Part shown: positions 1-64,000 of the stretch, piece after piece
Layout of the letters: the number at the start of each line of letters is the position of its first letter
How positions within the stretch are numbered: the first letter of the stretch is position 1
Source of the DNA: an uncultured Alphaproteobacteria bacterium
GTDB lineage: Bacteria; Pseudomonadota; Alphaproteobacteria; RF32; CAG-239
Length of the DNA stretch: 64,000 bases
Assembly (NCBI GenBank): GCA_934255405.1
Contig: CAKQNT010000007.1
Location: 286-64,285, forward strand
Direction: 5' to 3'
The notes under the pieces: model-generated
Seen by the model: only the letters and a program-made list of their open reading frames with translations
Databases searched by the model: none
What the model was told of the DNA's origin: nothing
Translations under genes and position numbers: made by a program

Positions 1-33
1 TGTGCGCGTTCGCACCGCCGCCCGCCGTGCGGA

Positions 34-243
34 TTAGTTCTTAAAGTGATGGGCGCCGCGGGTAGTTTTCATAATGCTGTTGGCAAAAGATTTTTTTGCG
101 GCATAGGTCATAAACAGGGGTTCTTCCATTTTCAGCGCGCCGAGAGTTTCTTCCAGAGCTTCAAAACTTTGGTAAATTTTGCTCACCAAAGACAGGTGGT
201 CTTCAACAATATCGTACAGCATCATTGGTTTATTTGTGGTCAT
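34..243 (-). CDS. small hypothetical protein (69 aa)
   Basis: ORF with GGAGGAAG-type RBS immediately upstream on minus strand; no recognisable family. Confidence 0.3.
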   Translation of the reverse strand: MTTNKPMMLYDIVEDHLSLVSKIYQSFEALEETLGALKMEEPLFMTYAAKKSFANSIMKTTRGAHHFKN

Positions 244-254
244 GTCTTCCTCCG

Positions 255-299
255 TAAATAAAAAACATTGTCAGGAACTCTTCTGTGCTGACAATGTTT
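255..299 (-). terminator. putative rho-independent terminator downstream of yqgE-like gene
   Basis: perfect 12-bp inverted repeat AAACATTGTCAG / CTGACAATGTTT (263-299) followed on the minus strand by a T-run (plus-strand A-run 256-265). Confidence 0.5.
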
Positions 300-370
300 A
301 TTATAAGTATAAATTTGCGATTGAAAAGACAGGTAATTTCGGACTCATTGTCCTAAAAATTAGTACACCT

Positions 371-940
371 TTAGGCGTGGCCGGAGAATATGGAGAGGCG
401 CAACGGGTCGATTCCCAGGCTTGTTAGCGCGGTATTCCATTTATCTTCATCTTTGGTGCGGAAGACCAGCTCCGGACTTGCCGGCGCCACCAGCCAACAG
501 TTGTTGATAATTTCCTGCTCCAATTGCTGTGGTGCCCAGTTGGCATATCCGAGGGCTATCAGATTTTCTTTGGGGCCGATTCCAAAGGCAATATCGGTCA
601 GTATATCAACTGAGGAGGAAATGGCAATTCCGCCTCCCGGTTCGATGCTGTCGCCGCGCTGATAGTCGGTTGAGTGCAGCACAAAACCGCGCACTTTGTC
701 CAGCGGGCCGCCGCGATAGAGGTCTATCGGCGCAATCGGGCGGGTGGGATTAATCGGCAGCTGCATTGCCAAATCGGCAAACGAAAATTCTTTTATTTTT
801 TTATTAACGACAAATCCGGTTGCTCCGTCTTTACTGTGGGAGCAGATATAAATGACAGATTTTTCAAATTGTTCATCGGTCATATTGGGGGTAGAAACAA
901 GGCACTTGCCGACCAAAGAATATTTATCGTCTTTTTCCAT
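371..940 (-). CDS. yqgE: YqgE/AlgH family protein (UPF0301)
   Basis: 189-aa ORF; conserved length and motifs (GGPL..HS.., LG.A.W..GQLE) of the YqgE/AlgH family. Confidence 0.7.
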   Translation of the reverse strand: MEKDDKYSLVGKCLVSTPNMTDEQFEKSVIYICSHSKDGATGFVVNKKIKEFSFADLAMQLPINPTRPIAPIDLYRGGPLDKVRGFVLHSTDYQRGDSIEPGGGIAISSSVDILTDIAFGIGPKENLIALGYANWAPQQLEQEIINNCWLVAPASPELVFRTKDEDKWNTALTSLGIDPLRLSIFSGHA

Positions 941-1028
941 TTTATTTCCGCATTAAGTAACACAACACTTGTATTCTAACATAATATATCGTAATTTAAA
1001 AACAATTTTTTTAGTTTGGCTCAGATAT

Positions 1029-3686
1029 ATGACACATTTTTTCAAATTGTTAATTTTGGCGCTTAGTCTGCTTTTTTCGGCGGAACGCTTGGCTTATGCC
1101 GCAGAAGGCGGCAAAATCATTCTGGATTTGCAAGAAGATGTCTCGGAAGAAATATATGATTATCCTAAATTATATCAAGAGTATTTGCGAGAGCTTGAGG
1201 TCTTTGATAAAAAATATGCCGGAGAACAGATAAACGAGAATTTTAGTGACGATGTGGCCGAGATACATCCGGAATATACCGAATCTCAGGTAAAGATGAA
1301 AACCGCCGCACTCAGATACGGCATTCAATTGCGGCGCTCATACAACCTGATGCGGCAGGAGCTGCAAAAATTATTGTTGGATAACGATATTCCGCTAAGC
1401 TTTGATGATGACGAATACGAGATGGGCGGTCCTGAGGAATATCAGCCGACTGACCAGCCGCTGATAATTAAAAGATTCAAAAAGGTTGTGGCTTATTCCG
1501 ATTCGGCGCGAGATCAGGCCGCTGCCGCAGAAAAAGCCGCCCGCGATGCCGGATTAGAAACACCTTACGAACGCCGGCAAGTTCTAAAAAAAGCGCTCTT
1601 GGAAGGGGACTGGAAAACCCTGATAACTCATGGCTTATTTGAGGGTAAAAATTTTGCCGATAACCGCGGTGTCGGCGAATGGGCTAAAACACCGGAGCTG
1701 CAAGCTCGTTTAGTGAGCGAGGTTAAGGAAATTGCCGGAGAAAAAGTCAGCGGCGCCTTGCAGCTCTATCCGGTTCGAGGCTGGTTTTTGCTACAGCGTG
1801 ACTATGCCGGACACTCCGGATTAACAATAGATTTTGCCGATGCAAAAAATCTGCGCGACATAAAATTGAGTCTGCCGCTGCCCCGCCGCTTGTATCTGCA
1901 AAATCAAGACAGTGTGGTTGGCTATCCCGAGCAGATAACCGCGCCGTTTGTGGCCGAAGTTGAGGATTGCGGGCAGCCGTTGTTGCTTAAGGCCGATATA
2001 AAAGCGGTGTTGTGTCGCGATACACACGATTGCCGCAAGGTTGCATTGCAGCCGCAACTTGAACTGAACAGTGCAAAAACAGCAGAGCCTTCAAGGGTTG
2101 CCGTCGGCTTGAGATACCTCAAAAACTTTGCGCCGCAGGCAGACAACCAGAAACTGCGTTTGGAGCGGCTGGTGGTGGAAGACAGAATCCCGCAAGTGTT
2201 GCGGCTGGAGGCTGAGGCATATAAGACTCCCGCGGTGTTTACTGCCTATATTGAGGGGGAGGGAGCAGAAAAGTTTGCTCCGCCTTATGTGGTGATTGAT
2301 GGCAAAAAAATTACTGCCCGATTTACCGCTCTTGATAAAGATGCCGATTTCGCCGGACAGGAGCTGAGCATTGCGGCTGGAATTGCGCCTGAGATATCAA
2401 CAAGACAGGTCTTGAGGGCAGAAGAACCGATTGTTCCGGATAAAGCCGACGGACAAATAAGGCTTTTGCTTAGAGCATTTATCGGCGGTGTGTTGCTAAA
2501 TCTGCTACCGTGCGGTTTTCCGATTTTGGCGTTGTGGATAATGAGTTTGGTCAAATTCGGCGCAGTCAAAGATGATGCAGTTCGCAAAGAGAGCCTAAGT
2601 TTATTGGCGGGGCTGTCAATTGCGGCATTTGTTCTAACCGGTGCCTTGGTTGCCGGCAAAATATCAGAACATCCTCTGGAATGGGGAATGCAATTTAATT
2701 CTGCCGGATTTCTGATTCTTGTGATGTTGTCAATAGTGCTTTTTATGGCGCAAAGGTGGGGCTTGCTAAGTCTGGCGGTGCCGGTGTTCGCCCAAAAGAA
2801 AGGCAAATTCCATTTTGGACGATTGACAATTTGTTTTTGCGGCGGAGCGCTGCTGGTGGTGTTGGCAGCAGCCGCTACAGCTCCGTATTTGAGCGAGGCT
2901 CTGAATGAGGCTTTTGCCGGAAGCTGGGAGCAAATTGCCTCGGTAATGTTCTGCGGCGCAATTGGTGCCGGTTTGCCTTATGCCTTGTTTGCCATTTTGC
3001 CACAAAGCGCGTATTTTATTCCTCCTCCGGGAAAATGGCTGCGATACGGCAGTGTTTTGGTGGTGTCGGCCTTGTTTGCCGGTCTGCTGCGCTTAATATT
3101 TTTGCTGACATCATGCTGCGGAGCCGCTATTTTGGGGGCGCTTGTTTTGCTGATTGCGGTTACTTGGCTGGTGTTGTACATCCGTAGTCTGGCACTGGAA
3201 AATTTGGAAGAACGGGGCAACGATGCCCAACTATATGGAATTGTGCGCAAAATTATTGATGTCATCGCTGTGCTGGTTTTGGCGATAACGCTGATATGGT
3301 GTTGCAATAGAGCAATGCACTTGGCTTCCGTCAAGGAGGAATCAACTTCTGTTGTGGATTATGCTCAGATAGAAACAGATTTGCGGCAAGGACATAAGGT
3401 TTTGCTCAAAGTAAGCGCAGACTGGTGTTTGAGCTGCCGCTATAATGAGATTTTTGCCTTTTCTTCTCCGCAGGTGCAAAATATTTTGACCTCAAAAGAT
3501 ATTGTGGTTTGGGAGCAAAATCAGCGGGTTTCTAATCCCAAAATCAACCGCCTGATGTCTGAATATAATCGTTATAGATTGCCGTTTTATATCCTTTTTG
3601 CGCCGGATTTTCCGCAGGGAATGGTTCTGCCCGAGAGCCTAAGCGGACAAAATCTGCAGTATATATTAGAAAACTTTAGCCGTTAG
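1029..3686 (+). CDS. DsbD/ScsB-family thiol:disulfide interchange protein with a long N-terminal periplasmic extension
   Basis: signal peptide ([24 protein letters not shown]); central polytopic membrane domain with the DsbD/Ccd[10 protein letters not shown] motif; C-terminal thioredoxin-like domain with WCLSC (CxxC). Start taken at the signal-peptide Met rather than the ORF-track Met. Confidence 0.65.
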
Positions 3687-4128
3687 CTTGGGGCAGGTGG
3701 GCTTTGGCCTGTTCGCGAGCCAATTGATCAACCCGTTCATTTTCTGGGTGGCCGTTATGCCCTTTTACCCATACCCATTTTATGGCATGCAAAGGTAGCA
3801 GAGCATCAAGCTCCTGCCAAAGATCTATGTTTTTGACTGCAGATTTTTTGTTGGTGGTTTTCCAGCCGTTTCTCTTCCAGTTCGGCAGCCACTGGTTAAC
3901 CCCGTCCATAACATAGCGGCTGTCGGTATACAGAGTGATGCTGCATTCTTTTTTGAGTGCTTTGAGCGCCGAGATTACGGCTTGCAGCTCCATACGATTG
4001 TTGGTGGTGGCGGCATCTCCTCCCGAGAGTTCTTTTTCAACCTTGCCGCTACGCAGAATCACACCCCAACCGCCGGCTCCCGGATTACCGGAGCAGGCTC
4101 CGTCGGTATAAATTTCCACTTCTGGCAT
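3676..4128 (-). CDS. rnhA: ribonuclease HI
   Basis: [22 protein letters not shown] and YTDS..V motifs typical of RNase H; start placed at the internal Met ([12 protein letters not shown]), which abuts the stop of the upstream gene. Confidence 0.85.
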
Positions 4129-5201
4129 CAGAGCTCTCCGCACACATATTCATTAAAAAATTCGTTCAAAAGCATGGTAGGGCTTTCTTCGCCGCGGATT
4201 ACTCTTGCCACGTATGAGCGCAGTTTGTTTTTGGGGATATAGATTCTGAAGTCATGCGGAGCGGCTTTGTCTGCGCCGATAACGCCTTCCAGCTTAAAAT
4301 CCTCATCAATATAAGGAGATAATATAATCTCAACATTGCAAAAACGAATAATTCCTCGCGGCGGCAGTCGCAATTCCGGACGAGTGATGATGTTTAGTTG
4401 TCCGTCAACCCCTGGTATTGAATCCATCTGATTATAGTTGGCAAAACGCACTTTGTTATACTCGCCGCCGCTTTCAATCGTGCGACAAGACAAATATAGT
4501 TCGCGGGCAATCACATTGCTGCTGTTGGAAGCCTGCAGGGCAAAAGATATTTTGACATATTGCTCCGGCGGATTGTCTATGCTGTTAGGGTACAGCATAT
4601 CTTCATCAATATTTTCCAGCGCCTCAATCTTGTGGTCGCCCATTATCAGCTCTACATTCGGCTGCGGAGCTTTTCCAAACATACCGGCAATTACTGCGTA
4701 TGGCGCCGGCACATTGTTGGAACCTGAACGAATATAAATGCTGTTGGAACCGGTTGTCATCAGCGGTGCAATATCGCACTTGGGGATATAAGTTGCGACA
4801 AAACCGTCGCCATTTGCGTCAACGCTTACAATATGATTGCGCACTTTATTGTGACTGGGAATAGTGCAGCCTGAAATTGCGTTTTCCAACCAGCTCAAAA
4901 AGCGGTGCACGTTTTTAACTTTGACTTTGGCTTTTGCCACATCTCCGACTTCCAAATCACGAGAGCACTCAACTCCCCACAGCACCACGCCTCCCTCAGA
5001 ATTTCCAAATCCGGAAATCGCCTTAGCCAGATTTTTGCGGTCGTCACGGTGCAGAGTAGTAAAGTTTTTGCCGTCTGATACTGCTTGCTTAAAGTCCAAA
5101 AACAGCTCCTCGGTTTGGCGGTTGATAATAAATTCATCAATCGCATCTTCACCGAAATATATCAGCTTCTGAAAAATATCTTCTGCGCGCGACATGGTCA
5201 A
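4128..5201 (-). CDS. AlbA_2 (Schlafen-like divergent AAA / putative DNA-binding) domain protein
   Basis: N-terminal ~120 aa resemble the AlbA_2 domain (EELFLDFKQ..., [11 protein letters not shown]); C-terminal ~230 aa unassigned; 1-4 nt overlap with the rnhA start. Confidence 0.45.
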
Positions 5202-5215
5202 ACTCTCCTAAAGTT

Positions 5216-6484
5216 TTAGCAAGAACCTTTTAACAGTTTTTGCAGTTCTTCATAGTCGGTGTGGTTGTCAATTGCTCCCAACAAGGTATAGGTTGGGTTG
5301 GACGAGAATATTTGCTGCGCCAGCCGCAAAATATCTTCTCTTGAAACGTTCTCTATTCTTTCAACCATTTCTTCCACCGGAATAATTCTATTATAAATCA
5401 GCATTTGCCGAGCCAGCATTTCTGCGGTTGCTGATGGATTTTCCAACGCCATCAGCATACTGGCTTTGAGCTGGGTTTTTGCTCGCTGCAATTCTTTTTC
5501 GGTTACCAAATCATTGCAAAGCTTGCCTATTTCCGTAGTCAAGACCGGCACCAGTTTCTTTACATCTTTGGCATCTGTGCCGGCATAGATAGCAAACATT
5601 CCGTTGCCGGTATGAGAGGCGGTGAAACTGTATACCGTATATGCCAAACCGCGTTTCTCGCGCACTTCCTGAAATAGGCGCGAGGTCATTCCGCCGCCAA
5701 ACAGGCTGGACATAATCACGCCGGAATAATAATCTTCAGTCCGATATGGCAATCCCTTAAAGCCCAGTATTACATGAGCTTGTTCAATTTTTCGCGATTC
5801 GCTGAAGTATCCGCCGGCATATTCTTGTTTGTCCGGTGTAAATGCCGTATGCGGTTGCACATCGCCCAAGCGGCTCTCAACCATCTTTACAAAGTCCTGA
5901 TGGTTAAGGTTTCCCACTGCGCATACCACCATATTTTCTGCCGCATAATTGGTTTTCAGATAATTCTGCAATTGTTCTTTGCCAAAGGAGCGGACATTAG
6001 ATTGCGGTCCCAAAATCGAGCGCCCGATGGCCTGATTAGGAAACGCCGTTTCCTGAAAATAATCAAAAATAATGTCATCGGGGCTGTCAATTGTTTGTTT
6101 GATTTCCTGAATCACAACCTCTCGCTCACGCTTAATTTCTTCTTCCGGAAACGTGGAGTTGCACAAAGTATCCGCCAGCACATCAAGCGCCAGTTCCAAA
6201 TCTCCCTTAAGCATTTTGGCATAGTAGGCGGTAAATTCGCGCGCCGTATAGGCGTTTGATTGTCCTCCGGCATCTTCAATTTCTTCAGAAATTTGCAGAG
6301 CAGTGCGTTTTTTGGTGCCCTTAAAAGACATATGCTCCAAAAAATGAGATATACCATTGGTTTCCGGAGTTTCATACGCTGAGCCGGTGTTGACCCAAAT
6401 TCCTACCGAAACGCTCTCCAACTGAGAAAAATTGGAAGTAATAATGCGTAGTCCGTTTTTTAAAGTTGTTATTTGTGACTGCAT
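5216..6484 (-). CDS. M16-family zinc metallopeptidase (insulinase/pitrilysin-like)
   Basis: inverted zinc motif HFLEH in GISHFLEHMSFKGT; ~420 aa two-domain length; start chosen at the Met preceded by an AAGGGGA RBS. Confidence 0.8.
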   Translation of the reverse strand: MQSQITTLKNGLRIITSNFSQLESVSVGIWVNTGSAYETPETNGISHFLEHMSFKGTKKRTALQISEEIEDAGGQSNAYTAREFTAYYAKMLKGDLELALDVLADTLCNSTFPEEEIKREREVVIQEIKQTIDSPDDIIFDYFQETAFPNQAIGRSILGPQSNVRSFGKEQLQNYLKTNYAAENMVVCAVGNLNHQDFVKMVESRLGDVQPHTAFTPDKQEYAGGYFSESRKIEQAHVILGFKGLPYRTEDYYSGVIMSSLFGGGMTSRLFQEVREKRGLAYTVYSFTASHTGNGMFAIYAGTDAKDVKKLVPVLTTEIGKLCNDLVTEKELQRAKTQLKASMLMALENPSATAEMLARQMLIYNRIIPVEEMVERIENVSREDILRLAQQIFSSNPTYTLLGAIDNHTDYEELQKLLKGSC

Positions 6485-6581
6485 TTTGGTTGCTTTCCCC
6501 TTATTAAAAAGTATATATAATCTTATAAAGCGATATATTCGGTTTGACAACAGCTATTTTGTTTAAGAAAGGATAAGTTTT

Positions 6582-7268
6582 ATGCAGGAACAGGCTCCCA
6601 AATTTGCAGTTATTTTGTCTGGTTGCGGCGTTTTTGACGGCTCAGAGATTCACGAGGCGGTGTGCACCATGCTGGCCATTGAGCAGGCCGGCTGTGTCTA
6701 TCAGTGTTTTGCTCCCGATACATGGCAAGCCAGAACCATAGATCACTATACAGGTCATGCAGTTGCTATTGCCGGAGACGAGGATAATCGCAATGTTTTG
6801 GCGGAATCTGCCCGCATTGCCCGCGGAAACATCAAAAACCTCAAGGAGTTTAGTGCCAGAGACTATGATGCGATAGTTTTCCCCGGAGGCTTTGGTGCCG
6901 CGCTCAACTTGAGCGATTTTGCGATAAAAGCCTCGGAATGTGAGGTGAATGTCGAGGTTCGCCGCGCTATTGAAGAAAGCTATGCCCAAGGTTTGGTGAT
7001 TGGCGCCATGTGCATAGCTCCGGTAGTCATCGCCAGTGTTTTGGGCAAGGAAAAGATTCATCTGACTGTCGGCAATGACCAAAAAGTTGCCGCCGGCTTG
7101 AGCAAAATGGGCGCAATTGCCGAGGAAAGAGCCGCCACTGAAACCTGTGTTGACGAGGAGCATAAGATTGTCACCACGCCTTGCTATATGTTGGCAAAAT
7201 CTCTGCCCGAGATATACGATGCCACCCGCAATCTGATTGACGAGATGCTGGAACTGATGGATTATTAA
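6582..7268 (+). CDS. elbB: DJ-1/PfpI-family isoprenoid biosynthesis glyoxalase ElbB (ES1 family)
   Basis: FAVILSGCGVFDGSEIHE N-terminus and FPGGFGAA..L motif typical of ElbB. Confidence 0.7.
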   Translation: MQEQAPKFAVILSGCGVFDGSEIHEAVCTMLAIEQAGCVYQCFAPDTWQARTIDHYTGHAVAIAGDEDNRNVLAESARIARGNIKNLKEFSARDYDAIVFPGGFGAALNLSDFAIKASECEVNVEVRRAIEESYAQGLVIGAMCIAPVVIASVLGKEKIHLTVGNDQKVAAGLSKMGAIAEERAATETCVDEEHKIVTTPCYMLAKSLPEIYDATRNLIDEMLELMDY

Positions 7269-7330
7269 GCCCTTTTATAGCCCAAAAAACAACCCCCTAA
7301 TCCGAATCACTTCGGAAAAGGGGGCTGTTT

Positions 7331-8149
7331 TTACTTCGTTCCCAAATTGATCATTGGGACGCTGTTTCCCAGCATGTACTGCGGGAGTTTTCCGTCCCAT
7401 TTCTGCACGGCCTCATACTCGGTTAAACCCTTGTTCTTAGACAGTGCCTGAGATTTTATCTCCATCGCCTCTGCCTCTGCCTTAGCGGTGATGATTTTCT
7501 GCTCTGCTTCTTCCTTAATGCGTTTGGTGTTGTTCACTGCCTCTTGAGCTTTTTGCTCGGCAATGACTTTATCCTCAATCGCTCCCTCGAATTTATCAGA
7601 ATAATCTATATTGATAAACTGGAAGGTGATATTTTGGAAGAAACGGGCATCCAATTTCTCCTGCAGACCGGCAACAACAGAAACACGGGCGTTGTCGCGA
7701 TTGCTGACCAAATCCTGCGCCTGCCACTTGCCGACAACATCCTTCAAGACATCATTCAGCACCGGAATAATTTTCTTAGCCTCATAATCCTGTCCGACAG
7801 TTTCGTACAAGATATGCACGTTCTGTGGATTCAGATCATAGGTGAAAGTGTATTCCAGCTCCGCCGTCTGCACGTCAGAGGTATAAGTGGCGGTCTTCTC
7901 CGTCATCTTCTGAGTGCGGACATCAAGTTCGCGCATAGAAGACACAAAAGGCCACTTGACGCCAACACCGTTGACGTATGACTTCGGAGAAACTTTGCCG
8001 AGAGTAACCAACACGCCTCGGTGTCCGGGGGCAATTGAGTAAAACGATGCAAAAATTGTTATCAGCAGTAAAACTGCTGTCACACCTGCACCTACCCATT
8101 TCACAATTCTGCCCGTTGAAATTTCGCGCTCATCATCATAGTGTGCCAT
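7331..8149 (-). CDS. prohibitin/SPFH (band 7) family membrane protein
   Basis: N-terminal TM helix followed by an SPFH domain and a C-terminal coiled-coil (AEQKAQEA.., EAEQKIITAKAEAEA). Confidence 0.75.
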   Translation of the reverse strand: MAHYDDEREISTGRIVKWVGAGVTAVLLLITIFASFYSIAPGHRGVLVTLGKVSPKSYVNGVGVKWPFVSSMRELDVRTQKMTEKTATYTSDVQTAELEYTFTYDLNPQNVHILYETVGQDYEAKKIIPVLNDVLKDVVGKWQAQDLVSNRDNARVSVVAGLQEKLDARFFQNITFQFINIDYSDKFEGAIEDKVIAEQKAQEAVNNTKRIKEEAEQKIITAKAEAEAMEIKSQALSKNKGLTEYEAVQKWDGKLPQYMLGNSVPMINLGTK

Positions 8150-8482
8150 ATTAAAATTTTTTTAGGAATTACTACGTTTTTAGCAAAAAGTTTGAACTTT
8201 CTGCAGTCCTATTTTATGAAACGAATTTTTTGATTCTAAACTGATCCCTGAAGTGCTAAACTTCATACCTTAAAAAGGCGGGCGGTCTCGCGATAGACTC
8301 TTTATCAAAAAAACTGATATCCGAGGATATTTTCAATAAAACATAGGACAACAAGCAACAAAGCAAGCTTTGCCATTCATTCTTCTTGCACACATAATAA
8401 TTCATTAAACATATTAAATCACTCGCCACATTAGCATATTTTTAGCGGTGGTGCAAGCACAAAATTAGACAAAAGAGAGGCG

Positions 8483-9571
8483 TTAGCTTTTTATTGCTGT
8501 TTTTATTGCGCGCTCTGCAGAAAGCACAGCGGTTTCCATGCAACAGGGCCGGCCTTGCATCGTCCAGTCTCCGGCAATAAACACATTTGGATATTGAGTT
8601 TCTGCATTAAGCGGGCGCATGGCATCGATTTCTGCGTTTTGAGCAATGGTGGCATGCTTGAGTTTCAGCACCTTAAACGGCGGTACAAAAGCCGAATTTA
8701 CACCGCGTATTTTATCTAACTCACACCATACCTTGCGCGCCAAATCCGCAAAATCGGTTGCATTTTCGTCTGCGGCAGAAATTGTGGCTGCCAATATGTT
8801 GCCATTTACAAAAATCCAATCTGCCAGCCCGTTTACCACACCGATATAAGATGCGCCCTTAGGCAAAAAGATTGTCTGCGATGTCTTATAAAAAATATTG
8901 ATAATGCTGTTATGCGGCAGTTCTTCGGTGCCTAAAATACGCGCGCAGTGGCGGTTGTCCAAGGCCAGAATAACTTTATCTGCAGTACCGATATCTACGG
9001 TTGTGTTACTGAAGTTCAGTTGTACAGCCCGCCCAAATTGGGTTTCTATCTTAAGCAATTTGCAACCAAGCCGGATTTCATCGGCATAAGCCGCCAACAC
9101 GTTGATAATCCTCTGGCTTAAGTCTTGCTTGGAGAAATAGATTTTGCGCTTGTTTTTGGTCCATGGAAAAGTATGACGCAGTATGTATTTGCGAATTTGC
9201 GGCGCAATTTTGTTCGCCGGAGTATTTCCGCAAGACTTCAAAATATGTCCCAGCGCCGGAAGCAGCTTTTCGCTGACGCTTCCGTCTTCCGCGTTCCAGA
9301 ACACAGTGGAGGGCTCCCATTCTTCGTTTTGCACAAATTCACGCATTTTCTTATTGGCGCCGATAATCACATGGGTGCCGATATCAAGTTTACAGCCAAA
9401 CTCAGCATCATTATAAGAGCGTGCCCGCCCACCCAAAGTTTCTGCCGCTTCATATACCACAGAGCGGATTTCCGGATGTTTTTGTTTAAGAATCCGCGCG
9501 CAGGTCAGACCGGCGATTCCGCCGCCGATAATATGATATGTTATCGGAGACTGCTGCATGCTATTTTCCAA
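8483..9571 (-). CDS. hpnE: FAD-dependent hydroxysqualene dehydroxylase HpnE (amine-oxidase family)
   Basis: N-terminal Rossmann motif IIGGGIAGL; last gene of an hpnC-hpnD-hpnE-like operon. Confidence 0.65.
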   Translation of the reverse strand: MENSMQQSPITYHIIGGGIAGLTCARILKQKHPEIRSVVYEAAETLGGRARSYNDAEFGCKLDIGTHVIIGANKKMREFVQNEEWEPSTVFWNAEDGSVSEKLLPALGHILKSCGNTPANKIAPQIRKYILRHTFPWTKNKRKIYFSKQDLSQRIINVLAAYADEIRLGCKLLKIETQFGRAVQLNFSNTTVDIGTADKVILALDNRHCARILGTEELPHNSIINIFYKTSQTIFLPKGASYIGVVNGLADWIFVNGNILAATISAADENATDFADLARKVWCELDKIRGVNSAFVPPFKVLKLKHATIAQNAEIDAMRPLNAETQYPNVFIAGDWTMQGRPCCMETAVLSAERAIKTAIKS

Positions 9572-10394
9572 TCAAAGCCTTAAATATCAGGCAAAGCTTT
9601 GTTGGTCTGCCCAAATGCGGTTTCGGCGAGATAATCTCCCAGCCGCGGTTTTGCATTATGTCAAAATAGCGTTTATAAATATATGCAATCATTTTTACCT
9701 GTCTGGCCGCATTGGGCGGTAGCAGTTTTATTTGCTCATAGGCAATTTTATAGTCTTCTTCGGCAATGCGTGCCAATTCCTCGCGGGCAATCGCCAAATT
9801 TTTGTCGCAGAGTACTTGTTCCGGATTGCGAGAGCCAATTCCGGCTTTATTCAGCAACTCGTTTGGAATATATATGCGTTGAGCTTGAGCATCTTCTTTT
9901 ATATCGCGCAATATATTGGTGATTTGCAACGCCCTTCCCAAAGAGGTAGAAAGCTTTTCGATTAATTTTTCATCGGTGCAGCCAAAAATCCGCAAAGTCA
10001 AACTTCCCGGAACCCCGGCCACCCCGCGGCAGTATTGGTTAAAAGTATTCAAATCCGGCGCCTGCAGCGGGTTTGGCAAATCCATAGAAATACTGTCCAT
10101 CATCTTGATAAATTCAGCTTTGGGCAGCTTAAAACGCATGCAGTTTTTATAAATTTTGCGTCCGATATCGGTAGTTGGAACCTTTTTGTCATAGATGTTG
10201 TCAAGCTCTTTGCGCCATGCTTTAAGCAGTTCCTGTTTTTCTTCAATCGGAGCATCGCCGTCAACAATATCGTCGATATGCCTAAAAAAAGCATAAATTG
10301 TGTACATGGCCTGACGTTTTGCCAGAGGCAACAGCCGCATACTCCAGAAAAAAGAAGTTCCGGATTTTTTGACCATTTTTTTTATATTTTTCAT
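9561..10394 (-). CDS. hpnD: presqualene diphosphate synthase HpnD (squalene/phytoene synthase family)
   Basis: SQS/PSY family motifs (AFFRHIDDIVD, DxxED-like region); start trimmed to MKNIKK.. where it abuts the hpnC stop. Confidence 0.7.
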   Translation of the reverse strand: MKNIKKMVKKSGTSFFWSMRLLPLAKRQAMYTIYAFFRHIDDIVDGDAPIEEKQELLKAWRKELDNIYDKKVPTTDIGRKIYKNCMRFKLPKAEFIKMMDSISMDLPNPLQAPDLNTFNQYCRGVAGVPGSLTLRIFGCTDEKLIEKLSTSLGRALQITNILRDIKEDAQAQRIYIPNELLNKAGIGSRNPEQVLCDKNLAIAREELARIAEEDYKIAYEQIKLLPPNAARQVKMIAYIYKRYFDIMQNRGWEIISPKPHLGRPTKLCLIFKALIGK

Positions 10395-11221
10395 TTGTGA
10401 CTGCGGTTGCACGATTTTGTCCTTGCAAATATGCCTTTCAAAGAGCCCCAAACTAAGGCCGCGCACCAATCAAAGCGGTTTAAGCGGATTGGCGAGGCAA
10501 CAATATCTTTCTGTTCTATCTTTTTTAGCACGAAATTGGTTAAGGAAAAGATAACGCCCAATTCTGCCTTCAGCCGCAAACTGCGCACCAAACACGGCAA
10601 AACCACGGCATCTTGCAACATTGCGCGCAGCCGCCGGCAGATTTCATACTTAAGCGCCCGCAATTGCGGTGTTTCTGCGCTCAAATACAAGTCACTCTTC
10701 GCCACGCCATATTGTTTCAGCATATCTTGCGGCATATAACAACGCTGCAGGCTGCACATATCGGTTTTTAGATCCTGCAGATGATTGCTTATCTGCAAAA
10801 CTGCGCATAATGTTTCTGCAGGCAGATAGGTGGAGGGGTTTTCATTGTGGATTGCCAGCATAAAACGCCCCACCGGCGCCGCGGAATAGCGGCAATAATC
10901 AAGTAACTGCTCCCAAATTTCGATTGTTTCTTCTCGGGCGTCTCGTCGGAATGCGGCCAGCAAGTCTGTATATAAGCTGCTGTCCAGATTCTCAGCGGCA
11001 AATAGCTCTCCGAGTTTGCCGGCAATACTGTCTGTTTGGGCAAAAAAATCTTTTTCGGCTTGCATCAGCAGGCGCAGCTTTTCTTCTGCCTCAATCTCTG
11101 GATTATCGGCAATATCATCTGCCTGCCGTGCCGCCTGATAATAGAGCTGCACCCAAGGCTTAAGCGGAGCCGATACCAGCATTCCCACCGAAAAATTCTC
11201 ATCTTTTGCGGTTTTGCTCAT
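10391..11221 (-). CDS. hpnC: squalene synthase HpnC
   Basis: squalene/phytoene synthase fold with [15 protein letters not shown] (aspartate-rich motif); start placed at [12 protein letters not shown] so that it does not run into trmFO. Confidence 0.7.
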
Positions 11222-12564
11222 AATTGTTTTATCCAATCGTTTATTGCCGCAAGCGCTCGTTCGCAATATGCCTGTTTGCGCTCACCGCCCTTAATTTTGC
11301 GAAATTTGCCGTTAGCGGTGGTCTCGCCGCAGATTGTTGGAAACAGCCCAAAATTTATGTTCATCGGCTGATAATTTTCAATATTGGTAGAGTCTTGCAA
11401 ATGTCCCAGCATTGAGCCTAACGCTGTCACATCAGGCGGCAGAGTCGGCTCCTTATTCAATGCTTCGCAGGCGGCAAAATATCCGGCCAAAAATCCTATT
11501 GCCGCGCTTTCAATATATCCCTCGCAGCCGGTGATTTGTCCGGCAAAAGAAATATTGGGCTTGCTTTTGAGCCGCAAATATTTATCCAACAGCAGCGGGC
11601 TTTTGATAAAGGTGTTTTTATGAATCCCTCCCAGTCTGGCAAAACGCGCGTTTTCCAACCCCGGAATCATGCGGAATATTCGCTGCTGCTCGCCGTGTTT
11701 GAGTTTAGTCTGAAAACCGACCATATTGCGCAGAGTGTCTTCTTTGTTGTCTTGTCGCAACTGCACCACCGCATAAGGTTTGCGCTCCGGATTATGCGGA
11801 TTAGTCAGTCCCACCGGTTTCATCGGCCCAAACAACAGCGTGTCTTTACCGCGTTCTGCCATCACTTCAACCGGCAGACAGCCGTCAAAATATTCGGCCT
11901 TTTCAAAATCATGAAATTCAACCTTTTCGCCATCTAAAAGCGCCTGCACAAAGTTGTAATATTCGTCTTTATCCATTGGGCAGTTAATATAGTCAAATTT
12001 ATCCCCTTTGTCATAGCGCGATTGATACCAGGCTTTGTCAAAGTTTATGCTGTCTTTGTAGATTACCGGAGCAATCGCGTCATAAAAGTTCAGCGATTGA
12101 TTGTCGACCTCTTGCAAAATAGCCTTAATCAAATCTGGTGATGTCAGCGGACCGCTGGCAATAATCCAACGCTCATCGGCGGGAGGAATCTGGCTGATTT
12201 CTTCATTTACAATCTCAATAAGCCGGTGACTGCGCAACCGCTCTGTCACCATTTTGGCAAAGCCGTCTCTGTCCACGGCCAAAGCACCGCCGGCCGGAAC
12301 TTTGGTAGCATCGGCGCATTGCATAATCAACGATCCGGCGCGCCGCATCTCTTCGTGTAGCAAACCGACTGCGCTGGCTGCGGCGTCATCAGAGCGCAGA
12401 GAGTTTGAGCAAACCAACTCGGCGCAATATTGGGTCTTGTGTGCCGGAGAATATTTGAGCGGGCGCATCTCATGGATTATAACTCTAATGCCTCGCTCTG
12501 CCAACTGCCAAGCGGCCTCAGAGCCGGCCAAACCGGCGCCGGCGATGTGTATTGTTTTTGCCAT
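11218..12564 (-). CDS. trmFO: methylenetetrahydrofolate--tRNA-(uracil54-C5)-methyltransferase TrmFO
   Basis: N-terminal FAD motif [16 protein letters not shown], ~445 aa, Gid/TrmFO-specific conserved blocks. Confidence 0.85.
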
Positions 12565-12708
12565 TTTTGTTTCCTCAATCCAGAATAGAGGTTTTTATAG
12601 CTTTTTTGTGCTCAATTGTAAACAAAAACTTCCTATGTGATAAGTTAAGCATAATGTTTGCCATTGATAATAAATACGGCTATAGTGAAACAAATTAGAT
12701 AAGAGTAT

Positions 12709-13851
12709 ATGTTAATGATGCCGCGTTTTGTTGTTATCGGGCTGGTGGCCCTGGCTTTTGTGAATCCCGCTTTTGCCAGCGAGGATGAAGATCCGTTTAT
12801 CTTCGGCGATGAGGTCCCCGCTGATGTTGCCGAGACCGATTCTGTTGTTCCGGCGGAACCTGTCAGCTGGCATGAGGAGAGCGCGCCGGCATTGCGCAGC
12901 ACTCCCGCGGTTGAAGGCGATTTTGCGCCGCCGTCGTCCGAGCTCACACCACCAGCGCAAGAGCTGCCGGATTTGCCGGAGCTTCCGCCATATCCGCAGT
13001 CTCCGGCAGTAGAGAATGTTCCGGCTCCACAGCCCCAAATCTCCAAAGAACAGACCCTGACCGAAACCCTCAAGCAGGATCCCAAGGTTGCCAATCCGGT
13101 GCTTCCGTCCAAAGTTGAGGATTCTTGGGTTGGCAAACTGGCGACCAAAAATCCGCTTTCTCTTATCAGCGGCGACAAAGATTCCGGAGATTCTGCCAGC
13201 CTTGAAAAAATGGTGGATACCGCCCGCACTAACCAAAACGCCAATCGTCGTTCTAATGCTTCGGTTTTTGATATCTCGGGTGTAATGTTACGCATGAGCC
13301 TCAAACAGGTGGATCGCGTTATGCAGAACCGCGGTTTTCGCAAAATTGTGCAAAAATACCAGATTCCCAACTTTATTAAGTGGCGTAATGAGGAGTTTTG
13401 CCGCAACACAGGCGTGGTTGGCTATGAGCGGATAGAGAGCTGCGTCACCCAAAAAGCCAAAAAAGAGAGCCACCAATATGTGCAGACGGCCAAATACGCC
13501 AAATATGACACCAAAGAGGAGATGGAAGTAACTTTTTCCAGCAATTTCACCGATAACAAAGTAATTAAAATCGTTTATCGCAGTCAGGCCGCCAATGTCA
13601 CCGGCAATAGTCCCAAGGCCACCTATTTGCGCAATATAAAAGTTTATGATTTTTGGAAAAAAATTAACCAAAAGTATGGTAAGCCTGATGATAAAGAGAA
13701 CGTAACCTGGGGAATTGGCGGCAACAAGCCGTTTCTTAAGGCTGCCACCGGCTACCTTAAGCTGGAGGACCCCATGCTGCGAGAGTTGGATTATACCCGT
13801 ATGTCGCGCGAAGATCAGCGCTATATGAATACGGATTTATATAGTTTTTAG
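12709..13851 (+). CDS. secreted proline-rich hypothetical protein
   Basis: signal peptide (MMPRFVVIGLVALAFVNPAFA), acidic/Pro-rich N-terminal half, basic C-terminal half; no family recognised. Confidence 0.45.
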   Translation: MLMMPRFVVIGLVALAFVNPAFASEDEDPFIFGDEVPADVAETDSVVPAEPVSWHEESAPALRSTPAVEGDFAPPSSELTPPAQELPDLPELPPYPQSPAVENVPAPQPQISKEQTLTETLKQDPKVANPVLPSKVEDSWVGKLATKNPLSLISGDKDSGDSASLEKMVDTARTNQNANRRSNASVFDISGVMLRMSLKQVDRVMQNRGFRKIVQKYQIPNFIKWRNEEFCRNTGVVGYERIESCVTQKAKKESHQYVQTAKYAKYDTKEEMEVTFSSNFTDNKVIKIVYRSQAANVTGNSPKATYLRNIKVYDFWKKINQKYGKPDDKENVTWGIGGNKPFLKAATGYLKLEDPMLRELDYTRMSREDQRYMNTDLYSF

Positions 13852-13860
13852 GATGTTTAT

Positions 13861-14460
13861 TTGATGGATAAAAAGTTATCTGAACTTATCTGCACACGAA
13901 TCAGTCACGACCTCATCGGTAATATCGGCGCGGTTGCCAATGCCGCAGAGCTGCTGGAAGAAGAAAACGATATTGCCGAGGTTAAAGAGGTTTTGCCGAT
14001 TCTCAAAATCGGGTCGGGCGTTTTGGTTGCCAGACTGCGTTTTTTTCGAATGCTGTTTGGTTTGCATAGCCCCAATATCGAGGATATGGTGGTGGTCAAA
14101 CAAACTACCGCGGCTTATTTGGCTACCACTGGCGGCAAACAGCCTCCGGCTCTGAACTTTGCGCTAGAGACTCCGCGCTATGCTGTGGCGGCAATGGCGG
14201 CGGTAATGGCTTTGGCAGATTTAATGCGCGGCGGCAGTATTAATGTTGTGGAGCAGGGGGGCAAAGTCAGCGTGTCTGTCAGTGGCGATGTCAAGCTTGG
14301 CGACAGCAAGGTCGAGCAGTTTGTCAGTGTTCTCAAGTCAACGGCGGCGGAGATTTCGGCTCAAGATGTTCCGTTGCTCTATTTGTTGGATGTTTGCCGC
14401 AATTGCGGAATTAAATTGTCTTTTGGCAGCAATCCGATGCTGCGTTTGGTTTTGGAGTAA
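13861..14460 (+). CDS. chpT: ChpT-like histidine phosphotransferase
   Basis: HisKA-like H-box ICTRISHDLIGNIGAVANAAELL matches the ChpT family (LCHDLISP.GAI); ~200 aa; followed by a single-domain receiver. Confidence 0.55.
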   Translation: MMDKKLSELICTRISHDLIGNIGAVANAAELLEEENDIAEVKEVLPILKIGSGVLVARLRFFRMLFGLHSPNIEDMVVVKQTTAAYLATTGGKQPPALNFALETPRYAVAAMAAVMALADLMRGGSINVVEQGGKVSVSVSGDVKLGDSKVEQFVSVLKSTAAEISAQDVPLLYLLDVCRNCGIKLSFGSNPMLRLVLE

Positions 14461-14463
14461 AAA

Positions 14464-14829
14464 ATGCGCAAGTGCTTGATTGCCGATGATTCAAAAATTA
14501 TGCGAATGCTTCTCCGCAAGATTATGGAGAACTTCGGTTTTGATGTGTCTGAGGCCGAAGACGGTGAAGATGTTTTGGAGCAGTGCGTTTCTTATCGTCC
14601 GGATCTTATAATCAGCGATTGGTCTTTGCCGCTGATAGACGGGATAGATGTCTTGTACAAAATCCGCGCTGACCGCAAAATTAACCAGCCGCAATTTATG
14701 TTTTGTTCCTATGTGACGGATGCGGCAGTTATTCGTCAGGCTCTGGACGGCGGAGCCGATGATTTTATTATGCGGCCGTTTGATGAAGATATTATTGCCG
14801 GAAAACTTGCCATATTAGGATTGTTATAA
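14464..14829 (+). CDS. single-domain response regulator (CheY/CpdR/DivK-like receiver)
   Basis: receiver-domain residues DD..(phospho-Asp in IISDWSLP)..K; 121 aa with no output domain. Confidence 0.75.
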   Translation: MRKCLIADDSKIMRMLLRKIMENFGFDVSEAEDGEDVLEQCVSYRPDLIISDWSLPLIDGIDVLYKIRADRKINQPQFMFCSYVTDAAVIRQALDGGADDFIMRPFDEDIIAGKLAILGLL

Positions 14830-15770
14830 TGAAAAAACAAGATTTTGAGTTTTTGATAACATTACTGCGAGATAACGCCGGTTGGGAGTTTGATGAGGAA
14901 CAGTATTTTGTCGTGGATAAAAAAATGTCTAACTTTATCCGCGAAAAAGGCTATGCCTCGGTAGAGGAGCTGATTGCCGAGCTCAAAGTCGGCAGCAAAG
15001 CGCTGATTGCGCAGGTGGTGGAGAGCATGGCTTTTTCCGATACCTCGTTTTATCGGGATTATGATGTATTTATGCGCTTTGAAAATTCGTTGCTTCCCAA
15101 CTTGCGAGAGAGCAACCGCGCCAGCAAAAAATTGCGTTTTTGGAGTTTGGGCTGCAGCACCGGACAAGAGACTTATTCCATGGCATTTGCCATCAAACGC
15201 AAATTTATCGGGCTAGACAGCTGGAATATTGATATTATCGGCACAGATCTTTCATCTTTGGCCATTGCCAAGGCACAGCGCGGACAATACAATAATTTTG
15301 AGATTCAGATGGGGCTAAACGCTCGTATGATTCTGGAGTTTTTTCATCAGGACAGCGATGGTCTGTGGCAGGTTAATGATGATATTGCCAAGATGGTGGA
15401 ATTTCGCCGTTACAATATGCTGAATGAGGTTACCTTCACCGATAAATTTGAAGTCATTTTCTGCCGCAATGTTTTGCGCTACTTTGCGCCGGAACATCAA
15501 TCGCAGATTCTGCGTCGTATCAGCAATTGTCAAACTGTTGGTGGAATTTTATGTTTGGGCAAAAACGAGCATATTCGCGGCGTAGAAGAATATTATGCCA
15601 AGCTGGACGGCTACAATTGCATATATGTCAACAAGGGGTTAACCGATGAAAAACCTCGGCTGTCAATCAGTCCGGAAGATGATTCTATGGATAGCGGAAT
15701 GCCGCGTTTTGTTCGGCCGGATGCCCTAAGCCCCCGCCGCCACCTTGCCTCTGAGTTCATCAAAAAATAG
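14829..15770 (+). CDS. cheR: CheR-type protein-glutamate O-methyltransferase
   Basis: CheR N-terminal helical domain plus SAM-MTase core (LRFWSLGCSTGQETYSMA, IIGTDLS..AI..A..G.Y). Confidence 0.7.
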   Translation: MKKQDFEFLITLLRDNAGWEFDEEQYFVVDKKMSNFIREKGYASVEELIAELKVGSKALIAQVVESMAFSDTSFYRDYDVFMRFENSLLPNLRESNRASKKLRFWSLGCSTGQETYSMAFAIKRKFIGLDSWNIDIIGTDLSSLAIAKAQRGQYNNFEIQMGLNARMILEFFHQDSDGLWQVNDDIAKMVEFRRYNMLNEVTFTDKFEVIFCRNVLRYFAPEHQSQILRRISNCQTVGGILCLGKNEHIRGVEEYYAKLDGYNCIYVNKGLTDEKPRLSISPEDDSMDSGMPRFVRPDALSPRRHLASEFIKK

Positions 15771-15805
15771 AAACATCAATCGCGGTTATCTGAATGCAAA
15801 ATAAA

Positions 15806-15836
15806 GCTCCCTCGCTTTAATCTTAAGAGAGGGAGC
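15806..15836. terminator. bidirectional hairpin terminator between convergent cheR and ctrA
   Basis: GCTCCCTC-N15-GAGGGAGC stem with T/A-rich flanks on both sides. Confidence 0.5.
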
Positions 15837-15856
15837 AAAATTGTGTATTTTAATAG

Positions 15857-16549
15857 TTATTGCTTAACCGGCAAATCTGGATCGCGCAGAACATAGCCGC
15901 GTCCCCAAACCGTTTCAATATAATTCTTGCCGCCGGAAGCTTTCTCCAACTTTTTGCGCAATTTACAGATAAACACGTCAATAATCTTGAGTTCGGGTTC
16001 ATCAATTCCGCCATAGAGGTGGTTAAGAAACTGGTCTTTGTTGAGGGTAGAGCCTTTGCGCAAAGACAGCAATTCCATAATTCCATATTCTTTACCGGTG
16101 AGGTGCAAAGCTTTGCCACAGACACTGACAGTCTGATTATCGAGGTTAACCTCAACATCTCCGGTGCGGATAATAGAATTAGAGTGCCCTTTAGAGCGGC
16201 GCACCACCGCCTGAATACGAGCCAAAAGTTCAGATTTATCAAACGGCTTGGTCAGATAATCGTCGGCGCCATAGCCCAAACCCTTAACCTTCTTATCTGG
16301 CTCAGTAAGACCGGAGAGGATTAGAACCGGAGTGTTGACCTTTGAGGCGCGCAGATTTTTGAGCACTTCATAACCATTCATATCCGGCAACATCAAATCC
16401 AAAATTATGATGTCATAATCATAAAGTTTGCCAATCTCCAGCCCATCTTCGCCCAAATCGGTGGTATCAACAATCATGCCCTCTTTTTTGAGCATGGTTT
16501 CAATACTTTGTGAGATTGCATAATCGTCTTCAACTAACAAAACACGCAT
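15857..16549 (-). CDS. ctrA: cell-cycle master response regulator CtrA
   Basis: near full-length match to alphaproteobacterial CtrA ([64 protein letters not shown]). Confidence 0.9.
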
Positions 16550-16648
16550 AATCGCTCCCCCTTGAATTTATTTTTTAGATAGAGGTATCTTAATGCTATT
16601 TTTTTTAATTGTTAACTTTTTTAACAAGGCTGTTAATAATTATTAACA

Positions 16649-16681
16649 ACTTTTATCTCAAGGCAAAAATTGATTGCTTCG
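16649..16681. repeat. partial copy of dispersed repeat family B (CTTTTATCTCAAGGCAAAAATTGATTGCTTCGG)
   Basis: shares >30 nt with the copies at 19613-19676 and 41070-41127. Confidence 0.6.
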
Positions 16682-16883
16682 GTTCACTAACGTTCCGCCC
16701 CGCTTGGCCGGTCAGCTGCACTATAATAACCATATGCCGAACAAACAGTTATGTAAATTAAATCAATGCAAAATTGCTTGGCTTTGACAAAATAAGCGGG
16801 CAGATGTTAATAAAATTAAAAACTGCTGAAATTTATTTGAAAGCGATTTATATTAAACCCCAAAAGAGAAAGGGGCTCATCAC

Positions 16884-18224
16884 GTGTCTGAATTAACCGA
16901 CAATATTTTGCAAGAAGTAGAAAAGCTGGAAACCGCCGCTTATTACGGCAAAGTTACCGGCGTGCAGGGGCTGTTTATCGAGGTCAGCGGCATTCCTTCG
17001 GGGCTTTCTATCGGTGATCGTTGCAATGTTGTTAACAATAACCGCAAAAACGTGGCTTGCGAAGTGGTCAGCTTTAAGGAAGACAAATTATTGCTAATGC
17101 CGTACGGCTCGTTGGAGGGTATCGGACTAGGTTGTCGGGTGGAGGTGGAAGACGCTCATCCGGTGATATATCCGCATCGTTCCTGGCTGGGGCGTATTGT
17201 CAACGCTTTTGGCGAGGCCATAGACGGCAAAGGTCCGCTGATTAAGGGCAATAAGCCTTATTTTATCAAATCTTCTCCGCCGCCGGCGCAATTCCGCGAC
17301 CGTGTCAAAGGCAAGGTGGATTTGGGTGTTAAGGCGGTCAACACCTTTCTGACTATTTGCAAAGGACAGCGTATGGGTATTTTTGCCGGTTCCGGCGTCG
17401 GCAAATCTACCTTGATGTCTATGATGGCCAGACACACCAGCTCCGATGTGTCAATTATCGGGTTGATTGGCGAGCGCGGACGAGAGGCCAAAGAGTTTGT
17501 GGAAGATGTTTTAGGCGCCGAGGGGTTGGAGAAATCAGTTCTGGTCTTGGCAACCTCTGATGAAAGCCCGTTGCTCCGCCGCCAAGCCGCCTACGTGACT
17601 ATGGCGATTGCCGAATATTTTCGTGATGAAAACAAAGATGTCTTATGTATGATGGATTCTATCACCCGTTTTGCCATGGCGCAGCGTGAGATTGCTCTTT
17701 CTATCGGCGAGCCTCCGGCTTCTAAGGGCTATACTCCGAGTGTGTTCTCCGAGCTGCCGCGTTTGCTGGAGCGGGCAGGGCCGGGCTCCGGCAATGGCAC
17801 AATCACCGGATTGTTTACGGTTTTGGTTGATGGCGATGATCACAACGAGCCGGTGGCGGACGCTGTGCGCTCCATCTTGGACGGGCATATTGTGTTGGAC
17901 AGAGCTATTGCCGAGCGCGGGCGCTATCCGGCTATCAACATCTTGCGCTCAATTTCTCGTACCATGCCCGATTGCGACACCAAAGAGGAGTTTGCGCTGG
18001 TTTCTAAGGCTCGCAAATATATTGCCGCCTATGAAGATATGGCGGAGCTGATTCGCCTTGGCGCCTACAAAAAGGGCTCCAATAAGAATGTTGATGAGGC
18101 AATCTTTTATTATCCCAAAATTGAGGCTTTTTTGTCGCAGGGCAAGCAGGAGCGCTTTACTTTGCCGGAATGCTACGAGTTGTTGGGCAATATTTTGGCG
18201 ATTCCTTATTCTATGGAAGTCTGA
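16884..18224 (+). CDS. fliI: flagellum-specific ATP synthase FliI
   Basis: F1/T3SS-ATPase family with Walker A GSGVGKST and conserved FliI blocks; GTG start with a GGGG RBS. Confidence 0.9.
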   Translation: MSELTDNILQEVEKLETAAYYGKVTGVQGLFIEVSGIPSGLSIGDRCNVVNNNRKNVACEVVSFKEDKLLLMPYGSLEGIGLGCRVEVEDAHPVIYPHRSWLGRIVNAFGEAIDGKGPLIKGNKPYFIKSSPPPAQFRDRVKGKVDLGVKAVNTFLTICKGQRMGIFAGSGVGKSTLMSMMARHTSSDVSIIGLIGERGREAKEFVEDVLGAEGLEKSVLVLATSDESPLLRRQAAYVTMAIAEYFRDENKDVLCMMDSITRFAMAQREIALSIGEPPASKGYTPSVFSELPRLLERAGPGSGNGTITGLFTVLVDGDDHNEPVADAVRSILDGHIVLDRAIAERGRYPAINILRSISRTMPDCDTKEEFALVSKARKYIAAYEDMAELIRLGAYKKGSNKNVDEAIFYYPKIEAFLSQGKQERFTLPECYELLGNILAIPYSMEV

Positions 18225-18229
18225 CTTAA

Positions 18230-18643
18230 ATGAATAAGTCTCTTAAAACCCTGAGCCGGATTCAAAAATTTCAGATTGACGAGCAGCGCAAACTGATGGC
18301 AGAAAAGATGAATGAAGAAACTGCCGTTATGGATAATCTGCGCCAAATGGACGAGCGCTTTGCCGCCGAAAAGGCTTTTGCCGCCCAAAACCCTGCGGTG
18401 GGTGATTTTGGCGCCTATACCAAACGTTATTTGGATTTGCGCCATGCCGAGGAAGAGCATTTGCAACAAATTCGCGCCGAGATTGAGGCGATTCGCGATA
18501 AGATATCCGATATGTTTAAGGAGCAAAAAACTTTTGAAATCGTAGATCGTCAGCGCGCCGCCGCCGAGCGCAAAGAATTAGAACAAAAAGACCAAAAGAT
18601 GCTTGATGAAATAGGTACCAATGCTTATATCAAAAAACACTGA
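18230..18643 (+). CDS. fliJ: flagellar export protein FliJ-like coiled-coil protein
   Basis: 137-aa all-helical coiled-coil ORF immediately downstream of fliI. Confidence 0.5.
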   Translation: MNKSLKTLSRIQKFQIDEQRKLMAEKMNEETAVMDNLRQMDERFAAEKAFAAQNPAVGDFGAYTKRYLDLRHAEEEHLQQIRAEIEAIRDKISDMFKEQKTFEIVDRQRAAAERKELEQKDQKMLDEIGTNAYIKKH

Positions 18644-18663
18644 CAACTGCAAAGGAGAACGCT

Positions 18664-19239
18664 ATGTTTGAGATGATTGAACTTCCATATCCGATTGATG
18701 CGCTTGAACCATATATTTCTAAAAACACGCTGGAATTTCATTATGGCAAGCACTACAAAACCTATCTGGACAATCTCAATAAGCTTGTGGTCGGCACGGA
18801 ATATGAGGCTATGACTTTGGAGGAGATTGTGCGCCAAACCTATGGCAAGCCGGATAAACAGGCGATTTTTAACAATGCCGCGCAGTCGCTGAATCACCAA
18901 ATGTTTTGGCACGCGCTCAAGCCCAATGGCGGCGGAGAGCCCAAAGGTAAGCTTGCAGAGCTCATAAACAAGCAGTTTGGCTCGTATGATGAATTTTGTC
19001 AGCAGTTCAAAACTGCCGCTCTGAGCCAGTTTGGCAGCGGTTGGGCATGGTTGGTGCAAGACGGCGATAAATTGGAAATCATCAAAACCGCCAACGCCGA
19101 TACTCCGGTTGCTCAGGGCAAAAAGGTCATCACCGTGCTTGATGTCTGGGAGCATTCTTATTATTTGGATTATCAGAATCGCCGCGGCGACTATATTGAT
19201 GAATTTTTGGATTATCTCCTCAATTGGCCGGAGATTTAG
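18664..19239 (+). CDS. sodB: Fe/Mn superoxide dismutase
   Basis: LPYPIDALEPYIS..EFHYGKHY, metal ligands H26/H-x, DVWEHSYYLDYQNRR signature. Confidence 0.9.
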   Translation: MFEMIELPYPIDALEPYISKNTLEFHYGKHYKTYLDNLNKLVVGTEYEAMTLEEIVRQTYGKPDKQAIFNNAAQSLNHQMFWHALKPNGGGEPKGKLAELINKQFGSYDEFCQQFKTAALSQFGSGWAWLVQDGDKLEIIKTANADTPVAQGKKVITVLDVWEHSYYLDYQNRRGDYIDEFLDYLLNWPEI

Positions 19240-19257
19240 CCCGAATTTAAAAACGCA

Positions 19258-19290
19258 AAAGCGCTTCTTTTGACAGAAGCGCTTTGTTTG
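19258..19290 (+). terminator. rho-independent terminator of sodB
   Basis: AAAGCGCTTC-loop-GAAGCGCTTT hairpin followed by GTTTGT. Confidence 0.6.
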
Positions 19291-19303
19291 TATGTTTGGG
19301 TTG

Positions 19304-19507
19304 TTATTCAAAATACCCGTTGCGAGCACGCAGCCAGCGCAGACCCAGCAGAGCCAAGCCAACCCAGGCACAGCATCCTGATACACCAAATGCTATGTTC
19401 ATGCATATTGCATTTCTTAGCATAGCAGAAACCCAGAACACCATAATCCCCAGCGCCGCAATCATCAAGAATGCAAACGCAAATTTCTCAATCTTTCTCA
19501 TAACCAA
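19304..19507 (-). CDS. possible small membrane protein (67 aa)
   Basis: two predicted TM segments; no homology recognised; may be spurious. Confidence 0.2.
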   Translation of the reverse strand: MVMRKIEKFAFAFLMIAALGIMVFWVSAMLRNAICMNIAFGVSGCCAWVGLALLGLRWLRARNGYFE

Positions 19508-19612
19508 AAAAATTAAATTAGTAATCTATTTATCACTAACCAATATAACACAAATTTAAGCTTATTCCAAGCAAAATTTTAAATTCTAATTTATTTATTG
19601 CAAAGCAGTTGC

Positions 19613-19676
19613 GTGAGCGGTGATAGCCGTGAGAAGCAATCCATCTTTATCTCAAGGCAAAAAATGATTGCTTGGC
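19613..19676. repeat. dispersed repeat family B copy with internal inverted repeat
   Basis: AGCGGTGATAGCCGTGAGAAGCAATCCATCTTTATCTCAAGGCAAAAAATGATTGCTTGGC; near-identical to 41070-41127. Confidence 0.6.
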
Positions 19677-19730
19677 AATAATATTACCCCTGCCTTAGTC
19701 CTTTCCCGTTAAGGGGAAGTGAAGAGGGTG

Positions 19731-19760
19731 CAACAAAAAACCTCCCTAGGGGAGGTTTTT
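19731..19760 (-). terminator. hairpin terminator downstream of tRNA-Ser
   Basis: AACCTCCCTAGGGGAGGTT palindrome with T-runs on both strands. Confidence 0.6.
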
Positions 19761-19765
19761 ATCAT

Positions 19766-19857
19766 TGGCGGATGAGGAGGGATTTGAACCCCCGATACAG
19801 GTCACCCCGTATACACGATTTCGAGTCGCGCGCATTCAGCCTCTCTGCCACTCATCC
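19766..19857 (-). tRNA. tRNA-Ser (anticodon CGA)
   Basis: reverse complement folds as a class II tRNA: acceptor GGATGAG/CTCATCC, anticodon loop CTCGAAA, long variable arm, TTCAAAT T-loop, encoded CCA. Confidence 0.85.
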
Positions 19858-20024
19858 AGTATGTGTTTATTACTCTAAAATAATTATTGTCTCACCAACC
19901 GTCAATGCGCGCTCTACGGGCTGCGCCCTCTCGCGCTTAATTGGCTCATCCATTCTCCGAATGGCTATCGCCTTATCTATTAAATGTTTTCTTTATAATT
20001 TGCAAGTATAATTTTTGTTCTTTG

Positions 20025-20399
20025 CTATCTCTCATTTTCGGGGCGGTAGCGAACATATTCTTTATCCGCCATCGGTCTAATAAAAAATCCCACCGCATCA
20101 AGTTCTTTTTGCATATCTTCTGAATAAATGCGATTGAGGCGGATCATAACTTCTTCTTTGTTGTCATAGCCCAAGGCTTGCGGGGTGAGGGCGTCTACCA
20201 AATCGCTGAAATTGTCAAAAATTGCAATTCCCGTAACCTCGCAGTCCAGTTCCTCGCCGGTTGAGGAGTTGTGCATTTCCAAGACATCGTGCAGTTTAAT
20301 CTGTTGGGCTTTTTTATCCAGCAGGTGCACCCCGATTTTGCGGTTTCCGCTTTTAATTTTATTAAACGAAAATTCATGAACCAGCATTGAATATTTCAT
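20025..20399 (-). CDS. ASCH-domain (YqfB-like) protein
   Basis: 124-aa beta-barrel-like ORF with the ASCH-type N-terminal pattern (FSFNKIKSGNRKIGVHL). Confidence 0.4.
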   Translation of the reverse strand: MKYSMLVHEFSFNKIKSGNRKIGVHLLDKKAQQIKLHDVLEMHNSSTGEELDCEVTGIAIFDNFSDLVDALTPQALGYDNKEEVMIRLNRIYSEDMQKELDAVGFFIRPMADKEYVRYRPENER

Positions 20400-20451
20400 T
20401 GTGCTCTCCTAGTCTGTCCTGCTGGCATTATAGCAAGAAAATTGCAAAAGT

Positions 20452-21321
20452 CTACAATCTCTCTGTCAAAAGCAGCGCCGCGCCGAGCATTCCGGCATTA
20501 TTCTCAAATTTTGCCTGCTTAAGCGCAAAAGGCTGGGTCAGAATCTCGCTGTTTGCCTGTTTGTTGAGTTTTTCATATTCAACAAACTGCGCCATTGAGC
20601 CGGAGAGCACCACCACCTCGGGGTCAAACAAATTTCCCACCATAACCAAAGCGTTTTCCAAACAGCTTTGCCAGTGGTCAAACGCCGCCCGCGCTTTCTG
20701 ATTTCCATCTTTGATTCCGCGGATAACATCATAGCTGGTTGAATCCGGTGACATATAAATTTTGGCATCGGTAGTCAAGGCGTTGCCGGAAACATAGGTT
20801 TCCAAACAGTCATACATTCCGCAACCGCACTTACGCTCGTGTCCGCTGTCAAAGCGCACGTGCATTTCTCCTGCCGAACCGGATTTTCCTTTTAGCAATC
20901 TCCCGTTAACAATAATTCCTGCGCCCACGCCGGTCCCGAGAGTAAGCACAATCGCGTCTTTGGTTCCCTGAGCGGCGCCGAGCTTAAACTCTGCCCAAGC
21001 TGCGGCATTTGCGTCATTTTCCAACAAAATCGGTTTGCCGGTCAAAGACAAAAAGTCCAGCTGATCATATCCCTCCGGCAGGTTGCCGGTGCGCCCGATT
21101 ATTTTGGTGTTCTCATTGTTGATGGGGCCGGCGGTAGCAATCGCCACGCCGTCAATCTCGTCTTCAGAGCCCTTGATTACCGTTTTTAATAGTTCATATA
21201 TGCCGGCTGAAGTTTTTGGCGTGGTTACTTTGATAATTTCGTTGGTAAATTCGCCTTTTTCATTGATGATTGCATACGCGATTTTGGTTCCGCCAATATC
21301 AAATGCCAAAACTTTTTTCAT
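20452..21321 (-). CDS. ROK-family sugar kinase (glucokinase-like)
   Basis: LAFDIGGTKIAYAI N-terminus, ENDANAAAWAE, zinc-binding CGCG..C motif of the ROK family. Confidence 0.8.
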   Translation of the reverse strand: MKKVLAFDIGGTKIAYAIINEKGEFTNEIIKVTTPKTSAGIYELLKTVIKGSEDEIDGVAIATAGPINNENTKIIGRTGNLPEGYDQLDFLSLTGKPILLENDANAAAWAEFKLGAAQGTKDAIVLTLGTGVGAGIIVNGRLLKGKSGSAGEMHVRFDSGHERKCGCGMYDCLETYVSGNALTTDAKIYMSPDSTSYDVIRGIKDGNQKARAAFDHWQSCLENALVMVGNLFDPEVVVLSGSMAQFVEYEKLNKQANSEILTQPFALKQAKFENNAGMLGAALLLTERL

Positions 21322-21399
21322 TTTTCACCTCTATATAAGATATAATCATAAATTATTATAATCATATCTTATATTTACTAAAAAAGTTTGAAAGACTGA

Positions 21400-21948
21400 T
21401 TATTTTTGTTTGGCAAACCATTCTTCAGATTTTTGTTTGGTGTTAATTCGCCACAAATAATCAAAATGGGTCTGATAACTTTGCACCGCCTCTTTGTTGC
21501 GAATAAAAAACACGCAGTTTTCGCTGTTTTTTTCCGAGGCGTGGTTTGTCCAGTTATAAGAGCCGGTGGTTGCCTTATTGGCGTCAAAAACCGCAAACTT
21601 GTTGTGTTCTATTTTGTTTTTGCTGTGCACCCTGATGTTGATTCCCTGACGATGCAGATATTTTACTTTTGAAGCTTTGCCCGCCGCCTGCAGCCGATCC
21701 GTCAAAATCCTGATTTTTACGCCTCGTTTATCTGCTTTCAGCAATGCGTCGATTATTTGTTTGTTGTTGATTGAATATACTGCAACATCAATCGTGCTTT
21801 TTGCGCCGTCTATCAGTCTGACAATTTTGTTTTCACATTCTCGCGACGGCGTGAATTTTATTTCAATTTTGGCCAGTGCGGCAGAGCACATTGCTGTTGC
21901 CGCCATAAATATAACCGCGCACTGTAGACTTATTTTGCTGTATTTCAT
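21400..21948 (-). CDS. secreted phospholipase-D-family nuclease (Nuc-like)
   Basis: signal peptide; single HKD motif HNKFAVFD and the GSYNWT motif typical of Nuc/PLD endonucleases. Confidence 0.7.
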   Translation of the reverse strand: MKYSKISLQCAVIFMAATAMCSAALAKIEIKFTPSRECENKIVRLIDGAKSTIDVAVYSINNKQIIDALLKADKRGVKIRILTDRLQAAGKASKVKYLHRQGINIRVHSKNKIEHNKFAVFDANKATTGSYNWTNHASEKNSENCVFFIRNKEAVQSYQTHFDYLWRINTKQKSEEWFAKQK

Positions 21949-22124
21949 TCTGTTGTCACAATCAAAAATTGCTAATATTGCATATATTATAATTAAAAGA
22001 TTTTAATTATTCAACTAAAAAGCTATTTATAAAAAGTTAAATTTTAGACAAAATATCTTTACAAAGGCGCTACATTGTGGTATGTTATCAATAGTTAACG
22101 TATTATAAATTAAAAATTATCATT

Positions 22125-22646
22125 ATGAATAAAAAAGAAATTTTTGGCCTTTTTGAGGCCATCACTACCTCAGGTCAGAACATCTTCGTCAATGACTTTG
22201 ACGGTTGGGGAGAACGTGCGGAGATTCCAAGTTATGAGTTTATTTCCGCGATGGAAGGTAACGGTGTAAAAAGCCATGCCACAGATGAGGAATATATTCC
22301 GCAATATCGCACCATCCGCCGTGGCAATCACCTCAAGGTTCAGCTCCGTCAAGATGGACAGCTCATCAAGCGGTTTATCTTGGGCGAGCTTTTCCCCGAT
22401 AACCACGTGGTCATTGTGACAAGTGGCGAGGCGCTCCGCTGGTTCGCACCAATCTTTGCTCTCAGATCAGAGCTAATAGATTGGCTGATGCTGGTGCATG
22501 AGTATTGCATTCTGCGCCAGAATCAAGGCAACCCCGTTCCATGGTATTGGGAGGAGGAGATGGTGGAACTGGCGAAGTTCTTCTATCGGAACAACCCCGA
22601 TAAGGAGAACGACAAAAGTATCTATGACTATCTTACAGATATCTAG
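22125..22646 (+). CDS. hypothetical protein (173 aa)
   Basis: clean ORF with AT-rich promoter region and a downstream terminator; no family recognised. Confidence 0.4.
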   Translation: MNKKEIFGLFEAITTSGQNIFVNDFDGWGERAEIPSYEFISAMEGNGVKSHATDEEYIPQYRTIRRGNHLKVQLRQDGQLIKRFILGELFPDNHVVIVTSGEALRWFAPIFALRSELIDWLMLVHEYCILRQNQGNPVPWYWEEEMVELAKFFYRNNPDKENDKSIYDYLTDI

Positions 22647-22666
22647 ATCCTTTGTCTCAACAAAAT

Positions 22667-22700
22667 AACGCTGACAGTTCAAAACTGCCAGCGTTTTTTT
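22667..22700 (+). terminator. rho-independent terminator
   Basis: AACGCTGACAGTT-caaa-AACTGCCAGCGTT hairpin followed by TTTTTTT. Confidence 0.6.
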
Positions 22701-22831
22701 ATTATACGCATACACTTTTTGCATAGGTGTTTATATACCTGTTAAAGATATGCGGCTCCGGTTTGACAAAACAAGTTCTATATAATAAAAACAATCCATT
22801 CTATATTTTATATTTAGGCGTCTTTGTTGGT

Positions 22832-24292
22832 ATGAAAAATTTACTAAAGAACAATTTTATTACTTTTTTGGCAGTCCACTTTGTTGTTTGGTGCTGTGTT
22901 CCTCTGTTGCGCGCCAGTTTGCCCATGGATAGCATAGAGGCGGTTATATGGGGGCAATACTGCGGTTGGGGAACCAACAAGCATCCGCCGCTTTCCGGTT
23001 TTCCGGCGGCGTGGTTTTATGATTGGTTTGGCAATGCCGGAATATATATATTGAGCCAAGTATGCGTTTTGCTTGGGTTTATCTATATCTACAAGCTCGC
23101 CAAGTGCTTTTTGGAAGAAAAAAAAGCGGTGTTGGCGGTGATGATGCTGGAGGGCGTGATTTATTACGGCTTCAGTTCTATGGAATATAATGTCAATGTG
23201 TTGTCATTGGCATTGTGGCCGGCAACCGTTTATTACTTTTATCTGGCATTGCAAGATAAAAAATGGTCGCATTGGGCTCTCACCGGTCTGTTTGCCGGAC
23301 TAAATGTTTTGAACAAATATGTCAGCGGTGTGTTGTTGCTGTGTATGGCGGCATATATGTTATTTACGCCGCAGGGGCGCGCCAGGTTCAAAACCTTTGG
23401 TCCGTATCTTACTTTTGCGGTTTTTATGGCGGTTGTGGCGCCGCATTTGTTCTGGCTTTATGAATATGATTTTTTTGTTCTCGATTATTTCAACGCCCGC
23501 ACCGCTCCGGTGAGCACTGATACAATGTGGCAAGAGGTTGCCAAACATTTTTATTTTCCGCTCAAGTTTTTGCTGGCTCAAGCGTTGTTTGCGCTATTGG
23601 CATTAGTCATATATTTTGCGGCTTATGGCAAGGCAGAAAATACCTCGCAAAAAATCACTCCTCAAGCGCTTCGTTTTTTGAAGTATATGGGAGTGTTGCC
23701 GGTTTTGGTTTTTGTCGCGGTTGCTTTTATTTTTGGTATAAAGATGAAAAGCATGTGGGGATTTCCGGTAATGTATATGCTGGGGATTTTGTTGTTTGTG
23801 TATTATCCGTTTCGGCTAACCGAGCGATTGTATCACAATATGCTTAAATCGGTTTATGCCGTTATGGCGTTGCTGGCTTTTGTCGCAATAATAATTATTG
23901 TTTTTGGCAAAAGTGAAAAATTCAATTTTGTCGGAGCGGAGTTTGCCGAGAATATGAATGAGATTTGGCGGCAACAAACCGGTCGTGATTTAGATTATGT
24001 CGGCGGAGAGATTTGGTATATCTCCAATGTCGCACTCTATGGAAAACATCACCCCAAGCCGGTGGCGGAAATGAATCCCAGCTATAATCCGTGGTTTTCG
24101 GCACAAGATATTGCCCAAAAAGGCGCGTTGGTTGTTTTTTCATCAAAAAATCGAATTTTTGAATTGCAAGAGACATACCCCAATATTAGCAAACCGTACG
24201 AATATAAGCTTGAAATTAAAAACAAAGCGGGTAGGATAGAGAACAAAACAATTTATTATGGTTTCTTAAACCCAGAGGAAAACAATGACTAA
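22832..24292 (+). CDS. GT39/GT83-family (ArnT/PMT-like) membrane glycosyltransferase
   Basis: ~12 predicted TM helices plus a C-terminal periplasmic domain; start at MKNLLKNNF. Confidence 0.6.
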   Translation: MKNLLKNNFITFLAVHFVVWCCVPLLRASLPMDSIEAVIWGQYCGWGTNKHPPLSGFPAAWFYDWFGNAGIYILSQVCVLLGFIYIYKLAKCFLEEKKAVLAVMMLEGVIYYGFSSMEYNVNVLSLALWPATVYYFYLALQDKKWSHWALTGLFAGLNVLNKYVSGVLLLCMAAYMLFTPQGRARFKTFGPYLTFAVFMAVVAPHLFWLYEYDFFVLDYFNARTAPVSTDTMWQEVAKHFYFPLKFLLAQALFALLALVIYFAAYGKAENTSQKITPQALRFLKYMGVLPVLVFVAVAFIFGIKMKSMWGFPVMYMLGILLFVYYPFRLTERLYHNMLKSVYAVMALLAFVAIIIIVFGKSEKFNFVGAEFAENMNEIWRQQTGRDLDYVGGEIWYISNVALYGKHHPKPVAEMNPSYNPWFSAQDIAQKGALVVFSSKNRIFELQETYPNISKPYEYKLEIKNKAGRIENKTIYYGFLNPEENND

Positions 24293-25265
24293 ATCATCAG
24301 TAAGTATTGTGGTGTCTGCCTACAACGAAGAGGGAAATATAGAGCCCTTATATAAGGAATTGCAAAAGGTTCTTTCTACCATCAAACTGGATAAAAAAGA
24401 AATTATTTTTGTAGACGACGGAAGTTCGGATCAAACTTATGAAAAGTGCAAAGCACTGCAGCAAAAAGACGCTGGTGTAAAGATTGTCCATCTTAAACGT
24501 AATTTTGGTCATGAAATCGCTATGACCGCCGGTATGGACTATTCCTCCGGAGATGCGGTGATTTTTATGGATGCAGATTTGCAACATCCGCCGCTTTATA
24601 TCAAGCAGATGATAGAAGAGTGGCAAAACGGCATGGATATTGTCCTGACCAGACGAGTAGACAATGTTGACACTTCAGCGTTTTACAAATTCTGCGCCAA
24701 GAGTTTTTATAAAATTCTCAATATGCTTTCAGATACAAAAATTCCCGAAAAAACTCCGGATTTTAGGCTGATTGACCGTAAATATGTAGATTTTTTGAAA
24801 AACTTTAACGAGCAAGACCGCCTGTTTCGCGGATTGTTGAGCTGGATTATGCCGCATGACAAGGTCAAAGTTATTGACTTTGTGGCGCCGGAACGCTTGA
24901 GCGGGCAGTCAAAATATAATTTTAGCAAAAGTTTGCAACTGGCTCTAAACTCGATTGTGCAGTTTTCGGTCAAGCCGTTGCGTTTTTCTGCATATTTTGG
25001 GATGTTTTCGGCATTTGTTGCCGGCTTGCTGGGCTTATATGTTATTGGCGAGCACTTTGTTCTTCATCGTCCGACCCCCGGCTATGCTACCATCATGACA
25101 ACGGTGATTTTTTTGGGTTCGGTTCAGCTGATTGTTTTGGGGATTATTGGCGAATATATCGGCAAGATTCACATGGAAGTAAAAAAACGTCCGCTATATA
25201 TGGCAGATTTTGAAACCGGAGAAGATATAAAAAAGGTTGTCCGCAATGGTAAAAAAGATATTTAA
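24285..25265 (+). CDS. GT2-family polyprenol-phosphate glycosyltransferase (ArnC/GtrB-like)
   Basis: VSIVVSAYNEEGNI, DDGSSD and DADLQHPP (DxD) motifs; two C-terminal TM helices. Confidence 0.8.
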   Translation: MTKSSVSIVVSAYNEEGNIEPLYKELQKVLSTIKLDKKEIIFVDDGSSDQTYEKCKALQQKDAGVKIVHLKRNFGHEIAMTAGMDYSSGDAVIFMDADLQHPPLYIKQMIEEWQNGMDIVLTRRVDNVDTSAFYKFCAKSFYKILNMLSDTKIPEKTPDFRLIDRKYVDFLKNFNEQDRLFRGLLSWIMPHDKVKVIDFVAPERLSGQSKYNFSKSLQLALNSIVQFSVKPLRFSAYFGMFSAFVAGLLGLYVIGEHFVLHRPTPGYATIMTTVIFLGSVQLIVLGIIGEYIGKIHMEVKKRPLYMADFETGEDIKKVVRNGKKDI

Positions 25266-26082
25266 TGCCGATGATTTTGGGGCAACCCGCGGCATAAATC
25301 AGGCGGTGGCCAAGGCGTATCATGAGGGGATATTGAATAGCACCAGCATTATGATTAGCCTTGATTTTGTTGCGGAGGCGCTGGAATTGGCTCAAAAAAT
25401 GCCGAATTTAGACATCGGTTTGCACCTTAACCTCACCAACGAGCGAGCAGTCTCAAACCCCAAGGATATTCCGCTTTTGGCTGATGAAAAGGGGCGCTTT
25501 AAGCATGGGTTTGTCAACTTGTTGCTGTTGTCGATATTTAGGTTTAGGCAGTTTCGGCGAGAGGTTGAATTAGAAACTCGCGCCCAGATAGAAAAGGCGC
25601 AAAAATATGGCATCAAGCTCAGCCATATCGACAGTCATCGCCATATTCATCATATTCCTCTGATTTTTGGCGTTGTCAAAAAACTGGCGCGAGAATATCA
25701 GATTCCCCGAATACGAGTGGTTAACGAAAATATATTCAATACCCTAAAGTCAAACCGAGACAAAAGCTATCTCAAAGACGGCGGATTGATTAAATATCTG
25801 GTGCTGAGGAGTCTGGCGCTGTGGAATCGTATTTGGTTTAGGCATAAGACAGATACATATTTTTACAGCATTTTGTACACTTGCAAACTTTCTCGGGAGC
25901 GGTTTAAGAATCTGCGTGTTCCGCAAGGATACAAGGCTATTGAAGTCGGTATCCATCCGGCAATGCCTGAGATTGACGAGAAATACAAATCAGAGCTGTT
26001 TGACCTAAATGTTTTGTCTCCATGGCGGAGCAAAGAACTGGAAACTTTGTTGGATAAGCATATTGCTGATGAAATCAGATGA
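25237..26082 (+). CDS. ChbG/HpnK (YdjC) family carbohydrate deacetylase
   Basis: N-terminal ADDFG motif plus the HLN.T and H.DSH.H metal-binding blocks. Confidence 0.65.
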   Translation: MSAMVKKIFNADDFGATRGINQAVAKAYHEGILNSTSIMISLDFVAEALELAQKMPNLDIGLHLNLTNERAVSNPKDIPLLADEKGRFKHGFVNLLLLSIFRFRQFRREVELETRAQIEKAQKYGIKLSHIDSHRHIHHIPLIFGVVKKLAREYQIPRIRVVNENIFNTLKSNRDKSYLKDGGLIKYLVLRSLALWNRIWFRHKTDTYFYSILYTCKLSRERFKNLRVPQGYKAIEVGIHPAMPEIDEKYKSELFDLNVLSPWRSKELETLLDKHIADEIR

Positions 26083-26501
26083 TTAGACTTTATAAACTAA
26101 TTGAAGCGATTTGGTTCAAGATTAATCAAAAAATCCGTTTTCTGCTGGTTGGCGGTTTTAATACTGTTTTTGCCTATGGAGTTTTTGCGGCTTTATACGA
26201 GTTAGCTCGTATAAATTATAATTCCGCGCTGATTTTGCAATATTTTATTACCGTAAATGTGTCTTTTTTCACCATGCGATATTATGTTTTTCAAAGTCAT
26301 GGCAATATCGGAGCAGAATACCTCAAGTCCTGGACGGTTTATATCGGAATGTATTTTTTTAATGCCTTTGCGCTGAATTTTTTTGTATGGATTTTGGGGC
26401 TGTATCCGTTGGTCGGACAGGCGGCGTATCTTGTAATTTCTACGGTGCTGACTTTTCTGTTGCACAAATACTATTCGTTCCGCGAGAAGCAAACAGCCTG
26501 A
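26079..26501 (+). CDS. GtrA-family membrane protein
   Basis: 140 aa, four TM helices, FLLVGGFNTVFAYGVFA N-terminal GtrA signature. Confidence 0.65.
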   Translation: MIRLYKLIEAIWFKINQKIRFLLVGGFNTVFAYGVFAALYELARINYNSALILQYFITVNVSFFTMRYYVFQSHGNIGAEYLKSWTVYIGMYFFNAFALNFFVWILGLYPLVGQAAYLVISTVLTFLLHKYYSFREKQTA

Positions 26502-26529
26502 TATATCTTATTTTTTTTCTAGGCACATT

Positions 26530-26577
26530 GCAAGTTTTTGCTAAAAAAAGAGGTTGCATTTTTATGCAGCCTCTTTT
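26530..26577. repeat. left direct repeat bounding the low-GC island (also a hairpin terminator)
   Basis: GCAAGTTTTTGCTAAAAAAAGAGGTTGCATTTTTATGCAGCCTCTTTT; the same sequence with a divergent loop recurs at 31807-31855. Confidence 0.7.
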
Positions 26578-26676
26578 GGATTTTATAAGAATATTTGTTT
26601 TTTGCTGAAAATATAGACAAAACTCAAAATATGTGGTAAAATGCCTCCATACATTGCAACAAACAAGGAGATTAAA

Positions 26677-28344
26677 ATGGCTGAGAACCAGAACGAAAGT
26701 GATAAAGAAATTTATTGGTGCAGCATTAATGCTACCAACAAGATTCTTGCAGACAAGATGGAGGCGCGTGGATACCAATTAAAACATGTAGGTAACAGCT
26801 GTTTTGAAAGCAGAAATATCTATGTTATCAAAACAGAAGATGAGATTTTAACGCCTGAAGTCTTTGAAAAAATGCAACAAGATCTAGAAGAGTGCAAGTT
26901 AGAAGCTACAGAAGACAAATTAAAAGCATTCGATCAGTATTTTGATGAACAATCAGTAGATAAAAATAAAGTTTATTCTCTTGTTAAAACAGGATACAAT
27001 TATGATCAAACACGTATTCAAAATAGTGATAAATACGAAACAGTAGCGGAAGACATCATTGCTTATACAGGGGATGGCCGCACAGGCTATCGCCATACAT
27101 ATCAAAGTTTGGTGTTTCACGTAGATCGAATAATAAATGATAAACGAAATTTTATTACAATAGAAGTACCGCAAAATATGATAGGTATGCTTGTTGGTAA
27201 AGGTGGTAGAAACATTAAAAAACTCGAGGAAAGATTTGGAAAAAGATTTAGAGTTGTGCAATCGGCCAAAGAAAAAGAAGAACAAAAAATACAAAAGCAT
27301 AAAGAGGATTTGCAACAACTGCGCAGTGATGTGATAGACACCGTCGGCGACTTTGTTTTGACTGCCAACGAACAAGATTTGCAAAAAGCTGTCGTTGATT
27401 ATATGGAAGTCAACAAACATTCTCTGCCTTTTATTCCTAGTGTTGAAGAGCTAAAAGGCATTTATGAGAGATTGTGCGAAGTAAAAGAGCTTAGAGTTGC
27501 CGAAGAAGCAGAAAGACGTCAAATGGCATTGGAATCATTACAAATCGATATAGAATATTCCTTTGGTAAAGATATAGTATCTTTTTCCGACGCCGATGTT
27601 GCACAAAAAACGATTGATTATCTGAATGAAAATAAAGACAAGCTTCCGGTAAAACCCAACATGGAAGAGCTGAAAATCATGCAGCAAAATTTATTAACCG
27701 AAAGAGATGAACGAATTGTAGAACAAAAACAAAGAAAGAAGTCTGCCAAAGAAAAAATGTATAGAGCGGCTGATAAAATTATTCACAATTTTGTTTATGA
27801 AAATGATCGTGCAATGCCCTCTGATGAGGTGCTAAAAGCAGGCATTGCTGACTTCTTAGAGCATAATTCAGATGATTCAGATCTTGCGAAAGTAGCAGAC
27901 AATACCGAAAAAGAAATTATTTTGTTATTGCAAAAAGAAAGACATAAAGAGCAAGTGGCGGAGAAAAATTTTAATGATACTGCCACCAAAGTTCTGGAAA
28001 AATTTTTCCATGGCAATGAAAGTCGCGGCCATGGAAAAAAATTTTTCAGTATTATGGGAGAAAACAAACAGGCAGCTGCTTATGATCAATTGGCAAACAG
28101 AATGATGGAAAAGTTGGGATTGTCGGCTGAAGAAGACTACCCTTTACCCACCATCAAATCTATTCAATATGATAAATGCCGTATAGGAATTGAGGATTTT
28201 GAGAAAAGATATTCAGGAACCTGGAGTTATGATGAATATAGCTTACCAGAAACGAAAAAAGAGCAACCGGCAGAGGCAAAAGAGCCTACTTTGGCTAACT
28301 TAGCCGCACTTTGGGGGGCAAAACTGAAAACTCCTAAAAGGTAA
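26677..28344 (+). CDS. KH-domain-containing hypothetical protein (low-GC island)
   Basis: AAGGAG RBS before the Met; type-I KH-like GxxG motif IEVPQNMIGMLVGKGGRNIKKLEERFG; rest is E/K-rich and predicted helical. Confidence 0.45.
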   Translation: MAENQNESDKEIYWCSINATNKILADKMEARGYQLKHVGNSCFESRNIYVIKTEDEILTPEVFEKMQQDLEECKLEATEDKLKAFDQYFDEQSVDKNKVYSLVKTGYNYDQTRIQNSDKYETVAEDIIAYTGDGRTGYRHTYQSLVFHVDRIINDKRNFITIEVPQNMIGMLVGKGGRNIKKLEERFGKRFRVVQSAKEKEEQKIQKHKEDLQQLRSDVIDTVGDFVLTANEQDLQKAVVDYMEVNKHSLPFIPSVEELKGIYERLCEVKELRVAEEAERRQMALESLQIDIEYSFGKDIVSFSDADVAQKTIDYLNENKDKLPVKPNMEELKIMQQNLLTERDERIVEQKQRKKSAKEKMYRAADKIIHNFVYENDRAMPSDEVLKAGIADFLEHNSDDSDLAKVADNTEKEIILLLQKERHKEQVAEKNFNDTATKVLEKFFHGNESRGHGKKFFSIMGENKQAAAYDQLANRMMEKLGLSAEEDYPLPTIKSIQYDKCRIGIEDFEKRYSGTWSYDEYSLPETKKEQPAEAKEPTLANLAALWGAKLKTPKR

Positions 28345-28537
28345 GATATACTTCATTCTTAATTAAAGGGCGGTAAGATTTCTTGCCGCTCTTTTGTTTT
28401 TCCTTGGCAGGCTTATTAGGCAAAAAAGAGGTGAGCCAGACTTGAGAAAAATCGCCAGAACTTCGGTCATTAAAATCAACTTAGTATTTTATGTCATATG
28501 CAGTGCTAATGCCGTTGAGAACACAAGGATTTAAGAA

Positions 28538-28915
28538 ATGACACAGATTTTTGGCCGAGCGTGGCTGTTAGGTCACATTGATTACGTTTGGAATAATCGG
28601 CACAAGCTACAAAACAGACATTGTGCCGAATTTGTTGTTACAGGGTTTGTTATCAATTCCTTCGTCTGCCCTTATTATGGCTACGCGATTGATAAAATAA
28701 CCCTCGGAAACCTAATCAAACTATGGAACAATGGCTTTACTTATAAAGATTTTCCATTAGTTAACTACCGAATATCCCATGGCGATAGTTCCACCAACAT
28801 CGCCTACATCTACCGCGGCAAGGTTTTTAGTCATAGATTTCCTTATTCAGATCCAGATAAATACATTCCAACGGAGGAAGTGAGGAAGATTTTAAAAGAT
28901 TTGCGGAAGCTATGA
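28538..28915 (+). CDS. hypothetical protein (125 aa, island)
   Basis: ORF only; AT-rich. Confidence 0.3.
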   Translation: MTQIFGRAWLLGHIDYVWNNRHKLQNRHCAEFVVTGFVINSFVCPYYGYAIDKITLGNLIKLWNNGFTYKDFPLVNYRISHGDSSTNIAYIYRGKVFSHRFPYSDPDKYIPTEEVRKILKDLRKL

Positions 28916-29033
28916 ATAATGCCAATTATTCATACAATCTTATATAAAGTAAAAATATTTAAAAACTTAATATTACTTGTTGCATTTTTTTTATACACAC
29001 GTATATTACTACTATAATTTCGCGGAAATAGAT

Positions 29034-30143
29034 ATGGAAAAGAAAGATAATTTGGGTTGCTTAAAACGCATAAAAATAAAAGGGTTTAAGTCTATTTCTA
29101 CCCTGAGCATTGATATTGCTCCACTGAATATTATTGTCGGTCCAAATGGTGTTGGTAAAAGTAATTTTGTAGGGATTTTTGACTTATTATATAACATAGG
29201 TGCAAAACAGCTTCAAAAATATATAGCTATAAATGGAGGAGCAAATCGTTTCTTGCATTTTGGTTCTAAAATTACAAACAATGTCTCCATTCAACTAGAT
29301 TTTTCTATTAATCAGTATATATGTAATCTTGTTTATGCTGTTGGAAATAAGTTTATATTTGAAAAAGAAGAAGGTTGCGTTAAAGGAGATTATGTTCCTA
29401 AATGTATTGATTTTACAAAATATGGAGAAGAAGAAACATCCCTTAATGCAACGTCATATTCAATTGCAGGATATATTAAAACATATTTAAGCGGTTTGAA
29501 AAAGTATCATTTTCACGATACAACAAAAGAAAGTCCTTTGAAACAATCAGCCAATAAACGAGACAATATGCAACTTCGTGGAAATGGTTCTAATCTTGCT
29601 GCTATGTTATATAAGTTTAAGAATAATGAAAAATATAAATATGATTATAATCAAATAGTTAAAACAATAAGGCTTGTAGCCCCATTTTTTGATGATTTCA
29701 TATTAGAACCAGATGAAAACGATAATATTTTATTGGCTTGGAAGCACCAAGATTCAGATGAGCATTTTGATTGTTTTGATTTTTCTGACGGCACGTTAAG
29801 ATTTATTGCTTTGGTAACTTTACTGCTACAACCTAATGAATTTATTCCTCAAACAATATTAATTGATGAACCAGAATTGGGCTTACATCCATATGCACTA
29901 AAAATATTAGCTGAATTATTTAAGAATGTTACAAGAAATGGAAAGCAAATTATAGCAACTTCCCAATCGGTATCTTTCATTAATGAATTTAGCTATGAAG
30001 ATATAATAATTGCCGATAGAATTAACGGACAATCTGTTTTTCGTCGTTTAGATAAAGAAGAAGTGCAAAATTGGCTAGATGAGTTTGCTATGGGAGATAT
30101 TTGGGCTCGCAATATTATCGGAGGTATGCCAAATGACTTTTAA
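29034..30143 (+). CDS. ABC/AAA_21-type ATPase (SMC-like, OLD/AbiEii-type ATPase fold)
   Basis: IKIKGFKSI..LNIIVGPNGVGKSNF Walker A; ILIDEPELGLHP Walker B/D-loop; QIIATSQS H-loop region. Confidence 0.7.
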   Translation: MEKKDNLGCLKRIKIKGFKSISTLSIDIAPLNIIVGPNGVGKSNFVGIFDLLYNIGAKQLQKYIAINGGANRFLHFGSKITNNVSIQLDFSINQYICNLVYAVGNKFIFEKEEGCVKGDYVPKCIDFTKYGEEETSLNATSYSIAGYIKTYLSGLKKYHFHDTTKESPLKQSANKRDNMQLRGNGSNLAAMLYKFKNNEKYKYDYNQIVKTIRLVAPFFDDFILEPDENDNILLAWKHQDSDEHFDCFDFSDGTLRFIALVTLLLQPNEFIPQTILIDEPELGLHPYALKILAELFKNVTRNGKQIIATSQSVSFINEFSYEDIIIADRINGQSVFRRLDKEEVQNWLDEFAMGDIWARNIIGGMPNDF

Positions 30144-30723
30144 AAATATCTCAGTCATTTGTGAGGGAACCACAGAAAGTGATTTTATTAAATATTTAAG
30201 CCGTGTCTATTTTGTTCCTAAGCGTATTTGCCTTAAGCCAATAATTATGGATGGTAATGTATCTATAGATAGACTTGTTTATTTTGTTCATAAAGCTAAT
30301 TATCCAATCTCAACTACATTTGTGGATTATTATGGTATTAAAGGTAATCCTCAAGAGAGTTGTGAAGAGTTAGAAGCTCTTTTAAAAGAAAAAGTTAAAA
30401 AAGAACATTTCATTCCTTATTTGCAAAAACATGAGACAGAAGCACTATGGTTTTCAAATATAGATGTTATTAGTGAAGTGAAGAATGCAACATCAGCTCA
30501 ACAAAAAAAATTACAGACTATAATTTCTAACTACCCTAATCCTGAAGATATAAATAACAGCAGAGAGACAGCTCCTTCAAAACGTTTAATGTCTATTTTC
30601 AGTAATTATAATAAAATTATAGATGGTAATAGTATTGCACAAAACATCTCTATTGAGGAAATTAAATTTAAATGTCCTCGTTTTGCTAATTGGTTATCTC
30701 AAATAGAACGAGAAGTATACTAA
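30133..30723 (+). CDS. DUF4276/TOPRIM-like small protein, partner of the ATPase
   Basis: GGAGG RBS; N-terminal VICEGTTESDFIKYL resembles the conserved start of DUF4276 (OLD-type TOPRIM-like); overlaps the ATPase stop. Confidence 0.5.
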   Translation: MTFKNISVICEGTTESDFIKYLSRVYFVPKRICLKPIIMDGNVSIDRLVYFVHKANYPISTTFVDYYGIKGNPQESCEELEALLKEKVKKEHFIPYLQKHETEALWFSNIDVISEVKNATSAQQKKLQTIISNYPNPEDINNSRETAPSKRLMSIFSNYNKIIDGNSIAQNISIEEIKFKCPRFANWLSQIEREVY

Positions 30724-30880
30724 AGCAAGACTAAGAAATTCTTGTATGATAAAAATAAAGCTCTACCGAATTATTTAATTTAATTCAAAATGTTAAACAA
30801 TCCTCTTCATCCCAACAAAGTTTAACATTTTTAAATTTAGGATTATTTTTTGTTCTTTTCCATTTCTTTGGCAAGCTCAT

Positions 30881-31471
30881 TTACGAGCTGCGTATCACGG
30901 TCTTTGTATGCTTGCACCAAAGGAGCATAATATCTTGCGCTTTTGCCTTCACCGACATAAGGAATACGAATAATACTGGATGCTTTTCTTCCTTGCGCAT
31001 AGCCAGTAATGTGGCATAAGAAATTCCAAGAACACTTGCAGTTTGCTTCATATTAAGCCATTTCGTTTTCATCGCAATTTCAAGCTCGGTCTTACTCTTC
31101 GTTGTATCCATATTATTAAGATATAGAATTTCTAATTCTGAAGCACAATCATTGATTTTATGTGCCTTTAAGACTTTTATAAAGCTATGGATGGATTTAT
31201 TAGCCATTTTAACCATTCTTGCTCCGAAAAGCATCTGGCTGATTTTAGCTTTAGTCGGAAGAACAATGTCATTGATTTTGAAATCGGTTAAAAAGAACAT
31301 ATTTTTCCAATTAACCGCAGTAAAATTGACCTCTTCAAAGAATACTTTGCCTTCAAAGATATTATTTTCAAAGGAGCTCTTTAAGAATGATATGTTTGAT
31401 AAACGGAGGTTGGCATTCTTGGCAAATCTGCAATCCTTTAATATCAAGGCATTACTCATGCCTTCTTTCAT
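30881..31471 (-). CDS. hypothetical protein with a pentapeptide-repeat-like N-terminus and an HTH-like C-terminus (possibly degraded)
   Basis: ORF; alternative-frame continuation at the 3' end suggests a frameshifted HTH (GISYATLLAMRKEGK..). Confidence 0.25.
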   Translation of the reverse strand: MKEGMSNALILKDCRFAKNANLRLSNISFLKSSFENNIFEGKVFFEEVNFTAVNWKNMFFLTDFKINDIVLPTKAKISQMLFGARMVKMANKSIHSFIKVLKAHKINDCASELEILYLNNMDTTKSKTELEIAMKTKWLNMKQTASVLGISYATLLAMRKEEKHPVLFVFLMSVKAKAQDIMLLWCKHTKTVIRSS

Positions 31472-31806
31472 GTCATCAAGAGTAACATCCGAATTAAAGA
31501 TAACAGCTTTGATGAAACGACTTTAGGGCTGTTAGATATTGCAACTCAAGCAGGAAATATCTTTGATAAGTCGCAGAATCTTGAACTAAAGAGATTGTTG
31601 TTGAAATTTGTCTTTGAGAGCCTGACTTTAACCGAAGGCGTATTAACTTATAAACTGAAGTTTCCGTTTAATGAATTTGTTAATAGTAACATTTTGACGG
31701 CACAGGCTGCCAAAGCATACGAACCGAACCAAACTATTGCAAATCAAGGCTTAACTGAACATGGTAACGAAAATGTACAGTTCGGGTATTTAAAATCGTT
31801 AGAACC

Positions 31807-31855
31807 GCAAGTTTTTGCTAAAAAAAGAGGTTACATTGAAAAATGCAGCCTCTTT
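31807..31855. repeat. right direct repeat bounding the island; terminator of tRNA-Glu
   Basis: GCAAGTTTTTGCTAAAAAAAGAGGTTACATTGAAAAATGCAGCCTCTTT lies immediately 3' of tRNA-Glu. Confidence 0.7.
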
Positions 31856-31861
31856 CAAAAT

Positions 31862-31937
31862 TGGTGATCCCAACCAGAATCGAACTGGTGTTCTCGCCGT
31901 GAGAGGGCGATGTCCTAGGCCGCTAGACGATGGGACC
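31862..31937 (-). tRNA. tRNA-Glu (anticodon CUC)
   Basis: reverse complement GGTCCCATCGTCTAGCGGCCTAGGACATCGCCCTCTCACGGCGAGAACACCAGTTCGATTCTGGTTGGGATCACCA; Glu-type D-arm; anticodon loop CTCTCAC; encoded CCA. Confidence 0.85.
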
Positions 31938-32021
31938 ATAACCATAAGACATCACCTTAATAATCTAAAAAAAATTAACTTGCAAGAAGTTTTTTGCAAT
32001 TTTATTAAAAATCCTCAATTG

Positions 32022-33596
32022 TTATTGCACATGGTTTAGCATATATACGTTGTCAAATCCCCGCTGTGCCAGAATCTGATAAGCGATATAGGCTCCGTAG
32101 CCGCTGTTGTCGTACAATGCCATTTTCTTGTTTTTGGGCAGTAGCGGATAACTTTCGCGCAGATATGGCAACGGAAAGTTTATGGCTCCGGGCTGATGAC
32201 CTCTGGCGAAGCTTTCCGGAGAGCGAATGTCCACCAGCAAAGTGTCTTTGTCAATTGCAGAAAGAGTGTGCAACTTGCCGGATAAGACTTCTTGCGCCAG
32301 AGAGCCGAGATTGTTTAGGGCGTCTTTGGCATTTGCAAATGGCGGAGAATATGCAACCTCCAGATTTATTAAATCACTTATTGAGCCGCCCCGCTGAATA
32401 AGAGCGCTTACGGCATTAATCCGTTCCGGCACTCCGGCCTTGCCGACTGCTTGAAAACCCAATATTTGCCCATCTGCGGCAAACAGCAGCTTGAGGTGTA
32501 GTTTTTGCGCGTTGGGATAATATCCGGCATGATTGTTTTGCCGCAGATACAAACGATGATATTTTATTCCTGCCGCTTGTAATTTTGCCTCTGAACATCC
32601 GGTTGTCGCCGCGATGTAATCAAAAACCTTAATAATATCTGTGCCGATAAAATTAGAAAATTCGCCTTTTTCTCCACAAATATGGTCTGCGGCAACCCGA
32701 GCTTGTTTGAGGGCTGAAGATGCGTTGCTCCAGCGCTCGGGACGGTTGGTGATTTTGTTGATAATCTCCACATTATCGCCACAGGCGTAGATATCGGCAT
32801 CGTTAGTTTGCATAAATTTGTTGGTTTTGATGCCGCCGCTTTGCCCAACTCCCAAATCCGCCATAATCGGGAGTTTAATATCCGGTTTGTTTCCGGTGGC
32901 GATAATTGCCATATCGTATTTTAGCTTTTTCCCGCTGCTTAGCTTGACCTCTGTAGAGCCAAATGATCGAACTTGCGTGTTGAGATAGAGTTTTATTCCT
33001 TTGTCCTGAAGCTCTTGTTCAACAATTTCTGCCATATCCTTATCCATGTTTGGCAAAATATGGTTGCTCATATCAATCAGATATACTTTTGCCTTGAGCG
33101 CAGAAAAAGCCTCGGCGGCTTCAATGCCGACACTGCCGGCGCCCAGAATCAGAACTCGCAAAGCGCCGGTGCCAAAATAATAATCGCGAATTTTGCCAAT
33201 GCCAGAAATCGAACGAATTGTAAATATATTGTCTCCCAAAATTCCATTGATATCCGGCCTTAGTTGCAAGGCGCCGGTAGCAATTATGAGCTTGTCATAA
33301 GTCTCGGATTGGTGGTTGAGTATCATCACTCTTTTTTCGGAGCGATCAATTCCTATCACTTCATTTTCCAAGCGAACATCTATACGAAAAACGTCGCGCA
33401 TTTGTTCGATTGTTGCGCCGATTAATTCGTCTTTACTCTTAATCAAACCCGCAAGCAAATAGGTGAGTCCGCAGTTTGCAACCGCAAATTCATCGCTTTT
33501 TTCCAGCACAATGATTTGCGCTTTTTCGTTCATTCGTCGTAGTCTGGTTGCGGCAGAAATTCCGGCGCTGCCGCCGCCGATAATCACTACTTTCAT
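32022..33596 (-). CDS. CoA-disulfide reductase/NADH oxidase-family FAD oxidoreductase with C-terminal rhodanese-like domain
   Basis: VVIIGGGSAG FAD motif; redox-active VANCGLTY cysteine; second NAD(P) Rossmann (LILGAGSVGIE); C-terminal ~100-aa rhodanese-like domain lacking a catalytic Cys. Confidence 0.75.
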   Translation of the reverse strand: MKVVIIGGGSAGISAATRLRRMNEKAQIIVLEKSDEFAVANCGLTYLLAGLIKSKDELIGATIEQMRDVFRIDVRLENEVIGIDRSEKRVMILNHQSETYDKLIIATGALQLRPDINGILGDNIFTIRSISGIGKIRDYYFGTGALRVLILGAGSVGIEAAEAFSALKAKVYLIDMSNHILPNMDKDMAEIVEQELQDKGIKLYLNTQVRSFGSTEVKLSSGKKLKYDMAIIATGNKPDIKLPIMADLGVGQSGGIKTNKFMQTNDADIYACGDNVEIINKITNRPERWSNASSALKQARVAADHICGEKGEFSNFIGTDIIKVFDYIAATTGCSEAKLQAAGIKYHRLYLRQNNHAGYYPNAQKLHLKLLFAADGQILGFQAVGKAGVPERINAVSALIQRGGSISDLINLEVAYSPPFANAKDALNNLGSLAQEVLSGKLHTLSAIDKDTLLVDIRSPESFARGHQPGAINFPLPYLRESYPLLPKNKKMALYDNSGYGAYIAYQILAQRGFDNVYMLNHVQ

Positions 33597-33812
33597 TGCG
33601 TTGACCTCCTTTTATGATTTTAAATATCGACTAAACGGCAAATTTTAAGAGGCGGAACCAAAATAAAGGATTTTTTGCTTGACTCTTCCAAATAAAACTA
33701 ATATAAAAACCTCAGATTTTTCAAATGAGATAACGAAAAATTCATCTACTCCGAGGAGTACCGCCAGTCAGCGAGGGTTCGCACACTGGCGCGTTAGAGG
33801 TTTAAATAAGGT

Positions 33813-35201
33813 TTGGCAATGTTCGAAAGTTTGACAGACAAATTAACGGCGGTTTTTAATAAGATTACTTCGCGCGGCGTGCTGAGCGAAGATGATATTA
33901 ATGCCACTATGCGCGAGATTCGCATTGCTCTGTTGGAGGCGGATGTTGCTCTGCCGGTGGTTAAAGAATTTATTGCTCACGTCAAAGAACAGGCATTGGG
34001 TGAAAAGGTTGTTCGTTCAATCCGCCCCGGACAAATGGTGGTTAAGATTGTTCACGATGAGCTTCTAAAACTGCTGGGTGAGGGAGATACTTCTCTCAAT
34101 TTCAAGGCTGTTCCTCCGGTTTCAATCCTTATGCTTGGGCTTCAGGGCTCCGGCAAGACCACCACTTCTGCCAAACTGGCCAAGCGTTTAGCCAAACAAG
34201 GCAAAAAAGTGCTGTTGGCCTCATTGGATGTCTATCGTCCGGCGGCTCAAGAGCAGTTGGCGCAGTTGGCGGGGCAAATCGGAGGTTTTTCTTTGCCGAT
34301 TGTTAAAGGTGAAAAACCTTCTGCTATCACTCGTCGCGCTCTTGATTATGCCAAAAAAGGCGGATTTGATGTAATTATTTTAGACTCTGCCGGTCGTTTA
34401 CATATAGACAATCAGCTGATGGAAGAGGTAATTGAGGTCAAAAAGATTGCTAATCCCACAGAGGTTTTGTTGGTTGCCGATGCTATGATCGGACAAGACG
34501 CCTGCAATGTGGCTAAGGAGTTTCAGGAGCGTGTCGGCGTTACCGGATTGGTGTTGACCAGAATAGACGGTTCTTCTAGAGCCGGAGCGGCGCTTTCTAT
34601 GAAAATGGTTGCCGGAGTGCCTATCAAGTTTTTGGGTACCGGTGAAAAAGTAGATGAGTTTGAGGAATTTCACGCAGATCGTTTGGCAGGTCGCATTTTG
34701 GGGCAGGGCGATGTTGTTTCTTTGGTCGAAAAGGCCATGGAGAATGTTGATCGCGCCGAGACCGAAAGGCTCGCCGCTCAAATGATGAAAGGGCGTTTTG
34801 ACCTCAATATGATGTTGTCTCAGTTGAAGCAGGTTCAAAAACTTGGTTCGCTTGGGGGGATAATTGGAATGATTCCCGGCTTATCCAAGTTCAAGAATCA
34901 GATTGAAGCTGCCGGAGTCGGCGACAATTTGATTAAAAAACAAGAGGCGATTATTCTTTCTATGACCAAAGAAGAAAGAAGTAATCCCGATATTATCAAA
35001 GCATCACGCAAGAAAAGAATTGCGGCAGGCTCCGGAGTTGAAGTTCACGAGGTTAACAAATTGCTCAAGTCTTATGAGCAGATGTCAACCATGATGAAAA
35101 AAATGGGCCGTATGGGGGGTATGCCTTCCATGGCTATGTTAAAGAACTCTCCGTTTGGCAATATGCTGGGCGGAGGAATGGGAAAATTCCCGTTTAAGTA
35201 A
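33813..35201 (+). CDS. ffh: signal recognition particle protein Ffh
   Basis: N, G (GLQGSGKTTT, DTAGR) and Met-rich M domains. Confidence 0.9.
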   Translation: MAMFESLTDKLTAVFNKITSRGVLSEDDINATMREIRIALLEADVALPVVKEFIAHVKEQALGEKVVRSIRPGQMVVKIVHDELLKLLGEGDTSLNFKAVPPVSILMLGLQGSGKTTTSAKLAKRLAKQGKKVLLASLDVYRPAAQEQLAQLAGQIGGFSLPIVKGEKPSAITRRALDYAKKGGFDVIILDSAGRLHIDNQLMEEVIEVKKIANPTEVLLVADAMIGQDACNVAKEFQERVGVTGLVLTRIDGSSRAGAALSMKMVAGVPIKFLGTGEKVDEFEEFHADRLAGRILGQGDVVSLVEKAMENVDRAETERLAAQMMKGRFDLNMMLSQLKQVQKLGSLGGIIGMIPGLSKFKNQIEAAGVGDNLIKKQEAIILSMTKEERSNPDIIKASRKKRIAAGSGVEVHEVNKLLKSYEQMSTMMKKMGRMGGMPSMAMLKNSPFGNMLGGGMGKFPFK

Positions 35202-35223
35202 ACAAATATAGAAAGGAAAATAA

Positions 35224-35634
35224 ATGTCAGTACGTATCAGACTGTCCCGTGGTGGTTCTAAGAAACGTCCGTTTTACAAAGTTGTAGCCGCTGATCAGCG
35301 CGCTCCTCGCGATGGCCGTTTTATCGAGAGATTGGGTTCTTACAACCCGATGTTGCCCAAAGACCACGCCGAGAGATTCGTTATCAATGAAGAGCGTGTA
35401 AAATATTGGCTTTCTAACGGTGCAGAGCCGACAGAAAGATTGCAGAAGATGTTGTCTTCTCTGGGCTTGGTTGCTGCTCCTGCTACTCGTGAACAGCCCA
35501 AGAAGTCTGCTCCCAAGGCCAAAGCCGTAGAGCGTATGAAAGAAAAAGAAGAAAAAGCAAAAGCTGCCGCTGAGGCTGCTGCTGCCGCCGCTGCCGAAGC
35601 TGCTGCTCCGGCTGAGGAAGCTTCTGCCGAATAA
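35224..35634 (+). CDS. rpsP: 30S ribosomal protein S16 with Ala/Lys-rich C-terminal tail
   Basis: [19 protein letters not shown]-terminus; extended [14 protein letters not shown] tail typical of alphaproteobacteria. Confidence 0.9.
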
Positions 35635-35676
35635 CAAATTTTTTAGTTACCTGCCGTCTTAAACAAGGATTCTTAA

Positions 35677-36210
35677 ATGACCGCATCAAACAAAATCTGC
35701 TTAGGCGCCATTGTCGGGGTGCATGGAATCAGAGGTGAAGTTAAAGTCAAAAGCTTTACCGAAGATGAGAAAAACCTCACACACTATGGTTTGCTTTCCA
35801 ATCTGGAGGGTAATCGCAAGTTTGAGCTGAAGATTGTCGGACATTCCAAAGAATTACTCCGTGTTAAGGTTAAAGGGGTCGAGGATCGCAACGTGGCAGA
35901 AACTCTTGTTGGCACGGGGCTGTATGTGGAGCGCTCGCTCTTGCCCGAGTTGCCGGAGGAGGAATATTACCACAGTGACCTTATCGGTCTTATGGCGCTA
36001 AATGCCAAAGGTGAAAAAGTGGGCACCGTAAACGCCCTTTATAACTTTGGCGCCGGCGATATTATAGAGCTGAAAACGGTTGAGGGACGTTTGGAGATGC
36101 TGCCTTTTACTATGGCGTATGTTCCGACAGTCAACCTAAAAGACGGTTTTATTATTGTTGAGATGATGCAATTTGCACCGGAAGAAGACGGAGCAGACAG
36201 TGAAGGTTAA
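35677..36210 (+). CDS. rimM: ribosome maturation factor RimM
   Basis: [19 protein letters not shown]-terminus, PRC barrel; conserved ffh-rpsP-rimM-trmD-rplS order. Confidence 0.8.
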
Positions 36211-36889
36211 GGTTTTTACCATATTTCCTGAACTGTTCCCCGGATTTTTGGGGAGTTCCCTGACCGGCAAAGCCCTTGATGAGGGCAAATGGTCAATAGA
36301 GGCTGTAAACATTCGCGATTTTGCTTTTGATAAGCATGGATCTGTGGATGATACGCCGACTGGCGGAGGCGCCGGTATGGTTATGCGGCCTGATGTTTTG
36401 GGGGCTGCGCTCAAGGCTCACTATCAAGGCGGACGCCTGATAAATATGAGCCCCAGAGGCAAGCCGTTGACCCAAAAACTGGTGCATGAGCTGGCTCAAG
36501 AGCCCGAACTGAGCATTATATGCAGTCGGTTTGAGGGGGTTGATGAAAGAGTTTTGGAGGCCTTTGGGGCTGAAGATATCTCTATCGGAGACTATGTCTT
36601 GACCGGCGGCGAGCAGGCCGCGCAGATTATGCTGGATGCCATAATCCGCTTGTTGCCCAACGTGCTGGGAAATTCGGAATCTATTGCTGACGAGAGTTTT
36701 GAAAACGCTTTGTTGGAATATCCGCAATATACCAAGCCGGCTGAATGGGAAGGGCGCAAGGTGCCGGATGTTTTGCTCGGCGGGCATCATCAAAAGATAA
36801 GAGACTGGAGATTAGAGCAGTCCAAACAGGTAACAAAGGCCAGACGGCCGGATTTGTGGAAAAAATATCTTGATTCTGAAAAGAATTAG
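36200..36889 (+). CDS. trmD: tRNA (guanine37-N1)-methyltransferase TrmD
   Basis: SPOUT-fold motifs ([25 protein letters not shown]); probable GTG start overlapping the rimM end (the ORF-track Met at 36173 is upstream). Confidence 0.85.
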
Positions 36890-36929
36890 GTGTACAAGCT
36901 AACCAAATACTTACAAAAGGGTAAAAGTA

Positions 36930-37343
36930 ATGAACATTATTGAAAACATTGAAAAAGAGCAGATGAACAAGCTCCTCGAAGGTAAAAATCTTCCTGATTT
37001 CAAACCCGGTGACACTTTGAAGGTTCATACCAAAGTTAAAGAAGGTGACCGTGAGCGTATTCAGGTTTATGAGGGTGTTTGCATTGCCCGCAAGAACGAT
37101 GGCTTGAATTCTTCTTTCACCGTTCGCAAAATTTCTTTCGGTGAAGGCGTTGAGCGTGTATTCCCGCTTTATTCTCCGAATGTAGCAAAGATTGAAGTTG
37201 CTCGTATTGGTAAAATCCGTCGTGCCAAACTTTATTTCTTGCGCGCTTTGCGTGGTCGTTCTGCTCGTATTGCCGACGATTTGTCTGCTGCTTCCAAGGC
37301 TAAAGAGGCTGCTGCCGCTGCTACTGCCGAAGAGAGCAAATAA
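36930..37343 (+). CDS. rplS: 50S ribosomal protein L19
   Basis: [31 protein letters not shown]. Confidence 0.9.
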
Positions 37344-37368
37344 GTCTGCAATTTGCCGAAACAATCAA

Positions 37369-37400
37369 AACTCCGCCTTATTTGTGCGGAGTTTTTTTGT
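37369..37400 (+). terminator. rho-independent terminator of the rplS operon
   Basis: AACTCCGC-ctta tttgt-GCGGAGTT followed by TTTTTTT. Confidence 0.7.
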
Positions 37401-37455
37401 TGATATTAAAGTTGCGTAAACATTTTTTTGTTAAATATGTAATATAAAAATCGTA

Positions 37456-37484
37456 TTGACAGTTTTGGACAAAAAAGATATACT
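37456..37484 (+). promoter_or_regulatory. near-consensus sigma-70-type promoter (TTGACA-N17-TATACT)
   Basis: exact -35 hexamer and 17-nt spacer ahead of the 37521 ORF. Confidence 0.5.
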
Positions 37485-37520
37485 AAGAGCAATAATAAGC
37501 TTTTTTAGAGGAGAGTTTTA

Positions 37521-38066
37521 ATGAGTGGTGTATATCCGTGTGGTGGTAAGCAGAATGCTCCGGAAAATCAGGAGACTATGGATAAATTCAAGGAGTGGGC
37601 GGTTAAAGTCTCTCAAGGTGTCGGAGCCGCCACTTTGATTGCTGGAGGAATTAAACTATCAGGAGCCGCGCTTGGTTTATGGAAGCAAATGGTAGCAGCT
37701 TCGTCTCCGCTTGATGATGAGCTAACAAAGGCTTTTACAGCAGGCACGATGGGTACTGCTGCTTTGGGTATGGCTGCCGGTGTTGCTATTGCGGCAGCAG
37801 GGGCATATACTGTTTATAAAATGGCCAAAGATCATGACCTTAAGGCCAGATTTTTGCAAGCTGCGGCAAAAGTCAAAAATTCCAAACTCGGACAACGACT
37901 TGATAAATTTGCAACCCCTCTCAAAAAGCAGTTTGCCAAAGGAATGGATGTGAATGTCGGAACTAACTACCGGTATACTATTCTTGATAAAAATGGAGAA
38001 GCTGTTCGCCAATTTCCTAAGGTGTTGTCAAATTTCTTGAAGAAAAAGCTTGGCGGGAGACAGTAA
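37521..38066 (+). CDS. hypothetical membrane protein (181 aa)
   Basis: GGAG RBS, Gly/Ala-rich TM segments; no family recognised. Confidence 0.4.
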   Translation: MSGVYPCGGKQNAPENQETMDKFKEWAVKVSQGVGAATLIAGGIKLSGAALGLWKQMVAASSPLDDELTKAFTAGTMGTAALGMAAGVAIAAAGAYTVYKMAKDHDLKARFLQAAAKVKNSKLGQRLDKFATPLKKQFAKGMDVNVGTNYRYTILDKNGEAVRQFPKVLSNFLKKKLGGRQ

Positions 38067-38418
38067 AATGTCAGATTACGCAACTGAAAACAATTTTGTG
38101 ATTGCAGAGGGAACTCGCGGCGAGCTTTATTTTTTGGTTAGCCCCAAAAAGGACGAGCCCAAACAGCCATATATTGTGTATGATGGGTTTGATCACGCGG
38201 TTTTTATCCGCAACGATGAGCAAAAAATCATTTTGGATTACATCAATCCCGAAGTCCGCGATAAATTGCGCAAGTCCAAAGAAGTATACGTGATTGAGAG
38301 TATTCACGACAATATTCGCGATATCTATCCGGTGCGCATGCAGCAGGTTGAAAAAATTCCGGTTGACTGGAGCAAAATCGGTCTCAAAACTTGGGAAGAA
38401 GCCGCGCTGGCCAATTAA
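38050..38418 (+). CDS. hypothetical protein (~115-122 aa)
   Basis: ORF; likely real start at the internal Met (MSDYAT) preceded by GGGAGA. Confidence 0.35.
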   Translation: MAGDSKMSDYATENNFVIAEGTRGELYFLVSPKKDEPKQPYIVYDGFDHAVFIRNDEQKIILDYINPEVRDKLRKSKEVYVIESIHDNIRDIYPVRMQQVEKIPVDWSKIGLKTWEEAALAN

Positions 38419-38584
38419 ATATATTCTGATTTTGCAAACGAAATCGCCATAGAGCATAAGATTTAGCTAAGCTTATTTAAGCAGAGAGAACGAGCAGGTT
38501 TGTCCATTCTCTGTAATTAGGCATTTACACGTGTCAATTCTTGTGTTACAATATTAATAATATTGTATACATAGGAGTGGTGAT

Positions 38585-40885
38585 ATGCGTGGAATTTGCT
38601 TGACGTTAGCACTAGTTTTAACCAGCACATTGGTCATGGCAAGGTCATATTTTCTGCCTGATTATCAAGGAGCCGGCCTTGAGCATCGTATCCAAAAGAC
38701 AGATAACCAAACCAGCACCATCACCTGTTCTACTTATGGATTGTATAATTCAATCCAAAGCGGTATGACCTGCAGCGTAGTATATCCGGCTTCCGGTCTA
38801 ACCTGCTACACTTGTTCCTGTGATAGCATATATAAATACAGTTCTGCCGATTGTCCAACCCCACCTTATATTTTATCCGATCAATGCAAAGGCAAATATA
38901 AAAGCTGCAGTTGTGACACAACATTATATCCGACCACTTTGGCAACCGGTGGCTGCCCATATGGTTTTATTCCGGATATAAATAATTATTGCGAGGACAA
39001 GCCAGATGGCACCAAACACTATGCCTGTGTTAAACCGGTGTGCAAACCGGATAATATTACGGTAGAAGATTGCCAAGCCCAAGGCGATGGTCATAACTGC
39101 ACGGCTTCTAAAGAAGCAAATTGCACCGACTATTGCGATAGTAATGGCTGTCAGGATAACTGCGCCTATTTAAAACAAACCGGACAAGCACTCTCAAACT
39201 GTCAATATGGCTGTGCTGTCGGCAAAGAAGTCAGCGGTTGCCCAGATTTATGCTATGAATGCGGAGATGCGCCGGAATCCCTGACCGATACTTGTGCGGA
39301 TATTTATGACGGCAAAAGCAATACCAAGGCAATCATCAGCCAGCTGGGAGCAGATGTGCTGGCGGCAACCGCGGCGAATCAATATTATGTCGGTGATAAG
39401 AATGGTGATTTTGGACAAGGCAAATGGTATCTGCCGAGTATTGGCGAACTGGTTGATATGTACGGCACTGATATGTTTAATATATTCGGCGGCAGCGGCA
39501 CAAGCGGTGCAACTGGTAGCTATCTGAGAGAAATTAATGACGCCCTTACTACCCTGTATGACAAAGGCGTTGATACTGATATTCTGTCAGATAGCTATTG
39601 GTCGTCATCAGAACATTCCGCGAATCATGTCTGGACATTAACGGTTTCTTCTGCCAATGGTTCGGGTAACCGCTCTTATGCCCTAAAAGATTATTCAGAT
39701 CATACTTATGTTCGCCCATTCTTGAAAGTTGAAGGTTTACCGTTAAACAGAGCTATTATCGGAAAAGTTCTGTATGATGATAAAACTTGGGATGTTGCAG
39801 GTAGATATTACAGTGGGAACGGTAAGAAACCGGTTGGAATAATTGCCACGATTAATGAAAGAGATAAATTGGTTACAATTGTCAGCCTTAAGAATTTGAC
39901 TTTCAGCACCACAGACAGCAGCAGTAACTTTGATGCCGACAATCCTTATAGCGGTAAGTATGAAGAGAGTACTTGGGCATCGTATGATAAGAGAGAAGTA
40001 AATGTTACTGCCGTTCCCAATTATAGTAGTGACCAACTCAAGAGTATGCTGAGACAATGTACCGCTGGTGAGGCGGAAATCGGCTGTCCTCTTGCTAGTA
40101 TTTCGGTGTCGACCGTATTTGACGGCAAAAGCAATACGCAGAAAATTGTAACACAATTGGGCGAAAAGGGGCTAGCAGCTTATGCCGCCACCCAATTCTA
40201 TGTTGGTGATAAAAACGGCACTTTTGGCCAAGGCACTTGGTACTTACCTGCTATTGGTGAACTGATTGAAATGTATGGCGTTGATTATAGCAAAATAACA
40301 TCCTCCATAGGCACATCAGGTGTGCTTGGTGGGTATATGAAAAGAATTAATACTGCTCTAGAAGCATTAAAAGCTAAAGGAGTCGAGGCTGAAGCAACGA
40401 ACAATCGTGGTTATTGGTCGTCTTCTGAGGAAGGCGATAACGGTGCTTGGGTACTCTGGATAAGTGGTCTCTTCAGTGATGGCAATCGTAATCCTACCAA
40501 TAAGGATTATGGGGAGGGCGTTAGGCCTTTTCAGCTTGTAGAAAATTGCTTTAACCCTGCAATCGGTTCAACACCAAAAATCGGCGATGTTATGTATGAA
40601 GACAAAACTTGGGGCTCGGCCGAGGATTATGATGGGAGCAAAACTCCAGTCGGAATAGTTGTTGCTGTATCGACAGTTTCCGGCTCAGTAAAGATTATCA
40701 ACCTCAAGGATTTAACCTTTAGCTCCGATTACAGTGTCGGCAACTTTGATCCAGATAATCCGTATGGCGGATATTATAAAACCGTATTCTGGGCTAGAAG
40801 AAAGATAGGGAATATTAACGATCTTGGCGACGTTATTTCTAGTACAGTTTTTAAAGCTTTTAGGTACTGTTTTGTCGAGTGGTAA
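38585..40885 (+). CDS. secreted Cys-rich protein with two tandem DUF1566 (Lcl C-terminal-like) repeat modules
   Basis: signal peptide; ~40 Cys in the first 230 aa; two ~280-aa repeats each with a ..DGKSNT..QLG....A...YYVGDKNG.FGQG.WYLP.IGEL..MYG.. core matching the W.LP...EL motif of DUF1566. Confidence 0.5.
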   Translation: MRGICLTLALVLTSTLVMARSYFLPDYQGAGLEHRIQKTDNQTSTITCSTYGLYNSIQSGMTCSVVYPASGLTCYTCSCDSIYKYSSADCPTPPYILSDQCKGKYKSCSCDTTLYPTTLATGGCPYGFIPDINNYCEDKPDGTKHYACVKPVCKPDNITVEDCQAQGDGHNCTASKEANCTDYCDSNGCQDNCAYLKQTGQALSNCQYGCAVGKEVSGCPDLCYECGDAPESLTDTCADIYDGKSNTKAIISQLGADVLAATAANQYYVGDKNGDFGQGKWYLPSIGELVDMYGTDMFNIFGGSGTSGATGSYLREINDALTTLYDKGVDTDILSDSYWSSSEHSANHVWTLTVSSANGSGNRSYALKDYSDHTYVRPFLKVEGLPLNRAIIGKVLYDDKTWDVAGRYYSGNGKKPVGIIATINERDKLVTIVSLKNLTFSTTDSSSNFDADNPYSGKYEESTWASYDKREVNVTAVPNYSSDQLKSMLRQCTAGEAEIGCPLASISVSTVFDGKSNTQKIVTQLGEKGLAAYAATQFYVGDKNGTFGQGTWYLPAIGELIEMYGVDYSKITSSIGTSGVLGGYMKRINTALEALKAKGVEAEATNNRGYWSSSEEGDNGAWVLWISGLFSDGNRNPTNKDYGEGVRPFQLVENCFNPAIGSTPKIGDVMYEDKTWGSAEDYDGSKTPVGIVVAVSTVSGSVKIINLKDLTFSSDYSVGNFDPDNPYGGYYKTVFWARRKIGNINDLGDVISSTVFKAFRYCFVEW

Positions 40886-40909
40886 GTAGATTGTCACACT
40901 ATGCTTCTT

Positions 40910-41009
40910 TATCACCCCTACCTTAATCCTTCCCCGTCGAGGGGAAGGATAGGGAGAGTGCCATATAAGTCTTCCCCCTCGACGGGGGAAGATTTAGATG
41001 GGGGTGATA
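40910..41009. repeat. nested palindromic element: outer 9-bp inverted repeat enclosing two CCTTCCCC-N5-GGGGAAGG-type hairpins
   Basis: TATCACCCC...GGGGTGATA outer arms; inner CCTTCCCCGTCGAGGGGAAGG and TCTTCCCCCTCGACGGGGGAAGA. Confidence 0.6.
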
Positions 41010-41069
41010 AAGGAGCAATGTTATTGCCCGAGCTTCGGCAGCCGTCTTCCCTAAGGTCATTGCCCGAGC

Positions 41070-41127
41070 AGCGGTAGCCGCGAGAAGCAATCCATCTTTA
41101 TCTTGAGGCAAAAATGGATTGCTTCGG
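41070..41127. repeat. dispersed repeat family B copy (GAGAAGCAATCCAT...ATGGATTGCTTC inverted repeat)
   Basis: AGCGGTAGCCGCGAGAAGCAATCCATCTTTATCTTGAGGCAAAAATGGATTGCTTCGGC. Confidence 0.6.
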
Positions 41128-41438
41128 CTATAATTTCACCCCTATCCAAACCGTCTAGCTTAGTAAGTTCGCAAAGCTCACTAACCGCGCGTCGGTCACT
41201 TGTTCACTAGTTTCGCTGCGTTTGCTCACGCCTCACTAGCTCAACAAGTAAACTTACATCGCTTGCGGTAAAAACAACCGGAGCAACGGTTGTTTTTATC
41301 CTCGCGCCCTGTCAAGGGGAAAGGCTTATTGGGGTTAAATTTTTAAACAGGCACTATTCCGAGCGCCGAGCCAACGGCGAGCAAGCGAGTAACAGCAAAG
41401 TCAGCGCCGCCCGCCGTCGCGGGCGAGTAACAGCTTGC

Positions 41439-42770
41439 TTAGGCCTCCAGGCGCTGCCTGGCGCTGGTCAGCTCTTCTAAGGTTACTCTGGTTTGTTCTC
41501 CGGTAGCCATATTCTTGAGGGTATAATTATTGTTGGCGACTTCGTCTTCGCCGATAATAATCAGGTATGGAATTTTAATTTTGTTGGCATATTCCATTTT
41601 CTTTTTGAACTTGCAATCGCGCAACATCATATCGGCGGCAATATCGTGCTTCCGCAGTTGTCCGACCAAATGAATAGCTTTTTCGGCATAATCTGGAGAT
41701 TGAGTGATAACCAGCGCGCGGTTTGGTGTTGGACCTTCAATTTTAAGCAATCCATTGTCGCGCAATTGGTCAAACAAGCGGGTCAAACCAATGGAGATTC
41801 CCACACCGGGGAACTTCTTGTCCATAAACACACTGGAAAGGTTATCATATCTACCGCCGGAACATACCGAGCCAAATTGCGGATAATCATCAAAAAATGT
41901 CTCATAAACCGTGCCGGTATAATAATCCAAACCGCGGGTAATGCTCAAATCAATTTGTATATTGGCGGGGTTTATTCCCAAATTTTGCGCCTGATTAATT
42001 ACTGTTTTCAGTTCCCCTAATCCGGTTTGGTAATTTTCGTTGCTAATGTCAAAACTTTCAAGTTTTGCTATAATTTCGTTGTTTAGCCCGTTGATTTTGA
42101 TAAATTCCAATAGCTTGCGGTTTTTTTCTTCAGGCAAGCCCAAATCAGCCAACTCACCCAAAAACGCCGCTTCGGGAATTTTCTTTATCTTATCTACCAG
42201 TCTCAAAACATCAACCGTTTTGTCGGCGATATCCAAGCTCTCCAAAAAACCGGACAGCAACTTGCGATTGTTGAGATAAATCTTAAATGCCGGCAACTCC
42301 AATTTGTTGAATATGGTGTAAATCACCGCCAGAACTTCGGCATCATAAACAATATTCAATTCATCACGGTCGATAATGTCGATGTCGCATTGATAAAATT
42401 CGCGAAAACGTCCTTTTTGCGGACGCTCGCCGCGATAGACCTTGCCAATCTGATAACGCTTGAACGGAAAGGTCAGGTTGTTGTGATAGAGGGCGATGTA
42501 TTTGGCCAAAGGCACGGTTAAGTCAAAACGCATTGCTAAATCGGTATCGCCTTTTTTGAATTCATAAATTTGTTTTTCGGTATCTCCGCCTGATTTAGAC
42601 AACAAAACCTCTGCCAATTCCAAAATCGGCGTGTCCAAAGGTGCAAAGCCAAACAACTCGTACGTATGGGCAATGACGGACTTCATTTTTTCCATTACAA
42701 TCTGCTCTTCGGGCAGAAGTTCCATAAAACCTTGCAAAGTACGCGCCGTCATTGTTTTTATCCTTACCAA
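41439..42770 (-). CDS. hisS: histidine--tRNA ligase
   Basis: class II aaRS motifs 1-3 (FRYEPQKGRFREFYQCD-like ..KVYRGERPQKGRFREFYQCDID, GGRYD) and a C-terminal anticodon-binding domain; true start possibly at the internal Met MTARTL. Confidence 0.85.
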   Translation of the reverse strand: MVRIKTMTARTLQGFMELLPEEQIVMEKMKSVIAHTYELFGFAPLDTPILELAEVLLSKSGGDTEKQIYEFKKGDTDLAMRFDLTVPLAKYIALYHNNLTFPFKRYQIGKVYRGERPQKGRFREFYQCDIDIIDRDELNIVYDAEVLAVIYTIFNKLELPAFKIYLNNRKLLSGFLESLDIADKTVDVLRLVDKIKKIPEAAFLGELADLGLPEEKNRKLLEFIKINGLNNEIIAKLESFDISNENYQTGLGELKTVINQAQNLGINPANIQIDLSITRGLDYYTGTVYETFFDDYPQFGSVCSGGRYDNLSSVFMDKKFPGVGISIGLTRLFDQLRDNGLLKIEGPTPNRALVITQSPDYAEKAIHLVGQLRKHDIAADMMLRDCKFKKKMEYANKIKIPYLIIIGEDEVANNNYTLKNMATGEQTRVTLEELTSARQRLEA

Positions 42771-42951
42771 TACTGTTAAAATCAGTCCATAATTAAGCCG
42801 TAAAAACCATCGCTTGTCAAGAATAAAGCTTGCAGATTCCGCAAACCGTCAAAACTTGTGATTTAGTTTGTAAAAATGTTGTATTTTATTTGGCAAAAAT
42901 GCTATTATCTCGACAATATTAAAAATATCTATGTGTGTTAAGGAAAAAATA

Positions 42952-43959
42952 ATGTCAAAAATTGCAATTATCGGTGTTGAAGAAGGTGTTGGACGTGAAG
43001 TCTTAAATCTATTGGCGGAAGAAGGCAAAAAGCCTCAAGATGTGGTTGCGTTGGAGCCGCGCTCGGCTTTGGGAAATATGGTTTCTTTCGGTGAAGAAGC
43101 CGAGATTGATGTCTTGAGCTTGGACGGCTATGATTTTAAGGGCGTGAGCGTTGCGGTTTTTGCCGTGTCTGCTAAGGTTGCCAAAAAATATATGCCGCTG
43201 GCAATCAAGGCCGGTGCTAAAGTTGTTGACGCTTCAGGTGCTTCTGTCGGTGAGCCTAATGTGCCGATGGTGGTGGCCGGAATTAATGACGAAAAATCCG
43301 CTGTCGCAGAGCGCAATATGGTAGCGGTTCCCTCGGCCGAAGTTTGCCAGATGTTGATTCCTCTGCAAAAAATTCATCAGACTTATCAAGTTAAGCGTCT
43401 GGTAGTTTCAACCTATAGCTCAACCTCGGCCTATGGGCGCCCCGGCATGGACGAGCTTTTTAATCAGACCCGCAAGATTTTTATGAACGACACTTTGGCT
43501 GATGATCAGGCAGTGTTCCATAAGCAGATTGCTTTTAACGTTATTCCTCATTTGGGAGATTTTATCGGTGAGGAGACTGCCGCAGAGTGGAGCTTTAATA
43601 CCGAGACCAAGCAGGTGATGGGCGGAGATGTTAAGGTTCACGCCAATTGCGCGGTTATTCCGGCATTTATCGGTTCGGCGCAGTTTATTAATGTTGAGTG
43701 CGCCAAAGAGATAGATGTTTCTGATGCCCGCGAACTGATTAAAAAGACCAATGGAGTGATTGTTTTTGATAAGCAGACCGACGGCGGTTACGTAACCTTG
43801 CATGATATTCAGGGCGAAAATGAAATTTATGTCAGCCGTCTGCGTCAGGATTCCAGCGTTGAAAATGGTATCAGCTTTTGGTGCGTGGCCGATAATCAAC
43901 GAGCCGCCGGCGCCAAAAATATCTTGGAACTTTGCAAACTTATGACTACTCAAAAATAA
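42952..43959 (+). CDS. usg: USG-1-like protein (aspartate-semialdehyde dehydrogenase paralogue lacking the catalytic Cys motif)
   Basis: Asd-fold N- and C-domains but the NCST active-site block is replaced by AVPSAEVCQM; resembles E. coli Usg blocks (AVPDSLTSQLL, QLAFN.LP, FW.VADN.R). Confidence 0.55.
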   Translation: MSKIAIIGVEEGVGREVLNLLAEEGKKPQDVVALEPRSALGNMVSFGEEAEIDVLSLDGYDFKGVSVAVFAVSAKVAKKYMPLAIKAGAKVVDASGASVGEPNVPMVVAGINDEKSAVAERNMVAVPSAEVCQMLIPLQKIHQTYQVKRLVVSTYSSTSAYGRPGMDELFNQTRKIFMNDTLADDQAVFHKQIAFNVIPHLGDFIGEETAAEWSFNTETKQVMGGDVKVHANCAVIPAFIGSAQFINVECAKEIDVSDARELIKKTNGVIVFDKQTDGGYVTLHDIQGENEIYVSRLRQDSSVENGISFWCVADNQRAAGAKNILELCKLMTTQK

Positions 43960-43975
43960 TTTGGAGTTTTAGCTT

Positions 43976-46441
43976 ATGAAACGTGTTTCGCTGTTTTTAT
44001 TTGCTTTTTTGCTGTTTGCCTTTGGAGCAGTGTCGGAAGGCTCTGCCCAATCTGTAAATGTTTTGGACGAAAACCTCAAATACAATACAGTTAGTGCCAA
44101 TTTGGCGCGTATTGAGGGGCAGTTGAAGAAAAAGATTTCTTCAAACGAGCTTGCGCAGGATATTGACTATCTGCACGATATTCGTTCTCAGCTGGAAAAC
44201 AGCAAAAAACGAATTGAATTTGACATCAAAACTGCGGAAAAACGCTTAGAAGCTCTCGGCGCCGTGCCGGAAGACGGACACGAGATTGAACTGATTGCCC
44301 AAAAACGCAAGCAGTTCAGTCGCGAGCTTGCAGAAGAAAAAGCCCGACAAGCTGAAGTTGAACTGCTTATGGCCAAGCTTGATGAAATTGATTTGGCTAT
44401 ATTTAATCTGCGCAACGAAGAATTATGGGGAAATTTGCTGGTTGCCGGCGACGCGGTTGTGTATCCCAAAGTTTTTATAAACTCCGGAAAAGATCTGCTG
44501 GAGTTGGTGGCTGATATTGCCGTTTCTCCGTTTTTGTGGTATCAAAATCTTACGCCTGAGGCCAAAAACACTCTCAATGCCAAGATGCTGCCGGTGGCGC
44601 TTACACTGGTGTTTATCACTGTTTTGGGCTGGGTTCTGCGCCGCTTTATCCTGCGCCGTTTTGGGTATCGCGATGATGTGATAAACCCGCGGTTCGGGCG
44701 CAAAGTTTGGGCGGCGATTTCAGTCTGGATTGCCTATGGTGTCATTCCGACCTTTATCATTAGTTTGTGTTTGCTATGGATGATTAGCGGCAAAATCCTT
44801 ACCACCGGTTTCTTTGGCATGGTGCTCAGCAGCTGTTTGTATTATTCGCTGTTTGTGATTATGGGAATGGCGGTTTGCCGCGTTATCTTTACCCCTTATC
44901 ATGAAAACTGGCGTCTGATAAATGTTTCTACCGAGCGCGCCAAAAAAGTGACCAAGGCTCTCTACATATCGGTAATTTTAGTGGGAATTTTATCTTTCTT
45001 GCAGCATATCGTTAGCGACGAAAACTATCCGATAGAGTTGATGACGTTTTTAGTTGCGGTTTCTGCCATTGTTAAAGCATTTTGCGTGGCCTGGGTGTTA
45101 CAACGGCTAATGTGGACAGAAGTTCAGCCTCAAGCCGAAGAATTAGACGCCGCGGTTGAAGATACAGAAGATGAAAATCTGCTCAGCGCCGAGGCGCAGG
45201 CCGAAGAAGATCGCGACAGCTTGATTATTCGCACTATTTCTTTTGCCATATTGGGGGCGGTTGGCATTGCCGGACTTTCTTTGTTTGGCTATCCGTATCT
45301 GGCGTTGTTTATTATCAATCGCATCATCTTTTCGATTGTGCTGATTATTTCTTTTGTGGCGGTTCGTCGTCTGTTGCACGAGATTTTGCATCGGCTTTTG
45401 TTTCTCAAATTTTGGGCGCGCACTTTCCGTATGCGCCGTCGCATTTTGCGCAAGTTGGATTTCTGGTCAAGCTTTTTGATTGATCCGTCTCTTGCTTTTT
45501 GTAGCTTTTTTGCCTTTTTGGCATTATGGGGTGTTCCGACCGAAGTTTTGCGCACCATAGTATATAAACTGTTTACCGGTTTTACTGTCGGTGGAATGAG
45601 AATTTCTCTGCTCTCCATAATTTTAGGCTTAATTGTTTTCTTTGTACTGATAACATTGGTAAAATCTTTGCGCCCCAAAATTGAGAATAATATGTTGGCT
45701 CGCATGGATATTGATGAGGGGACACGTCACTCATTGGCTTCGGGCTTCTCTTCGGTCGGATATGTTGCTTCCGGTTTGTTGGCAATTGTGATAATGGGTG
45801 GTAACCTCACTAGCTTAGCTTTGGTTGCCGGTGCTCTTTCTGTTGGTATTGGTCTCGGCTTGCAGAATGTGGTAAACAACTTTGTTTCCGGCATTATCTT
45901 GCTGTTTGAGCGTCCGGTAAAAGTTGGCGACTGGGTAGTGATTAATGGCGAGGAGGGGCGTATTAAGCAGATTAATATCCGCTCTACCGAGGTTGAAACT
46001 TTTCGCAAATCAAGCCTGATTATTCCTAATGCCAATTTGCTTTCTACCACGGTCACCAACCTTACGCATGGCAATAATTGGTCGCGTCAATCGGTTAGTG
46101 TTGGTGTTGCCTATGGTTCAGACACAGAAAAAGTTAAGCGGATTCTGCTGGAGTGCGCTGCAGGGCACAAAAGAGTCTTGCGCAAACCTGAGCCTTATGT
46201 CCTGTTTAAGGATTTTGGCGCCAGCAGCTTGGATTTTGAACTCCGCTGCTATACCAATGATATTTGGACCGGATGGAATATCCCCAGTGACTTGCGTTAT
46301 GAAATAAACCGGCGCTTTAATGAAGAGGGGATTGAGATTCCGTTCAATCAGTTGGTTGTTCATACCGGTAGCTCGGTTGCTGAGGAAACTCAAGATATGT
46401 TCTATGCTTCTAAAAAAAGAGGAAAAAAGAATGCTAATTAA
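43976..46441 (+). CDS. MscK/KefA-family mechanosensitive channel
   Basis: signal peptide, long periplasmic coiled-coil, ~11 TM helices, C-terminal MscS domain (IILLFERPVKVGDWV..G..G.V..I..R.T). Confidence 0.75.
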   Translation: MKRVSLFLFAFLLFAFGAVSEGSAQSVNVLDENLKYNTVSANLARIEGQLKKKISSNELAQDIDYLHDIRSQLENSKKRIEFDIKTAEKRLEALGAVPEDGHEIELIAQKRKQFSRELAEEKARQAEVELLMAKLDEIDLAIFNLRNEELWGNLLVAGDAVVYPKVFINSGKDLLELVADIAVSPFLWYQNLTPEAKNTLNAKMLPVALTLVFITVLGWVLRRFILRRFGYRDDVINPRFGRKVWAAISVWIAYGVIPTFIISLCLLWMISGKILTTGFFGMVLSSCLYYSLFVIMGMAVCRVIFTPYHENWRLINVSTERAKKVTKALYISVILVGILSFLQHIVSDENYPIELMTFLVAVSAIVKAFCVAWVLQRLMWTEVQPQAEELDAAVEDTEDENLLSAEAQAEEDRDSLIIRTISFAILGAVGIAGLSLFGYPYLALFIINRIIFSIVLIISFVAVRRLLHEILHRLLFLKFWARTFRMRRRILRKLDFWSSFLIDPSLAFCSFFAFLALWGVPTEVLRTIVYKLFTGFTVGGMRISLLSIILGLIVFFVLITLVKSLRPKIENNMLARMDIDEGTRHSLASGFSSVGYVASGLLAIVIMGGNLTSLALVAGALSVGIGLGLQNVVNNFVSGIILLFERPVKVGDWVVINGEEGRIKQINIRSTEVETFRKSSLIIPNANLLSTTVTNLTHGNNWSRQSVSVGVAYGSDTEKVKRILLECAAGHKRVLRKPEPYVLFKDFGASSLDFELRCYTNDIWTGWNIPSDLRYEINRRFNEEGIEIPFNQLVVHTGSSVAEETQDMFYASKKRGKKNAN

Positions 46442-47756
46442 AGATTTACGGAACAAAAATATTGCCATCTGGGGCATGGGAGCAGAGGGACAAGCCGCCA
46501 AGGCTTATTTGGAAACTCACAAAATCACCGACAAAATTATGGTGTATAATGATAATGACGGAGCAGACAAATTTGCTGAGGTTGTTGCCAAAGCTGAAGT
46601 CATTATCCGTTCCCCCGGTGTAAGTATCTACAAGCCGGAAATCCAACAAGCCAAATCCGCTGGTATCAAAATAACCTCTTGTTCTGAAATGTTTTTGGAC
46701 GAAATGCGCACCAATCACCCGCATACCAAGGTTATCGGCATTAGCGGTTCCAAGGGCAAGAGCACCAGTGTCAGCATGTTGTTTCATATGTTGCGCCAAC
46801 TCGGGCTGAATGTCGGGCTCGGAGGAAATATCGGTAAACCGCTTATAGAGCTGTTGGACACCGAGCATGATTATATGGTTTGCGAGTTCTCCAGCTATCA
46901 GGCCAGTGATTTAGACGTCTCGCCCAATATTGTAATGTTTACTAATCTGTTCTCGGTGCATACCGATTGGCACGGCGGGCATGAAAACTATTGCCGCGAC
47001 AAGGTTCACTTGGCCGCCAATCAAAAAGACGGCGATATCTGTATTGTCAACCGCAACAACGCCCAATTGGTGGAATATTGCCGCAATTTGCCTAATGTTA
47101 TGTATTATGGCGAGCCAACCGGTTTTCATGCCAATGGCAAAAATCTTTATTATAAAGACGAGTTGTTGCTGAGCATAGATGAACTCAAAATCAGCGGCAA
47201 TCACAATATGGATAATTTGGCCGGTGTAATGACAATCATGGCGCAATTGGGTTTGGATTTTCGCAAAGCGGCGCAAACCCTCAAAACTTTTGAACCATTG
47301 CCTCATCGCCTGCAAAAGGTTGATACGGTTGACGGCGTGCTGTTTATCAACGACAGTATTTCTACAGCTCCCGAGGCTGCTGTCAGCGCTATGCAAAGTT
47401 TTGATGAGGGTATGGCTATTATTTCCGGTGGTATAGAAAATAAGCAAGATTATCGGCAATATGCCCAAACCATTGAGCACAATCCCAAAGTTAAGGCGGT
47501 TATCACTCTGTTTCAGTGTGGACCGCAGATTGCCGATACTATCCGTCAGATTGTAAAACGTCAGGATTTTAAGCTGATTGAGGTGGACACTCTGGAGCAG
47601 GCGGTGGAGGCTGCTTTTGCCGAGGTTAAAAAAGCCGGCGGACATTTAGTGCTGTTTTCACCAACCGCACCAAGCTTCGGTTATTACAAAAACTTTATGG
47701 AGCGCGGCGAGCATTTTATTAGCATTGTTAAACAGCTTAAGGAAAATCACAGATGA
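46431..47756 (+). CDS. murD: UDP-N-acetylmuramoylalanine--D-glutamate ligase
   Basis: Mur ligase motifs (GISGSKGKST, NIGKPL, H..D.H) and MurD-type N-terminal Rossmann; start at MLIKDLR overlapping the mscK stop. Confidence 0.8.
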   Translation: MLIKDLRNKNIAIWGMGAEGQAAKAYLETHKITDKIMVYNDNDGADKFAEVVAKAEVIIRSPGVSIYKPEIQQAKSAGIKITSCSEMFLDEMRTNHPHTKVIGISGSKGKSTSVSMLFHMLRQLGLNVGLGGNIGKPLIELLDTEHDYMVCEFSSYQASDLDVSPNIVMFTNLFSVHTDWHGGHENYCRDKVHLAANQKDGDICIVNRNNAQLVEYCRNLPNVMYYGEPTGFHANGKNLYYKDELLLSIDELKISGNHNMDNLAGVMTIMAQLGLDFRKAAQTLKTFEPLPHRLQKVDTVDGVLFINDSISTAPEAAVSAMQSFDEGMAIISGGIENKQDYRQYAQTIEHNPKVKAVITLFQCGPQIADTIRQIVKRQDFKLIEVDTLEQAVEAAFAEVKKAGGHLVLFSPTAPSFGYYKNFMERGEHFISIVKQLKENHR

Positions 47757-48457
47757 GTATTCTGCAGAGAGTAATCCGCTGTTTGGCCTTTAATCGATCA
47801 ATAAGAGTTGCTTCCGGCAATGTTTTTCGTTGTGCGTCCCCTAAAACTTTCAAACATCTAAAGGTCAATATCAAAGGTAAGGGAAATATTGTTGAAATAG
47901 ATGATGTCTATTCTCATGATAGCCGTTTAACAATTAAAATTATCGGCAATGGCAATATCGTAAAAATCGGCAATACGTCGCTCCTTAAGGCTATTATGCA
48001 GATTGGGCAGCCTAAAACTCCGGTTGAAAATTGCACCTTGAGTATTGGTAATGACTCTGGCTGTTGCGATGCCCGCTTCATGATGTGTGAAGATAATTCT
48101 CAGATTGTTATTGGGCAAAAAGCCATGATTTCCGATAATGTACAAATCTGGTGTACAGATACTCATTCGGTTGTCGATATGGAAGGCAATTTGTTAAACG
48201 AGGGTAAGGAAGTTAAAATCGGTGATCACGTTTGGATTGGTAGAGATGTCCATATAAGCAAAAACACTTATATTGCCGATAATAGTATTGTTGGTTGGGG
48301 GAGTATTGTAACCGGAAAACATACGGAGCCAAATGTAATTTTAGCCGGAGTACCTGCCCGAGTAGTCAAGCGCAATGTTACTTGGGATGGACGTAATCCC
48401 AAAACCTATCTTGCAGAAAACCGCAACCGGTCTGCAGATAAAATAAAAACTTGCTAA
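47753..48457 (+). CDS. hexapeptide-repeat (left-handed beta-helix) acyl/acetyltransferase
   Basis: tandem [LIV]-G-x-x-x-x hexapeptide repeats (IGDHVWIGRDVHISKNTYIADNSIVGWGSIV). Confidence 0.6.
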   Translation: MSILQRVIRCLAFNRSIRVASGNVFRCASPKTFKHLKVNIKGKGNIVEIDDVYSHDSRLTIKIIGNGNIVKIGNTSLLKAIMQIGQPKTPVENCTLSIGNDSGCCDARFMMCEDNSQIVIGQKAMISDNVQIWCTDTHSVVDMEGNLLNEGKEVKIGDHVWIGRDVHISKNTYIADNSIVGWGSIVTGKHTEPNVILAGVPARVVKRNVTWDGRNPKTYLAENRNRSADKIKTC

Positions 48458-48489
48458 ATATAAAATGATGATGTAAAAGAAATGTCATT

Positions 48490-48565
<76 letters not shown>

Positions 48566-48695
48566 CTTCAAACCCTAGGATTTCCTAGAGTTTTGCTATC
48601 TTAAATGGTTGCGGTTGATTGTTAAAAATGTGTAAAAATGTGCAAAAATTGTCGATTCGTTGAGCTAAAGTTGCACAAAACTTGCACAAAGAATT

Positions 48696-49757
48696 TTATT
48701 GATTGAAAGTTTTTTCTAAAGCCGAGCGTTTTTGATCATCAAGAACGTGAGCATATATCGCGGTAGTTTTAATATCCGCGTGGCCGGCTATTTTTTGAGC
48801 GACACGGATATCACCGGTTGATTTGACAATCCAAGTTATGGCGGTGTGCCGCAGGGTGTGAAAATTAGTGTAAGGAAGTTTGGGATCTTTGAGATTGCCA
48901 TTGGCATCATAAAATATGGAATGCCAAGCGTGCTTGATGTCAGATACGGGCTTTCCATGGTAGTTAAATACATATTCATTTATTCGCGGCAATGTTTGCA
49001 ACAGATCTTTTAATTTACCAATCATGGGAATGGTGTGGTTTTTGCCGCCAACGGTGGTTCGGTCTTTGACTTGAACAGTAATGGTATTGTTGACAAAGTC
49101 AATTTGCGACCATTTCAACTTAAGGACGGTCCCTCGGCGAAAGCCGGTGTGGAGAGCGGTGAATATAATTGGTTTTAGGTGTTCGGGGGCGCGGTCTATA
49201 ATTGTTTGCGCGGTTTCCCAATCCTTGAGGTATTTTATATTTTCAGCAGGAACAGGCAGCTTAAATTTAATGGGGTTAGCTAAATTTGTTTTGGCTTCCC
49301 AATAATCGTTGGCCAAGTTCCTGATCGCGGACAAAATGGATAATTCTCGGTTGATTGTGCCGTTTTTTACGGTTTTGCGCCGCAATGCGACATAATCGGA
49401 TAAAACTTTTTTATCAATCTCATGAAAATATGTTACGCCGAGATTTTTCTTCATATTGGCAATTCTTAATAATACGTTGCGAGGCTTTGCTTGAAATTGG
49501 GCTCTTTCTTCAAAATAGCGGCCAAAAGCCTCATCCAGCGTTATGCCGGGCAACTCGCCGTTTGCAGCGGCTCGGCTTTTCTTCTGAATTTCTTCAATGC
49601 GGTGGAGGCAGTATTTGGCTGCCTCTGCTTCTGATATTTTGCCAGTTGACGTTCTAAGCTGTACTCTTTCTCCGGTTTCAGCGATGAAAGAGATATACGC
49701 GTGGTAGATACCGTTTCTGGTGAATAAGCGGTACGGTATACTGTGTTTCTTTGCCAA
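48696..49757 (-). CDS. int: tyrosine-type site-specific integrase
   Basis: N-terminal arm-type SAM-like domain plus catalytic R..HxxR..Y residues (HTLRHTAITW, AIYAHV). Confidence 0.85.
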   Translation of the reverse strand: MAKKHSIPYRLFTRNGIYHAYISFIAETGERVQLRTSTGKISEAEAAKYCLHRIEEIQKKSRAAANGELPGITLDEAFGRYFEERAQFQAKPRNVLLRIANMKKNLGVTYFHEIDKKVLSDYVALRRKTVKNGTINRELSILSAIRNLANDYWEAKTNLANPIKFKLPVPAENIKYLKDWETAQTIIDRAPEHLKPIIFTALHTGFRRGTVLKLKWSQIDFVNNTITVQVKDRTTVGGKNHTIPMIGKLKDLLQTLPRINEYVFNYHGKPVSDIKHAWHSIFYDANGNLKDPKLPYTNFHTLRHTAITWIVKSTGDIRVAQKIAGHADIKTTAIYAHVLDDQKRSALEKTFNQ

Positions 49758-49927
49758 CGGTGTAAATCCTCGATTTGGAAAAATAGAGAGCCGCCAATTT
49801 CCTTAAAGGCTATCTCTCCAGAGTTTATAACCTTGCGGAACTTGTATCTCGTAAGCCTCAATTCTTCCCTAGCCTCTTTTTCTGATAGAAAAGGGTTTAA
49901 ACCATTTTCACTATTTTGTCGAGTCAT
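49541..49927 (-). CDS. xis: excisionase/AlpA-like HTH protein (ORF overlaps the integrase 5' end by ~217 nt)
   Basis: LSEKEAREELRLTRYKFRKVINSGEIAFKEIGGSLFFQIEDLHRW resembles MerR/AlpA-type excisionase HTH. Confidence 0.4.
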   Translation of the reverse strand: MTRQNSENGLNPFLSEKEAREELRLTRYKFRKVINSGEIAFKEIGGSLFFQIEDLHRWQRNTVYRTAYSPETVSTTRISLSSLKPEKEYSLERQLAKYQKQRQPNTASTALKKFRRKAEPLQTASCPA

Positions 49928-50207
49928 TTTTTGCCCCCACGTTGTACAGATACGCCCAATTTTTCATAACCCAGCTTTTATGCTTGGGGCTGACCTTAAG
50001 CAGCACGTCCAACGCCTCTTTAAGCTCGGATTTAAGGGCTTCATTTTCGCCGCGTAGATCGTTTGGGATCTGTCGAGCAATTTTTAGGCATTCTGAGATG
50101 CAATCCATGCTAAAGGCATTTCCAACCAACATGCTTATTTGCACGGTATGATCAATTAATGTTTCCATTTGTTTTTCTGAGATAATATAAAAATTAAATA
50201 TTTTCAT
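49911..50207 (-). CDS. phage hypothetical protein
   Basis: ORF in the leftward early operon. Confidence 0.3.
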   Translation of the reverse strand: MKIFNFYIISEKQMETLIDHTVQISMLVGNAFSMDCISECLKIARQIPNDLRGENEALKSELKEALDVLLKVSPKHKSWVMKNWAYLYNVGAKNDSTK

Positions 50208-50379
50208 CGCTTTACCGTTCTGTTGTTACAATTTCCAGTATTGGAATAATTTACATACAAAGTCCTGAAAGTCCGGCATCGTGTTGTTTGTGTTTGCTTT
50301 CTCATAGCAATAAATCATAAGGCACAGACAACAGACAAAAAGCCAACAAGGGCTAAAAACCAGCTTTAAAACAAGTGTT

Positions 50380-50616
50380 TCAATCTTCTTTAACATCAAA
50401 TAACTCCTCTAAGTTTACTTTTGATTTTCCGAGATATTTCATAGATGGAAAAGTTAATAGGCTGCTTTGAATCCAATTACCTATAATCTCCCCATTTCCG
50501 TTAAGGTAAAGAGCATAAAAGCAATCTAAATTTTCTGTTTTGGCAACTGCTGAAACATACATTTTTGTTTCACAATCTTCCCACACATCTCCGATTTCTG
50601 GTTTATCTCTATTCAT
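50380..50616 (-). CDS. phage hypothetical protein
   Basis: ORF. Confidence 0.3.
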   Translation of the reverse strand: MNRDKPEIGDVWEDCETKMYVSAVAKTENLDCFYALYLNGNGEIIGNWIQSSLLTFPSMKYLGKSKVNLEELFDVKED

Positions 50617-50812
50617 CTAACTCATCTCCTGCTTTCTTAATTGACTTAACAACGCCCTTAATAAGGCTTGATGCACCTAGTGTTGCAATAGACATAAGTC
50701 CGTCTGTTTCGTCTTTTCTATCGTCTGTTAAGCTGCTGAGGTCTTTTCCAAGCTCTCCAAGGCAGCGCACAGGGGTTGATGCTAAAGTGGTTAGAGATTT
50801 AGATATGCTCAT
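50609..50812 (-). CDS. phage hypothetical protein
   Basis: ORF. Confidence 0.25.
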   Translation of the reverse strand: MSISKSLTTLASTPVRCLGELGKDLSSLTDDRKDETDGLMSIATLGASSLIKGVVKSIKKAGDELDE

Positions 50813-50957
50813 TTTCTATTACTCCATATCGCAAGAAGAAATGCAAAAAATAAAGTTAGCTCAATAGCTATTTCAAAAGTGGACATGCCTGCGAATACTT
50901 CTTTTTTAACTTCAATATTCCAAAGTAATATCCACCAATAACAAAGTAGTGTTATCA

Positions 50958-51137
50958 TTATTCAACTACCTCCCAATCTTCTGATAGCACTTCATCTGCA
51001 ATGAGTGCGAGGGGGCATTGCTTTTCACCTGTAGCCCAATCAACTCTAATGTCGCCATTTTTGAGATAATAGGTGCCATCTTGGAGCTTTACTTTCTTTC
51101 CATCTCTCATGGTTTTAAGTGCATCTTCAAATTTCAT
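50958..51137 (-). CDS. DUF2829-like small protein (59 aa; below the ORF-track cutoff)
   Basis: MKFEDALKTMRDGKKVKLQDG..W matches the M.F.EAL.AMK.GKKV.R.GW pattern of DUF2829 (the Tad2 family); start overlaps the upstream stop by 1 nt (TAATG). Confidence 0.4.
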   Translation of the reverse strand: MKFEDALKTMRDGKKVKLQDGTYYLKNGDIRVDWATGEKQCPLALIADEVLSEDWEVVE

Positions 51138-51421
51138 TAGTTTTCTCCTATCTTTTTAATATCTTTGAGAGCTTCTTCTGCTGGGGAGTACCCATATTGG
51201 TCGTAAAGTCCTTTGGTGAAGAAGTCGTCAAGCCCATTATTTTCTCGATGCAGATAGCAATCACTCCACCGATGTGTGTCTGCGTATTCCTCCAATGCTT
51301 TAGTCGCCACCTCAAGCTGTTCTTTAAGTTTTGCGTTTTCTTCTAGTAAAGCAATCGCTTTCAATGAGTTTTGCAAAACAGCTTCATAAACTTCTTTTTC
51401 TACCGATATAAAGTTACTCAT
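51137..51421 (-). CDS. phage hypothetical protein
   Basis: ORF, coiled-coil. Confidence 0.3.
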   Translation of the reverse strand: MSNFISVEKEVYEAVLQNSLKAIALLEENAKLKEQLEVATKALEEYADTHRWSDCYLHRENNGLDDFFTKGLYDQYGYSPAEEALKDIKKIGEN

Positions 51422-51785
51422 TTTCTTCTTCCTCTATGGGTTTAAGTCTTTTGAGCTCATTTTTTATCTCGTCCAAGGTGCTTTCTATATCATCTATGGT
51501 ATTCTGAACCTCATCTATGGCGCACGCCAGGACATTAACGGAGCGATCTTTTGGATTTTCTTGAAAATCTGACAATAAAGATTTTATATATTCATCTTCA
51601 CATAAGGTATAAAGAAAACCAACCTTTCCTTTTTCAGCGGCATCATTCCAATCTTTAATACATCCTAAAACCTTTTCTTTGCTTATGTCTTTGATGTTGC
51701 CTTGCCATAAAAAACCAATAGGTTCTTTGGTTTCTTTATCAAGTTTTATCGTCAAATATTTTGTTATTTCTTTACTCATCACCAC
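51414..51785 (-). CDS. phage hypothetical protein
   Basis: ORF. Confidence 0.3.
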   Translation of the reverse strand: MVMSKEITKYLTIKLDKETKEPIGFLWQGNIKDISKEKVLGCIKDWNDAAEKGKVGFLYTLCEDEYIKSLLSDFQENPKDRSVNVLACAIDEVQNTIDDIESTLDEIKNELKRLKPIEEEENE

Positions 51786-52002
51786 ACCTCATTAAGCTCT
51801 TAGTCCAGTCTTTGACAGGTTCGATGTCGGACGCGTCACTTAAACAACTTATTATGCTTTCTATTCCTGCGCTATCCCACTCGCCGCGTTTCTTATTTAT
51901 TGTCGGTTGCAGGCTGTGATAATAAAACAGACCGTCTTTCTCCATAACTACAAAGCCTTTTTTCAGCAAAGGCAAAAGCTGTTCAATCTTAATCATTTCC
52001 AA
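51772..52002 (-). CDS. phage hypothetical protein
   Basis: ORF. Confidence 0.25.
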   Translation of the reverse strand: MEMIKIEQLLPLLKKGFVVMEKDGLFYYHSLQPTINKKRGEWDSAGIESIISCLSDASDIEPVKDWTKSLMRCGDE

Positions 52003-52394
52003 AGCTCCTTTTCATCATTTACCAGTTTGACTTCATCGGCTCGTAAGGGGCGGCAGTTCTGATAAGCAGCTCCATAATGATTTCTAAAAGGCGCATAACG
52101 ATGCTTTGTGTATTTTTCCAAAAATGCAACTCGACATTCTTGAACTGCTGGCTCCTCATCTTCGTCCCAAAACTTGCATAAACACTTCTCTCTGATAACC
52201 TTATCCCAGTCAATCTCTGGCTCGACTATTTCAAAGTGCCTCTTCAAAGCTGCTATACTTTGAGCTAGCACATCTCCAGTTCTCACATTGCAAACAAAAC
52301 CTCTCTGGCTTAATTCATAAACAAAACCATCACTATCTTTTATTTGCCGACCGGCTTTCAAAGCCTCAATTATCTCTTTATCTGTTAGTTTCAT
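51993..52394 (-). CDS. phage hypothetical protein
   Basis: ORF. Confidence 0.3.
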   Translation of the reverse strand: MKLTDKEIIEALKAGRQIKDSDGFVYELSQRGFVCNVRTGDVLAQSIAALKRHFEIVEPEIDWDKVIREKCLCKFWDEDEEPAVQECRVAFLEKYTKHRYAPFRNHYGAAYQNCRPLRADEVKLVNDEKELWK

Positions 52395-52891
52395 TGTATT
52401 TTAACCTCACTTGTTAATCCATTACGATAAGCACTGACAACCATTCCCCAAGTTGGTTGGACTTTGTCAAAAAGAGGAGCAATCTTGGTGTATGTGCATT
52501 TGACATTGTAGTCATTCCAACAATTTTTCTCAATTTGCTCGTCTAAATCAAACTCAATTAATCCTGCCCAAACAGGCACTTCCTCTTTCTTCAAAAGCCC
52601 TTTTGGAGTGCAATAATAAAATTGATTTGAGAAACATCTTGCTGGAGTTTGTTTGTCTTCTTTTTTAATGTCGTTTCTAAAATCACCTCTTGAAACCTTT
52701 ATCTCATAACAAATAGTTTTATTACCTGCATTCGGTGAAATAGCAAAGCAATCCATACGCTTTTCAGAAAAACCACTATAAGCAGAGCCAAGACGAAATT
52801 CATTTATCTTGATAAAATTATCAGCGATATTTCCGGCGGACATTAGATTAATTCTTTTTAAGATTTCAGCTGTCTTTTCTTTATCTGTCAT
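52391..52891 (-). CDS. PD-(D/E)XK-family nuclease (MmcB/DUF1052-like)
   Basis: D...(Y)EIKVSRGDF motif consistent with a D-EXK nuclease core. Confidence 0.35.
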   Translation of the reverse strand: MTDKEKTAEILKRINLMSAGNIADNFIKINEFRLGSAYSGFSEKRMDCFAISPNAGNKTICYEIKVSRGDFRNDIKKEDKQTPARCFSNQFYYCTPKGLLKKEEVPVWAGLIEFDLDEQIEKNCWNDYNVKCTYTKIAPLFDKVQPTWGMVVSAYRNGLTSEVKIQ

Positions 52892-52896
52892 TTTAA

Positions 52897-53148
52897 TTAC
52901 TCATACAAAGCTTTTATTATTGTCTGCATCTGGCGAGGTGTGCGGTTTATGTTTAAGCATAGCCCATCGACATTATAAACATAACCAATCTGCCAACAAA
53001 CTAACATATCTACACTAATGCTTGTATCGCCTTTTTTTATTCTAAGTCTTTTTTCTTTCCCAAAATTTTCAGCCCACTTAACCAAATCTTCCCACGTCAT
53101 TTCAGGCTCAAAAGCTAGGTTGTTTTCATAATCTGGTGTATTGTTCAT
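52897..53148 (-). CDS. phage hypothetical protein
   Basis: ORF. Confidence 0.3.
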   Translation of the reverse strand: MNNTPDYENNLAFEPEMTWEDLVKWAENFGKEKRLRIKKGDTSISVDMLVCWQIGYVYNVDGLCLNINRTPRQMQTIIKALYE

Positions 53149-53159
53149 ATATTTGCTCC

Positions 53160-53879
53160 TTAAAATAAATTTCCTTGTCTTTGGTGGTTTTCAAGCCGCT
53201 TGCAGCTTGCTTTCCAATAATCAAAATCTTTTTCGATACAAATAAAACGCCGTTTCAAATTGTGACAAGCCACTGCGGTAGTTCCGGATCCACTGAAACA
53301 GTCTAGCACAATATCTTGCTCTCGGCTTGAGTTCTTGACAAGAACCTCAAAGATGTTTAACGGTTTAATCGTCGGATGGCCAAAAGAATTTTTATCTTTG
53401 ACATTTATATGTTCAACAAATATAGTTTTAGCATCTTCATATCTTTTGGGCTGGCAATACCCCCCTTTACGGAAATAAAGGCAATACTCTTTGTCTGAAA
53501 GATATTTATTATTAAAAGTTGGCATAGCATTGTCTTTTTGCCAACAAAGAATATCAAAAGAGCATTTGTTTTCGCCTACAAAAAAATTTAAATAATCTAA
53601 TATTTGGTCTTTGCTACACCAAATATATGCGTTTATCTTGTCTTGCAGCCGGATTATCTCCTTACAAAAATCAAGAGAAACACCATCAACAATTCCCGCC
53701 TTTTTTAACGCATCGTTCATTCCTTGTATTGATTTTGCAAACTCACTTTTTCCACCCGCTCTTGTGTTTTTTATTAAATAAGGCGGGTCAGTCAACACAA
53801 GGTCAATACACTTGTCAGGCAACTGTTTTAAGATATCCAAGCAATCAGCATTGATTATTTTATTAATGAATTGTTCCAT
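53160..53879 (-). CDS. DNA methyltransferase (beta-class N6-adenine/N4-cytosine, DPPY-first)
   Basis: motif IV LVLTDPPY near the N-terminus and motif I FSGSGTT near the C-terminus. Confidence 0.75.
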   Translation of the reverse strand: MEQFINKIINADCLDILKQLPDKCIDLVLTDPPYLIKNTRAGGKSEFAKSIQGMNDALKKAGIVDGVSLDFCKEIIRLQDKINAYIWCSKDQILDYLNFFVGENKCSFDILCWQKDNAMPTFNNKYLSDKEYCLYFRKGGYCQPKRYEDAKTIFVEHINVKDKNSFGHPTIKPLNIFEVLVKNSSREQDIVLDCFSGSGTTAVACHNLKRRFICIEKDFDYWKASCKRLENHQRQGNLF

Positions 53880-53895
53880 GTAGTTTATTCCTCGT

Positions 53896-54309
53896 CTATG
53901 CATAAAAATCTATTGTTGAGGGAATGTAGCAGCCTAATTTGGCGGCAAATTCCAAAAGGTCTGAGATGTAGCCGCTGACCTCGTCTTTGTGCGCTTTGTC
54001 AAAGCTCAACCGTTTGGGCAATTTGTGCTCGCCTTTGGCGGTCTGAACAATGCTGTAATAAAACATGCCGCGCATGAAATAATCGAACTGGTCATCATCA
54101 ATGTGGCGGATATCGTAGCCGGCATCCAGCAAGGCCTGGCGCAGTCGCGGATAGATAATTCCAAAAATATAGCATTGCTGGTTACGGCTAACCGCATCTT
54201 TTATGGGGCGCATTTCAATTTCAAACGGCTTAAACTTAAGCTGCAATTTGTTGTTCATGGCCTCGGTATAACGTGTCCAGTCAGTTTGATTTAAGATAGC
54301 TTGTTTCAT
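53896..54309 (-). CDS. phage hypothetical protein (possible NinB/Orf-like recombination mediator)
   Basis: 137 aa, adjacent to the SSAP gene; family call weak. Confidence 0.25.
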   Translation of the reverse strand: MKQAILNQTDWTRYTEAMNNKLQLKFKPFEIEMRPIKDAVSRNQQCYIFGIIYPRLRQALLDAGYDIRHIDDDQFDYFMRGMFYYSIVQTAKGEHKLPKRLSFDKAHKDEVSGYISDLLEFAAKLGCYIPSTIDFYA

Positions 54310-54427
54310 AGCATTAATCTCAAGGTGGGGCGGCAGAAATATGGAGTTTTGATTATGATTGGGGAACGCCGCCCCGGGGTTAAATTCGGTAATCTACAGC
54401 TGGTATAAAATCAGCCAGCGGATCTGT

Positions 54428-55117
54428 TCAATAAGGTATGCTGTCCTGCAAATCCTCAACTTTCATAACTGCCTTGTCCAAAGCGGCCAAGACCGCATCC
54501 TTGTAAGACCGTTCGCCTATATCGGCGAGCGACTGGGCAATTTCATTGGCGTATTTTACCGCCACATGATCCTGCGGTATCTTATCCAGCTCTTGCAGAC
54601 GAATAATTGTTGCCTCGGCTTTCTTGATAAGGTTATCGCGATATTCCTGGGTTTCTTTTTTTACGGCATTCGTGTGGGCTCTTTTGGCGTTGGTGAGGTC
54701 TTTTTTGACCTCTTTCACAGCATCATCGCTATCCGGCAAGTCTTCTCCGGCGTAGATATACAACCCTAAGCCATGTCTTGCGCAGGCCTTGGTCAGTGAC
54801 CGCTGAATTGTTTTGTTGACATCAAAGCTTGTAACACTATCGGCAGGAATAGACTTGTTTTTGAAATCCATAACCGGCAAATATTCAATGTGCTCGATGT
54901 TGTTTACAGTCACTCCGGTTTTAACCCAGCAGGTTTTGCCATCTGTGAAATAATTCCAGCCGTTGGCGTTTTCATACACGGTATAAATGGCATCAGGGTG
55001 GATCTTTTTAATTTCTTGCCAAGCCCAAGCCCAAGAAAGATAAGTCATGTTGTTCTTCTTTTCCGTGTGTTCGTTCACATTAATGTTGTTTAGCTCTATA
55101 AAGTAGTTGTTTTCCAT
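54428..55117 (-). CDS. Rad52-like single-strand annealing protein (Sak/DUF1071-type)
   Basis: YLSWAWAWQEIKKIHPDA ... GLGLYIYAGEDLP blocks resemble the DUF1071/Sak family. Confidence 0.45.
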   Translation of the reverse strand: MENNYFIELNNINVNEHTEKKNNMTYLSWAWAWQEIKKIHPDAIYTVYENANGWNYFTDGKTCWVKTGVTVNNIEHIEYLPVMDFKNKSIPADSVTSFDVNKTIQRSLTKACARHGLGLYIYAGEDLPDSDDAVKEVKKDLTNAKRAHTNAVKKETQEYRDNLIKKAEATIIRLQELDKIPQDHVAVKYANEIAQSLADIGERSYKDAVLAALDKAVMKVEDLQDSIPY

Positions 55118-55335
55118 TTTCCATTCCTTTTAATGTGTTTTCGGTCTTATCCAAAATTTCATACAATACACTGGAGTTGTTCCAATCCCGGTTTGGTAAA
55201 TCCATTATCTTATCGTATATCCAAACCAAGGTTTCTGTTGCCTTTTGTCCGTCTGTCATGGCTCACCTCAAATATTGAATTAAAAAATACACCGGTATAA
55301 ACCCTGCCGCGAATCCGGCGTAAAAAGAGGTGATG

Positions 55336-55584
55336 CTATCTAGTAACTTCATTGGGTTTTGCCTTTCGATAAACGGTTAAAGTGTCATTTTGCTTTTTTT
55401 TGAAGCCATCAATCAGGTAGCCCTGAAGGTAAAGATTGGTGACATAAATTTTAAAGTTGGCCTGATTTCTGAAACTGCTACGCCGATACGCATCTTCAAT
55501 GGTTCGGGGACGTGGAAAACAGTCCAAGGCTCTTTTTTCATTTGCCGTCAGCATTAACCGGCTCCAGATCAAACAATTCTTCAA
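55336..55584 (-). CDS. phage hypothetical protein
   Basis: ORF. Confidence 0.3.
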   Translation of the reverse strand: MKNCLIWSRLMLTANEKRALDCFPRPRTIEDAYRRSSFRNQANFKIYVTNLYLQGYLIDGFKKKQNDTLTVYRKAKPNEVTR

Positions 55585-55892
55585 ACATCTTGTTGGTGTA
55601 AGCTAAAATGTCTTTGTTCATGCTCCCCTCCTTGTTGCAAACAAATTGTTTTGACGGTGTCCAGCCATTGGTCGGCTCCCTGATTTACAAAGTGGCGAAA
55701 CTCAACCGCTTCTGCCTTGTCTTCGACACCAAGGTCATCGGCCAACTCCCAGTCGGACTTTGCATTGAGGTAATCGCAAAATTCAAACAGCAAGTTCATT
55801 TTGCGGCTATGGCTCAGGCGGTTCTCAAATTTGCTAACCTCAAACCACAACAGCATCTCATTGGCTTTTTGTTGCATTTCTATTTTTTGCAT
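55581..55892 (-). CDS. phage hypothetical protein (first gene of the leftward early operon)
   Basis: ORF directly downstream of the PL-like promoter/operator. Confidence 0.3.
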   Translation of the reverse strand: MQKIEMQQKANEMLLWFEVSKFENRLSHSRKMNLLFEFCDYLNAKSDWELADDLGVEDKAEAVEFRHFVNQGADQWLDTVKTICLQQGGEHEQRHFSLHQQDV

Positions 55893-55920
55893 TTTTTTGT
55901 TACCTCACATCGTTTCGATA

Positions 55921-55966
55921 TAGCAAATATATAGCAGATATGCTAAATGTCAATAGCAAAAATGCT
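55921..55966 (-). promoter_or_regulatory. PL-like early promoter with repressor operator
   Basis: minus-strand TTGCTATTGACATTTAGCATATCTGCTATATATTTGCTA is near-identical to the PR-like region at 57570-57612. Confidence 0.5.
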
Positions 55967-56046
55967 GCAATGTGCAATAAAAATGCGATGAAAATGCTAA
56001 TTGTTTGAAAATACAAATAAAAAAGTTGGAATTTTTTTGTGCGAAA

Positions 56047-56076
56047 GCAAAAAAAATAGCCCCTAAAAAGGGGCTA
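56047..56076 (-). terminator. terminator of the cI-lipoprotein transcript
   Basis: TAGCCCCT-aaaa-AGGGGCTA hairpin followed on the minus strand by an 8-nt T-run. Confidence 0.55.
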
Positions 56077-56437
56077 AGAGGGGGTGTTGCGCCTATCTAT
56101 TAAAACTAAAGGATTGATTGGAGGTGCAATGTTGAGAATTTTTTGTACTCTGACACCTCAGATTTATATGGGTGCTATCAAGCATTGGATATTTGCCGAA
56201 CACATCCTGAACATAGTTTGCGAAAGTATCTATATCATTATACTCATTTGATAATAAAGATCCTTGATATACAATGTCCTTGGTTTGGTAGTCCATAATC
56301 ATTGACATAAATGTGATGCTGTAATGATTAACTACGGCATTATGATAGCCAGTTATACCATAGTCATACTCAACGTTTGTGCGGCTGGTCGCAAAATAAT
56401 TACCGTTATATGAGGTGTCAGCAATGCCGTTGTAATA

Positions 56438-56815
56438 TCATGAGGAAGGGAGGTTGCCAGAATAATAAGTCGATGCATTTCCCTGCATGTTTCCAAAAGT
56501 ATTTGTATTTATAGAGTTAATGCCGGTTTTTCCCCATATAGGGATAGTGTCTACAGTTTGCCAATTCTTAGTCTGGATGCCATAAACAAAGCCATAGTCG
56601 GAATTTTTGTTGGCTGAAACAATTCTAAAGCCATAGCTTTTTAATTGTTCTTCGAAAAATAGTTTTAATTTTGTTGTTGCAACATTTTTATCCGGCGAAA
56701 CTACCTTTATGGTTTTATTGCCACCGGTATCTATTGTGCTATTTATTTTTAATTCATATTGGGGAGAGGCACATCCACAAACTAAAACCAATAAATAATA
56801 TGCAAACTTTTTCAT
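56438..56815 (-). CDS. prophage lipoprotein co-transcribed with the repressor (continues in-frame past a TGA to 56093)
   Basis: signal/lipobox-like LLVLVCGCASP; start overlaps the cI stop; the in-frame downstream ORF 56093-56308 shares its Y/N/G-rich composition. Confidence 0.45.
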   Translation of the reverse strand: MKKFAYYLLVLVCGCASPQYELKINSTIDTGGNKTIKVVSPDKNVATTKLKLFFEEQLKSYGFRIVSANKNSDYGFVYGIQTKNWQTVDTIPIWGKTGINSINTNTFGNMQGNASTYYSGNLPSS

Positions 56816-57510
56816 TAGACCCTCCGACCATTGAGAATATAGACGATTTTGCCAACTATTTGGATTTCGCCGATTTCGGCGGTGATAGTGGAATAGCTGG
56901 GGTTGTCCGATTTGATGTCAATGCCGCTGAGGCCGGCCTGAAGGCGTTTGACGGCCAGCCCGGTGCTCATGCGAATGATATACAGACCATCTGAACTAAC
57001 AAAATTGTTGGAGATATCGACAAGGACCCAATCGCCATCATTGATAGTGGGAATCATGCTATCACCTTGGACGCGAAGCATTTTAACGCATTCCGGGGCA
57101 ATGTTGGTGATGGCTTTGAACTCGGCGATGGGCAGATGCCATTGGCCGCAGACTTTTTCGGGGAGATTGTCAATTCCGCCGCCGCAACAGGCGGTGGCAT
57201 CTATCATTTCAATAATGACTTCATCTTTTTTGAATAAAGAGCCTATTTTTTCGGCAACCATGGCAACGCCGGTCATGTGTGCTGGCAAAATCGTTTCATC
57301 AGTGAGTTCTTGCTCATCTACGTTCAGCAATATAGCGAGCCTATGTCTGAAGCCTTCATCAAGTCTTTTAGGCGATTTCTCTTTAACAAACTTTTGTAAA
57401 TAGCTTGGATTCTTGCCCAGCTTGATAGAAATGCTATTATAGCTCAAACCTCTCTCAGCCACAAGTTCCCCAACTCGCCGCTTAATTTCTTCAACCTTAC
57501 TCATAATCAT
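56815..57510 (-). CDS. cI/LexA-like phage repressor (HTH plus S24 peptidase domain)
   Basis: N-terminal HTH (RGLSYNSISIKLGKNPSYLQKF), C-terminal S24 Ser/Lys dyad (GDSMIPTI ... VKRL). Confidence 0.8.
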   Translation of the reverse strand: MIMSKVEEIKRRVGELVAERGLSYNSISIKLGKNPSYLQKFVKEKSPKRLDEGFRHRLAILLNVDEQELTDETILPAHMTGVAMVAEKIGSLFKKDEVIIEMIDATACCGGGIDNLPEKVCGQWHLPIAEFKAITNIAPECVKMLRVQGDSMIPTINDGDWVLVDISNNFVSSDGLYIIRMSTGLAVKRLQAGLSGIDIKSDNPSYSTITAEIGEIQIVGKIVYILNGRRV

Positions 57511-57569
57511 TCTCCTTAATTATAGTATAGCATATATGCCAAGAAAGTAAAGTTGTTGATTGTAGCGTT

Positions 57570-57612
57570 TTTGCTATTGACTTTTAGCAAAAATACTATA
57601 TATTTGCTATTG
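57570..57612 (+). promoter_or_regulatory. PR-like promoter/operator for the cro-like gene
   Basis: TTTTTGCTA-N8-TAGCAAAAA inverted repeat overlapping a TTGACT-N16-TATATT promoter; GGAGG RBS at 57612. Confidence 0.55.
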
Positions 57613-57621
57613 GAGGCAAAA

Positions 57622-57837
57622 ATGGTAAGCAATGAAGAATTTAAAAATATAGTTACAGCTTTCTTGAATAGAACCGGCCTATCACAGACTGCTTTTGGCA
57701 TTCGAGCCAAAAATGACCCATCTTTTTACTCAAGAATTATGTCAGGCCAAGAAGTCAAAGAAAGTGGCAAGCAACAAGTTTTGGACTTTATCAATAATTA
57801 CGAGAAAGGGAAAAACGATGATCAAGCTGATAATTAA
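57622..57837 (+). CDS. Cro/CII-like small HTH regulator
   Basis: 71-aa ORF divergent from cI with HTH-like GLSQTAFGIRAKNDPSFYSRI. Confidence 0.5.
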   Translation: MVSNEEFKNIVTAFLNRTGLSQTAFGIRAKNDPSFYSRIMSGQEVKESGKQQVLDFINNYEKGKNDDQADN

Positions 57838-57891
57838 GTTTTTGGAAAGACGCGGTTATGCGGTGTTGAAGCTCAGCCACAAAACAGTGGG

Positions 57892-58284
57892 TTGGGATAT
57901 TCGCGGCAACAAATACAGTGTGCACAAGAGATAGACGAGATGGCGGCTCCAGAGCATAGATTGCAGGTTTGGGTTATTCAATACCTCAGGCTCAACGGGG
58001 TGTTTTGCTTTGCTATTCCCAATGGCGGCAGGCGAGATTTGCGCACCGGAGCGATGCTCAAAAAAGAGGGAGTGCTGGCCGGAGTTGCTGATTTAGCTTT
58101 GTTGTTGCCCGGCGGCGAAACAGTTTTTGTTGAGCTTAAGAACGGCGGCAAGGGAGTACAGAGCTATAGCCAAAAAGTGTTTCAGAGCAGAGTTGAGGGG
58201 TTGGGCTTTACTTATTTGGTATGGCGCAACGTTCAGGACTGCATAGATTTTGTTAAGGGTTACAAAAAGGTTTTGACCAAATGA
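57892..58284 (+). CDS. VRR-NUC domain nuclease
   Basis: G..CF.IPNGG ... GV.DL.LL.PGGETVFVELK.G.G..S..Q pattern of the VRR-NUC (PD-D/ExK) family. Confidence 0.6.
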   Translation: MGYSRQQIQCAQEIDEMAAPEHRLQVWVIQYLRLNGVFCFAIPNGGRRDLRTGAMLKKEGVLAGVADLALLLPGGETVFVELKNGGKGVQSYSQKVFQSRVEGLGFTYLVWRNVQDCIDFVKGYKKVLTK

Positions 58285-58610
58285 AAGAATGGACTGACAC
58301 CGGGATTGTGGAGTGGCACAAAAAATTTTTCCCCAAAGCCACAATGCAAACCCAGTTATTGAAGATTGAAAGCGAGATGCGCGAAGTTCACATGGCCAGC
58401 GGCTATGACAATTTTTGGGAAGAGATTGCGGACGTGTATATCGCGGCGACGGCGGCTGAAATGCGTTTTGGGTCAGAGATGGCCAAGATAGTAAGGCGGC
58501 AGATACAGATTGTTGCCGGCGAAAAGCTATGGCCGAACGTAAACGCCAAAATGGCAATTAATGTTAATCGTAAATTTAAGGGGGATCATCATGTTGAGAA
58601 AGTTGCTTGA
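58281..58610 (+). CDS. MazG-like nucleotide pyrophosphohydrolase (putative)
   Basis: LLKIESEMREV ... WEEIADVYIAATA resembles MazG EE.GE...EE.GD motifs. Confidence 0.35.
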   Translation: MKEWTDTGIVEWHKKFFPKATMQTQLLKIESEMREVHMASGYDNFWEEIADVYIAATAAEMRFGSEMAKIVRRQIQIVAGEKLWPNVNAKMAINVNRKFKGDHHVEKVA

Positions 58611-58777
58611 TAAAATCAAGGGATCACCGATACCTGGTCGGCGGTTTGTCACAATTCCGGCTGAAGAATATAGGCTGTTGATGGTGGCGGCATGGAACAG
58701 AGGGCAAAGAGCGCAGGCGCAAAAACAATTAAAAGCCCTGAACGCTTGGAAAATGCAAAACGGATTGTGAGGGAGCG

Positions 58778-59401
58778 ATGGTTAGCAAATTTATGTTTTT
58801 TGAAAACTTTAAGGATACGGCGGACAAATTGCCCGATGATTTGCGGCTGAAGTTTTACGATGCCATAACCGACTACGCTTTTAAGGGGATAGAACCTGAT
58901 GATGCGATCATAGGAGCCTTGGTAAACGCAATTAAGCCAAGCCTGGACAAAGAAGAAAAAAGAGGAGGAAACCATAATCCAAGCGGAAACAATCAGCACA
59001 AAGTTGGTCAAACGGGGTCAAACGAGGTCAAACGAGGTCAAACCGAGGTCAAGGTTGAGGTCAAAAATAATCAAGGTGGCCAAAGTGGTCAATCCTTTCT
59101 TGAAACAGAAACAGAAACAGAAACAGAAACAGAAGATATTGTTAATTTAGCGGCGAGCCGCCAATATGCCTTTGAGGGGCAAGTTGTGAAATTGAGCCAA
59201 AAGGACTTTGACAACTGGCAAAGAGCATATCCTGAGTTGAACCTGCGAGCCGAGCTGATGATGCGCGACCAGTGGTTGGCACGGCAGCCGGAAGATGTCC
59301 GTAAGCGTTGGTTTATTTCGACCCAGCAATATTTTCTCAAACAAAACGAGTTTCGAAAAAGGCAAAACCATGAGGAAGTCAGGGAGGATTGGTACGTCTG
59401 A
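58778..59401 (+). CDS. phage replication-associated hypothetical protein containing iteron-like and hexanucleotide tandem repeats
   Basis: ORF; internal GGTCA(AACGA) repeats at ~10-11-bp spacing (59006-59091) and (GAAACA)5 (59102-59131). Confidence 0.4.
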   Translation: MVSKFMFFENFKDTADKLPDDLRLKFYDAITDYAFKGIEPDDAIIGALVNAIKPSLDKEEKRGGNHNPSGNNQHKVGQTGSNEVKRGQTEVKVEVKNNQGGQSGQSFLETETETETETEDIVNLAASRQYAFEGQVVKLSQKDFDNWQRAYPELNLRAELMMRDQWLARQPEDVRKRWFISTQQYFLKQNEFRKRQNHEEVREDWYV

Positions 59402-59790
59402 TGGCAAATACGGGGATTGTTTTACACCATTTGGCGGAATTGTACGCCAAGCCCAAAACCAACCAGCTGCAAGAGGCGGCGATTTGTGAGTACGAAGAAA
59501 AGCTAACCGGCAATTTTGACAGCTATGATCGGGCGTTTAGCGGAATTGCCACGGCTGAACTGGTTAAGGCGATTGATGATTATTGGCGGTACAAGTCGGA
59601 CAAGCAACGTCCCACGGTAGCCCAGATTATGGCCATGGTGAACTCTACCGAGCACAAAGCCGGCGGCGAAATGGACGAAGAATTTCGGGCACGGGTTGAA
59701 AAATGTGCGGCTGAACTGGACGATAAATGGGGATCTTTCGATTCCGGAATAGGAGCGCGGTTTAAGGCAAAATTTGGCTTGGAGGATTAG
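59389..59790 (+). CDS. phage hypothetical protein
   Basis: ORF. Confidence 0.3.
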   Translation: MVRLMANTGIVLHHLAELYAKPKTNQLQEAAICEYEEKLTGNFDSYDRAFSGIATAELVKAIDDYWRYKSDKQRPTVAQIMAMVNSTEHKAGGEMDEEFRARVEKCAAELDDKWGSFDSGIGARFKAKFGLED

Positions 59791-59792
59791 CG

Positions 59793-60275
59793 ATGGAATA
59801 TGTTACACCGGACGAGTGTTATCGCAAGGGGTTAGTTAGAGGCGATGATGGTCTGTACTACAAACTTAACACCCTCGAAAGGTATGGACGGGACGGCTGG
59901 TTGAACTTTGGCGATCCAGAATACAGCGCGGTTGACAGAGTTTCGGCAGGCAGCCGGTTATGGCGCGATTTTTATCACGGAAAGGTTGCGAGCACCGGGG
60001 TCAATGATTTGGCTAAGGTCAGAGTTGACGGTTGCGGCAGCGGCGATCTGACCGCCAGAGTGCTGGATGCCAGAGATCGTTTTAACAAAGCCATTGCCTC
60101 TATCCCCAAGGAATTTGCCCCGGCGGTTATTCGGGTGTGTTGCGATGATTTGGAGTTTGCCGTCAAGGGCAGCGACAGACAGAAAATGTACGCCAAGCAT
60201 CGGCAGGCAATGTTGCTGTGTTGCGGACTGGACAGATTGATTGAACATTACAGGTGGTATAAATGGAAAGCATAG
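59793..60275 (+). CDS. phage hypothetical protein
   Basis: ORF. Confidence 0.3.
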   Translation: MEYVTPDECYRKGLVRGDDGLYYKLNTLERYGRDGWLNFGDPEYSAVDRVSAGSRLWRDFYHGKVASTGVNDLAKVRVDGCGSGDLTARVLDARDRFNKAIASIPKEFAPAVIRVCCDDLEFAVKGSDRQKMYAKHRQAMLLCCGLDRLIEHYRWYKWKA

Positions 60276-60628
60276 AGAAAGAACTGGACAGATTGGTGCA
60301 AATGTTGTGTATCAACCATATTTGCCACATTTGCGGCACCAGGTCGGCGACTGCCGTTCATCACATAATTGGCAGGGCCAACCCGGTGTTGAGATATGAT
60401 GTAACCAACTTGTTGCCGGTATGCAATGAATGCCATCGGGCTATACATGACAAGGGAGTTGATGTATCCGGCTATGTTCACCCCTGGCGGTGGGAGTATT
60501 TGCAGAGAATTAAAAACAAGTCGTACAAAGACATACTGACCTTTGAAATGCAAATGAGCGAAAAAGAATATTTTAAGCAGTGCCGGCAGGTGCTAAAAGG
60601 ATTGTTGGGTGAAAACATTAGAAATTAA
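60263..60628 (+). CDS. HNH endonuclease
   Basis: CxxC...HH...N...CxxCH zinc-finger/HNH pattern (ICHICG..AVHHIIGR..N.LPVCNECHRAIH); sits upstream of the terminase genes. Confidence 0.6.
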   Translation: MESIEKELDRLVQMLCINHICHICGTRSATAVHHIIGRANPVLRYDVTNLLPVCNECHRAIHDKGVDVSGYVHPWRWEYLQRIKNKSYKDILTFEMQMSEKEYFKQCRQVLKGLLGENIRN

Positions 60629-60969
60629 ACAAGGGAACAAAATCACTTATAAAATTGTTCCCGACAACTACAAACCAAGCGACGATCGGGCTGAGCCGGA
60701 TATGACCACATCAGGGCGAAGAACCATTTGCATGGGAGTGGATAAAAAAAATTGGGATAAGATATTTAAAAAATAAAACTTTGTATTATGTATTGCATCG
60801 GCTAGACAAAACAAAAGGTGAAAAAAATGATTGAAATTTATTATATTGGATTTTTAGCACTAGCGGTCTATGCGCAAGTTAAGCGCAATAACTTTAGAGG
60901 CAATATATGCAACTTTGCGCTGGAAATACCAATTATGGGAAGAATTTTTGGTATTTGGTAAAATCGCTA

Positions 60970-60998
60970 TTGACATACTGTCAGGCGTGTAGTAGTAT
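60970..60998 (+). promoter_or_regulatory. candidate promoter TTGACA-N17-TAGTAT upstream of the packaging genes
   Basis: hexamer match only. Confidence 0.3.
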
Positions 60999-61166
60999 TT
61001 TTATATAGTGGAATTTTAGGCTTTGTTGCCAGGTTTCACTTTTCAGGTCAAACCTTAAACCGTCATAATCCTCCTTTTATGGCGGTTTTTTGTTTGCCTG
61101 ATTTGTGTGTTTGAAAGCACAAATATCCAGAATGGATGTTTTCCTTTCAGTGAGGGTATATCGGTG

Positions 61167-61200
61167 TGCCCGGGTTCTTCTCCTTTCCCGGGCATTTTTT
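61167..61200 (+). terminator. GC-rich hairpin plus T6 immediately upstream of the terminase small-subunit start
   Basis: TGCCCGGG-N12-CCCGGGCA then TTTTTT. Confidence 0.55.
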
Positions 61201-61213
61201 AAAGGGTGAAACA

Positions 61214-61549
61214 ATGGGTGTGGGCAATAATGGCAATCTAATTCCCTTGAGTGAAAGAAGCAAGGAAGATGCTTTTGAGATACGCTCCAGGGGTGGTAAA
61301 GCATGCGCAACCGCTCAAAGACGGCGCAAACGCTTGAGAGAAACGCTTGAAGAGCTATTGGCTAAAGGTAACACTCAAGAAGATATTTGCCAAATGTTGA
61401 TTAGTGGAGAGTTTCCGGCAAAGACATTTGAGGTTATCAGGGATACGGTGGGTGAGAAACCGGCCACTGATATAACCGGCACATTGGATATTACCCAAGC
61501 ATTGGTGAGGTTTGTAGATGACGGAAGTGACGGTGGAGATACCCAGTAA
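61214..61549 (+). CDS. putative terminase small subunit
   Basis: position immediately upstream of the large terminase; basic RRRKRLRE region; the ORF-track start at 61166 lies inside the hairpin, so the start is taken at MGVGNNG. Confidence 0.3.
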   Translation: MGVGNNGNLIPLSERSKEDAFEIRSRGGKACATAQRRRKRLRETLEELLAKGNTQEDICQMLISGEFPAKTFEVIRDTVGEKPATDITGTLDITQALVRFVDDGSDGGDTQ

Positions 61550-62837
61550 GTTTAAGCCTCTGCTGTGTGAAAGTTATCGCAACAAGCTGTATTATGGCGG
61601 ACGAGCCGGCGGAAAGTCGTTTGCTTTTGCCGACAGTCTGTTATTGCTGGGGCGCACAAAACAGTTGTTCATCGCCTGCGTGCGCGAGGTTCAAAACTCG
61701 ATTAAGGATTCTGTTTACAAGCTGCTAAAAGATCGGGCAGAAAATTATAAATTTGACGATTACAGGTTTTATGAAGACCGGATTGAAAATATTATAACCG
61801 GCACGAGATTTGTCTTTAAGGGATTAAAAGACCAAAACAAGCAAAATATTAAATCTCTTGAAGGTGTTGATATATGTTGGATTGAAGAGGGACAAAGCAT
61901 CAGCAAGGCCAGCTGGGAAGTGCTTAACCCAACTATTCGTAAAAAAGGCTCGGAAATTTGGGTTTCTATGAACCGCGAAGAAGAAAACGACCCGATCTGG
62001 GTGGCGGTTGCGGCAAACTCTGACGAGCGCACCTTTGTGTGCAAAGTTAATTATTATGATAATCCATATTGCCCGGAAGAAATGCGCTATTTGGCTGAAA
62101 AAAGCAAAAGCGAAAATTACGAGGATTATTTGCATATCTGGGAGGGCGAACCGGTCCAGCAAGGAAACACCAAGCTAATTGGCGGCAAGGCGGTGGTAAA
62201 AGCCTTTGAGCCTAAGATGGATAGTTCAACCTCGCCGCTGATTATCGGTTTGGATATCGCCCGGTTTGGCGACGACACCACGGTGTTTTGTTTCCGCAAA
62301 GGGCGGTGGTGCTATCGGTTTGACAGCTACACGCACAAGAGCGTGGTTGAGGTGGCGAATATCGCTACTAATTTGATTAAAGAGTTTCAGCCGGCGCGGT
62401 TGTTTTTGGATGACGGCGGTGTCGGCGGTGGGGTCTATGATATTTTGAAAGACCGCGGATTTGGTGAAGTCGTGCGCGGTGTGAATTTTGGCGGTAATGC
62501 CATTGATGACGAGCGTTACACCAACCGCCGGGCTGAAATGTGGGATTGTGTTCGGGAATGGCTGACCCAGACGGTGCAACTGCCAAACGACGACCGTTTG
62601 CTTGACGATCTATGTGCTGTCAACAAAAAGTATGACCGCCGCGGCAGATTGCAGTTGGAGAGCAAGGAAGAAGTCAAGAAGCGTTTGGGACGCTCTCCGG
62701 ACAAGGCCGACGCTTTGGCTCTGACCTTCGCCGAGCCGGTGTATGACGTTGGCAAACCGCGAATGTACGGAAATGGCAATGTTTCTTTTGAAGAATTATT
62801 TGCTTTGGACGCAGCGAGAAAGGATAACACATGGTAA
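61518..62837 (+). CDS. terL: phage terminase large subunit (PBSX/Terminase_6 type)
   Basis: N-terminal ATPase Walker A-like YYGGRAGGKSFA, CWIEEGQ Walker B; C-terminal RNase-H-like nuclease (LDIARFGDDTTV). Confidence 0.8.
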   Translation: MTEVTVEIPSKFKPLLCESYRNKLYYGGRAGGKSFAFADSLLLLGRTKQLFIACVREVQNSIKDSVYKLLKDRAENYKFDDYRFYEDRIENIITGTRFVFKGLKDQNKQNIKSLEGVDICWIEEGQSISKASWEVLNPTIRKKGSEIWVSMNREEENDPIWVAVAANSDERTFVCKVNYYDNPYCPEEMRYLAEKSKSENYEDYLHIWEGEPVQQGNTKLIGGKAVVKAFEPKMDSSTSPLIIGLDIARFGDDTTVFCFRKGRWCYRFDSYTHKSVVEVANIATNLIKEFQPARLFLDDGGVGGGVYDILKDRGFGEVVRGVNFGGNAIDDERYTNRRAEMWDCVREWLTQTVQLPNDDRLLDDLCAVNKKYDRRGRLQLESKEEVKKRLGRSPDKADALALTFAEPVYDVGKPRMYGNGNVSFEELFALDAARKDNTW

Positions 62838-63088
62838 AAGCAATTATGGATCGAGTTTTTATTAGGCTGGACAAGAAAGAAGAAAAAACCAAAGGCGGCA
62901 TTATTTTGGCCGACACGGTCGAAGACAGCCGCACCACCGGCGTGGTTGAGAGCGTGGGCGAAGATGTTAGTTGCGTTAAGCCCGGCGACAGAGTTCTTTT
63001 TCATGTGTTTGACGAGCTGCCCAGCTATGATCCGGAAGTGGTGGTGGTAAGACAGAGCAGCTTGCTGGGAGTGTTTGAAGATGAATAA
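62831..63088 (+). CDS. GroES-like co-chaperonin (Cpn10 family)
   Basis: I.DRVFIRLDKKEEKTKGGIILADT......GVVESVGEDV..VKPGDRVLF pattern of Cpn10. Confidence 0.55.
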   Translation: MVKAIMDRVFIRLDKKEEKTKGGIILADTVEDSRTTGVVESVGEDVSCVKPGDRVLFHVFDELPSYDPEVVVVRQSSLLGVFEDE

Positions 63089-64000
63089 GGATGTGGAAAA
63101 ATGGCTGGATAAAATAGGCAAAGCGGAAAAGGCTTATGAGAATTATCACAAGCTGGTGGCCGAAATCCGCGAGTATTACAAAAACACCAAAGACAAGAAC
63201 AAACAAAACATATTCTGGGCTTCAATCGAAACCTTGAAGCCTTTTTTGTATTTCAAACAGCCAAAAGTTTATGTCGAGCGCAAGGAAAAAGCCAGCGATC
63301 CGGTGCAATCGGTGGCCTGCCAAATTTTGGAAAAGGCTCTTGAATGGGATTTGGGGCAGTTTGACTTTGACGGAGTTATAAAATACGCGCGCAACGACTA
63401 TTTGCTCAGCGGCTCGGGTTTGTTGTGCGAACGCTACCACCCGAGTTTTAAGTCAATGGATGGCGAAACCGAGGTGTTGGCCGGCGAACAGGTGGACACT
63501 TCTTATATTGATCCGGTGGATTTTCTCGCCGACAGCGAGAAAGTAGGCATTTGGGAAGACGTGACTTGGATCGCTCACAAAATCCACATGACCAAGCAAG
63601 AAGTGATTGAGCAGTTTGGCGACAAGGTCAAAGACTTCTTTATCGAAGACGGCACAGACAACGACAAGCAGAAAAACACCGTTGTTTATGAAATTTGGGA
63701 CAAGACCAGCAAGACAATCAAGTATTTGTGCAAGGATTACGGGGTGGACTTTCTCAAGGTTACCGATGATCTTCTCAAATTGCAGGGCTTTTTCCCAATG
63801 CCTAAGCCGATATTCGCCACGGTCACCAACGACAGCATTATTCCGGTGCCGGATTACTCGGAAATCAAGCCGATGCTGGATGAGCTGGACGGCATCACCG
63901 ACAGAATGAAGAAAACAATCCGGGCAATTAAGGTTACCGGGTGTTATGACAATTCTTTTCCGGAACTGCGCAATATATTGGACAAAGATGTCACGTTGGT
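63081..64000 (+). CDS. phage portal protein (5' partial; runs off the window end)
   Basis: open frame from the ATG at 63081 to the window end, directly after the terminase/GroES genes. Confidence 0.45.
   Translation, partial: MNKDVEKWLDKIGKAEKAYENYHKLVAEIREYYKNTKDKNKQNIFWASIETLKPFLYFKQPKVYVERKEKASDPVQSVACQILEKALEWDLGQFDFDGVIKYARNDYLLSGSGLLCERYHPSFKSMDGETEVLAGEQVDTSYIDPVDFLADSEKVGIWEDVTWIAHKIHMTKQEVIEQFGDKVKDFFIEDGTDNDKQKNTVVYEIWDKTSKTIKYLCKDYGVDFLKVTDDLLKLQGFFPMPKPIFATVTNDSIIPVPDYSEIKPMLDELDGITDRMKKTIRAIKVTGCYDNSFPELRNILDKDVTL

Follow-up and report, generated by a model that had tools for sequence, protein, structure and literature searches.

A low-GC segment of about 5.3 kb that lies beside tRNA-Glu(CUC) is probably a decayed, non-autonomous remnant of large serine recombinase (LSR) integrative elements, which insert at the 3' (CCA) ends of tRNA genes. 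The segment (the "island") is located within the 64,000-nucleotide stretch of DNA that was analysed as a whole (the "window"). The original prediction, that this is a tRNA-targeted integrative element whose recombinase has been lost, is supported by sites in the same species that lack the island and by an LSR gene remnant that abuts the right-hand repeat. The features of the region are as follows.

26530-26576, no strand: left-hand copy of the repeat (H0), a hairpin of 47 nt, same in type as the single copy of empty-site strains
26577-28418, +: segment E1, the KH-domain gene and its own terminator, not homologous to L038-type elements
26677-28344, +: KH-domain protein gene, 555 aa (Pfam KH_1, E=4e-7)
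28365-28394, +: the KH gene's own terminator (terminator fold)
28419-28482, +: internal attP-like relic, consisting of GGCAAAAAAGAGGT, the core GGTGAGCCAGACT and the start of an LSR C-terminal tail (EPDLRKIARTSVIKINL)
28505-28534, +: last 10 codons (NAVENTRI*) of a Phage_integrase-family gene (blastn homology to L038)
28538-28915, +: 125-aa ORF just upstream of the HEC-01 pair (86% aa identity to its L038 orthologue, dN/dS 0.09)
29034-30143, +: HEC-01A, an intact ABC-type (AAA_21/AAA_15) ATPase of 369 aa (PADLOC, Pfam)
30133-30723, +: HEC-01B, an intact DUF4276 (TOPRIM-like) protein of 196 aa (PADLOC, Pfam)
30843-31504, -: pseudogene of a pentapeptide-like protein with an Xis-type HTH (30881-31471 was originally listed as a 196-aa ORF)
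31499-31867, +: 3' remnant of an LSR gene (BLASTP and tblastn against the L038 LSR)
31807-31855, no strand: right-hand copy of the repeat (H1), an element-type hairpin of 49 nt, with a stem "A" and an A-rich loop
31862-31937, -: tRNA-Glu(CUC), intact, with its CCA end towards the island (ARAGORN)

Boundaries and flanking repeats

Between the repeats (26577-31806, 5,230 bp) the GC content is 33.4%, compared with 44.2% for the rest of the 64-kb window. The 194 other windows of 5.23 kb have a mean GC content of 44.0% (sd 2.5%) and a minimum of 38.2%. The island lies below this minimum, so the sharp fall in GC that had been claimed between 26.6 and 31.8 kb is real.

Bracketing repeats of about 48 bp had also been described, and alignment of the 47-nt and 49-nt copies bears this out. 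The first 26 nt of H0 and H1 are identical; these are followed by a single G/A difference in the stem, a loop of TTT in H0 versus GAAAA in H1, and a last stretch of 13 nt that is again identical. The 26-nt left half is found at two sites only in the 64 kb, even when up to 3 mismatches are allowed (chance expectation 0), and the motif is absent from the window's two other tRNAs. Beyond the window, an exact scan for the repeat gave no match in viral contigs and four matches in JGI metagenomes, all of them unrelated and due to chance. The repeats contain no tRNA sequence; the right copy is separated from the 3' end of tRNA-Glu(CUC) by a gap of 6 nt. On the minus strand both copies have the shape of an intrinsic terminator, with U7 downstream of a stem (z about -3 to -4), and H0 is terminator-like on both strands. 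Thus, as originally proposed, the right copy is a hairpin terminator 3' of tRNA-Glu(CUC), and from its fold and position H1 is predicted to act now as the terminator of this tRNA.

Empty sites and strain distribution

Three contigs of the same species (L007, L034 and L032) contain GtrA, one repeat, tRNA-Glu and CoADR, with no island, and their flanks are 97-99.5% identical to the window. The comparison of tRNA-Glu loci that had been suggested therefore gave the predicted outcome, a single repeat at a site without the insertion, and it shows that the island was inserted at the tRNA-Glu(CUC) terminator in some strains only. Contigs that bear the island are 100% identical to the window, and all copies seen are at this one locus. 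No strain carrying the KH segment alone was found among the strains compared. A search of genome contigs for the neighbouring CoADR gene yielded only homologues of <=38% identity, all from other phyla.

H0 is the same as the empty-site copy of L007 apart from the second base. In contrast, the stem "A" and A-rich loop of H1 match the element copy present in the related elements L038 and L037 and are unlike the host copies of L007 and L034. The empty-site hairpin of L032, however, has an element-like loop; thus, the type of loop is no clean marker of host versus element origin.

The recombinase remnant and its relatives

The right 3.4 kb of the island is collinear with a set of larger elements (L037-L041), which end in an intact LSR gene. 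Identity to these elements is 91% over 28505-30832, 81% over 30843-31498 and 82% over 31498-31885. Positions 31499-31828 of the window encode aa 405-514 of the L038 LSR (553-565 aa, intact), with 89 of 110 residues identical (81%; BLASTP E=8e-60). The full-length L038 protein contains a TRVST catalytic motif (MKAIILTRVST...) and both the Resolvase (PF00239) and Recombinase (PF07508) domains. In the window these two domains have been deleted and only the C-terminal region is kept, about 110-122 last codons. The remnant ORF reads through the right repeat and has its stop inside the tRNA. Since the last ~110 codons abut the right repeat and full-length relatives hold an intact LSR gene in this position, the recombinase was lost by deletion. 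Judged from the sequence, the lost enzyme is an LSR and not a classical tyrosine integrase.

The extent of the loss can be seen from the adjacent pseudogene, which is missing its N-terminal 318 codons and has a frameshift after the HTH; by tblastn, aa 319-492 and 492-538 of the 539-aa L038 protein match it in two different frames. Intact relatives of this gene are present (P0007-P0009), and the protein has a weak match to the excisionase/regulator family phrog_66 (E=0.002). Alignment with L038 shows that a single deletion of ~4 kb removed three small genes together with codons 1-404 of the LSR gene and 1-318 of the HTH gene. At the other side of the HEC-01 segment, blastn homology to L038 begins at window position 28505 (L038 position 9472), which falls inside a gene for a 194-aa Phage_integrase-family protein. 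This gene is complete in L038-L041, where it is small, internal and 7.5 kb from the element end. Profile and tblastn searches revealed no functional recombinase gene within the island, and the 64-kb window contains no LSR sequence besides the remnant. The statement that the island has "no integrase" thus holds for a functional gene; it does not hold for traces, given the LSR remnant at 31499-31867 and the 10 codons at 28505-28534.

In L037-L040, as in the window remnant, the LSR gene is positioned at the element end adjoining the att site. The same hairpin closes the LSR gene of L038, where it adjoins tRNA-Lys(UUU). These comparisons identify the repeat as the LSR gene's 3' end, which doubles as a tRNA terminator and takes the place of the tRNA's own. 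Related elements carry the repeat themselves at other tRNAs, which means that it is more than a duplicated copy of the target. No second hairpin is present inside L037-L039 in the DNA covered, which ends before the left ends of the elements.

About 700 homologues of this LSR are present in public assemblies (E<=1e-20). The few that have a source name are all labelled Alphaproteobacteria bacterium. Among 120 homologues, about 75 run into antisense tRNA right after a conserved ...LQIG/VQSG (= ...CAAATTGG) and 22-23 end in a conserved tail of ~35 aa; the remainder are truncated or have other junctions. The antisense-tRNA versus tail endings suggest that attP may lie within the LSR gene and that elements may stack serially at tRNA sites. 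Relatives of the LSR on annotated plasmids are no more than 37% identical, and blastn found nothing similar to the island among annotated phages and plasmids. In viral contigs, too, searches gave no relatives, whether the query was the L038 LSR or the HTH or KH protein. The hosts of such elements are uncultured gut bacteria, and related proteins from MAGs are labelled Alphaproteobacteria.

Probable composite structure

The left part of the island has a GC content of 35.7% (26577-28504). Only 5 homologues of its KH protein were found, with identities of 49-59%, and those checked (L012/L013, L042) adjoin LSR 3' relics or tRNA-Glu. A structure model of the protein (pLDDT 74.5) has no significant PDB match past NusA-like KH similarity.

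Between the KH segment and the HEC-01 segment lies the internal attP-like relic, in which GGCAAAAAAGAGGT weakly resembles the repeat's left half. The relic's core, GGTGAGCCAGACT, is identical to the attP core of L045 at 13/13 positions, and the next 40 nt are ~70% identical with equal spacing. The tail of P0125 matches the relic by tblastn (E=0.002). In the relic (28430-28482) the tail-coding half and the LSR remnant are at opposite ends, which is where integration would place them. Junctions of this LSR/attP-like kind are also present in L045 and L046, where they are followed by more cargo and, in L045, then by tRNA-Glu; these can be read as tandem arrays. The class A junctions that are seen in context (L045, L046) are chromosomal. 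Two stacked remnants, the KH segment and the HEC-01 segment, thus seem to make up the island, joined at the attP-like relic.

Cargo

The cargo had been listed correctly as a KH-domain protein, a 125-aa ORF, an AAA_21 ATPase with a DUF4276 partner, and a broken HTH ORF. The ATPase, HEC-01A, matches PADLOC model PDLC04175 (E=5e-130) over positions 5-362 of 363 and Pfam AAA_21 (E=2.5e-26); its match to NCBIfam MAD3 (E=2.5e-26) is under the MAD3 cut-off. It is 95% identical in amino acids to its L038 counterpart (dN/dS 0.06). HEC-01B, whose gene overlaps that of HEC-01A by 11 nt, matches PDLC04188 (E=5e-53) and PF14103 (DUF4276) over positions 1-192 of 192 (E=1.5e-39), with a dN/dS of 0.09. DUF4276 has been placed in the TOPRIM superfamily (PMC12065111). 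By analogy with OLD, PARIS and Gabija, the HEC-01 pair would be an ATPase-controlled anti-phage nuclease. In the sole published test, performed in E. coli, HEC-01 gave no protection against phage (bioRxiv 10.1101/2024.01.29.577857).

The 125-aa gene precedes HEC-01 in the window and in L038-L041, but not in L037. Its product has no match in Pfam, PADLOC, PHROGs or NCBIfam, and the structure model (pLDDT 43) is unusable. The KH and 125-aa proteins were considered as cryptic recombinases and rejected; no domain, fold or context points to such a role for either, and a real recombinase remnant was found.

Alternative explanations

Other accounts of the segment have to be weighed against the decayed LSR remnant. 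It is unlikely that the island is a functional, CIME-like satellite whose outer repeats are usable att sites, with a related LSR moving the whole 5.3 kb in trans. Such a satellite would fit with the two outer repeats, which are complete hairpins with 26 + 13 nt perfectly identical, with an insertion that, relative to the empty site, is exactly one repeat-bounded unit, and with the abundance of LSR-family homologues in public assemblies. However, the tail-coding P' half of the family is missing at the left end and is instead internal and truncated at 28430-28482. In addition, the island contains two deletion scars and a frameshifted pseudogene, the 64-kb window has no LSR gene, and every island copy seen is identical and at one locus. 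The reverse polarity, in which the island is ancestral and single-repeat sites were generated by homologous recombination between the 47-nt repeats, is very improbable. The near-identity over 47 nt could allow a rare RecA-dependent deletion, and the comparison includes three empty-site strains only. Yet L007 and L034 have the same loop and stem as the left copy, which would place the crossover in the last 13 nt rather than in the first 26; moreover, identity to the window ranges from 97 to 99.5% among the empty-site strains and is 100% for every island copy, and both the composition and the gene content of the island are foreign.

Hardly any credence can be given to a classical tyrosine-integrase island from which the integrase gene was deleted. 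Textbook islands of this kind do lie next to a tRNA 3' end and have direct repeats, and 28505-28534 is a 30-nt trace of a Phage_integrase-family gene. In the relatives, however, that gene is small (194 aa) and well inside the element, and it is the LSR gene that adjoins the repeat and the tRNA. Furthermore, the repeats stop 6 nt before the tRNA and contain none of it, and by Pfam no island ORF has a Phage_integrase domain. The view that there is no mobile element at all, only generic dispersed host terminators and local variation in GC, is practically untenable. Both repeat copies do look like terminators, but the motif is confined to two sites in the 64 kb and is missing from the other two tRNAs; empty sites exist, and elsewhere the motif belongs to LSR genes.

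Proposed model for integration and stacking

For the LSR family behind the decayed remnant, a joint proposal can be put forward tentatively: attP is located in the 3' end of the LSR ORF, integration at a tRNA CCA end swaps the tail of the protein, elements stack at the site, and the terminator of tRNA-Glu has been exapted. The targets would be the CCA ends of tRNA Glu-UUC, Glu-CUC, Lys-UUU and others. Integration would trade the conserved C-terminal tail of ~35 aa for tRNA read-through and would give the tRNA a new terminator, with the 3' end of the LSR gene folding as a terminator in place of the tRNA's own. Each integration would set a new copy of the repeat beside the tRNA, remake an attB-like site and shift older elements outward; direct repeats would thus mark the ends of successive elements. 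Regeneration of the attB-like site would follow from the resemblance between the element arm and the relic at the site, so that elements could stack and then decay into defence islets. The H0 of "empty" strains may itself be a relic of an older element, and the "native" tRNA-Glu terminator of the species would then be an exapted 3' end of a recombinase gene. The island itself would be immobile unless a related LSR works in trans.

The left junction consists of H0-TGGATTTT, without the CAAAAT spacer expected from integration at a CCA end. To explain the missing spacer, either the crossover fell within the repeat's final 13 nt or the junction changed later, through a loss of 6 bp or a deletion at the left end. 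The point of crossover can be narrowed to two candidates, those final 13 nt and the TGG of the CCA end. LSR att sites usually have just a few bases in common, which makes a near-identity over 47 nt atypical; it depends on the idea that the host copy is a relic.

Relation to known systems

As a decayed tRNA element with a candidate defence pair, the island is an ordinary, known type of genomic island. In Prochlorococcus, tycheposons and tRNA-flanking islands integrate at tRNA genes, and newcomers displace earlier ones inward (bioRxiv 10.1101/2020.12.28.424599). These islands contain degenerate remnants, fragmented integrases and repeated partial att sites, and 27/937 have a large serine recombinase (bioRxiv 10.1101/2020.12.28.424599). 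Integration at a tRNA, stacking and degenerate remnants are common to both, and LSRs are found in a minority of tycheposons. Tycheposons differ from the island in that most encode tyrosine recombinases and have partial copies of the tRNA as their repeats, whereas the repeat of the island lies outside the tRNA and consists of an LSR gene's 3' end and terminator. In addition, gut bacteria host the relatives of the island, and defence-type genes make up most of the cargo. CIMEs related to ICESt1/ICESt3 of Streptococcus thermophilus are att-flanked, have lost their recombination genes, and undergo accretion and deletion at one site; their parent elements are ICEs with a tyrosine integrase, inserted at the 3' end of fda. 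Unlike CIMEs, the island has no conjugation genes and no functional left att half, and is only a candidate for cis mobilisation.

Described LSRs mostly use protein-coding or intergenic targets with very short common cores, and in mycobacteria tRNA sites are used by tyrosine integrases (PMC10083194, PMC10654092). Like the phage and island LSRs phiC31, Bxb1 and Ccr of SCCmec, the enzyme of the relatives is a Resolvase + Recombinase protein (~565 aa) encoded at the element end by att. In contrast to known LSRs, the junction here is at tRNA CCA ends, attP apparently falls within the LSR ORF, and element and host site have an arm of ~47 nt in common. The integrase of SSV1-type fuselloviruses is a tyrosine recombinase whose gene contains attP and is split within the gene body on integration. 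Similarly, the LSR ORF seems to span attP, and integration would replace the C-terminal ~35-40 aa; unlike SSV1, only the extreme C-terminus would be exchanged, a proposal made from the sequence. The HEC-01 pair shares with PADLOC HEC-01, MADS MAD3/MAD4 and OLD/PARIS/Gabija the combination of an ABC ATPase with a TOPRIM-like protein, here with overlapping genes and full-length HMM matches. It differs from the PADLOC definition of HEC-01 in the conserved 125-aa gene upstream, which is outside that definition, and from Hma/MADS loci in that the pair stands alone and is not embedded.

The island is useful mainly as a worked case in which a "missing integrase" is shown to have been deleted. If the LSR gene spans its own attP at tRNA CCA ends, integration would alter the C-terminus of the enzyme, which could act as a switch between the integrated and free states. 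The LSR family behind the island, whose homologues are mostly in gut-metagenome assemblies, would on this proposal be undescribed. If true, the proposal would extend the known integrases to LSRs that target tRNAs and have long, readable att arms, and would account for the way in which defence islets build up beside tRNAs in poorly known gut bacteria.

Composition and repeats of the island

The segment lying between the two hairpin repeats has a GC content of 33.4%, as opposed to 44.2% in the remainder of the window, and the lowest value among other 5.23-kb windows is 38.2%. In the windowed profile, GC falls to 0.28-0.38 at ~26.5-31.8 kb and stands at 0.42-0.49 in the flanks. The original observation of a low-GC segment between repeats is thus borne out. 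The features are:

26530-26576, left repeat (H0), 47 nt
26677-28344, plus strand, gene for a KH-domain protein
28538-28915, plus strand, 125-aa ORF
29034-30143, plus strand, HEC-01A (ATPase)
30133-30723, plus strand, HEC-01B (DUF4276)
30843-31504, minus strand, helix-turn-helix (HTH) pseudogene
31499-31867, plus strand, remnant of a large serine recombinase (LSR) gene
31807-31855, right repeat (H1), 49 nt
31862-31937, minus strand, tRNA-Glu(CUC)

The first 26 nt of the two repeat copies are identical, as are the last 13; the differences are one stem base and the loop. Folded on the minus strand, both give a stem followed by U7, the shape of a terminator; the right copy, beside tRNA-Glu(CUC), is indeed its terminator hairpin, as had been claimed. 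Even when up to 3 mismatches are allowed, the 26-nt left half is found in the window at these two sites only (chance expectation, none), rather than being dispersed as a general terminator motif.

Empty sites and an insertion hotspot

The contigs compared here are those with exact matches to the proteins of the GtrA and CoA-disulfide reductase genes in the flanks. Four contigs from a Hadza gut metagenome (L001, L002, L005, L006) carry the island and are identical to the window. Three conspecific contigs are without it (flank identities of 98.3/99.0% for L007, 98.4/99.5% for L034 and 97.1/97.2% for L032) and, as predicted, have a single repeat copy at the tRNA-Glu locus, in the order GtrA, repeat, spacer, tRNA-Glu. 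The spacer is CAAAAT in L007 and L034. The L032 hairpin (reverse strand, ~9790-9840) has, unlike these two, the loop TAAAAAA and the spacer GATAT; its loop resembles that of the element type, and it may be a relic of a different element variant.

In L035, a contig of the same species, unrelated low-GC DNA (1930-3486) begins exactly at the CCA end of the same tRNA-Glu, and thus the site is an insertion hotspot. This insert has a GC-rich hairpin of its own and contains a UDG-MazG fusion gene and a small ORF; its other end is beyond the short contig.

Other loci in the window

Among 185,579 species-representative genomes, nothing exceeds 38% identity to the CoA-disulfide reductase-rhodanese gene (32022-33596), which adjoins tRNA-Glu, and its matches there are mostly in Firmicutes-type MAGs; either the species is unrepresented in that set or the gene was imported. 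An Lcl_C-like gene for a large, repetitive surface-type protein (window ~39200-41400; L032 1704-5012) encodes 766 aa in the window strain vs 1102 aa in L032, with internal repeats ~70-75% identical, and is a length-variable locus. The L034 alignment breaks at 19903-19968 (a difference of ~65 bp), just past tRNA-Ser(CGA) at 19766-19857; the adjoining small gene has 173 or 189 aa, depending on the strain, and this tRNA flank may be a further small site of variation.

A deleted recombinase

Proteins at least 90% identical to the window HEC-01A are present on five contigs (L037-L041), inside a much larger element.

Gene order of the full-length element in L038
ResIII helicase; HTH protein with 22-bp iterons; ankyrin proteins; DUF3768 and DUF1737 proteins
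194-aa Phage_integrase-family protein; 125-aa gene; HEC-01A; HEC-01B
539-aa pentapeptide/HTH protein (opposite strand); three small genes; LSR; tRNA-Lys(UUU)

Blastn blocks (window; L038; identity)
28505-30832; 9472-11792; 91%
30843-31498; 11882-12541; 81%
31498-31885; 16583-16972; 82%

The three blocks are collinear, and the last corresponds to the LSR gene's 3' end, where window 31499-31828 matches residues 405-514 of the L038 LSR at 89 of 110 positions (E=8e-60). The L038 LSR is intact, starting MKAIILTRVST and containing Resolvase and Recombinase domains. It follows that a single ~4 kb deletion (L038 12541-16583) took out LSR codons 1-404, the three small genes and the first 318 HTH codons. 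At the other end, homology with L038 starts in the final 30 nt of the 194-aa gene (window 28505-28534, NAVENTRI*). The claim that the island has no integrase holds in that no intact recombinase is present, but the 3' LSR remnant and these 30 nt of a Phage_integrase-family gene remain. Recombinase-less, att-flanked derivatives are classically named CIMEs.

In the full-length element, four to five tandem 22-bp iterons (GGCACGTATATCCGGTTT...) adjoin the gene for a 172-aa HTH protein (L038 5092-5197; L037 4439-4544; L039 4372-4477), which hints at a plasmid-like replication origin.

Cargo genes

Domain matches and frame analysis agree with the predicted cargo of a KH protein, a 125-aa ORF, an ATPase/DUF4276 pair and a decayed HTH ORF. 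The pair matches Pfam AAA_21 and DUF4276 and, over the full length of both models, the PADLOC candidate HEC-01 (E=5e-130 and 5e-53). HEC-01 is an ABC ATPase and TOPRIM pair that gave no protection in its authors' E. coli assays (bioRxiv 10.1101/2024.01.29.577857); DUF4276, assigned to the TOPRIM superfamily, corresponds to the Mad4 family in MADS (PMC12065111). HEC-01A, HEC-01B and the 125-aa gene are all intact, and dN/dS values of 0.06-0.09 vs L038 indicate purifying selection. In the window and L038-L041, the 125-aa ORF immediately precedes HEC-01A (the window and L038 copies have 86% aa identity); none is called in L037. Its product matches no family in Pfam, PADLOC, PHROGs or NCBIfam, a structure model from the single sequence was not usable, and the protein may act as a third part of this variant of HEC-01. 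Only five homologues of the KH protein were found (49-59% identity); its model, in which long helical repeats follow a KH domain, resembles no known structure informatively. The 196-aa ORF represents, in damaged form, a pentapeptide-like and Xis-type HTH protein, whose intact relatives read on through "...RKEDKASGIIRIPYVGEGKSTRYY...", a stretch present in the window in a different frame.

Origin of the repeat and C-termini of the LSR family

In L037-L040, the same hairpin (AAGAGGTTACATTAAAAAATGCAACCTCT), with the spacer CCAAAT and TGGTGA, ends the LSR ORF and abuts tRNA-Lys. The window's right copy has the stem "A" and A-rich loop of these element copies, and the left copy matches those found singly in L007 and L034. 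Because the hairpin ends the LSR ORF and the right copy is like the element copies, the repeat is element-borne, the 3' end of a recombinase gene that doubles as a terminator for the tRNA.

With the L038 LSR as query, ~700 homologues were found, the few with a source name being from "Alphaproteobacteria bacterium". The best 120 of these (P0039-P0158) are conserved to ...LQIG/VQSG (...CAAATTGG) and then split into classes. About 75 of the 120 continue into antisense tRNA of several kinds: the tail of one group matches the antisense of the L042 tRNA-Glu(UUC), that of a Lys group matches the tRNA-Lys(UUU) read-through of L038, and several further groups have an IRT/DSN T-loop signature. Another 22-23 (class A) end in a conserved tail of ~35 aa, ...F[LY]E.R.EI[LI]A[LM][KR]E...LAA*, and the remainder are truncated or have other junctions. 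We infer that the antisense-tRNA class represents attR junctions and class A attP-type junctions. It would follow that attP lies inside the LSR ORF, with crossover at or near the CCA end, which suggests that integration swaps the LSR C-terminus.

A probably composite island

Between the KH and 125-aa genes, positions 28430-28482 match L045 in its attP region, sharing the core GGTGAGCCAGACT at 13/13 positions and, with the same spacing, ~70% of the 40 nt that follow. The stretch encodes EPDLRKIARTSVIKINL vs EPDSRKIAQKLVININFFL in class-A tails (tblastn E=0.002), and the 14 nt preceding this relic core (GGCAAAAAAGAGGT) weakly resemble the left half of the repeat. The tail-coding half and the LSR remnant thus mark the two ends of the HEC-01 segment, the former 3.4 kb upstream, as should be the case in an integrated element. 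The KH segment (26577-28418) would then be outside that element, and the island appears to be composite.

In L012 and L013 a frameshifted LSR relic (aa 472-550) whose junction is class-A-like comes less than ~100 bp after the KH gene, and in L042 a tRNA-Glu(UUC) is 1.6 kb away from that gene. The KH protein is probably a passenger of mobile elements. The six-member family is beside LSR relics or tRNA-Glu genes in 3 of 4 contexts examined (window 26677-28344; L012 7741-9739; L042 10001-13822); in the other (L014-L016) neither was found. The L042 gene is also near that of a 1742-aa polyvalent (LPD23/LPD3) protein. L045, in which an intact class-A LSR is followed by KAP NTPase and AAA_14 genes and then tRNA-Glu(UUC), and L046, in which LSR fragments with a class-A tail are followed by SNF2/DUF4391/methylase cargo, look like tandem arrays.

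Model for island build-up

In the proposed mechanism, an LSR element would integrate at the tRNA 3' end, placing its gene-end hairpin beside the tRNA. H0, already at this species' site, would be what an earlier element left behind, because the repeat is part of a protein-coding region that the LSR family conserves. Since the new junction would resemble the old site, further elements could insert, with older ones pushed outward to decay; the direct repeats would then be successive element ends. At the left end of a full-length element, the core (TGGTGAGCC...) is predicted to come after a host-side hairpin or sequence from downstream of the tRNA, and to be followed in turn by the tail-coding ...FFL.HRSE.LAMKEQVQMIKGLLAA*. 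Among the contigs retrieved, neither attP nor attL of a full-length relative was recovered, nor was a strain with the KH segment only.

Some further observations sit less well with this model. At the left junction, H0-TGGATTTT, the CAAAAT spacer is missing, reflecting either crossover among the final 13 nt of the repeat or later trimming of the left end, and the L032 host copy has an element-like loop. The empty sites and the deleted LSR support, with corrections, the original reading of a tRNA-targeted integrative element that lost its recombinase. Mobilization of the whole unit in trans is considered improbable, as is the reverse polarity, in which the island-free contigs would be derived by deletion rather than the island being an insertion.

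The closest described phenomenon to this build-up by insertion is the tycheposons (bioRxiv 10.1101/2020.12.28.424599), in which islands of stacked and degenerate elements build up at tRNA genes. In the literature searched, no description was found of an LSR acting at tRNA CCA ends with attP apparently in its ORF; among PMC10083194 and PMC10654092, a large LSR survey makes no mention of tRNA, and in mycobacteria tRNA sites belong to tyrosine integrases. The recombinase family behind the island is of greater interest than the island itself.

What the first reader, a model, noticed from the sequence alone, without database searches (positions are those of the whole stretch)
29034..30723. Split ABC-type ATPase plus DUF4276/TOPRIM-like two-gene module: candidate anti-phage system
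The pair comprises a 369-aa ATPase and a ~196-aa protein beginning VICEGTTESDF. The ATPase has Walker A GPNGVGKSN and Walker B ILIDEPELGLHP, an SMC/ABC-like fold of the AAA_21/AAA_15 type. The two genes overlap (ATPase stop/ATG) and sit on a horizontally acquired island. The architecture resembles the split OLD-nuclease logic of PARIS (AriA/AriB) and AbiL-type abortive-infection pairs. From sequence alone I cannot say whether it matches a named family or is a new variant.
Basis: partly seen in the sequence, partly recalled or inferred. Interest (0 to 1): 0.75.

Follow-up and report, generated by a model that had tools for sequence, protein, structure and literature searches.

The report
HEC-01 ATPase plus Toprim nuclease pair
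Two overlapping genes, an ATP-driven sensor-like protein and a small predicted nuclease, sit on a 5.3-kb inserted island; they belong to HEC-01, an already catalogued but mechanistically unstudied candidate anti-phage family.

Summary
Gene A (29034-30143, 369 aa) and gene B (30133-30723, 196 aa) overlap by 11 nt, with a GGAGG ahead of B's ATG.

- **Family:** A is an SMC/Rad50-head-type ABC ATPase (Pfam AAA_21/AAA_15). B is a full-length DUF4276 protein. Both match the PADLOC candidate system HEC-01 (A 4.6e-130, B 1.9e-52). They do not match PARIS, AbiL, MADS or Gabija.
- **Linkage:** A and B are adjacent in 79 of 80 genomes from many phyla, co-diverge, and are under purifying selection.
- **Island:** it is proven by an empty-site contig. 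It is a 5,277-bp insertion with 47/49-nt direct repeats beside tRNA-Glu.
- **Slot:** in related integrative elements the same slot holds McrBC or an AAA_21+RloB pair instead.

Most likely this is an ATPase-controlled Toprim nuclease defence module. Substrate and trigger are unknown, and published tests of HEC-01 conflict. Verdict: a new member of a known candidate family, of modest interest.

The parts
29034..30143 (+). Gene A: 369-aa ABC ATPase of HEC-01A type (stop codon included)
29139..29162 (+). Walker A / P-loop GPNGVGKS (G36, N38, G39, G41, K42 invariant)
   Evidence: Translation; invariant columns in the 53-sequence alignment.
29784..29801 (+). ABC signature-like motif SDGTLR (S251, G253, R256 invariant)
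   Evidence: Assigning it as the ABC signature motif is inferred from its position before Walker B.
29856..29891 (+). Walker B plus following LHP: ILIDEPELGLHP (D278, E279, P280, E281, H285, P286 invariant)
30120..30124 (+). GGAGG ribosome-binding site for gene B, inside the 3' end of gene A
   Evidence: Read directly from the sequence.
30133..30723 (+). Gene B: 196-aa DUF4276 / HEC-01B protein, a predicted Toprim-type nuclease (stop codon included)
30160..30177 (+). CEGTTE: Toprim glutamate E11 at the end of strand 1, and E15 four residues on (same spacing as E400/E404 of B. pseudomallei OLD)
   Evidence: E11, G12, T14 and E15 are invariant in 49 of 49 sequences. Secondary structure. OLD residues from PMC6755086.
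30325..30333 (+). D65-Y-Y at the end of strand 3: the first Asp of the Toprim DxD is invariant, the second position is Tyr/Phe throughout the family
   Evidence: Column counts: D 49/49; position 67 is Y 42 and F 7.
30430..30441 (+). H100-E101-T102-E103 at the start of the first helix after the Toprim core; candidate metal-B ligands (compare T506/E508 of Bp OLD)
   Evidence: E101 and E103 invariant, H100 in 45 of 49. Helix 101-106. The equivalence to OLD residues is inferred from order and spacing only.
30580..30582 (+). K150, an invariant lysine in the helical part (K161 is also invariant); candidate counterpart of the catalytic K562 of Bp OLD
   Evidence: inferred, not superposed.
28990..29018 (+). 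Best sigma-70-like promoter match (TTTATA-17-TATAAT, 10 of 12) just upstream of gene A
   Evidence: Weak evidence: 23 sites were found in this AT-rich region against 13.7 expected.
28538..28915 (+). orf125: a conserved backbone gene of the parent integrative element, marking the left edge of the variable cargo slot; not a conserved HEC-01 component
   Evidence: 478 close homologues without any Pfam domain. Followed by HEC-01, McrBC, AAA_21+RloB or other cargo in different elements. dN/dS 0.09-0.10. Absent upstream of the pair in the more distant relatives L003-L006.
26530..26576 (.). Left direct repeat (47 nt, host-type copy of the terminator hairpin downstream of tRNA-Glu)
   Evidence: Its hairpin-loop sequence matches the empty-site copy.
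26577..31806 (.). Body of the inserted island (the insertion is 5,277 bp counting one repeat; 33.4% GC against 44.2% elsewhere)
   Evidence: Empty-site contig L096: window 20001-26576 matches L096 59-6634 (98.2%), and window 31809-37142 matches L096 6590-11921 (99.0%). GC values.
31807..31855 (.). Right direct repeat (49 nt, with an element-type loop variant)
   Evidence: The loop matches the element-borne copy in L001 rather than the empty site.
31862..31937 (-). tRNA-Glu(CTC), whose 3'-flanking terminator hairpin is the integration site
   Evidence: ARAGORN; Rfam tRNA 55.2 bits; the same tRNA is present in the empty site.
26641..28344 (+). Island cargo gene: KH-domain protein (567 aa as an ORF; 555 aa as called on public contigs), function unknown
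   Evidence: KH_1 3.9e-07. Only 24 cluster representatives at E <= 1e-30. Not present in the related elements.
30881..31471 (-). Truncated remnant (196 aa) of the element's conserved 538-aa backbone gene, marking the right edge of the cargo slot
   Evidence: Window 30843-31498 is 81% identical to the start of the 539-aa gene of L001.
31498..31806 (+). Remnant matching the 3' end of the element's large serine recombinase gene; about 4 kb, including the recombinase, is deleted in the window
   Evidence: Window 31498-31885 is 82% identical to L001 15484-15873, which lies inside the called Resolvase/Recombinase gene 14273-15934.

Best explanation
This is an intact two-gene HEC-01-type module, most likely an anti-phage or anti-mobile-element defence system. 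It is carried as cargo on the decayed remnant of an integrative element.

**Proposed working.** Gene A encodes an OLD/AAA_21-type ABC ATPase with an SMC/Rad50-like head and no coiled coil. It binds ATP as a dimer or higher oligomer and holds or licenses the product of gene B. B is a Toprim-plus-helical-domain nuclease with an OLD-like metal site (E11, E15, D65, E101/E103, K150 or K161). On sensing an infection cue, the ATPase cycle releases or activates B. B then cuts nucleic acid and stops phage replication, possibly at the cost of the cell. I favour DNA over RNA as the substrate at roughly 60:40, because B's best structural match is the DNA-cleaving C-terminal region of a class 2 OLD nuclease, helical domain included.

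**Shown here:** gene structure and translational coupling, family membership, folds, invariant motif residues, obligate A-B linkage, purifying selection, the insertion itself, and a variable cargo slot shared with McrBC.

**Inferred:** A-B complex formation, the trigger, the substrate, and the defence phenotype itself.
For: - **Family.** PADLOC HEC-01A 4.6e-130 and HEC-01B 1.9e-52, both near full length. Pfam AAA_21/AAA_15 and DUF4276.
- **Catalytic residues.** K42 and D278/E279 in A are invariant. E11, E15, D65, E101, E103, K150 and K161 in B are invariant in 49 of 49 sequences. They mirror the order and spacing of E400, E404, D455, T506/E508 and K562 of Bp OLD.
- **Coupling.** 11-nt overlap plus GGAGG. 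An A homologue abuts B on the same strand in 79 of 80 genomes from many phyla. A and B distance matrices correlate, Mantel r 0.88, with 0 of 999 permutations reaching it.
- **Function retained.** dN/dS is 0.06 for A and 0.08 for B.
- **Context.** The insertion is proven by the empty site. In related elements the slot between orf125 and the 538-aa gene holds McrBC, an AAA_21+RloB pair or other cargo. GmrSD-like, MmeI-like and ResIII genes lie nearby. Some distant homologues sit beside HmaC/DUF499, type III methyltransferases, pAgo or DrmD.
- **Literature.** One HEC-01 homologue protected E. coli B against at least one of T4, T5 and T7. The DUF4276 homologue mad4 and the ATPase gene mad3 are each needed for MADS defence.
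Against: - The HEC-01 representative tested by the authors who defined the family gave no protection against any phage in their E. coli panel. The only positive report gives no effect size for HEC-01.
- The second Asp of the canonical Toprim DxD motif is replaced by Tyr/Phe in every family member examined, so nuclease activity is not guaranteed.
- The residue equivalence to OLD rests on sequence order, not on a 3D superposition.
- Most immediate neighbours of distant homologues are ordinary housekeeping genes. Defence-island enrichment is therefore weak, as the defining paper also states.
- A's fold alone does not separate defence ATPases from SMC/Rad50 heads.
- No trigger, substrate or complex has been observed.
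Confidence: 0.68

Rival explanations
1. Same architecture and a defence role, but the effector acts as in PARIS. The ATPase oligomer sequesters B, a phage protein triggers its release, and B cleaves host tRNA or other RNA to abort the infection rather than cutting DNA.
Against: B has no sequence match to DUF4435/AriB. A scores 99 bits on AriA against 432 bits on HEC-01A. B's best match by two methods is the DNA-cleaving OLD region, over more residues (159 against 144) and including the helical domain.
Confidence: 0.25
2. The pair serves the mobile element rather than the host. It would be an addiction or post-segregational-killing module, or a weapon against competing elements, with the ATPase restraining a toxic nuclease. 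Any phage protection would be incidental.
For: The pair is carried on an integrative-element family with serine and tyrosine recombinase genes. It persists in the window although the element has lost its recombinase. The Pfam AAA_21 entry is annotated as a putative AbiEii toxin of a type IV toxin-antitoxin system. The family's defining study saw no phage defence.
Against: The alternative occupants of the same slot are classical restriction or defence genes: McrBC and an AAA_21+RloB pair. Many homologues are chromosomal with no mobile-element genes next to them. One homologue did protect against a phage. An empty-site strain exists, so loss or absence of the island is tolerated.
Confidence: 0.12
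3. A housekeeping-type DNA repair or recombination accessory. The model would be RecF (ABC ATPase) with RecR (Toprim domain), or Rad50 with Mre11, with no role in immunity.
Confidence: 0.04
4. Decaying, non-functional cargo of a dead element.
For: The island has lost about 4 kb, including its serine recombinase, and carries a truncated backbone gene.
Against: Both reading frames are intact. All catalytic motifs are present. dN/dS against relatives is 0.06-0.09. Identical proteins occur on at least 11 metagenome contigs.
Confidence: 0.03

Closest known systems
HEC-01 (Hma-embedded candidate 01; PADLOC-DB; Payne et al., bioRxiv 10.1101/2024.01.29.577857)
   Same: Both proteins match the family's own HMMs nearly end to end (A 4.6e-130, B 1.9e-52). 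The architecture is the same two genes, an ABC ATPase plus a TOPRIM-like DUF4276 protein.
   Different: Here the pair is not embedded in an Hma, RM or BREX locus. It is cargo in a variable slot of an integrative-element remnant beside tRNA-Glu. The host is an uncultured human-gut alphaproteobacterium. The family itself has no established mechanism, and its phenotype data conflict.
Class 2 OLD nuclease of Burkholderia pseudomallei (PDB 6NK8; PMC6755086)
   Different: In OLD the ATPase and nuclease are one polypeptide, and class 2 has a UvrD-like helicase gene downstream. Here there are two genes and no helicase. The second DxD aspartate (D457 in Bp OLD) is Tyr/Phe in this family. Sequence identity is only 9-13%.
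PARIS (AriA/AriB; class 4 OLD-like; PMC11464382)
   Different: AriB is a DUF4435 protein of about 35 kDa, whereas B is a 196-aa DUF4276 protein with no DUF4435/AriB match. AriA is a 53-55 kDa protein against 369 aa for A, which scores 99 bits on the AriA model against 432 on HEC-01A.
MADS Mad3/Mad4 (methylation-associated defence system; bioRxiv 10.1101/2023.03.30.534895)
   Same: An AAA_15/21 ABC ATPase (Mad3) paired with a DUF4276 protein (Mad4), both needed for defence in Pseudomonas aeruginosa.
   Different: MADS is an eight-gene methylation-based system whose mandatory genes are mad6 to mad8; none is present here. A scores 92.8 bits against the MAD3 cut-off of 420. B's only PADLOC matches besides HEC-01B are noise.
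AbiL (AbiLi/AbiLii) and the AAA_21+RloB pair found in the same element slot (L104)
   Same: An ABC ATPase followed by an overlapping small Toprim-superfamily gene. The L104 pair occupies the same cargo slot after orf125. RloB shares the N-terminal hhhxEGxxTE motif.
   Different: B and RloB show no significant profile similarity (hhalign probability 1.2%). The ATPases share only the nucleotide-binding motifs (27% identity over 115 residues). A scores 74 bits on AbiLi.

Membership tests
HEC-01 (PADLOC candidate system) | HEC-01A-type ABC ATPase recognised by the family HMM | tested here: met
   PDLC04175: 4.6e-130, 431.9 bits, protein 9-366 against profile 5-362 of 363. The next non-HEC-01 model is AriA at 99 bits.
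HEC-01 (PADLOC candidate system) | HEC-01B-type DUF4276/TOPRIM-like protein recognised by the family HMM | tested here: met
   PDLC04188: 1.9e-52, 176 bits, protein 3-193. Pfam DUF4276 137 bits against cut-off 30.2, full profile.
HEC-01 (PADLOC candidate system) | The two genes adjacent on one strand | tested here: met
   11-nt overlap on the same strand. The same arrangement holds in 79 of 80 related genomic loci.
HEC-01 (PADLOC candidate system) | Embedded within an Hma or other multi-gene defence locus (the criterion by which the family was discovered, not a requirement for detection) | tested here: not met
   No Hma, RM or BREX genes lie in the 5.3-kb island. Four neighbour genes from the 54 distant loci match HmaC/DUF499.
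HEC-01 (PADLOC candidate system) | Protection against phage | not testable with these tools
   The literature is mixed: none in E. coli MG1655 with the BASEL subset, but protection against at least one of T4, T5 and T7 for a cold-seep homologue.
Toprim superfamily | Three-layer alpha/beta fold with a parallel sheet, matching solved Toprim nucleases | tested here: met
Toprim superfamily | Invariant glutamate after strand 1 | tested here: met
   E11 in 49 of 49 sequences, at the end of strand 4-10.
Toprim superfamily | DxD motif after strand 3 | tested here: not met
   D65 is invariant, but the third position is Tyr (42) or Phe (7) in all 49 sequences. Only the first Asp is kept.
OLD-family nucleases (classes 1-2) | ATPase and Toprim domains in one polypeptide (class 2 also has a UvrD-like helicase gene downstream) | tested here: not met
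   Two separate overlapping genes, and no helicase gene in the island.
OLD-family nucleases (classes 1-2) | Second metal site (Glu four residues after the Toprim Glu; Thr/Glu on the first helix of the helical domain) and a catalytic Lys | tested here: inconclusive
   E15, E101/T102/E103 and K150/K161 are invariant or conserved and lie in the matching order and secondary-structure elements. No residue-level 3D superposition could be made.
PARIS (AriA/AriB) | Effector is a DUF4435-type Toprim protein (AriB) | tested here: not met
   No DUF4435 or AriB match for B at E <= 0.1 in Pfam or PADLOC.
PARIS (AriA/AriB) | ATPase is AriA | tested here: not met
   The AriA models score 99 and 66 bits against 432 bits for HEC-01A.
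AbiL | Second gene is an RloB-family protein (AbiLii) | tested here: not met
   No RloB match for B. hhalign of the B family against an RloB protein gives probability 1.2%.
MADS | MAD3 equivalog score and presence of the mandatory mad6 to mad8 genes | tested here: not met
   NF047739 scores 92.8 bits against cut-off 420. The island holds only four intact genes and one truncated remnant, none matching MADS components. mad6-8 are mandatory in the published model.
Gabija | Fused ATPase-Toprim GajA plus the GajB helicase | tested here: not met
   GajA model 51 bits on A only. The domains are split and no helicase gene is present.

The most novel reading that the evidence does not exclude
The pair is an active defence system, and the slot it occupies is a previously undescribed defence-cargo hotspot. 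The slot lies between the conserved orf125 and the conserved 538-aa gene of a family of serine-recombinase integrative elements in gut Alphaproteobacteria.

If so, its other occupants with no known function become candidates for new defence genes. These are a 200-aa protein, a 154-aa protein with a GHKL (HATPase_c_3) ATPase, and a 170-aa protein with an isochorismatase-like protein.

A further possibility is that the HEC-01B nuclease works with a non-canonical Toprim metal site (D-aromatic-aromatic instead of DxD). That could give it a different substrate or chemistry from OLD and AriB.
Probability: 0.4. Interest if true: 0.5.

Novelty: new member of a known kind. Interest (0 to 1): 0.35.

Why it matters
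HEC-01 is widespread. Yet it has no known mechanism and its phenotype data conflict.

This locus adds three things:
- **Independent positional support for a defence role.** It is an exchangeable cargo slot shared with McrBC and an AbiL-like pair, on an insertion with a matching empty site.
- **A residue map for mutagenesis.** K42 and E279 in A; E11, E15, D65, E101, E103, K150 and K161 in B.
- **A family-wide departure from the Toprim consensus.** HEC-01B lacks the second DxD aspartate.

It changes no concept. It is a well-documented example of a catalogued candidate system.

Tried and rejected
- **Sequence search of solved structures with the B-family profile.** It found only chance-level matches (adenylate cyclase, E 0.4). 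No homologue of B has been solved, so the fold assignment rests on the predicted model.
- **hhalign of the B family against an RloB protein from the same element slot.** No significant similarity beyond the N-terminal EGxxTE motif.
- **Rfam scans.** The island scan at E <= 0.1 found only the tRNA, so no associated non-coding RNA such as a retron-like partner. The whole-window scan added the other two tRNAs and an ffh sRNA match.
- **Promoter and terminator scan.** It gave one plausible promoter before A, but the region is so AT-rich that matches are barely above expectation. No terminator was found after B.
- **orf125 as a third component.** Rejected. It has 478 close homologues and is followed by unrelated cargo in other elements. 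It is absent upstream of the pair in the more distant relatives L003-L006.
- **KH-domain protein as a component.** No support. It is absent from the related elements that carry the pair, and it belongs to a rare family of unknown function.
- **Neighbourhood survey of 54 distant loci.** It showed some defence neighbours but mostly housekeeping genes, so classical defence-island enrichment is weak. The tool lists only the top 25 families, so no exact fraction could be given.
- **One literature search was badly phrased.** The term 'mad4' returned only unrelated papers.
Full report
**1.

- The + strand carries an ORF at 28977..30143. Its ATG at 29034 gives a 369-aa protein.
- A second ORF runs 30079..30723. 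Its ATG at 30133 gives the 196-aa protein MTFKNISVICEGTTESDF. Genes called on public contigs that encode identical proteins have the same lengths.
- A's stop (TAA, 30141-30143) lies inside B's first codons. The overlap is 11 nt (ATGACTTTTAA), and GGAGG sits at 30120-30124.
- The DNA here is about 30% G+C. By a simple composition estimate, stop-free runs of 369 and 196 codons have probabilities near 5e-14 and 9e-8.

**2. Family identity**

- A matches Pfam AAA_21 (2.5e-26) and AAA_15 (2.6e-17). B matches DUF4276 over the whole profile (1.1e-39, 137 bits against a cut-off of 30.2).
- Against PADLOC-DB, A matches HEC-01A at 4.6e-130 (432 bits, near full length) and B matches HEC-01B at 1.9e-52. 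The next different families for A are far weaker: AriA 99 bits, mad3 82, AbiLi 74, NsnB 72, Old 61, GajA 51. B matches nothing else meaningful.
- NCBIfam gives A 92.8 bits on the MAD3 model against a cut-off of 420, and 27 bits on RecF against 172.
- HEC-01 is defined in Payne et al. (bioRxiv 10.1101/2024.01.29.577857) as an ABC ATPase plus a TOPRIM protein. It was found embedded in Hma systems, and their representative gave no protection in E. coli.
- A later cold-seep study reports that one HEC-01 cluster protected E. coli B against at least one of T4, T5 and T7. It gives no effect size for that system.
- DUF4276 has been assigned to the Toprim superfamily, and Mad4 of MADS is a homologue. 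MADS3-4 and AbiL have been grouped with the ABC-ATPase/TOPRIM systems.

**3. Structure of B**

- A 49-sequence alignment (33-63% identity to the query) gave an AlphaFold2 model with mean pLDDT 95.3.
- No solved structure is detectable by sequence.
- Invariant residues in all 49 sequences are E11, G12, T14, E15, D65, Q98, E101, E103, F107, P137, E138, N141, P148, K150, Y159, K161, F184 and W187.
- The OLD paper (PMC6755086) defines metal A ligands E400, D455 and D457, metal B ligands E404, T506 and E508, and catalytic K562.
- B's E11, E15 (the same +4 spacing), D65, the E101-x-E103 pair at the start of the first post-core helix, and K150/K161 follow the same order and sit in the corresponding secondary-structure elements. 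This equivalence is inferred. I could not superpose coordinates.
- One canonical feature is missing throughout the family: the second Asp of DxD is Tyr (42) or Phe (7).

**4. Structure of A**

- The model (pLDDT 91.7) is an SMC/Rad50-type ABC head without a coiled coil.
- Fold alone therefore does not separate defence from housekeeping ATPases. The sequence profiles do.
- K42, D278, E279, H285 and S251/G253/R256 are invariant.
- The last 30 or so residues are modelled with low confidence yet contain invariant W347, G354, W357, G364 and P366. I read this as a possible partner-binding tail (inference).

**5. The two genes are one unit**

Among the best 80, from many phyla, 79 have an A homologue directly upstream on the same strand. 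The exception is cut by a contig end.
- Pairwise identities of A and of B across 74 loci correlate (Mantel r 0.88, with 0 of 999 permutations as high). Linkage alone would produce much of this. It shows that partners are not often swapped.
- Against relatives at about 91% DNA identity, dN/dS is 0.056-0.059 for A and 0.081-0.087 for B. Both genes are maintained.

**6. The island**

- The window's proteins occur on human-gut (Hadza) metagenome contigs. The nearest GTDB genome is an uncultured Rhodospirillales MAG.
- A contig from another sample (L096) carries the identical upstream GtrA-like gene, followed directly by tRNA-Glu(CTC) and the CoA-disulfide-reductase-like gene.
- Window 20001-26576 aligns to L096 59-6634 (98.2%), and window 31809-37142 to L096 6590-11921 (99.0%). 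The 45 bp at L096 6590-6634 are present at both ends of the window's extra DNA.
- The insertion is 5,277 bp. It is bounded by repeats at 26530-26576 and 31807-31855 that contain the terminator hairpin downstream of the tRNA.
- In the hairpin loop the left copy matches the empty site. The right copy matches the element-borne version seen in a related element. That pattern is expected after recombination between attachment sites.
- Island G+C is 33.4% against 44.2% for the rest of the window.

**7. The parent element and its cargo slot**

- In close relatives (L001, L009-L015) the pair lies in a larger element. The gene order is ankyrin-repeat genes, DUF3768, DUF1737, a short tyrosine-integrase gene, orf125, A, B, a 538-aa gene on the opposite strand, three or four small genes, and a large serine recombinase. 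GmrSD-like, MmeI-like and ResIII genes lie further upstream.
- The window shares 28505-30832 with these elements at 91% identity. It keeps only the first 196 codons of the 538-aa gene (30881-31471). It then jumps to sequence matching the 3' end of the recombinase gene (31498-31885). About 4 kb, including the recombinase, has been lost.
- orf125 (28538-28915) has 478 close homologues and no domain match. What follows it differs between elements:
  - the HEC-01 pair (here);
  - McrB plus McrC (L097, L098);
  - a 200-aa unknown protein (L100-L103);
  - a 170-aa protein, an isochorismatase-like protein and an AAA_21+RloB pair (L104);
  - a 154-aa protein with a GHKL ATPase (L108, L109).
- An exchangeable slot that elsewhere holds a type IV restriction system and an AbiL-like pair is positional evidence for a defence role.
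- Among 54 more distant loci, the nearest neighbours include HmaC/DUF499 (4 neighbour genes), type III methyltransferases (2), pAgo, DrmD, SngC, type I specificity subunits (2) and ResIII (3). Most, however, are housekeeping genes.

**8. Mechanism**

- Best supported: an ATPase-controlled Toprim nuclease acting in defence (confidence about 0.68).
- I favour DNA as the substrate because the closest structure is a DNA-cleaving OLD region matched over both of its subdomains. A PARIS-like tRNA or RNA target remains a serious alternative (about 0.25).
- An element-addiction or inter-element competition role (about 0.12), a repair role (about 0.04) and a dead remnant (about 0.03) are less likely, for the reasons listed under the rival explanations.

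**9. Comparison and novelty**

- The pair passes the membership tests for HEC-01.
- It fails those for PARIS (no DUF4435/AriB), AbiL (no RloB), MADS (score far below cut-off, no mad6-8), Gabija, and the fused OLD classes.
- It works like the OLD-like ABC-ATPase/Toprim systems without belonging to any characterised one.
- It is a new member of a known candidate kind. Interest is modest (0.35).
- The most novel defensible reading is that the element slot is an undescribed defence hotspot, whose unknown occupants deserve testing.

Noticed in passing
L097/L098 7475-11156; L100-L103 (7455-8057 in L100); L104 4953-8180; L108/L109 4976-7597: In related integrative elements the slot after the orf125 homologue holds different cargo. 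Seen so far: McrB+McrC, a 200-aa unknown protein, a 170-aa protein plus an isochorismatase-like protein plus an AAA_21+RloB pair, and a 154-aa protein with a GHKL (HATPase_c_3) ATPase. This looks like a defence-cargo hotspot containing several uncharacterised genes.
   Followed up: partly
window 26641-28344 (+): The island also carries a 567-aa (555 aa as called elsewhere) protein with a single KH domain and long helical, charged regions. It belongs to a rare family (24 cluster representatives at E <= 1e-30), often forming the C-terminal part of 700-900-aa proteins. It is not present in the related elements. A terminator-like hairpin follows it at 28365-28394.
   Followed up: partly
window 31780-31945 compared with L001 15768-15935: The related element in L001 ends with nearly the same roughly 50-nt hairpin sequence but abuts a different tRNA gene: Lys(TTT) instead of Glu(CTC). 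The element family seems to carry its own copy of a tRNA-downstream hairpin and to use sites next to different tRNAs.
   Followed up: partly
window 48490-55117: A prophage-like region lies beside tRNA-Thr(CGT) (48490-48565), with 36-38% G+C between about 50 and 54 kb. It holds a gene resembling a tyrosine integrase (48696-49757, -), an excisionase-like small gene, many small ORFs on the minus strand, a gene resembling a DNA methyltransferase (53160-53903, -) and a possible single-strand annealing protein (54428-55117, -). These were read from ORF translations only and not scanned against domain libraries.
   Followed up: no
window 33747-33799 (+): An Rfam ffh sRNA/leader match (RF01793, 40.3 bits against gathering score 35) lies directly upstream of the ffh gene (33813-35201).
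   Followed up: no
window 22727-26501 (+): Upstream of the island is a four-gene glycosylation cluster: a PMT_2/ArnT-like glycosyltransferase, a family 2 glycosyltransferase, a YdjC-family protein and a GtrA-like protein. The cluster is conserved in the empty-site strain, so it is host DNA and not part of the island.
   Followed up: partly
window 28538-28915 compared with 29034-30723: Against the same relatives, orf125 has a synonymous divergence (dS about 0.78) more than twice that of genes A and B (dS 0.33-0.37). The cargo pair and the backbone gene may therefore have different histories, for example a more recent exchange of the cassette.
   Followed up: no

Follow-up and report, generated by a model that had tools for sequence, protein, structure and literature searches.

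Two copies of a repeat with a predicted promoter flank a repressor gene

The question raised by this locus is why one sequence occurs twice, in opposite orientations, around a phage repressor gene: as the paired early promoters and operators of an immunity region, as a copied promoter, or by chance. An earlier, sequence-only reading had likened the arrangement to that of lambda, with one repeated operator under one repressor, a proposal that gene context, protein folds and comparative genomics now support. In the window (the whole 64 kb stretch of DNA analysed), a repeat search found an inverted repeat with two 52 nt arms, identical at 45 of 52 positions (87% complementary):

55920-55971, minus strand: left module (PL/OL-like), repeat arm 1, also defined by alignment with the right module; reads toward the leftward early operon
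57559-57610, plus strand: right module (PR/OR-like), repeat arm 2; reads toward the cro-like gene

The two copies flank a cI-type repressor gene, one facing a cro-like helix-turn-helix (HTH) gene and the other a leftward operon. The sequence quoted in the earlier reading is present at each place, and the ranges given there (55921-55966 and 57570-57612) lie inside or adjoin the arms, although at the upstream end of each module they miss a few bases. The pairwise alignment that had been proposed as a check showed the shared part to be 52 nt long and restricted to the two intergenic regions. Since similarity drops to background beyond those 52 nt, the repeat is not the edge of a longer duplication; a longer duplicated segment unrelated to promoters, which had been named as evidence against an operator role, was not seen.

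Each copy also holds a near-consensus predicted sigma-70 promoter, as had been claimed from its TTGAC(A/T) -35 and TATATT -10. The promoter scan matched TTGACA-16-TATATT on the minus strand (55953 to 55926, 11/12) and TTGACT-16-TATATT on the plus strand (57577-57604, 10/12), and TTGAC(A/T) is invariant at the -35 position across the related loci described below.

55948-55953, minus strand: PL -35, TTGACA (11/12, 16-nt spacer)
55926-55931, minus strand: PL -10, TATATT
57577-57582, plus strand: PR -35, TTGACT (10/12)
57599-57604, plus strand: PR -10, TATATT

PL and PR rank first and joint-second among the 10 promoter-like matches in the 2.6 kb scanned (55400-58000). The number expected is 7.1, and both regions are AT-rich, a composition in which sigma-70-like hexamers are common; both facts would suit a chance similarity between two AT-rich intergenic regions. 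Against this stand the 45/52 identity, for which the expectation was 0.00, and the recurrence of the paired architecture in 17 independent loci. The 22-mer TTTTTGCTATTGACWTTTAGCA occurs exactly twice in the 64 kb, even with three mismatches allowed, its chance expectation being 0.00 in 100 shuffles. The shuffle expectation and the recurrence in relatives together refute chance similarity, which retains practically no probability.

The genes around the modules

54428-55117: Sak single-strand annealing protein (Pfam SSAP_Sak, 3.7e-43), following the 103-aa gene in the leftward operon
55581-55892, minus strand: first gene of the leftward early operon (103 aa, from the ORF list; no assigned function)
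56057-56076, minus strand: intrinsic terminator (terminator scan: 8-bp stem, five G-C pairs, T-run), closing the repressor operon ahead of PL
56438-56815, minus strand: lipoprotein-like ORF (125 aa, from the ORF list and sequence), its start overlapping the repressor stop
56815-57504, minus strand: cI-type repressor (229 aa), N-terminal five-helix HTH domain and C-terminal S24 autopeptidase domain
57524-57551, minus strand: putative PRM-like repressor promoter, TTTACT-16-TATACT with TG before the -10 (promoter scan, 9/12, low confidence)
57622-57837, plus strand: cro-like gene (71 aa, small all-helical HTH protein), downstream of the right module

Between the modules lies a gene for a two-domain repressor of the cI/LexA type. 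Its product matched Pfam Peptidase_S24 (PF00717, 4.7e-20) and the PHROG annotation 'transcriptional repressor' (1e-30). Comparison by sequence with solved structures matched the S24 C-terminal domain only, the N-terminal domain being similar to no solved chain, and gave nothing significant for the Cro-like protein; the folds therefore had to be predicted. The AF2 model of the repressor (pLDDT 81) has a five-helix N-terminal domain with the HTH at residues 22-28 and 35-41, and the folds closest to it among solved structures are those of the lambda-186 hybrid repressor, LexA, lambda cI (3bdn) and 186 CI. In the repressor alignment S149 (the Ser of GDSM), K186 and A105-C106-C107 are invariant, and G108 nearly so.

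The 125-aa ORF has LVCGC near its N-terminus, taken as a lipobox, and searches of Pfam and PHROG assigned it to no family; it is probably co-transcribed with the repressor gene.

The repressor and cro-like genes are divergent, with 117 bp between them. By sequence, the cro-like product matched PHROG_6223 'transcriptional repressor' (6e-4; 2.4e-5 for a relative) and HTH_31 (0.021), both weakly. It is predicted to be a four-helix XRE-type HTH protein: the AF2 model (pLDDT 88) has helices at residues 4-18, 22-30, 35-40 and 47-66, and the nearest folds are HipB, restriction-modification controller proteins, SinR and the N-terminal domain of lambda repressor (TM 0.56-0.67, with weak Foldseek E-values of at least 0.085).

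The leftward operon runs via the Sak recombinase to the integrase, which adjoins tRNA-Thr; the prophage spans from there (~48.5 kb) to past the end of the window.

48490-48565: tRNA-Thr
48696-49757: integrase
61518-62837: large terminase

A brief check showed the product of the first PL gene not to be arginine-rich and to belong to no family above the Pfam threshold. A conserved palindrome in the PL leader, with hairpin motif TATCGAAACGAT, was considered as a nutL-type boxB and dropped, the motif occurring once in the window with no second copy and the first gene not being N-like; where the first PL gene of a relative differs, so does the leader. Rfam gave two matches in 55000-58500, both below threshold and ascribed to chance.

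A 14-bp palindrome recurs at both promoters and upstream of the repressor gene

The predicted operator unit is the 14-bp palindrome TAGCA-N4-TGCTA, one copy of which abuts the -35 of each early promoter while another lies within the spacer. Of the five full sites found, PL has two and the right side three, each with at most one mismatch. OL1 came from the pattern search; the other four came from repeat, pattern and matrix searches (repeat pair I13 for OR3).

55932-55945, unstranded: OL1, TAGCAGATATGCTA, perfect 14-bp palindrome (0 mismatches) filling the PL spacer
55954-55967, unstranded: OL2, TAGCAAAAATGCTG, 1 mismatch, abutting the upstream side of the PL -35
57528-57541, unstranded: OR3, TAGCATATATGCCA, 1 mismatch, in the spacer of the putative cI promoter
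57563-57576, unstranded: OR2, TAGCGTTTTTGCTA, 1 mismatch, abutting the PR -35
57585-57598, unstranded: OR1, TAGCAAAAATACTA, 1 mismatch, in the PR spacer

Centre-to-centre distances are 22 bp for OL2-OL1 and for OR2-OR1, and 35 bp for OR3-OR2. The pattern TAGCANNNNTGCTA at up to one mismatch gave seven matches in the window, where 2.06 are expected; five of them fall in the two patches. With a matrix built only from the sites of relatives, the five sites fell within the top six of the 64 kb (14.1-21.2 bits), OL1 being the best match in the window at 21.2 bits; in 50 shuffles the best score averaged 12.2 bits and the fifth best 7.5 bits. The central bases are A or T at 19 of the 20 positions across the five sites. 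Four of the five have one mismatch, from which an order of affinity cannot be read.

The list of operators in the earlier reading covered both modules and lacked the third full right-hand site, OR3. At this position a perfect TAGCATATATGCTA is present in two relatives (L003 and L006), and other immunity classes have a class-specific palindrome there. OR3 lies in the spacer of the putative cI promoter, itself a weak match (9/12); the equivalent promoter of a third relative (L011), TTTACA-17-TATAAT around its OR3, is a better match at the same place. OR2 is ~11 bp from the -35 of the cI promoter and does not abut it, so that lambda-style activation by repressor at OR2 is unsupported.

The half-sites reported earlier are indeed present at both promoters; they had been paired differently, however, with TTTTGCTA and TAGCAAAA facing each other across the -35 as one long palindrome per promoter. 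This alternative pattern, TGCTA-N8-TAGCA, occurs with no mismatches at both modules (55941-55958 and 57572-57589), and at the right module its symmetry, read from the sequence, reaches 9+9 bases. In the relatives, however, the distance from the -35 to the half-site downstream of it ranges over 2-5 nt, and the pairing would then have to span N8 to N11, while the N4 within the 14-bp units is constant in every unit showing clear symmetry. OR3, which is perfect in L003 and L006, forms a 14-bp palindrome by itself and lacks an N8 partner. The half-site centres of HTH dimers are typically 9 bp apart (434 and P22 operators), and the 13 bp of the N8 pairing would be unusual. The N8 motif showed no enrichment in the window (4 matches against 2.08 expected, a number reached in 14 of 100 shuffles). 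Pairing across the -35 was rejected on these grounds and is quite unlikely; the unit retained is TAGCA-N4-TGCTA.

Half-sites change with the repressor recognition helix in 17 related loci

The repressor homologues found number 163. At PR and PL, 17 related prophage loci keep the scaffold (14-bp palindrome)-TTGAC(A/T)-N2-5-(14-bp palindrome)-TATA. Half-sites vary with the recognition helix of the repressor, and do so alike at PL and PR, on an unchanging -35/-10 scaffold. Clear 5-4-5 half-sites are seen in seven helix classes; an eighth, with a canonical HTH_3 domain, has ACACA/TGTGT with unclear spacing. The pairs below are examples, further classes being present among the 17 loci.

KNPSYLQKF or KNPTY(L/I)QKF: TAGCA/TGCTA
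KSGTYLHKF: TGTAA/TTACA
RRDSYLHRF: TATCA/TGATA
RKDQYIHQ(Y/F): TACTA/TAGTA
RKDSYLHQY: TATTA/TAATA
RGVAFMQQY: TACGA/TCGTA

Half-sites at PR and PL of the same locus agree at a mean of 8.9 of 10 positions, against 5.2 of 10 (maximum 8) between loci with different helices. One locus (L016) has helix KNPSYLQKF and TAGCA sites, and the matching aligned repressor (P0076) is only 56% identical in the C-terminal domain; another repressor (P0028) is 78% identical in that domain and 25% in the HTH. On these alignments, predicted operator specificity follows the N-terminal domain, not the C-terminal one. The presumed recognition helix of the Cro-like protein tracks the operator class imperfectly: a further locus (L017) has TAGCA sites with a divergent Cro.

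Across all relatives, the module is most invariant in the promoter hexamers and in the T-tract upstream of the -35. This lends some weight to a different explanation, namely that the repeat is no more than a strong promoter in two copies, duplicated or homogenised through recombination, its palindromes being incidental or serving another factor such as a host regulator or Cro alone. A duplicated promoter or a host factor would not, however, make the half-sites at PL, PR and OR3 follow the phage recognition helix with the hexamers unaltered. Further, the central N4 of the spacer site differs between the two copies in the window (AAAA at PL, TATC at PR) and the half-sites are kept, which points to selection on the half-sites rather than recent copying. 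The motif is also unlike the alphaproteobacterial LexA box, GTTC-N7-GTTC. A mere promoter duplication, or palindromes serving a factor other than the adjacent repressor, is very improbable.

The region is very probably the immunity region of a lambdoid-type prophage, hosted by an uncultured gut alphaproteobacterium, with predicted repressor sites of one type at PL and PR, a reading that rests on sequence, models and co-variation. The repressor and cro genes diverge from a short regulatory region; the repressor combines, by sequence and model, an HTH and an S24 domain with a Ser/Lys dyad and putative cleavage site; several symmetric sites of the same type overlap two predicted early promoters; and the predicted operator co-varies with the repressor recognition helix in heteroimmune relatives. 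We infer that the 229-aa repressor probably binds the TAGCA-N4-TGCTA palindromes as a dimer, perhaps cooperatively. Repressor at OL2 and OR2, abutting the -35, and at OL1 and OR1, filling the spacer, would block the access of RNA polymerase to both early promoters, and so silence the recombination/integration operon on the left and the cro-replication-late operon on the right. OR3, in the spacer of the weak, putative divergent cI promoter, may allow shut-off by excess repressor or by the Cro-like protein made from PR, if the latter shares these sites. Transcripts from PL, PR and the putative cI promoter would be expected to begin near 55919 (minus strand), 57611 (plus strand) and 57517 (minus strand). 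The retained S24 Ser/Lys dyad and invariant Ala-Cys-Cys(-Gly) linker motif make RecA-stimulated self-cleavage the likely route of (SOS) induction.

The chances seem about even that the locus belongs, as a single allele, to a naturally occurring series of repressor/operator pairs that are mutually orthogonal and share one invariant scaffold, with the HTH shuffled independently of the S24 domain. The proposed series comprises the seven clear 5-4-5 classes and the eighth of unclear spacing, in prophages of uncultured gut Alphaproteobacteria. If the pairs are orthogonal, they would provide a direct residue-to-base recognition code, allow immunity groups of uncultured phages to be assigned from sequence only, and supply ready orthogonal switches that work with alphaproteobacterial promoters.

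Comparison with known phages

As in lambda, the repressor and cro genes are divergent, the repressor has an HTH and an S24 autopeptidase domain (lambda cI being among its top fold matches), one operator type serves two early promoters (~1.6 kb apart here, 2.4 kb in lambda), three sites lie on the right, one over the repressor's own (here putative) promoter, an accessory gene and a terminator separate cI from PL (compare rexAB), and the leftward operon ends at the integrase. Unlike in lambda, the sites are 14 bp rather than 17 bp, the left side has only two full sites, OR2 and OR3 are 35 bp apart with OR2 not abutting the cI promoter -35, and Cro is predicted to be all-helical (XRE type) instead of having the winged fold. 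Lambda in the strict sense has an N-like first PL gene and a nutL/nutR boxB pair; a brief check found neither here.

The predicted 14-bp operator, with its A/T-rich centre, resembles that of phage 434 (ACAA-N6-TTGT), where contacts fall on the outer bases and not on the middle. Both the repressor N-terminal domain and Cro are predicted all-helical XRE-type HTH proteins, as in 434 and P22; the Cro-like model is compact, with the ~60-70 residues of a 434 Cro-like protein. The half-site sequence and 5-4-5 layout differ from those phages, and the N-terminal domain is without detectable sequence similarity to any solved chain.

The operators of rhizobial phage 16-3 are ACAA-N4/N6-TTGT, in two geometries, whereas the present prophage has N4 throughout and other half-sites. 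Phage 16-3 is likewise a temperate phage of an alphaproteobacterium with a single repressor governing PL and PR, its control region being described in this way, for the C repressor, in an article citing Papp et al. 2002 (PMC3694467). Shiga-toxin phage 933W has five operator sites, three OR and two OL, with no OL3 (PMC3317979), the same 3+2 arrangement as in this prophage; its sites, however, span 15 bp about a central base pair, and it infects E. coli.

The finding is sound but textbook, and current understanding is not overturned. The result places the control centre of the prophage, that is, the promoters of the lytic programme and the candidate 14-bp sites that would hold them off. Among deposited phage genomes there is no close relative of the temperate phages of low-GC gut Alphaproteobacteria, which are uncultured: the DNA of 55300-58300 matched none of 50,697 such genomes, repressor identity to any deposited phage was at most 30%, and an IMG/VR search for close relatives with the repressor alone gave one distant locus only. 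The exact scaffold pattern TGCTATTGACW-N1-4-TAGCANNNNTGCTA had 0 matches in IMG/VR and 21 in JGI metagenomes; the latter added little, most carrying a single palindrome and only one (L191) also encoding a repressor homologue. The locus and its relatives point to classical lambda-type logic in gut alphaproteobacterial phages, and the relatives form a clean natural set of swapped specificities that is directly testable.

A minor observation concerns an extra half-site just downstream of each -10:

55921-55925, unstranded: TGCTA on the minus strand, downstream of the PL -10 (read from the sequence)
57605-57609, unstranded: TGCTA, downstream of the PR -10 (read from the sequence and by comparison with relatives)

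These half-sites are conserved and lie outside the proposed operator scheme, a point against it; several relatives carry a class-specific half-site at the same position just downstream of the PL -10.

A repeated putative promoter-operator module on either side of the repressor gene

A repeat search revealed a single inverted repeat of 52 nt, 87% complementary, with arms at positions 55920–55971 and 57559–57610. Reading of the region 55500–58200 placed at both sites the sequence that the sequence-only reading had described as a 40 nt promoter-operator module flanking the cI operon, with coordinates correct to within a few bases. That reading had named a longer duplication as the observation that would speak against it. 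When 131 nt around each arm were aligned pairwise, the two were nearly identical within the 52 nt and similar only at background level beyond them, so no longer duplication continues past the repeat. The 22-mer core occurred exactly twice in the window with up to three mismatches allowed (expected 0.00). PL and PR, the predicted promoters within the repeat, were the first and joint-second best promoter matches in the 2.6 kb scanned. The element repeated inside and beside both of them was a 14 bp palindrome, TAGCA-N4-TGCTA. When one mismatch was allowed, the 64 kb window contained seven copies (2.06 expected), a number reached by no shuffle, and five of the seven fell in the PL and PR regions. 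A putative weak minus-strand promoter at OR3 would serve the repressor gene.

Predicted promoters and putative operators
55953 to 55926, minus strand: PL promoter, TTGACA-16-TATATT (promoter scan, 11/12)
55932–55945: OL1, in the PL spacer
55954–55967: OL2, abutting the PL -35 region
57577–57604, plus strand: PR promoter, TTGACT-16-TATATT (promoter scan, 10/12)
57585–57598: OR1, in the PR spacer
57563–57576: OR2, abutting the PR -35 region
57528–57541: OR3, in the spacer of the putative cI promoter
around OR3, minus strand: putative cI promoter, TTTACT-16-TATACT with an upstream TG (promoter scan, weak)

A weight matrix built only from the sites of related loci ranked all five putative operators within the top six window positions (14.1–21.2 bits); on 50 shuffles, the mean best score was 12.2 bits and the mean fifth best 7.5 bits. 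The centres of sites 1 and 2 were 22 bp apart at both PL and PR, while OR2 and OR3 were separated by 35 bp. The half-sites noted in the sequence-only reading were the right sequences, but the pairing proposed for them across the -35 region (TGCTA-N8-TAGCA), although present at both promoters, was rejected in favour of the 14 bp unit: in relatives the distance from the -35 region to the downstream half-site varied from 2 to 5 nt, the N4 was constant in every 14 bp unit with clear symmetry, and OR3 is a free-standing 14 bp palindrome. An extra TGCTA half-site following each -10 region (55921–55925 and 57605–57609) forms no full site. The central four bases of the five putative operators (55932–55967, 57528–57598), presumably not contacted, were A/T at 19 of 20 positions, and the centre of the -35-abutting site was nearly always TTTT or AAAA across all immunity classes. 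These A/T centres may reflect a DNA-shape requirement or a UP-element-like role.

Putative operator half-sites co-vary with the repressor recognition helix

Regulatory regions were recovered from 27 related loci, and in 17 of them the PL module could be paired with the PR module. A common scaffold was present at both promoters of all 17: a 14 bp palindrome, TTGAC(A/T), 2–5 nt, a second 14 bp palindrome and the -10 region. The half-sites varied among loci, tracking the turn-plus-recognition-helix sequence of the repressor.

Repressor helix and operator half-sites
KNPSYLQKF, KNPTY(L/I)QKF: TAGCA / TGCTA
KSGTYLHKF: TGTAA / TTACA
RRDSYLHRF: TATCA / TGATA
RKDQYIHQ(Y/F): TACTA / TAGTA
RKDSYLHQY: TATTA / TAATA
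RGVAFMQQY: TACGA / TCGTA
PNSPAFMHKF: TACC / GGTA
canonical HTH_3 domain: ACACA / TGTGT, spacing ambiguous

The PR and PL half-sites of any one locus were on average identical at 8.9/10 positions, as against 5.2/10 (maximum 8) between loci with different helices. The OR3-equivalent site of relatives shifted likewise with helix class, and the Cro helix tracked operator class in most loci, though not all. Palindromes that serve as repressor binding sites would be expected to behave in this way. That they serve a host factor, or stem from simple promoter duplication, is hard to reconcile with half-sites that co-vary with the repressor helix on a constant scaffold.

The repressor family is mosaic: compared with the window protein, some members showed 78% identity in the C-domain and only 25% in the HTH region, others 79% in the HTH region and 48% in the C-domain. 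Locus L016 kept the KNPSYLQKF helix and TAGCA sites, its matching repressor (P0076) being only 56% identical in the C-domain. Judged from these sequences, operator type goes with the repressor N-domain. The most interesting by-product is this naturally occurring set of exchanged specificities built on a single scaffold.

Repressor, Cro-like protein and prophage layout

Genes and other features
48490–48565: tRNA-Thr(CGT), likely attachment site
48696–49757: tyrosine integrase
49541–49927: HTH_17 excisionase-like gene
56057–56076: intrinsic terminator, between the repressor gene and PL
56815–57504, minus strand: repressor, 229 aa (Peptidase_S24, 4.7e-20; PHROG 'transcriptional repressor', 1e-30)
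57622–57837: cro-like gene, 71 aa, downstream of the right module (weak sequence matches to HTH families)
61518–62837: large terminase, on the rightward side

The left module faces a leftward operon containing a 103-aa ORF, then a Sak single-strand annealing protein and a DNA methylase and, farther along, the excisionase-like gene and the integrase adjoining tRNA-Thr. This arrangement matches a lambdoid prophage that is integrated at tRNA-Thr and extends past the window end.

In the AlphaFold model of the repressor (35 homologues, pLDDT 81), the N-terminal domain has five helices, the helix-turn-helix being at residues 22–28 and 35–41, and a disordered linker joins this domain to a beta-rich C-domain; the model's best matches among solved structures were the lambda-186 hybrid repressor, LexA, lambda cI and 186 CI. 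The GDSM Ser, K186 and a linker Ala-Cys-Cys(-Gly) motif showed little or no variation within the family; by sequence, the repressor has the features that RecA-stimulated self-cleavage needs. At the likely cleavage site (residues 105–108, window about 57181–57192) the Ala-Cys-Cys is invariant and the Gly after it nearly so, which suggests cleavage at a Cys-Gly bond, as in UmuD and unlike the Ala-Gly of LexA and lambda cI. The Cro-like model (pLDDT 88) had four helices, its nearest folds being XRE-type DNA binders (HipB, restriction-modification controller proteins, SinR and the lambda repressor N-domain).

A lipoprotein-like ORF (125 aa, minus strand) lies downstream of the repressor gene and overlaps its stop codon. 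Its frame remains open for 115 codons past a single in-frame TGA (56438–56440), giving a 241-codon frame (56093–56815, minus strand). The TGA is also present in an independent Hadza contig (L002), and neighbouring genes use TGA as a normal stop; hence either a nonsense codon has split one gene, or the TGA is read through.

At the start of the PL leader (55904–55920, minus strand) is a small hairpin, UAUAUCG-AAA-CGAUGUG (-4.2 kcal/mol, z -2.3), whose core, TATCGAAACGAT, occurs once in the window and is kept in loci L003, L006, L013 and L178, which cover several immunity classes; relatives with another first PL gene have another leader, ATAAACACAACAAC.

Comparison with known immunity regions

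In the best-supported mechanism, suggested by site geometry and co-variation, repressor dimers occupying sites 1 and 2 would repress PL and PR sterically. By analogy with lambda, 434 and 933W, OR3 would allow the promoter of the repressor gene to be switched off, Cro probably shares the repressor's sites, and SOS-triggered self-cleavage of the repressor probably leads to prophage induction.

Lambda has three full left sites; here there are two, as in 933W (PMC3317979). About 11 bp separate OR2 from the -35 region of the putative cI promoter, a spacing that does not point to activation of the lambda type. The Cro-like protein is predicted to be all-helical, unlike that of lambda. A brief check found no N/nut system in the window, and the system is therefore not lambda in the narrow sense. 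In the defining features that could be tested, it corresponds to a lambdoid cI/Cro immunity region, and it would work like one. The observation of the sequence-only reading is correct, and in silico support for it is good; the kind of system is already known. In the alphaproteobacterial phage 16-3, too, one repressor is known to control both PL and PR (PMC3694467).

Relatives and their hosts

Public metagenomes yielded 163 repressor homologues (E ≤ 1e-10), and a Hadza gut metagenome contained an identical protein, encoded on a contig of 142 kb. No DNA match was found among deposited phage genomes, the best repressor of which was 30% identical. The nine closest loci in species-representative genomes were labelled uncultured Alphaproteobacteria or Azospirillum, Azospirillaceae and Acetobacter, with one Acutalibacteraceae; the host MurD gene adjoining the prophage showed 63% identity to a protein from an Alphaproteobacteria MAG. 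A few close relatives of the repressor and Cro (P0008, P0124, L015) came from MAGs labelled Bacteroidales or Acutalibacteraceae, the rest being Alphaproteobacteria. The presence of sigma-70 promoters and strong Shine-Dalgarno sites makes binning errors the probable source of these labels.

In relatives, the repressor-to-PL interval is a variable cargo slot (L006, 2344–4194; L011, 4690–5954; L013, 4705–6151; L175, 5260–6661; L176, 5196–5866) containing Lambda_Bor lipoproteins, a T5orf172/EcoRI-methylase-like protein, a Gp49 (faint Pfam match) and HTH_3 pair, which might be a toxin-antitoxin module, or DUF6804. In two repressor relatives of 301 aa (P0079 and P0080), the N-terminal HTH domain is tandemly duplicated ahead of the S24 domain.

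Follow-up and report, generated by a model that had tools for sequence, protein, structure and literature searches.

The DNA analysed here, a stretch of 64,000 nucleotides from an uncultured alphaproteobacterium (in the following referred to as the window), contains a phage gene in the middle of which a short motif recurs about once per helical turn. This raises the question whether the repeats constitute a signal at the level of the DNA and, if so, whether that signal is an origin of replication, as was proposed in the initial annotation of this open reading frame (ORF). The proposal is supported by the comparative evidence, i.e. by the constraint that acts on the repeats at the DNA level, their conserved position, the kinship of the C-terminal domain of the encoded protein and the gene neighbourhood. 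In our reading, which is based on sequence comparison, positions 59006-59134 quite probably represent the vegetative (theta-type) replication origin of a prophage that is integrated at a tRNA-Thr gene, and this origin would be located inside the gene that encodes its own initiator.

The presumed origin consists of the following elements (positions are those of the window):

59006 to 59092, plus strand: iteron-like array of seven exact GGTCAA copies and two degenerate copies, with a period of 9-12 bp and in a single orientation
59093 to 59101, plus strand: junction TCCTTTCTT (peptide SFL) that separates the GAAAC repeats from the last iteron and recurs in all three iteron classes
59102 to 59134, plus strand: (GAAACA)5.5, an A-rich, purine-biased tract (Tandem Repeats Finder: period 6, 5.5 copies, 100% matches)

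The seven GGTCAA positions and spacings that had been reported initially proved exact when the sequence was read: the copies start at 59006, 59016, 59026, 59036, 59047, 59059 and 59087, with gaps of 10, 10, 10, 11, 12 and 28 bp. The 28-bp gap is occupied by the degenerate copies AATCAA (59069) and GGCCAA (59078), and the resulting nine units are spaced by 10, 10, 10, 11, 12, 10, 9 and 9 bp, with A/T-GGTCAA-A as the consensus of the array. Tandem Repeats Finder likewise recovered the tandem repeats that had been claimed for 59006-59131, namely at 59102-59134 and at 59006-59052 (period 10, 4.6 copies, 94% matches). The complete window contains 26 copies of GGTCAA on the plus strand, seven of which lie within these 87 bp, and the expectation after shuffling is about 28 for both strands of the whole window, or about 0.02 per 87 bp. 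The best other helically phased chain of an exact 6-mer between 52 and 64 kb has three copies, and no further phased GGTCAA cluster, i.e. no second, oriR-like array, was found in the window. The array has a GC content of about 45-50%, and a search for DnaA boxes yielded none in or near it.

The encoded protein belongs to Pfam family DUF6291, for which we found 379 homologs (clusters). We took 80 homologous loci, representing about 60 distinct genes, from viral, genome and metagenome collections; they originate from gut and rumen samples and include metagenome-assembled genomes of Alphaproteobacteria, Selenomonadaceae and Clostridia, and the window itself matches a contig from the Hadza human gut. 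A phased array of 4-13 short cores is present at the equivalent position in the approximately 60 distinct homologous genes. In most of these genes the best in-gene phased 6-mer chain has 4-10 copies and lies at about nt 210-345; as a rule, no chain in the rest of the locus is as long, the maximum there being mostly 2-3 copies and, for a few loci, 4-6. Absence of the repeats from related phages, an outcome that the initial annotation regarded as speaking against an origin, was thus not observed: they are found in the same place in nearly all relatives. Three classes of cores were distinguished:

(A/T)GGTCAA(A): 25 distinct genes, 4-7 copies per gene, spacing mode 10 bp
AATCAAA: 21 distinct genes, 4-13 copies per gene, spacing mode 10 bp
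AAACAACC: 7 distinct genes, 4-6 copies per gene, spacing mode 11 bp

Apart from these, a divergent group of genes carries TTCGAACA-like repeats. Throughout the homologous arrays the cores are conserved and the spacers of 3-4 nt are variable, which fits binding sites and would not be expected after recent duplication.

The second repeat, the GAAACA tract, had been described as five perfect units; these are indeed present, but the peptide they encode is longer than stated, i.e. ETETETETETE (five times ET, plus E) and not ETETETETE. Homologs carry GAAAC(A/G/T) with a period of 6-7 in shifting frames (ETETE, ETGNGNRKQE, ETRNKKQE), and the GAAAC motif is common to all three core classes. We regard the tract as a putative second conserved DNA motif, and as a candidate for an unwinding or loader-entry element. 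In most homologous genes the array is followed by the junction CCTTTCTT and then by GAAAC repeats; the frame of this junction (SFL) never varies across the three iteron classes, and it could be either a short linear peptide motif or a part of the DNA signal. In one relative, L071 (metagenome contig OLVT01014097.1), there is an allele of only 137 aa in which the frame of the GAAAC repeats is a different one (KQKLKQKLKQ); it could be a pseudogene with a frameshift, or the result of repeat slippage or of an assembly error. The idea that the bottom strand of (GAAACA)n provides repeated CTG primase sites was dropped, as homologs with GAAACAAG units lack CTG.

The unwinding element is the weakest link of the origin reading. 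The check for an AT-rich stretch that the initial annotation had suggested gave a divided answer: the GAAACA tract is a local minimum in GC content (0.35) with a strong skew of A over T, yet its stability falls below the average by just about one standard deviation (40-bp dG of -48.1 versus a mean of -52.5 kcal/mol). It ranks 2052nd among 11961 segments of 40 bp, and even within the gene another site is less stable; a strong AT-rich unwinding element was not found by the nearest-neighbour stability analysis. Some homologs have a truly AT-rich tract instead (e.g. L014, 10% GC). A search for inverted repeats gave weak pairs only, and no lambda-like palindrome that adjoins the tract.

In view of this weak link, an alternative has to be weighed in which the array is still part of an origin and in which its cores are read as single-stranded DNA after melting, so that unwinding would take place in the array itself and GAAAC would have some other role. 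The cores are very short (7 nt), have one orientation and lie on the A-rich strand, and no strongly AT-rich unwinding element adjoins the array, all of which would fit such a role, comparable to that of the motifs of RctB or of the DnaA-trios. The sites of RctB may be spaced similarly to the cores found here. In the case of chromosome 2 of Vibrio cholerae, RctB binds repeated (G/A)ATCA motifs in the unwinding element (PMC10797057), and the class-2 core AATCAAA includes the ATCA motif cited for RctB. Nevertheless, an array with the GC content given above is hard to melt, a phasing of one core per turn is the classic sign of proteins that line up along one face of duplex DNA, and no single-stranded-DNA-binding domain was detected in the protein. 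We consider this alternative unlikely, and retain the reading of the cores as duplex binding sites within the origin.

The identity of the gene that hosts the repeats bears directly on the question whether they belong to an origin at all. The gene and its parts are as follows:

58778 to 59401, plus strand: candidate replication-initiator gene (207 aa), encoding a DUF6291 N-domain, a predicted disordered linker and a C-domain
58778 to 58951, plus strand: part that encodes the helical DUF6291 N-domain (aa 1-58), delimited by Pfam and the AlphaFold2 model
59153 to 59386, plus strand: part that encodes the C-terminal domain (aa 126-203), shared with the lambdoid initiators of phrog_17247

The match to DUF6291 (PF19808) covers aa 5-65 with an E-value of 1.1e-9 and a score of 38.8 bits, above the cutoff of 27.2, and the homologs carry precomputed PF19808 assignments. 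In the AlphaFold2 model of the 207-aa protein, for which 36 homologs served as input, aa 6-58 are helical (pLDDT about 85), aa 59-125 have a pLDDT below 50 (means of 27-35 for 10-residue blocks within aa 61-120) and aa 126-203 reach about 90. The stretch that is predicted to be disordered corresponds to DNA positions 58952-59152, and thereby to the arm (see below), the GGTCAA array and the GAAACA tract.

The C-domain provides the link with replication. The protein matches phrog_17247 over aa 111-201 (E 1.8e-12), and by tblastn its C-domain is 39% identical over about 65 aa to the 'replication initiation protein' of E. coli phage Louie (CDS0046) and to gp54 of E. coli phage HK639, both of which occupy the position of lambda O, directly upstream of genes for DnaC-like or P-like loaders. 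The N-terminal parts of phrog_17247 proteins match six 'replication initiation protein' PHROGs. The genes of Louie and HK639 moreover contain three copies of CTGATTCCCTT at a spacing of 21 bp, mid-gene and just before the region that encodes the shared C-domain:

L001 3388-3440 and L002 3388-3438: CTGATTCCCTT repeats of the Louie and HK639 initiator genes

These repeats probably represent the own, unannotated origins of Louie and HK639. The combination of N-domain and array is joined to at least five unrelated C-domains, and the position of the array is kept in the genes with swapped C-domains. Several of the C-domains of DUF6291 proteins match initiator, DnaD-like (helicase loader) and primosomal PHROGs, and isolated phages of Vibrio, Edwardsiella and Acinetobacter combine these C-domains with DUF4373 or with other N-domains of initiators, in genes that stand upstream of DnaB or IstB genes. 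The possibility that the ORF product belongs to a non-replication family, raised at the outset, is ruled against by the membership of its C-domain in phrog_17247 and by the initiator matches of the N-terminal parts in that family.

The N-domain, on the other hand, could not be connected to a known initiator, and the homology to O/RepA-like proteins that had been anticipated holds for one half of the protein: the C-domain falls within a lambdoid initiator family (phrog_17247), whereas the N-domain has no O or RepA homolog. A Pfam scan (E <= 0.01) that could have returned the lambda O family (Phage_rep_O) returned only DUF6291, NCBIfam gave no match for the 207-aa protein, and the PHROG matches of the N-terminal part are all of unknown function. 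At the structural level, a Foldseek search of the model against the PDB gave nothing with an E-value below 2, and a search against BFVD gave only other DUF6291 proteins and weak matches named DnaD or DUF1376, next to a single 'Terminase' (E 0.079). A profile search of the PDB with DUF6291 yielded no meaningful match. DUF6291 was also considered as a divergent form of the replisome-organiser (DUF4373) N-domain and rejected (hhalign probability 0.1%); only the C-domains are shared. By blastn, the region 57500-60700 had no counterpart in a collection of 50,697 genomes of isolated phages; tblastn with three DUF6291 proteins as queries matched the C-domains in this collection and never the N-domain. 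A search of a literature library for DUF6291 retrieved no paper. Because the N-domain has no detectable similarity to a known DNA-binding or initiator fold, we can only infer that it binds DNA.

The third line of evidence is the gene neighbourhood, in which the following features surround the presumed initiator gene:

56815 to 57510, minus strand: CI-like repressor (Peptidase_S24, E 4.7e-20; phrog_4 'transcriptional repressor')
57553 to 57837, plus strand: Cro-like regulator, with weak PHROG matches to transcriptional repressors and a position opposite the cI-like gene
59401 to 59790, plus strand: candidate (G39P-like) helicase loader of 129 aa, whose gene is translationally coupled to that of the presumed initiator
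61166 to 61549: small-terminase candidate that precedes the large terminase gene

The CI-like gene provides the context of a lysogeny switch upstream of the replication module, and the Cro-like gene is the first of a rightward operon that runs through the candidate origin. In 30 of the 51 loci examined, the DUF6291 gene is followed by a homolog of the 129-aa ORF; at this place L007 and L030 have a DnaC/IstB-like loader, and the group of L023 and L024 has a DnaB helicase. A helicase-loader role of the 129-aa family is probable on three pointers, each of them weak. Six relatives match phrog_2289 'helicase loader' (E 5e-6 to 7e-3), the window's own protein having no direct PHROG or Pfam match, and in the PDB the family profile comes closest to G39P of phage SPP1 (1NO1; E 0.037), in an alignment that covers the motif W..l..y.l..v..a..y...k.PtvaqI. 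In a Foldseek search of the 129-aa model the top three PDB matches were lambda P in complex with DnaB, at E-values (0.9-2.4) that are not significant. No gene for a DnaB-type helicase follows the loader candidate in the window. At least three GAAAC copies are present in 26 of the 30 loci with a G39P-like gene versus 9 of the 21 loci without, in a comparison that is confounded by phylogeny; one conceivable role of the GAAAC motif is that of a strand-specific site at which the loader or the helicase lands.

The loader candidate itself differs in length from most of its relatives, which have 190-270 aa and an additional conserved C-terminal domain with the motif GxCRHNLYxY ... EFPSD (e.g. in L003, L031 and L036). 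The copy in the window lacks this domain and may be a minimal or truncated form. The next gene (59793-60275) encodes a DUF6456 protein, and in L034 a DUF6456 gene (4703-5185) directly follows the DUF6291 gene; it may, judged from this arrangement, be a further component of the replication module.

On its left side the prophage is probably delimited by an attachment site at the tRNA-Thr(cgt) gene (48490-48565), which adjoins a tyrosine integrase gene (48696-49757, minus strand; Phage_integrase, 4.5e-24), and it continues beyond the right end of the window. An HNH endonuclease gene (60263-60628) is located just before the genes for the small and large terminase, an arrangement typical of HNH-assisted cos packaging. 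Directly after the large terminase gene (61518-62837) there is an ORF for a GroES-like co-chaperonin (62831-63088; Cpn10, 6e-14), a position that is unusual for a phage-encoded chaperonin. In the host part of the window, 33747-33799 matches the Rfam 'ffh sRNA' (40.3 bits versus a gathering score of 35).

This neighbourhood also allows a judgement of the alternative that the repeats are binding sites with a role outside replication, i.e. an operator for autoregulation by the DUF6291 protein, a pac site or a partition centromere. Phased short repeats are also known from pac sites and parC-type centromeres, the DUF6291 gene lies just 1.8 kb upstream of the terminase genes, and the one BFVD fold match named 'Terminase' would point in the same direction. 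In the homologous loci, however, the neighbours are helicase-loader or helicase genes and not terminase genes, the C-domains belong to replication initiators, the window has a separate small-terminase candidate before the large terminase, and there is no ParA or ParB gene nearby; autoregulation, for its part, is compatible with origin function. We judge such a role outside replication to be very unlikely. Given the homology of its C-domain and its place upstream of loader or helicase genes, the ORF at 58778-59401 would instead be classified as a replication initiator, and the array, being located inside this ORF, constrained at the DNA level (see below) and conserved in relatives, would qualify as an origin within an initiator gene.

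The constraint at the DNA level follows from the way in which the repeats relate to the reading frame. As a consequence of the period of 10-11 bp, successive GGTCAA cores land in all three reading frames (0, 1, 2, 0, 2, 2 and 0), and the peptide across the cores reads VGQ-GSN-EVK-RGQ-EVK-EVK-SGQ. Synonymous recoding of the 207-aa protein (20,000 rounds, codon usage as in nearby phage genes) served as a control: GGTCAA is observed seven times versus a mean of 0.84 and a maximum of 6 after recoding, and GAAACA six times versus a mean of 1.06 (P = 5e-5). The cores rest on the minority codons GGT, GTC, TCA and ACA, each of which makes up 8-17% of its codon family. Among the homologs of the GGTCAA class, 82 of the 96 in-frame Gly-Gln pairs in the linker (85%) are written GGTCAA, versus 7 of 57 (12%) in other long ORFs of the same loci. 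On this evidence from frames and codons, selection on both repeats acts at the DNA level.

It is hardly credible, for these reasons, that the repeats are a mere by-product of slippage in a low-complexity linker rich in Gln, Glu and Thr and lack a function at the DNA level: although they do encode a predicted disordered linker, the (GAAACA)5 of the window is in frame and perfect, as after recent slippage, and the copy number differs among homologs, in-frame peptide repeats cannot yield a period of 10-11 bp and the peptide is not periodic, the cores are conserved and the 3-4 nt spacers vary, rare codons keep the core (as in the 85% versus 12% of Gly-Gln pairs), the GAAAC repeats survive in the shifted frames of homologs, and the array stays in place despite swaps of the C-domain.

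Which part of the initiator would recognize the cores is suggested by a comparison of the protein classes with the core classes, in which one short segment stands out:

58961 to 58996, plus strand: part that encodes the Gly-rich 'arm' motif R62-GGNHNPSGNNQ-73, a candidate specificity determinant

G63, G64 and G70 of the arm are invariant in the DUF6291 family. Arms of the type GGNHNPxGxNQ pair with GGTCAA(A) cores (29 of 29 classifiable genes), those of the type GG[AKFR]Rxx.G (GGxRxxxGxP) with AATCAA(A) cores (22 of 22) and those of the type GGAPxGNxNA with AAACAACC cores (AACAAC; 7 of 7), i.e. arm class and core class agree in all 58 classifiable genes. No such correspondence exists for the helical N-domain, which is 96% identical between L055 (GGTCAA) and L034 (AATCAA), 82% between L078 (GGTCAA) and L017 (AACAAC), and 87% between the window and L065 (AATCAA class). 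In the pair L055/L034 the DNA is about 90% identical over the part that ends at nt 180, and the similarity resumes at the junction; between these flanks, arm and array have been exchanged together. The correspondence suggests that the arm reads the cores; as arm and array lie within about 30 nt of each other, it could also reflect physical linkage. A joint reading would be that DUF6291 proteins are initiators that are widespread among phages of gut and rumen, that their specificity resides in a Gly-rich arm that is predicted to be disordered (GG-x5-G) and not in a folded DNA-binding domain, and that the arm and the array of 7-bp cores, one per turn, make up a cassette (about 110 bp) which nearly identical genes exchange as a whole. 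We put this forward tentatively, as a possibility that we think is rather unlikely to hold in full.

We infer the binding, the unwinding, the recruitment of the loader and the origin activity itself along the following lines. Expression of the rightward early operon, in which the initiator gene lies after the cro-like gene, would yield the DUF6291 protein, and the N-terminal part of this protein (helical domain plus arm, RGGNHNPxGxNQ) would bind the 7-bp cores (A/T)GGTCAA(A). As there is one core per helical turn, we propose that several protomers assemble along the same face of the DNA, which would give a bent or filamentous nucleoprotein complex. This complex would stress the adjacent A-rich GAAACA tract, which then opens or acts as an entry site; the C-terminal domain would recruit the product of the next gene, the G39P-like loader, and the loader would deliver a DnaB-type helicase, for which the host is invoked because the phage does not encode one. 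It is a speculation by analogy that the GAAACA tract acts as a strand-specific recognition element, as described for other initiators (PMC10797057).

The above gives a testable function to DUF6291, with its 379 detected clusters, and to its usual downstream partner. Both families are found in uncultured phages of gut and rumen, for which origin candidates are hereby supplied; these candidates are useful for the building of vectors, the prediction of replication modules and the annotation of phages in metagenomes. The cassette swaps (L055 versus L034, the window versus L065) are nearly ideal material for studying the evolution of initiator-origin specificity and also bear on the rise of new incompatibility or immunity groups. 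At a more general level, the case illustrates how a stretch that codes for a protein linker can at the same time hold a dense non-coding signal, spread across all three frames.

The proposed arrangement can be compared with several known systems. In phage lambda, the origin (ori-lambda) is found in the middle of gene O, and its iterons are four (six in Stx phages) imperfect inverted repeats of 19 bp (PMC7466680). The candidate shares with lambda O the mid-gene location of the origin, between the regions that encode the N-terminal DNA-binding and the C-terminal loader-recruiting parts, as well as the order of repeated initiator sites followed by an A/T-biased tract, with the loader gene next and all of it in a rightward early operon after cro. 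It differs from lambda in that there are 7-9 direct cores of 7 bp, one per helical turn, in that the DUF6291 N-domain has no sequence or fold similarity to that of O, and in that the tract is only about 65% AT and built of the conserved GAAAC motif.

In phage SPP1, oriL lies inside gene 38, which is followed by the genes for the loader G39P and the helicase G40P (PMC6316719). Both systems have direct repeats and a (candidate) unwinding tract within the gene of the origin-binding protein, followed by a small loader (candidate) of nearly equal length (129 versus 126 aa for G39P), with a similarity to G39P that is marginal (E 0.037). Unlike in SPP1, no DnaB-type helicase gene follows in the window, though some relatives have one, and no second origin-like array was found here. 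The genes for gp54 of HK639 and CDS0046 of Louie resemble the one in the window in their homologous C-domain, the internal repeats upstream of it and the loader gene that comes next; their N-domains, however, belong to PHROG 'replication initiation protein' families and not to DUF6291, and their repeats are 11 bp long and two helical turns apart.

With the iteron plasmids (RepE, TrfA, pi) and with RctB the candidate shares an array of direct repeats, to which the initiator would bind, beside a putative unwinding element. Plasmid iterons are about two helical turns long and, unlike the array in the window, they are located outside the rep gene. Initiators of the RepE/TrfA/pi/RctB type use winged-helix domains, whereas no such fold was detected in the DUF6291 protein. 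Some initiators of the iteron type also read short one-strand motifs of the unwinding element (PMC10797057). In comparison with all these systems, the location of an origin inside the gene of its initiator is classical, and the new details are the DUF6291 family, the 7-bp cores at one per turn, the GAAAC motif and the cassette of arm and array.
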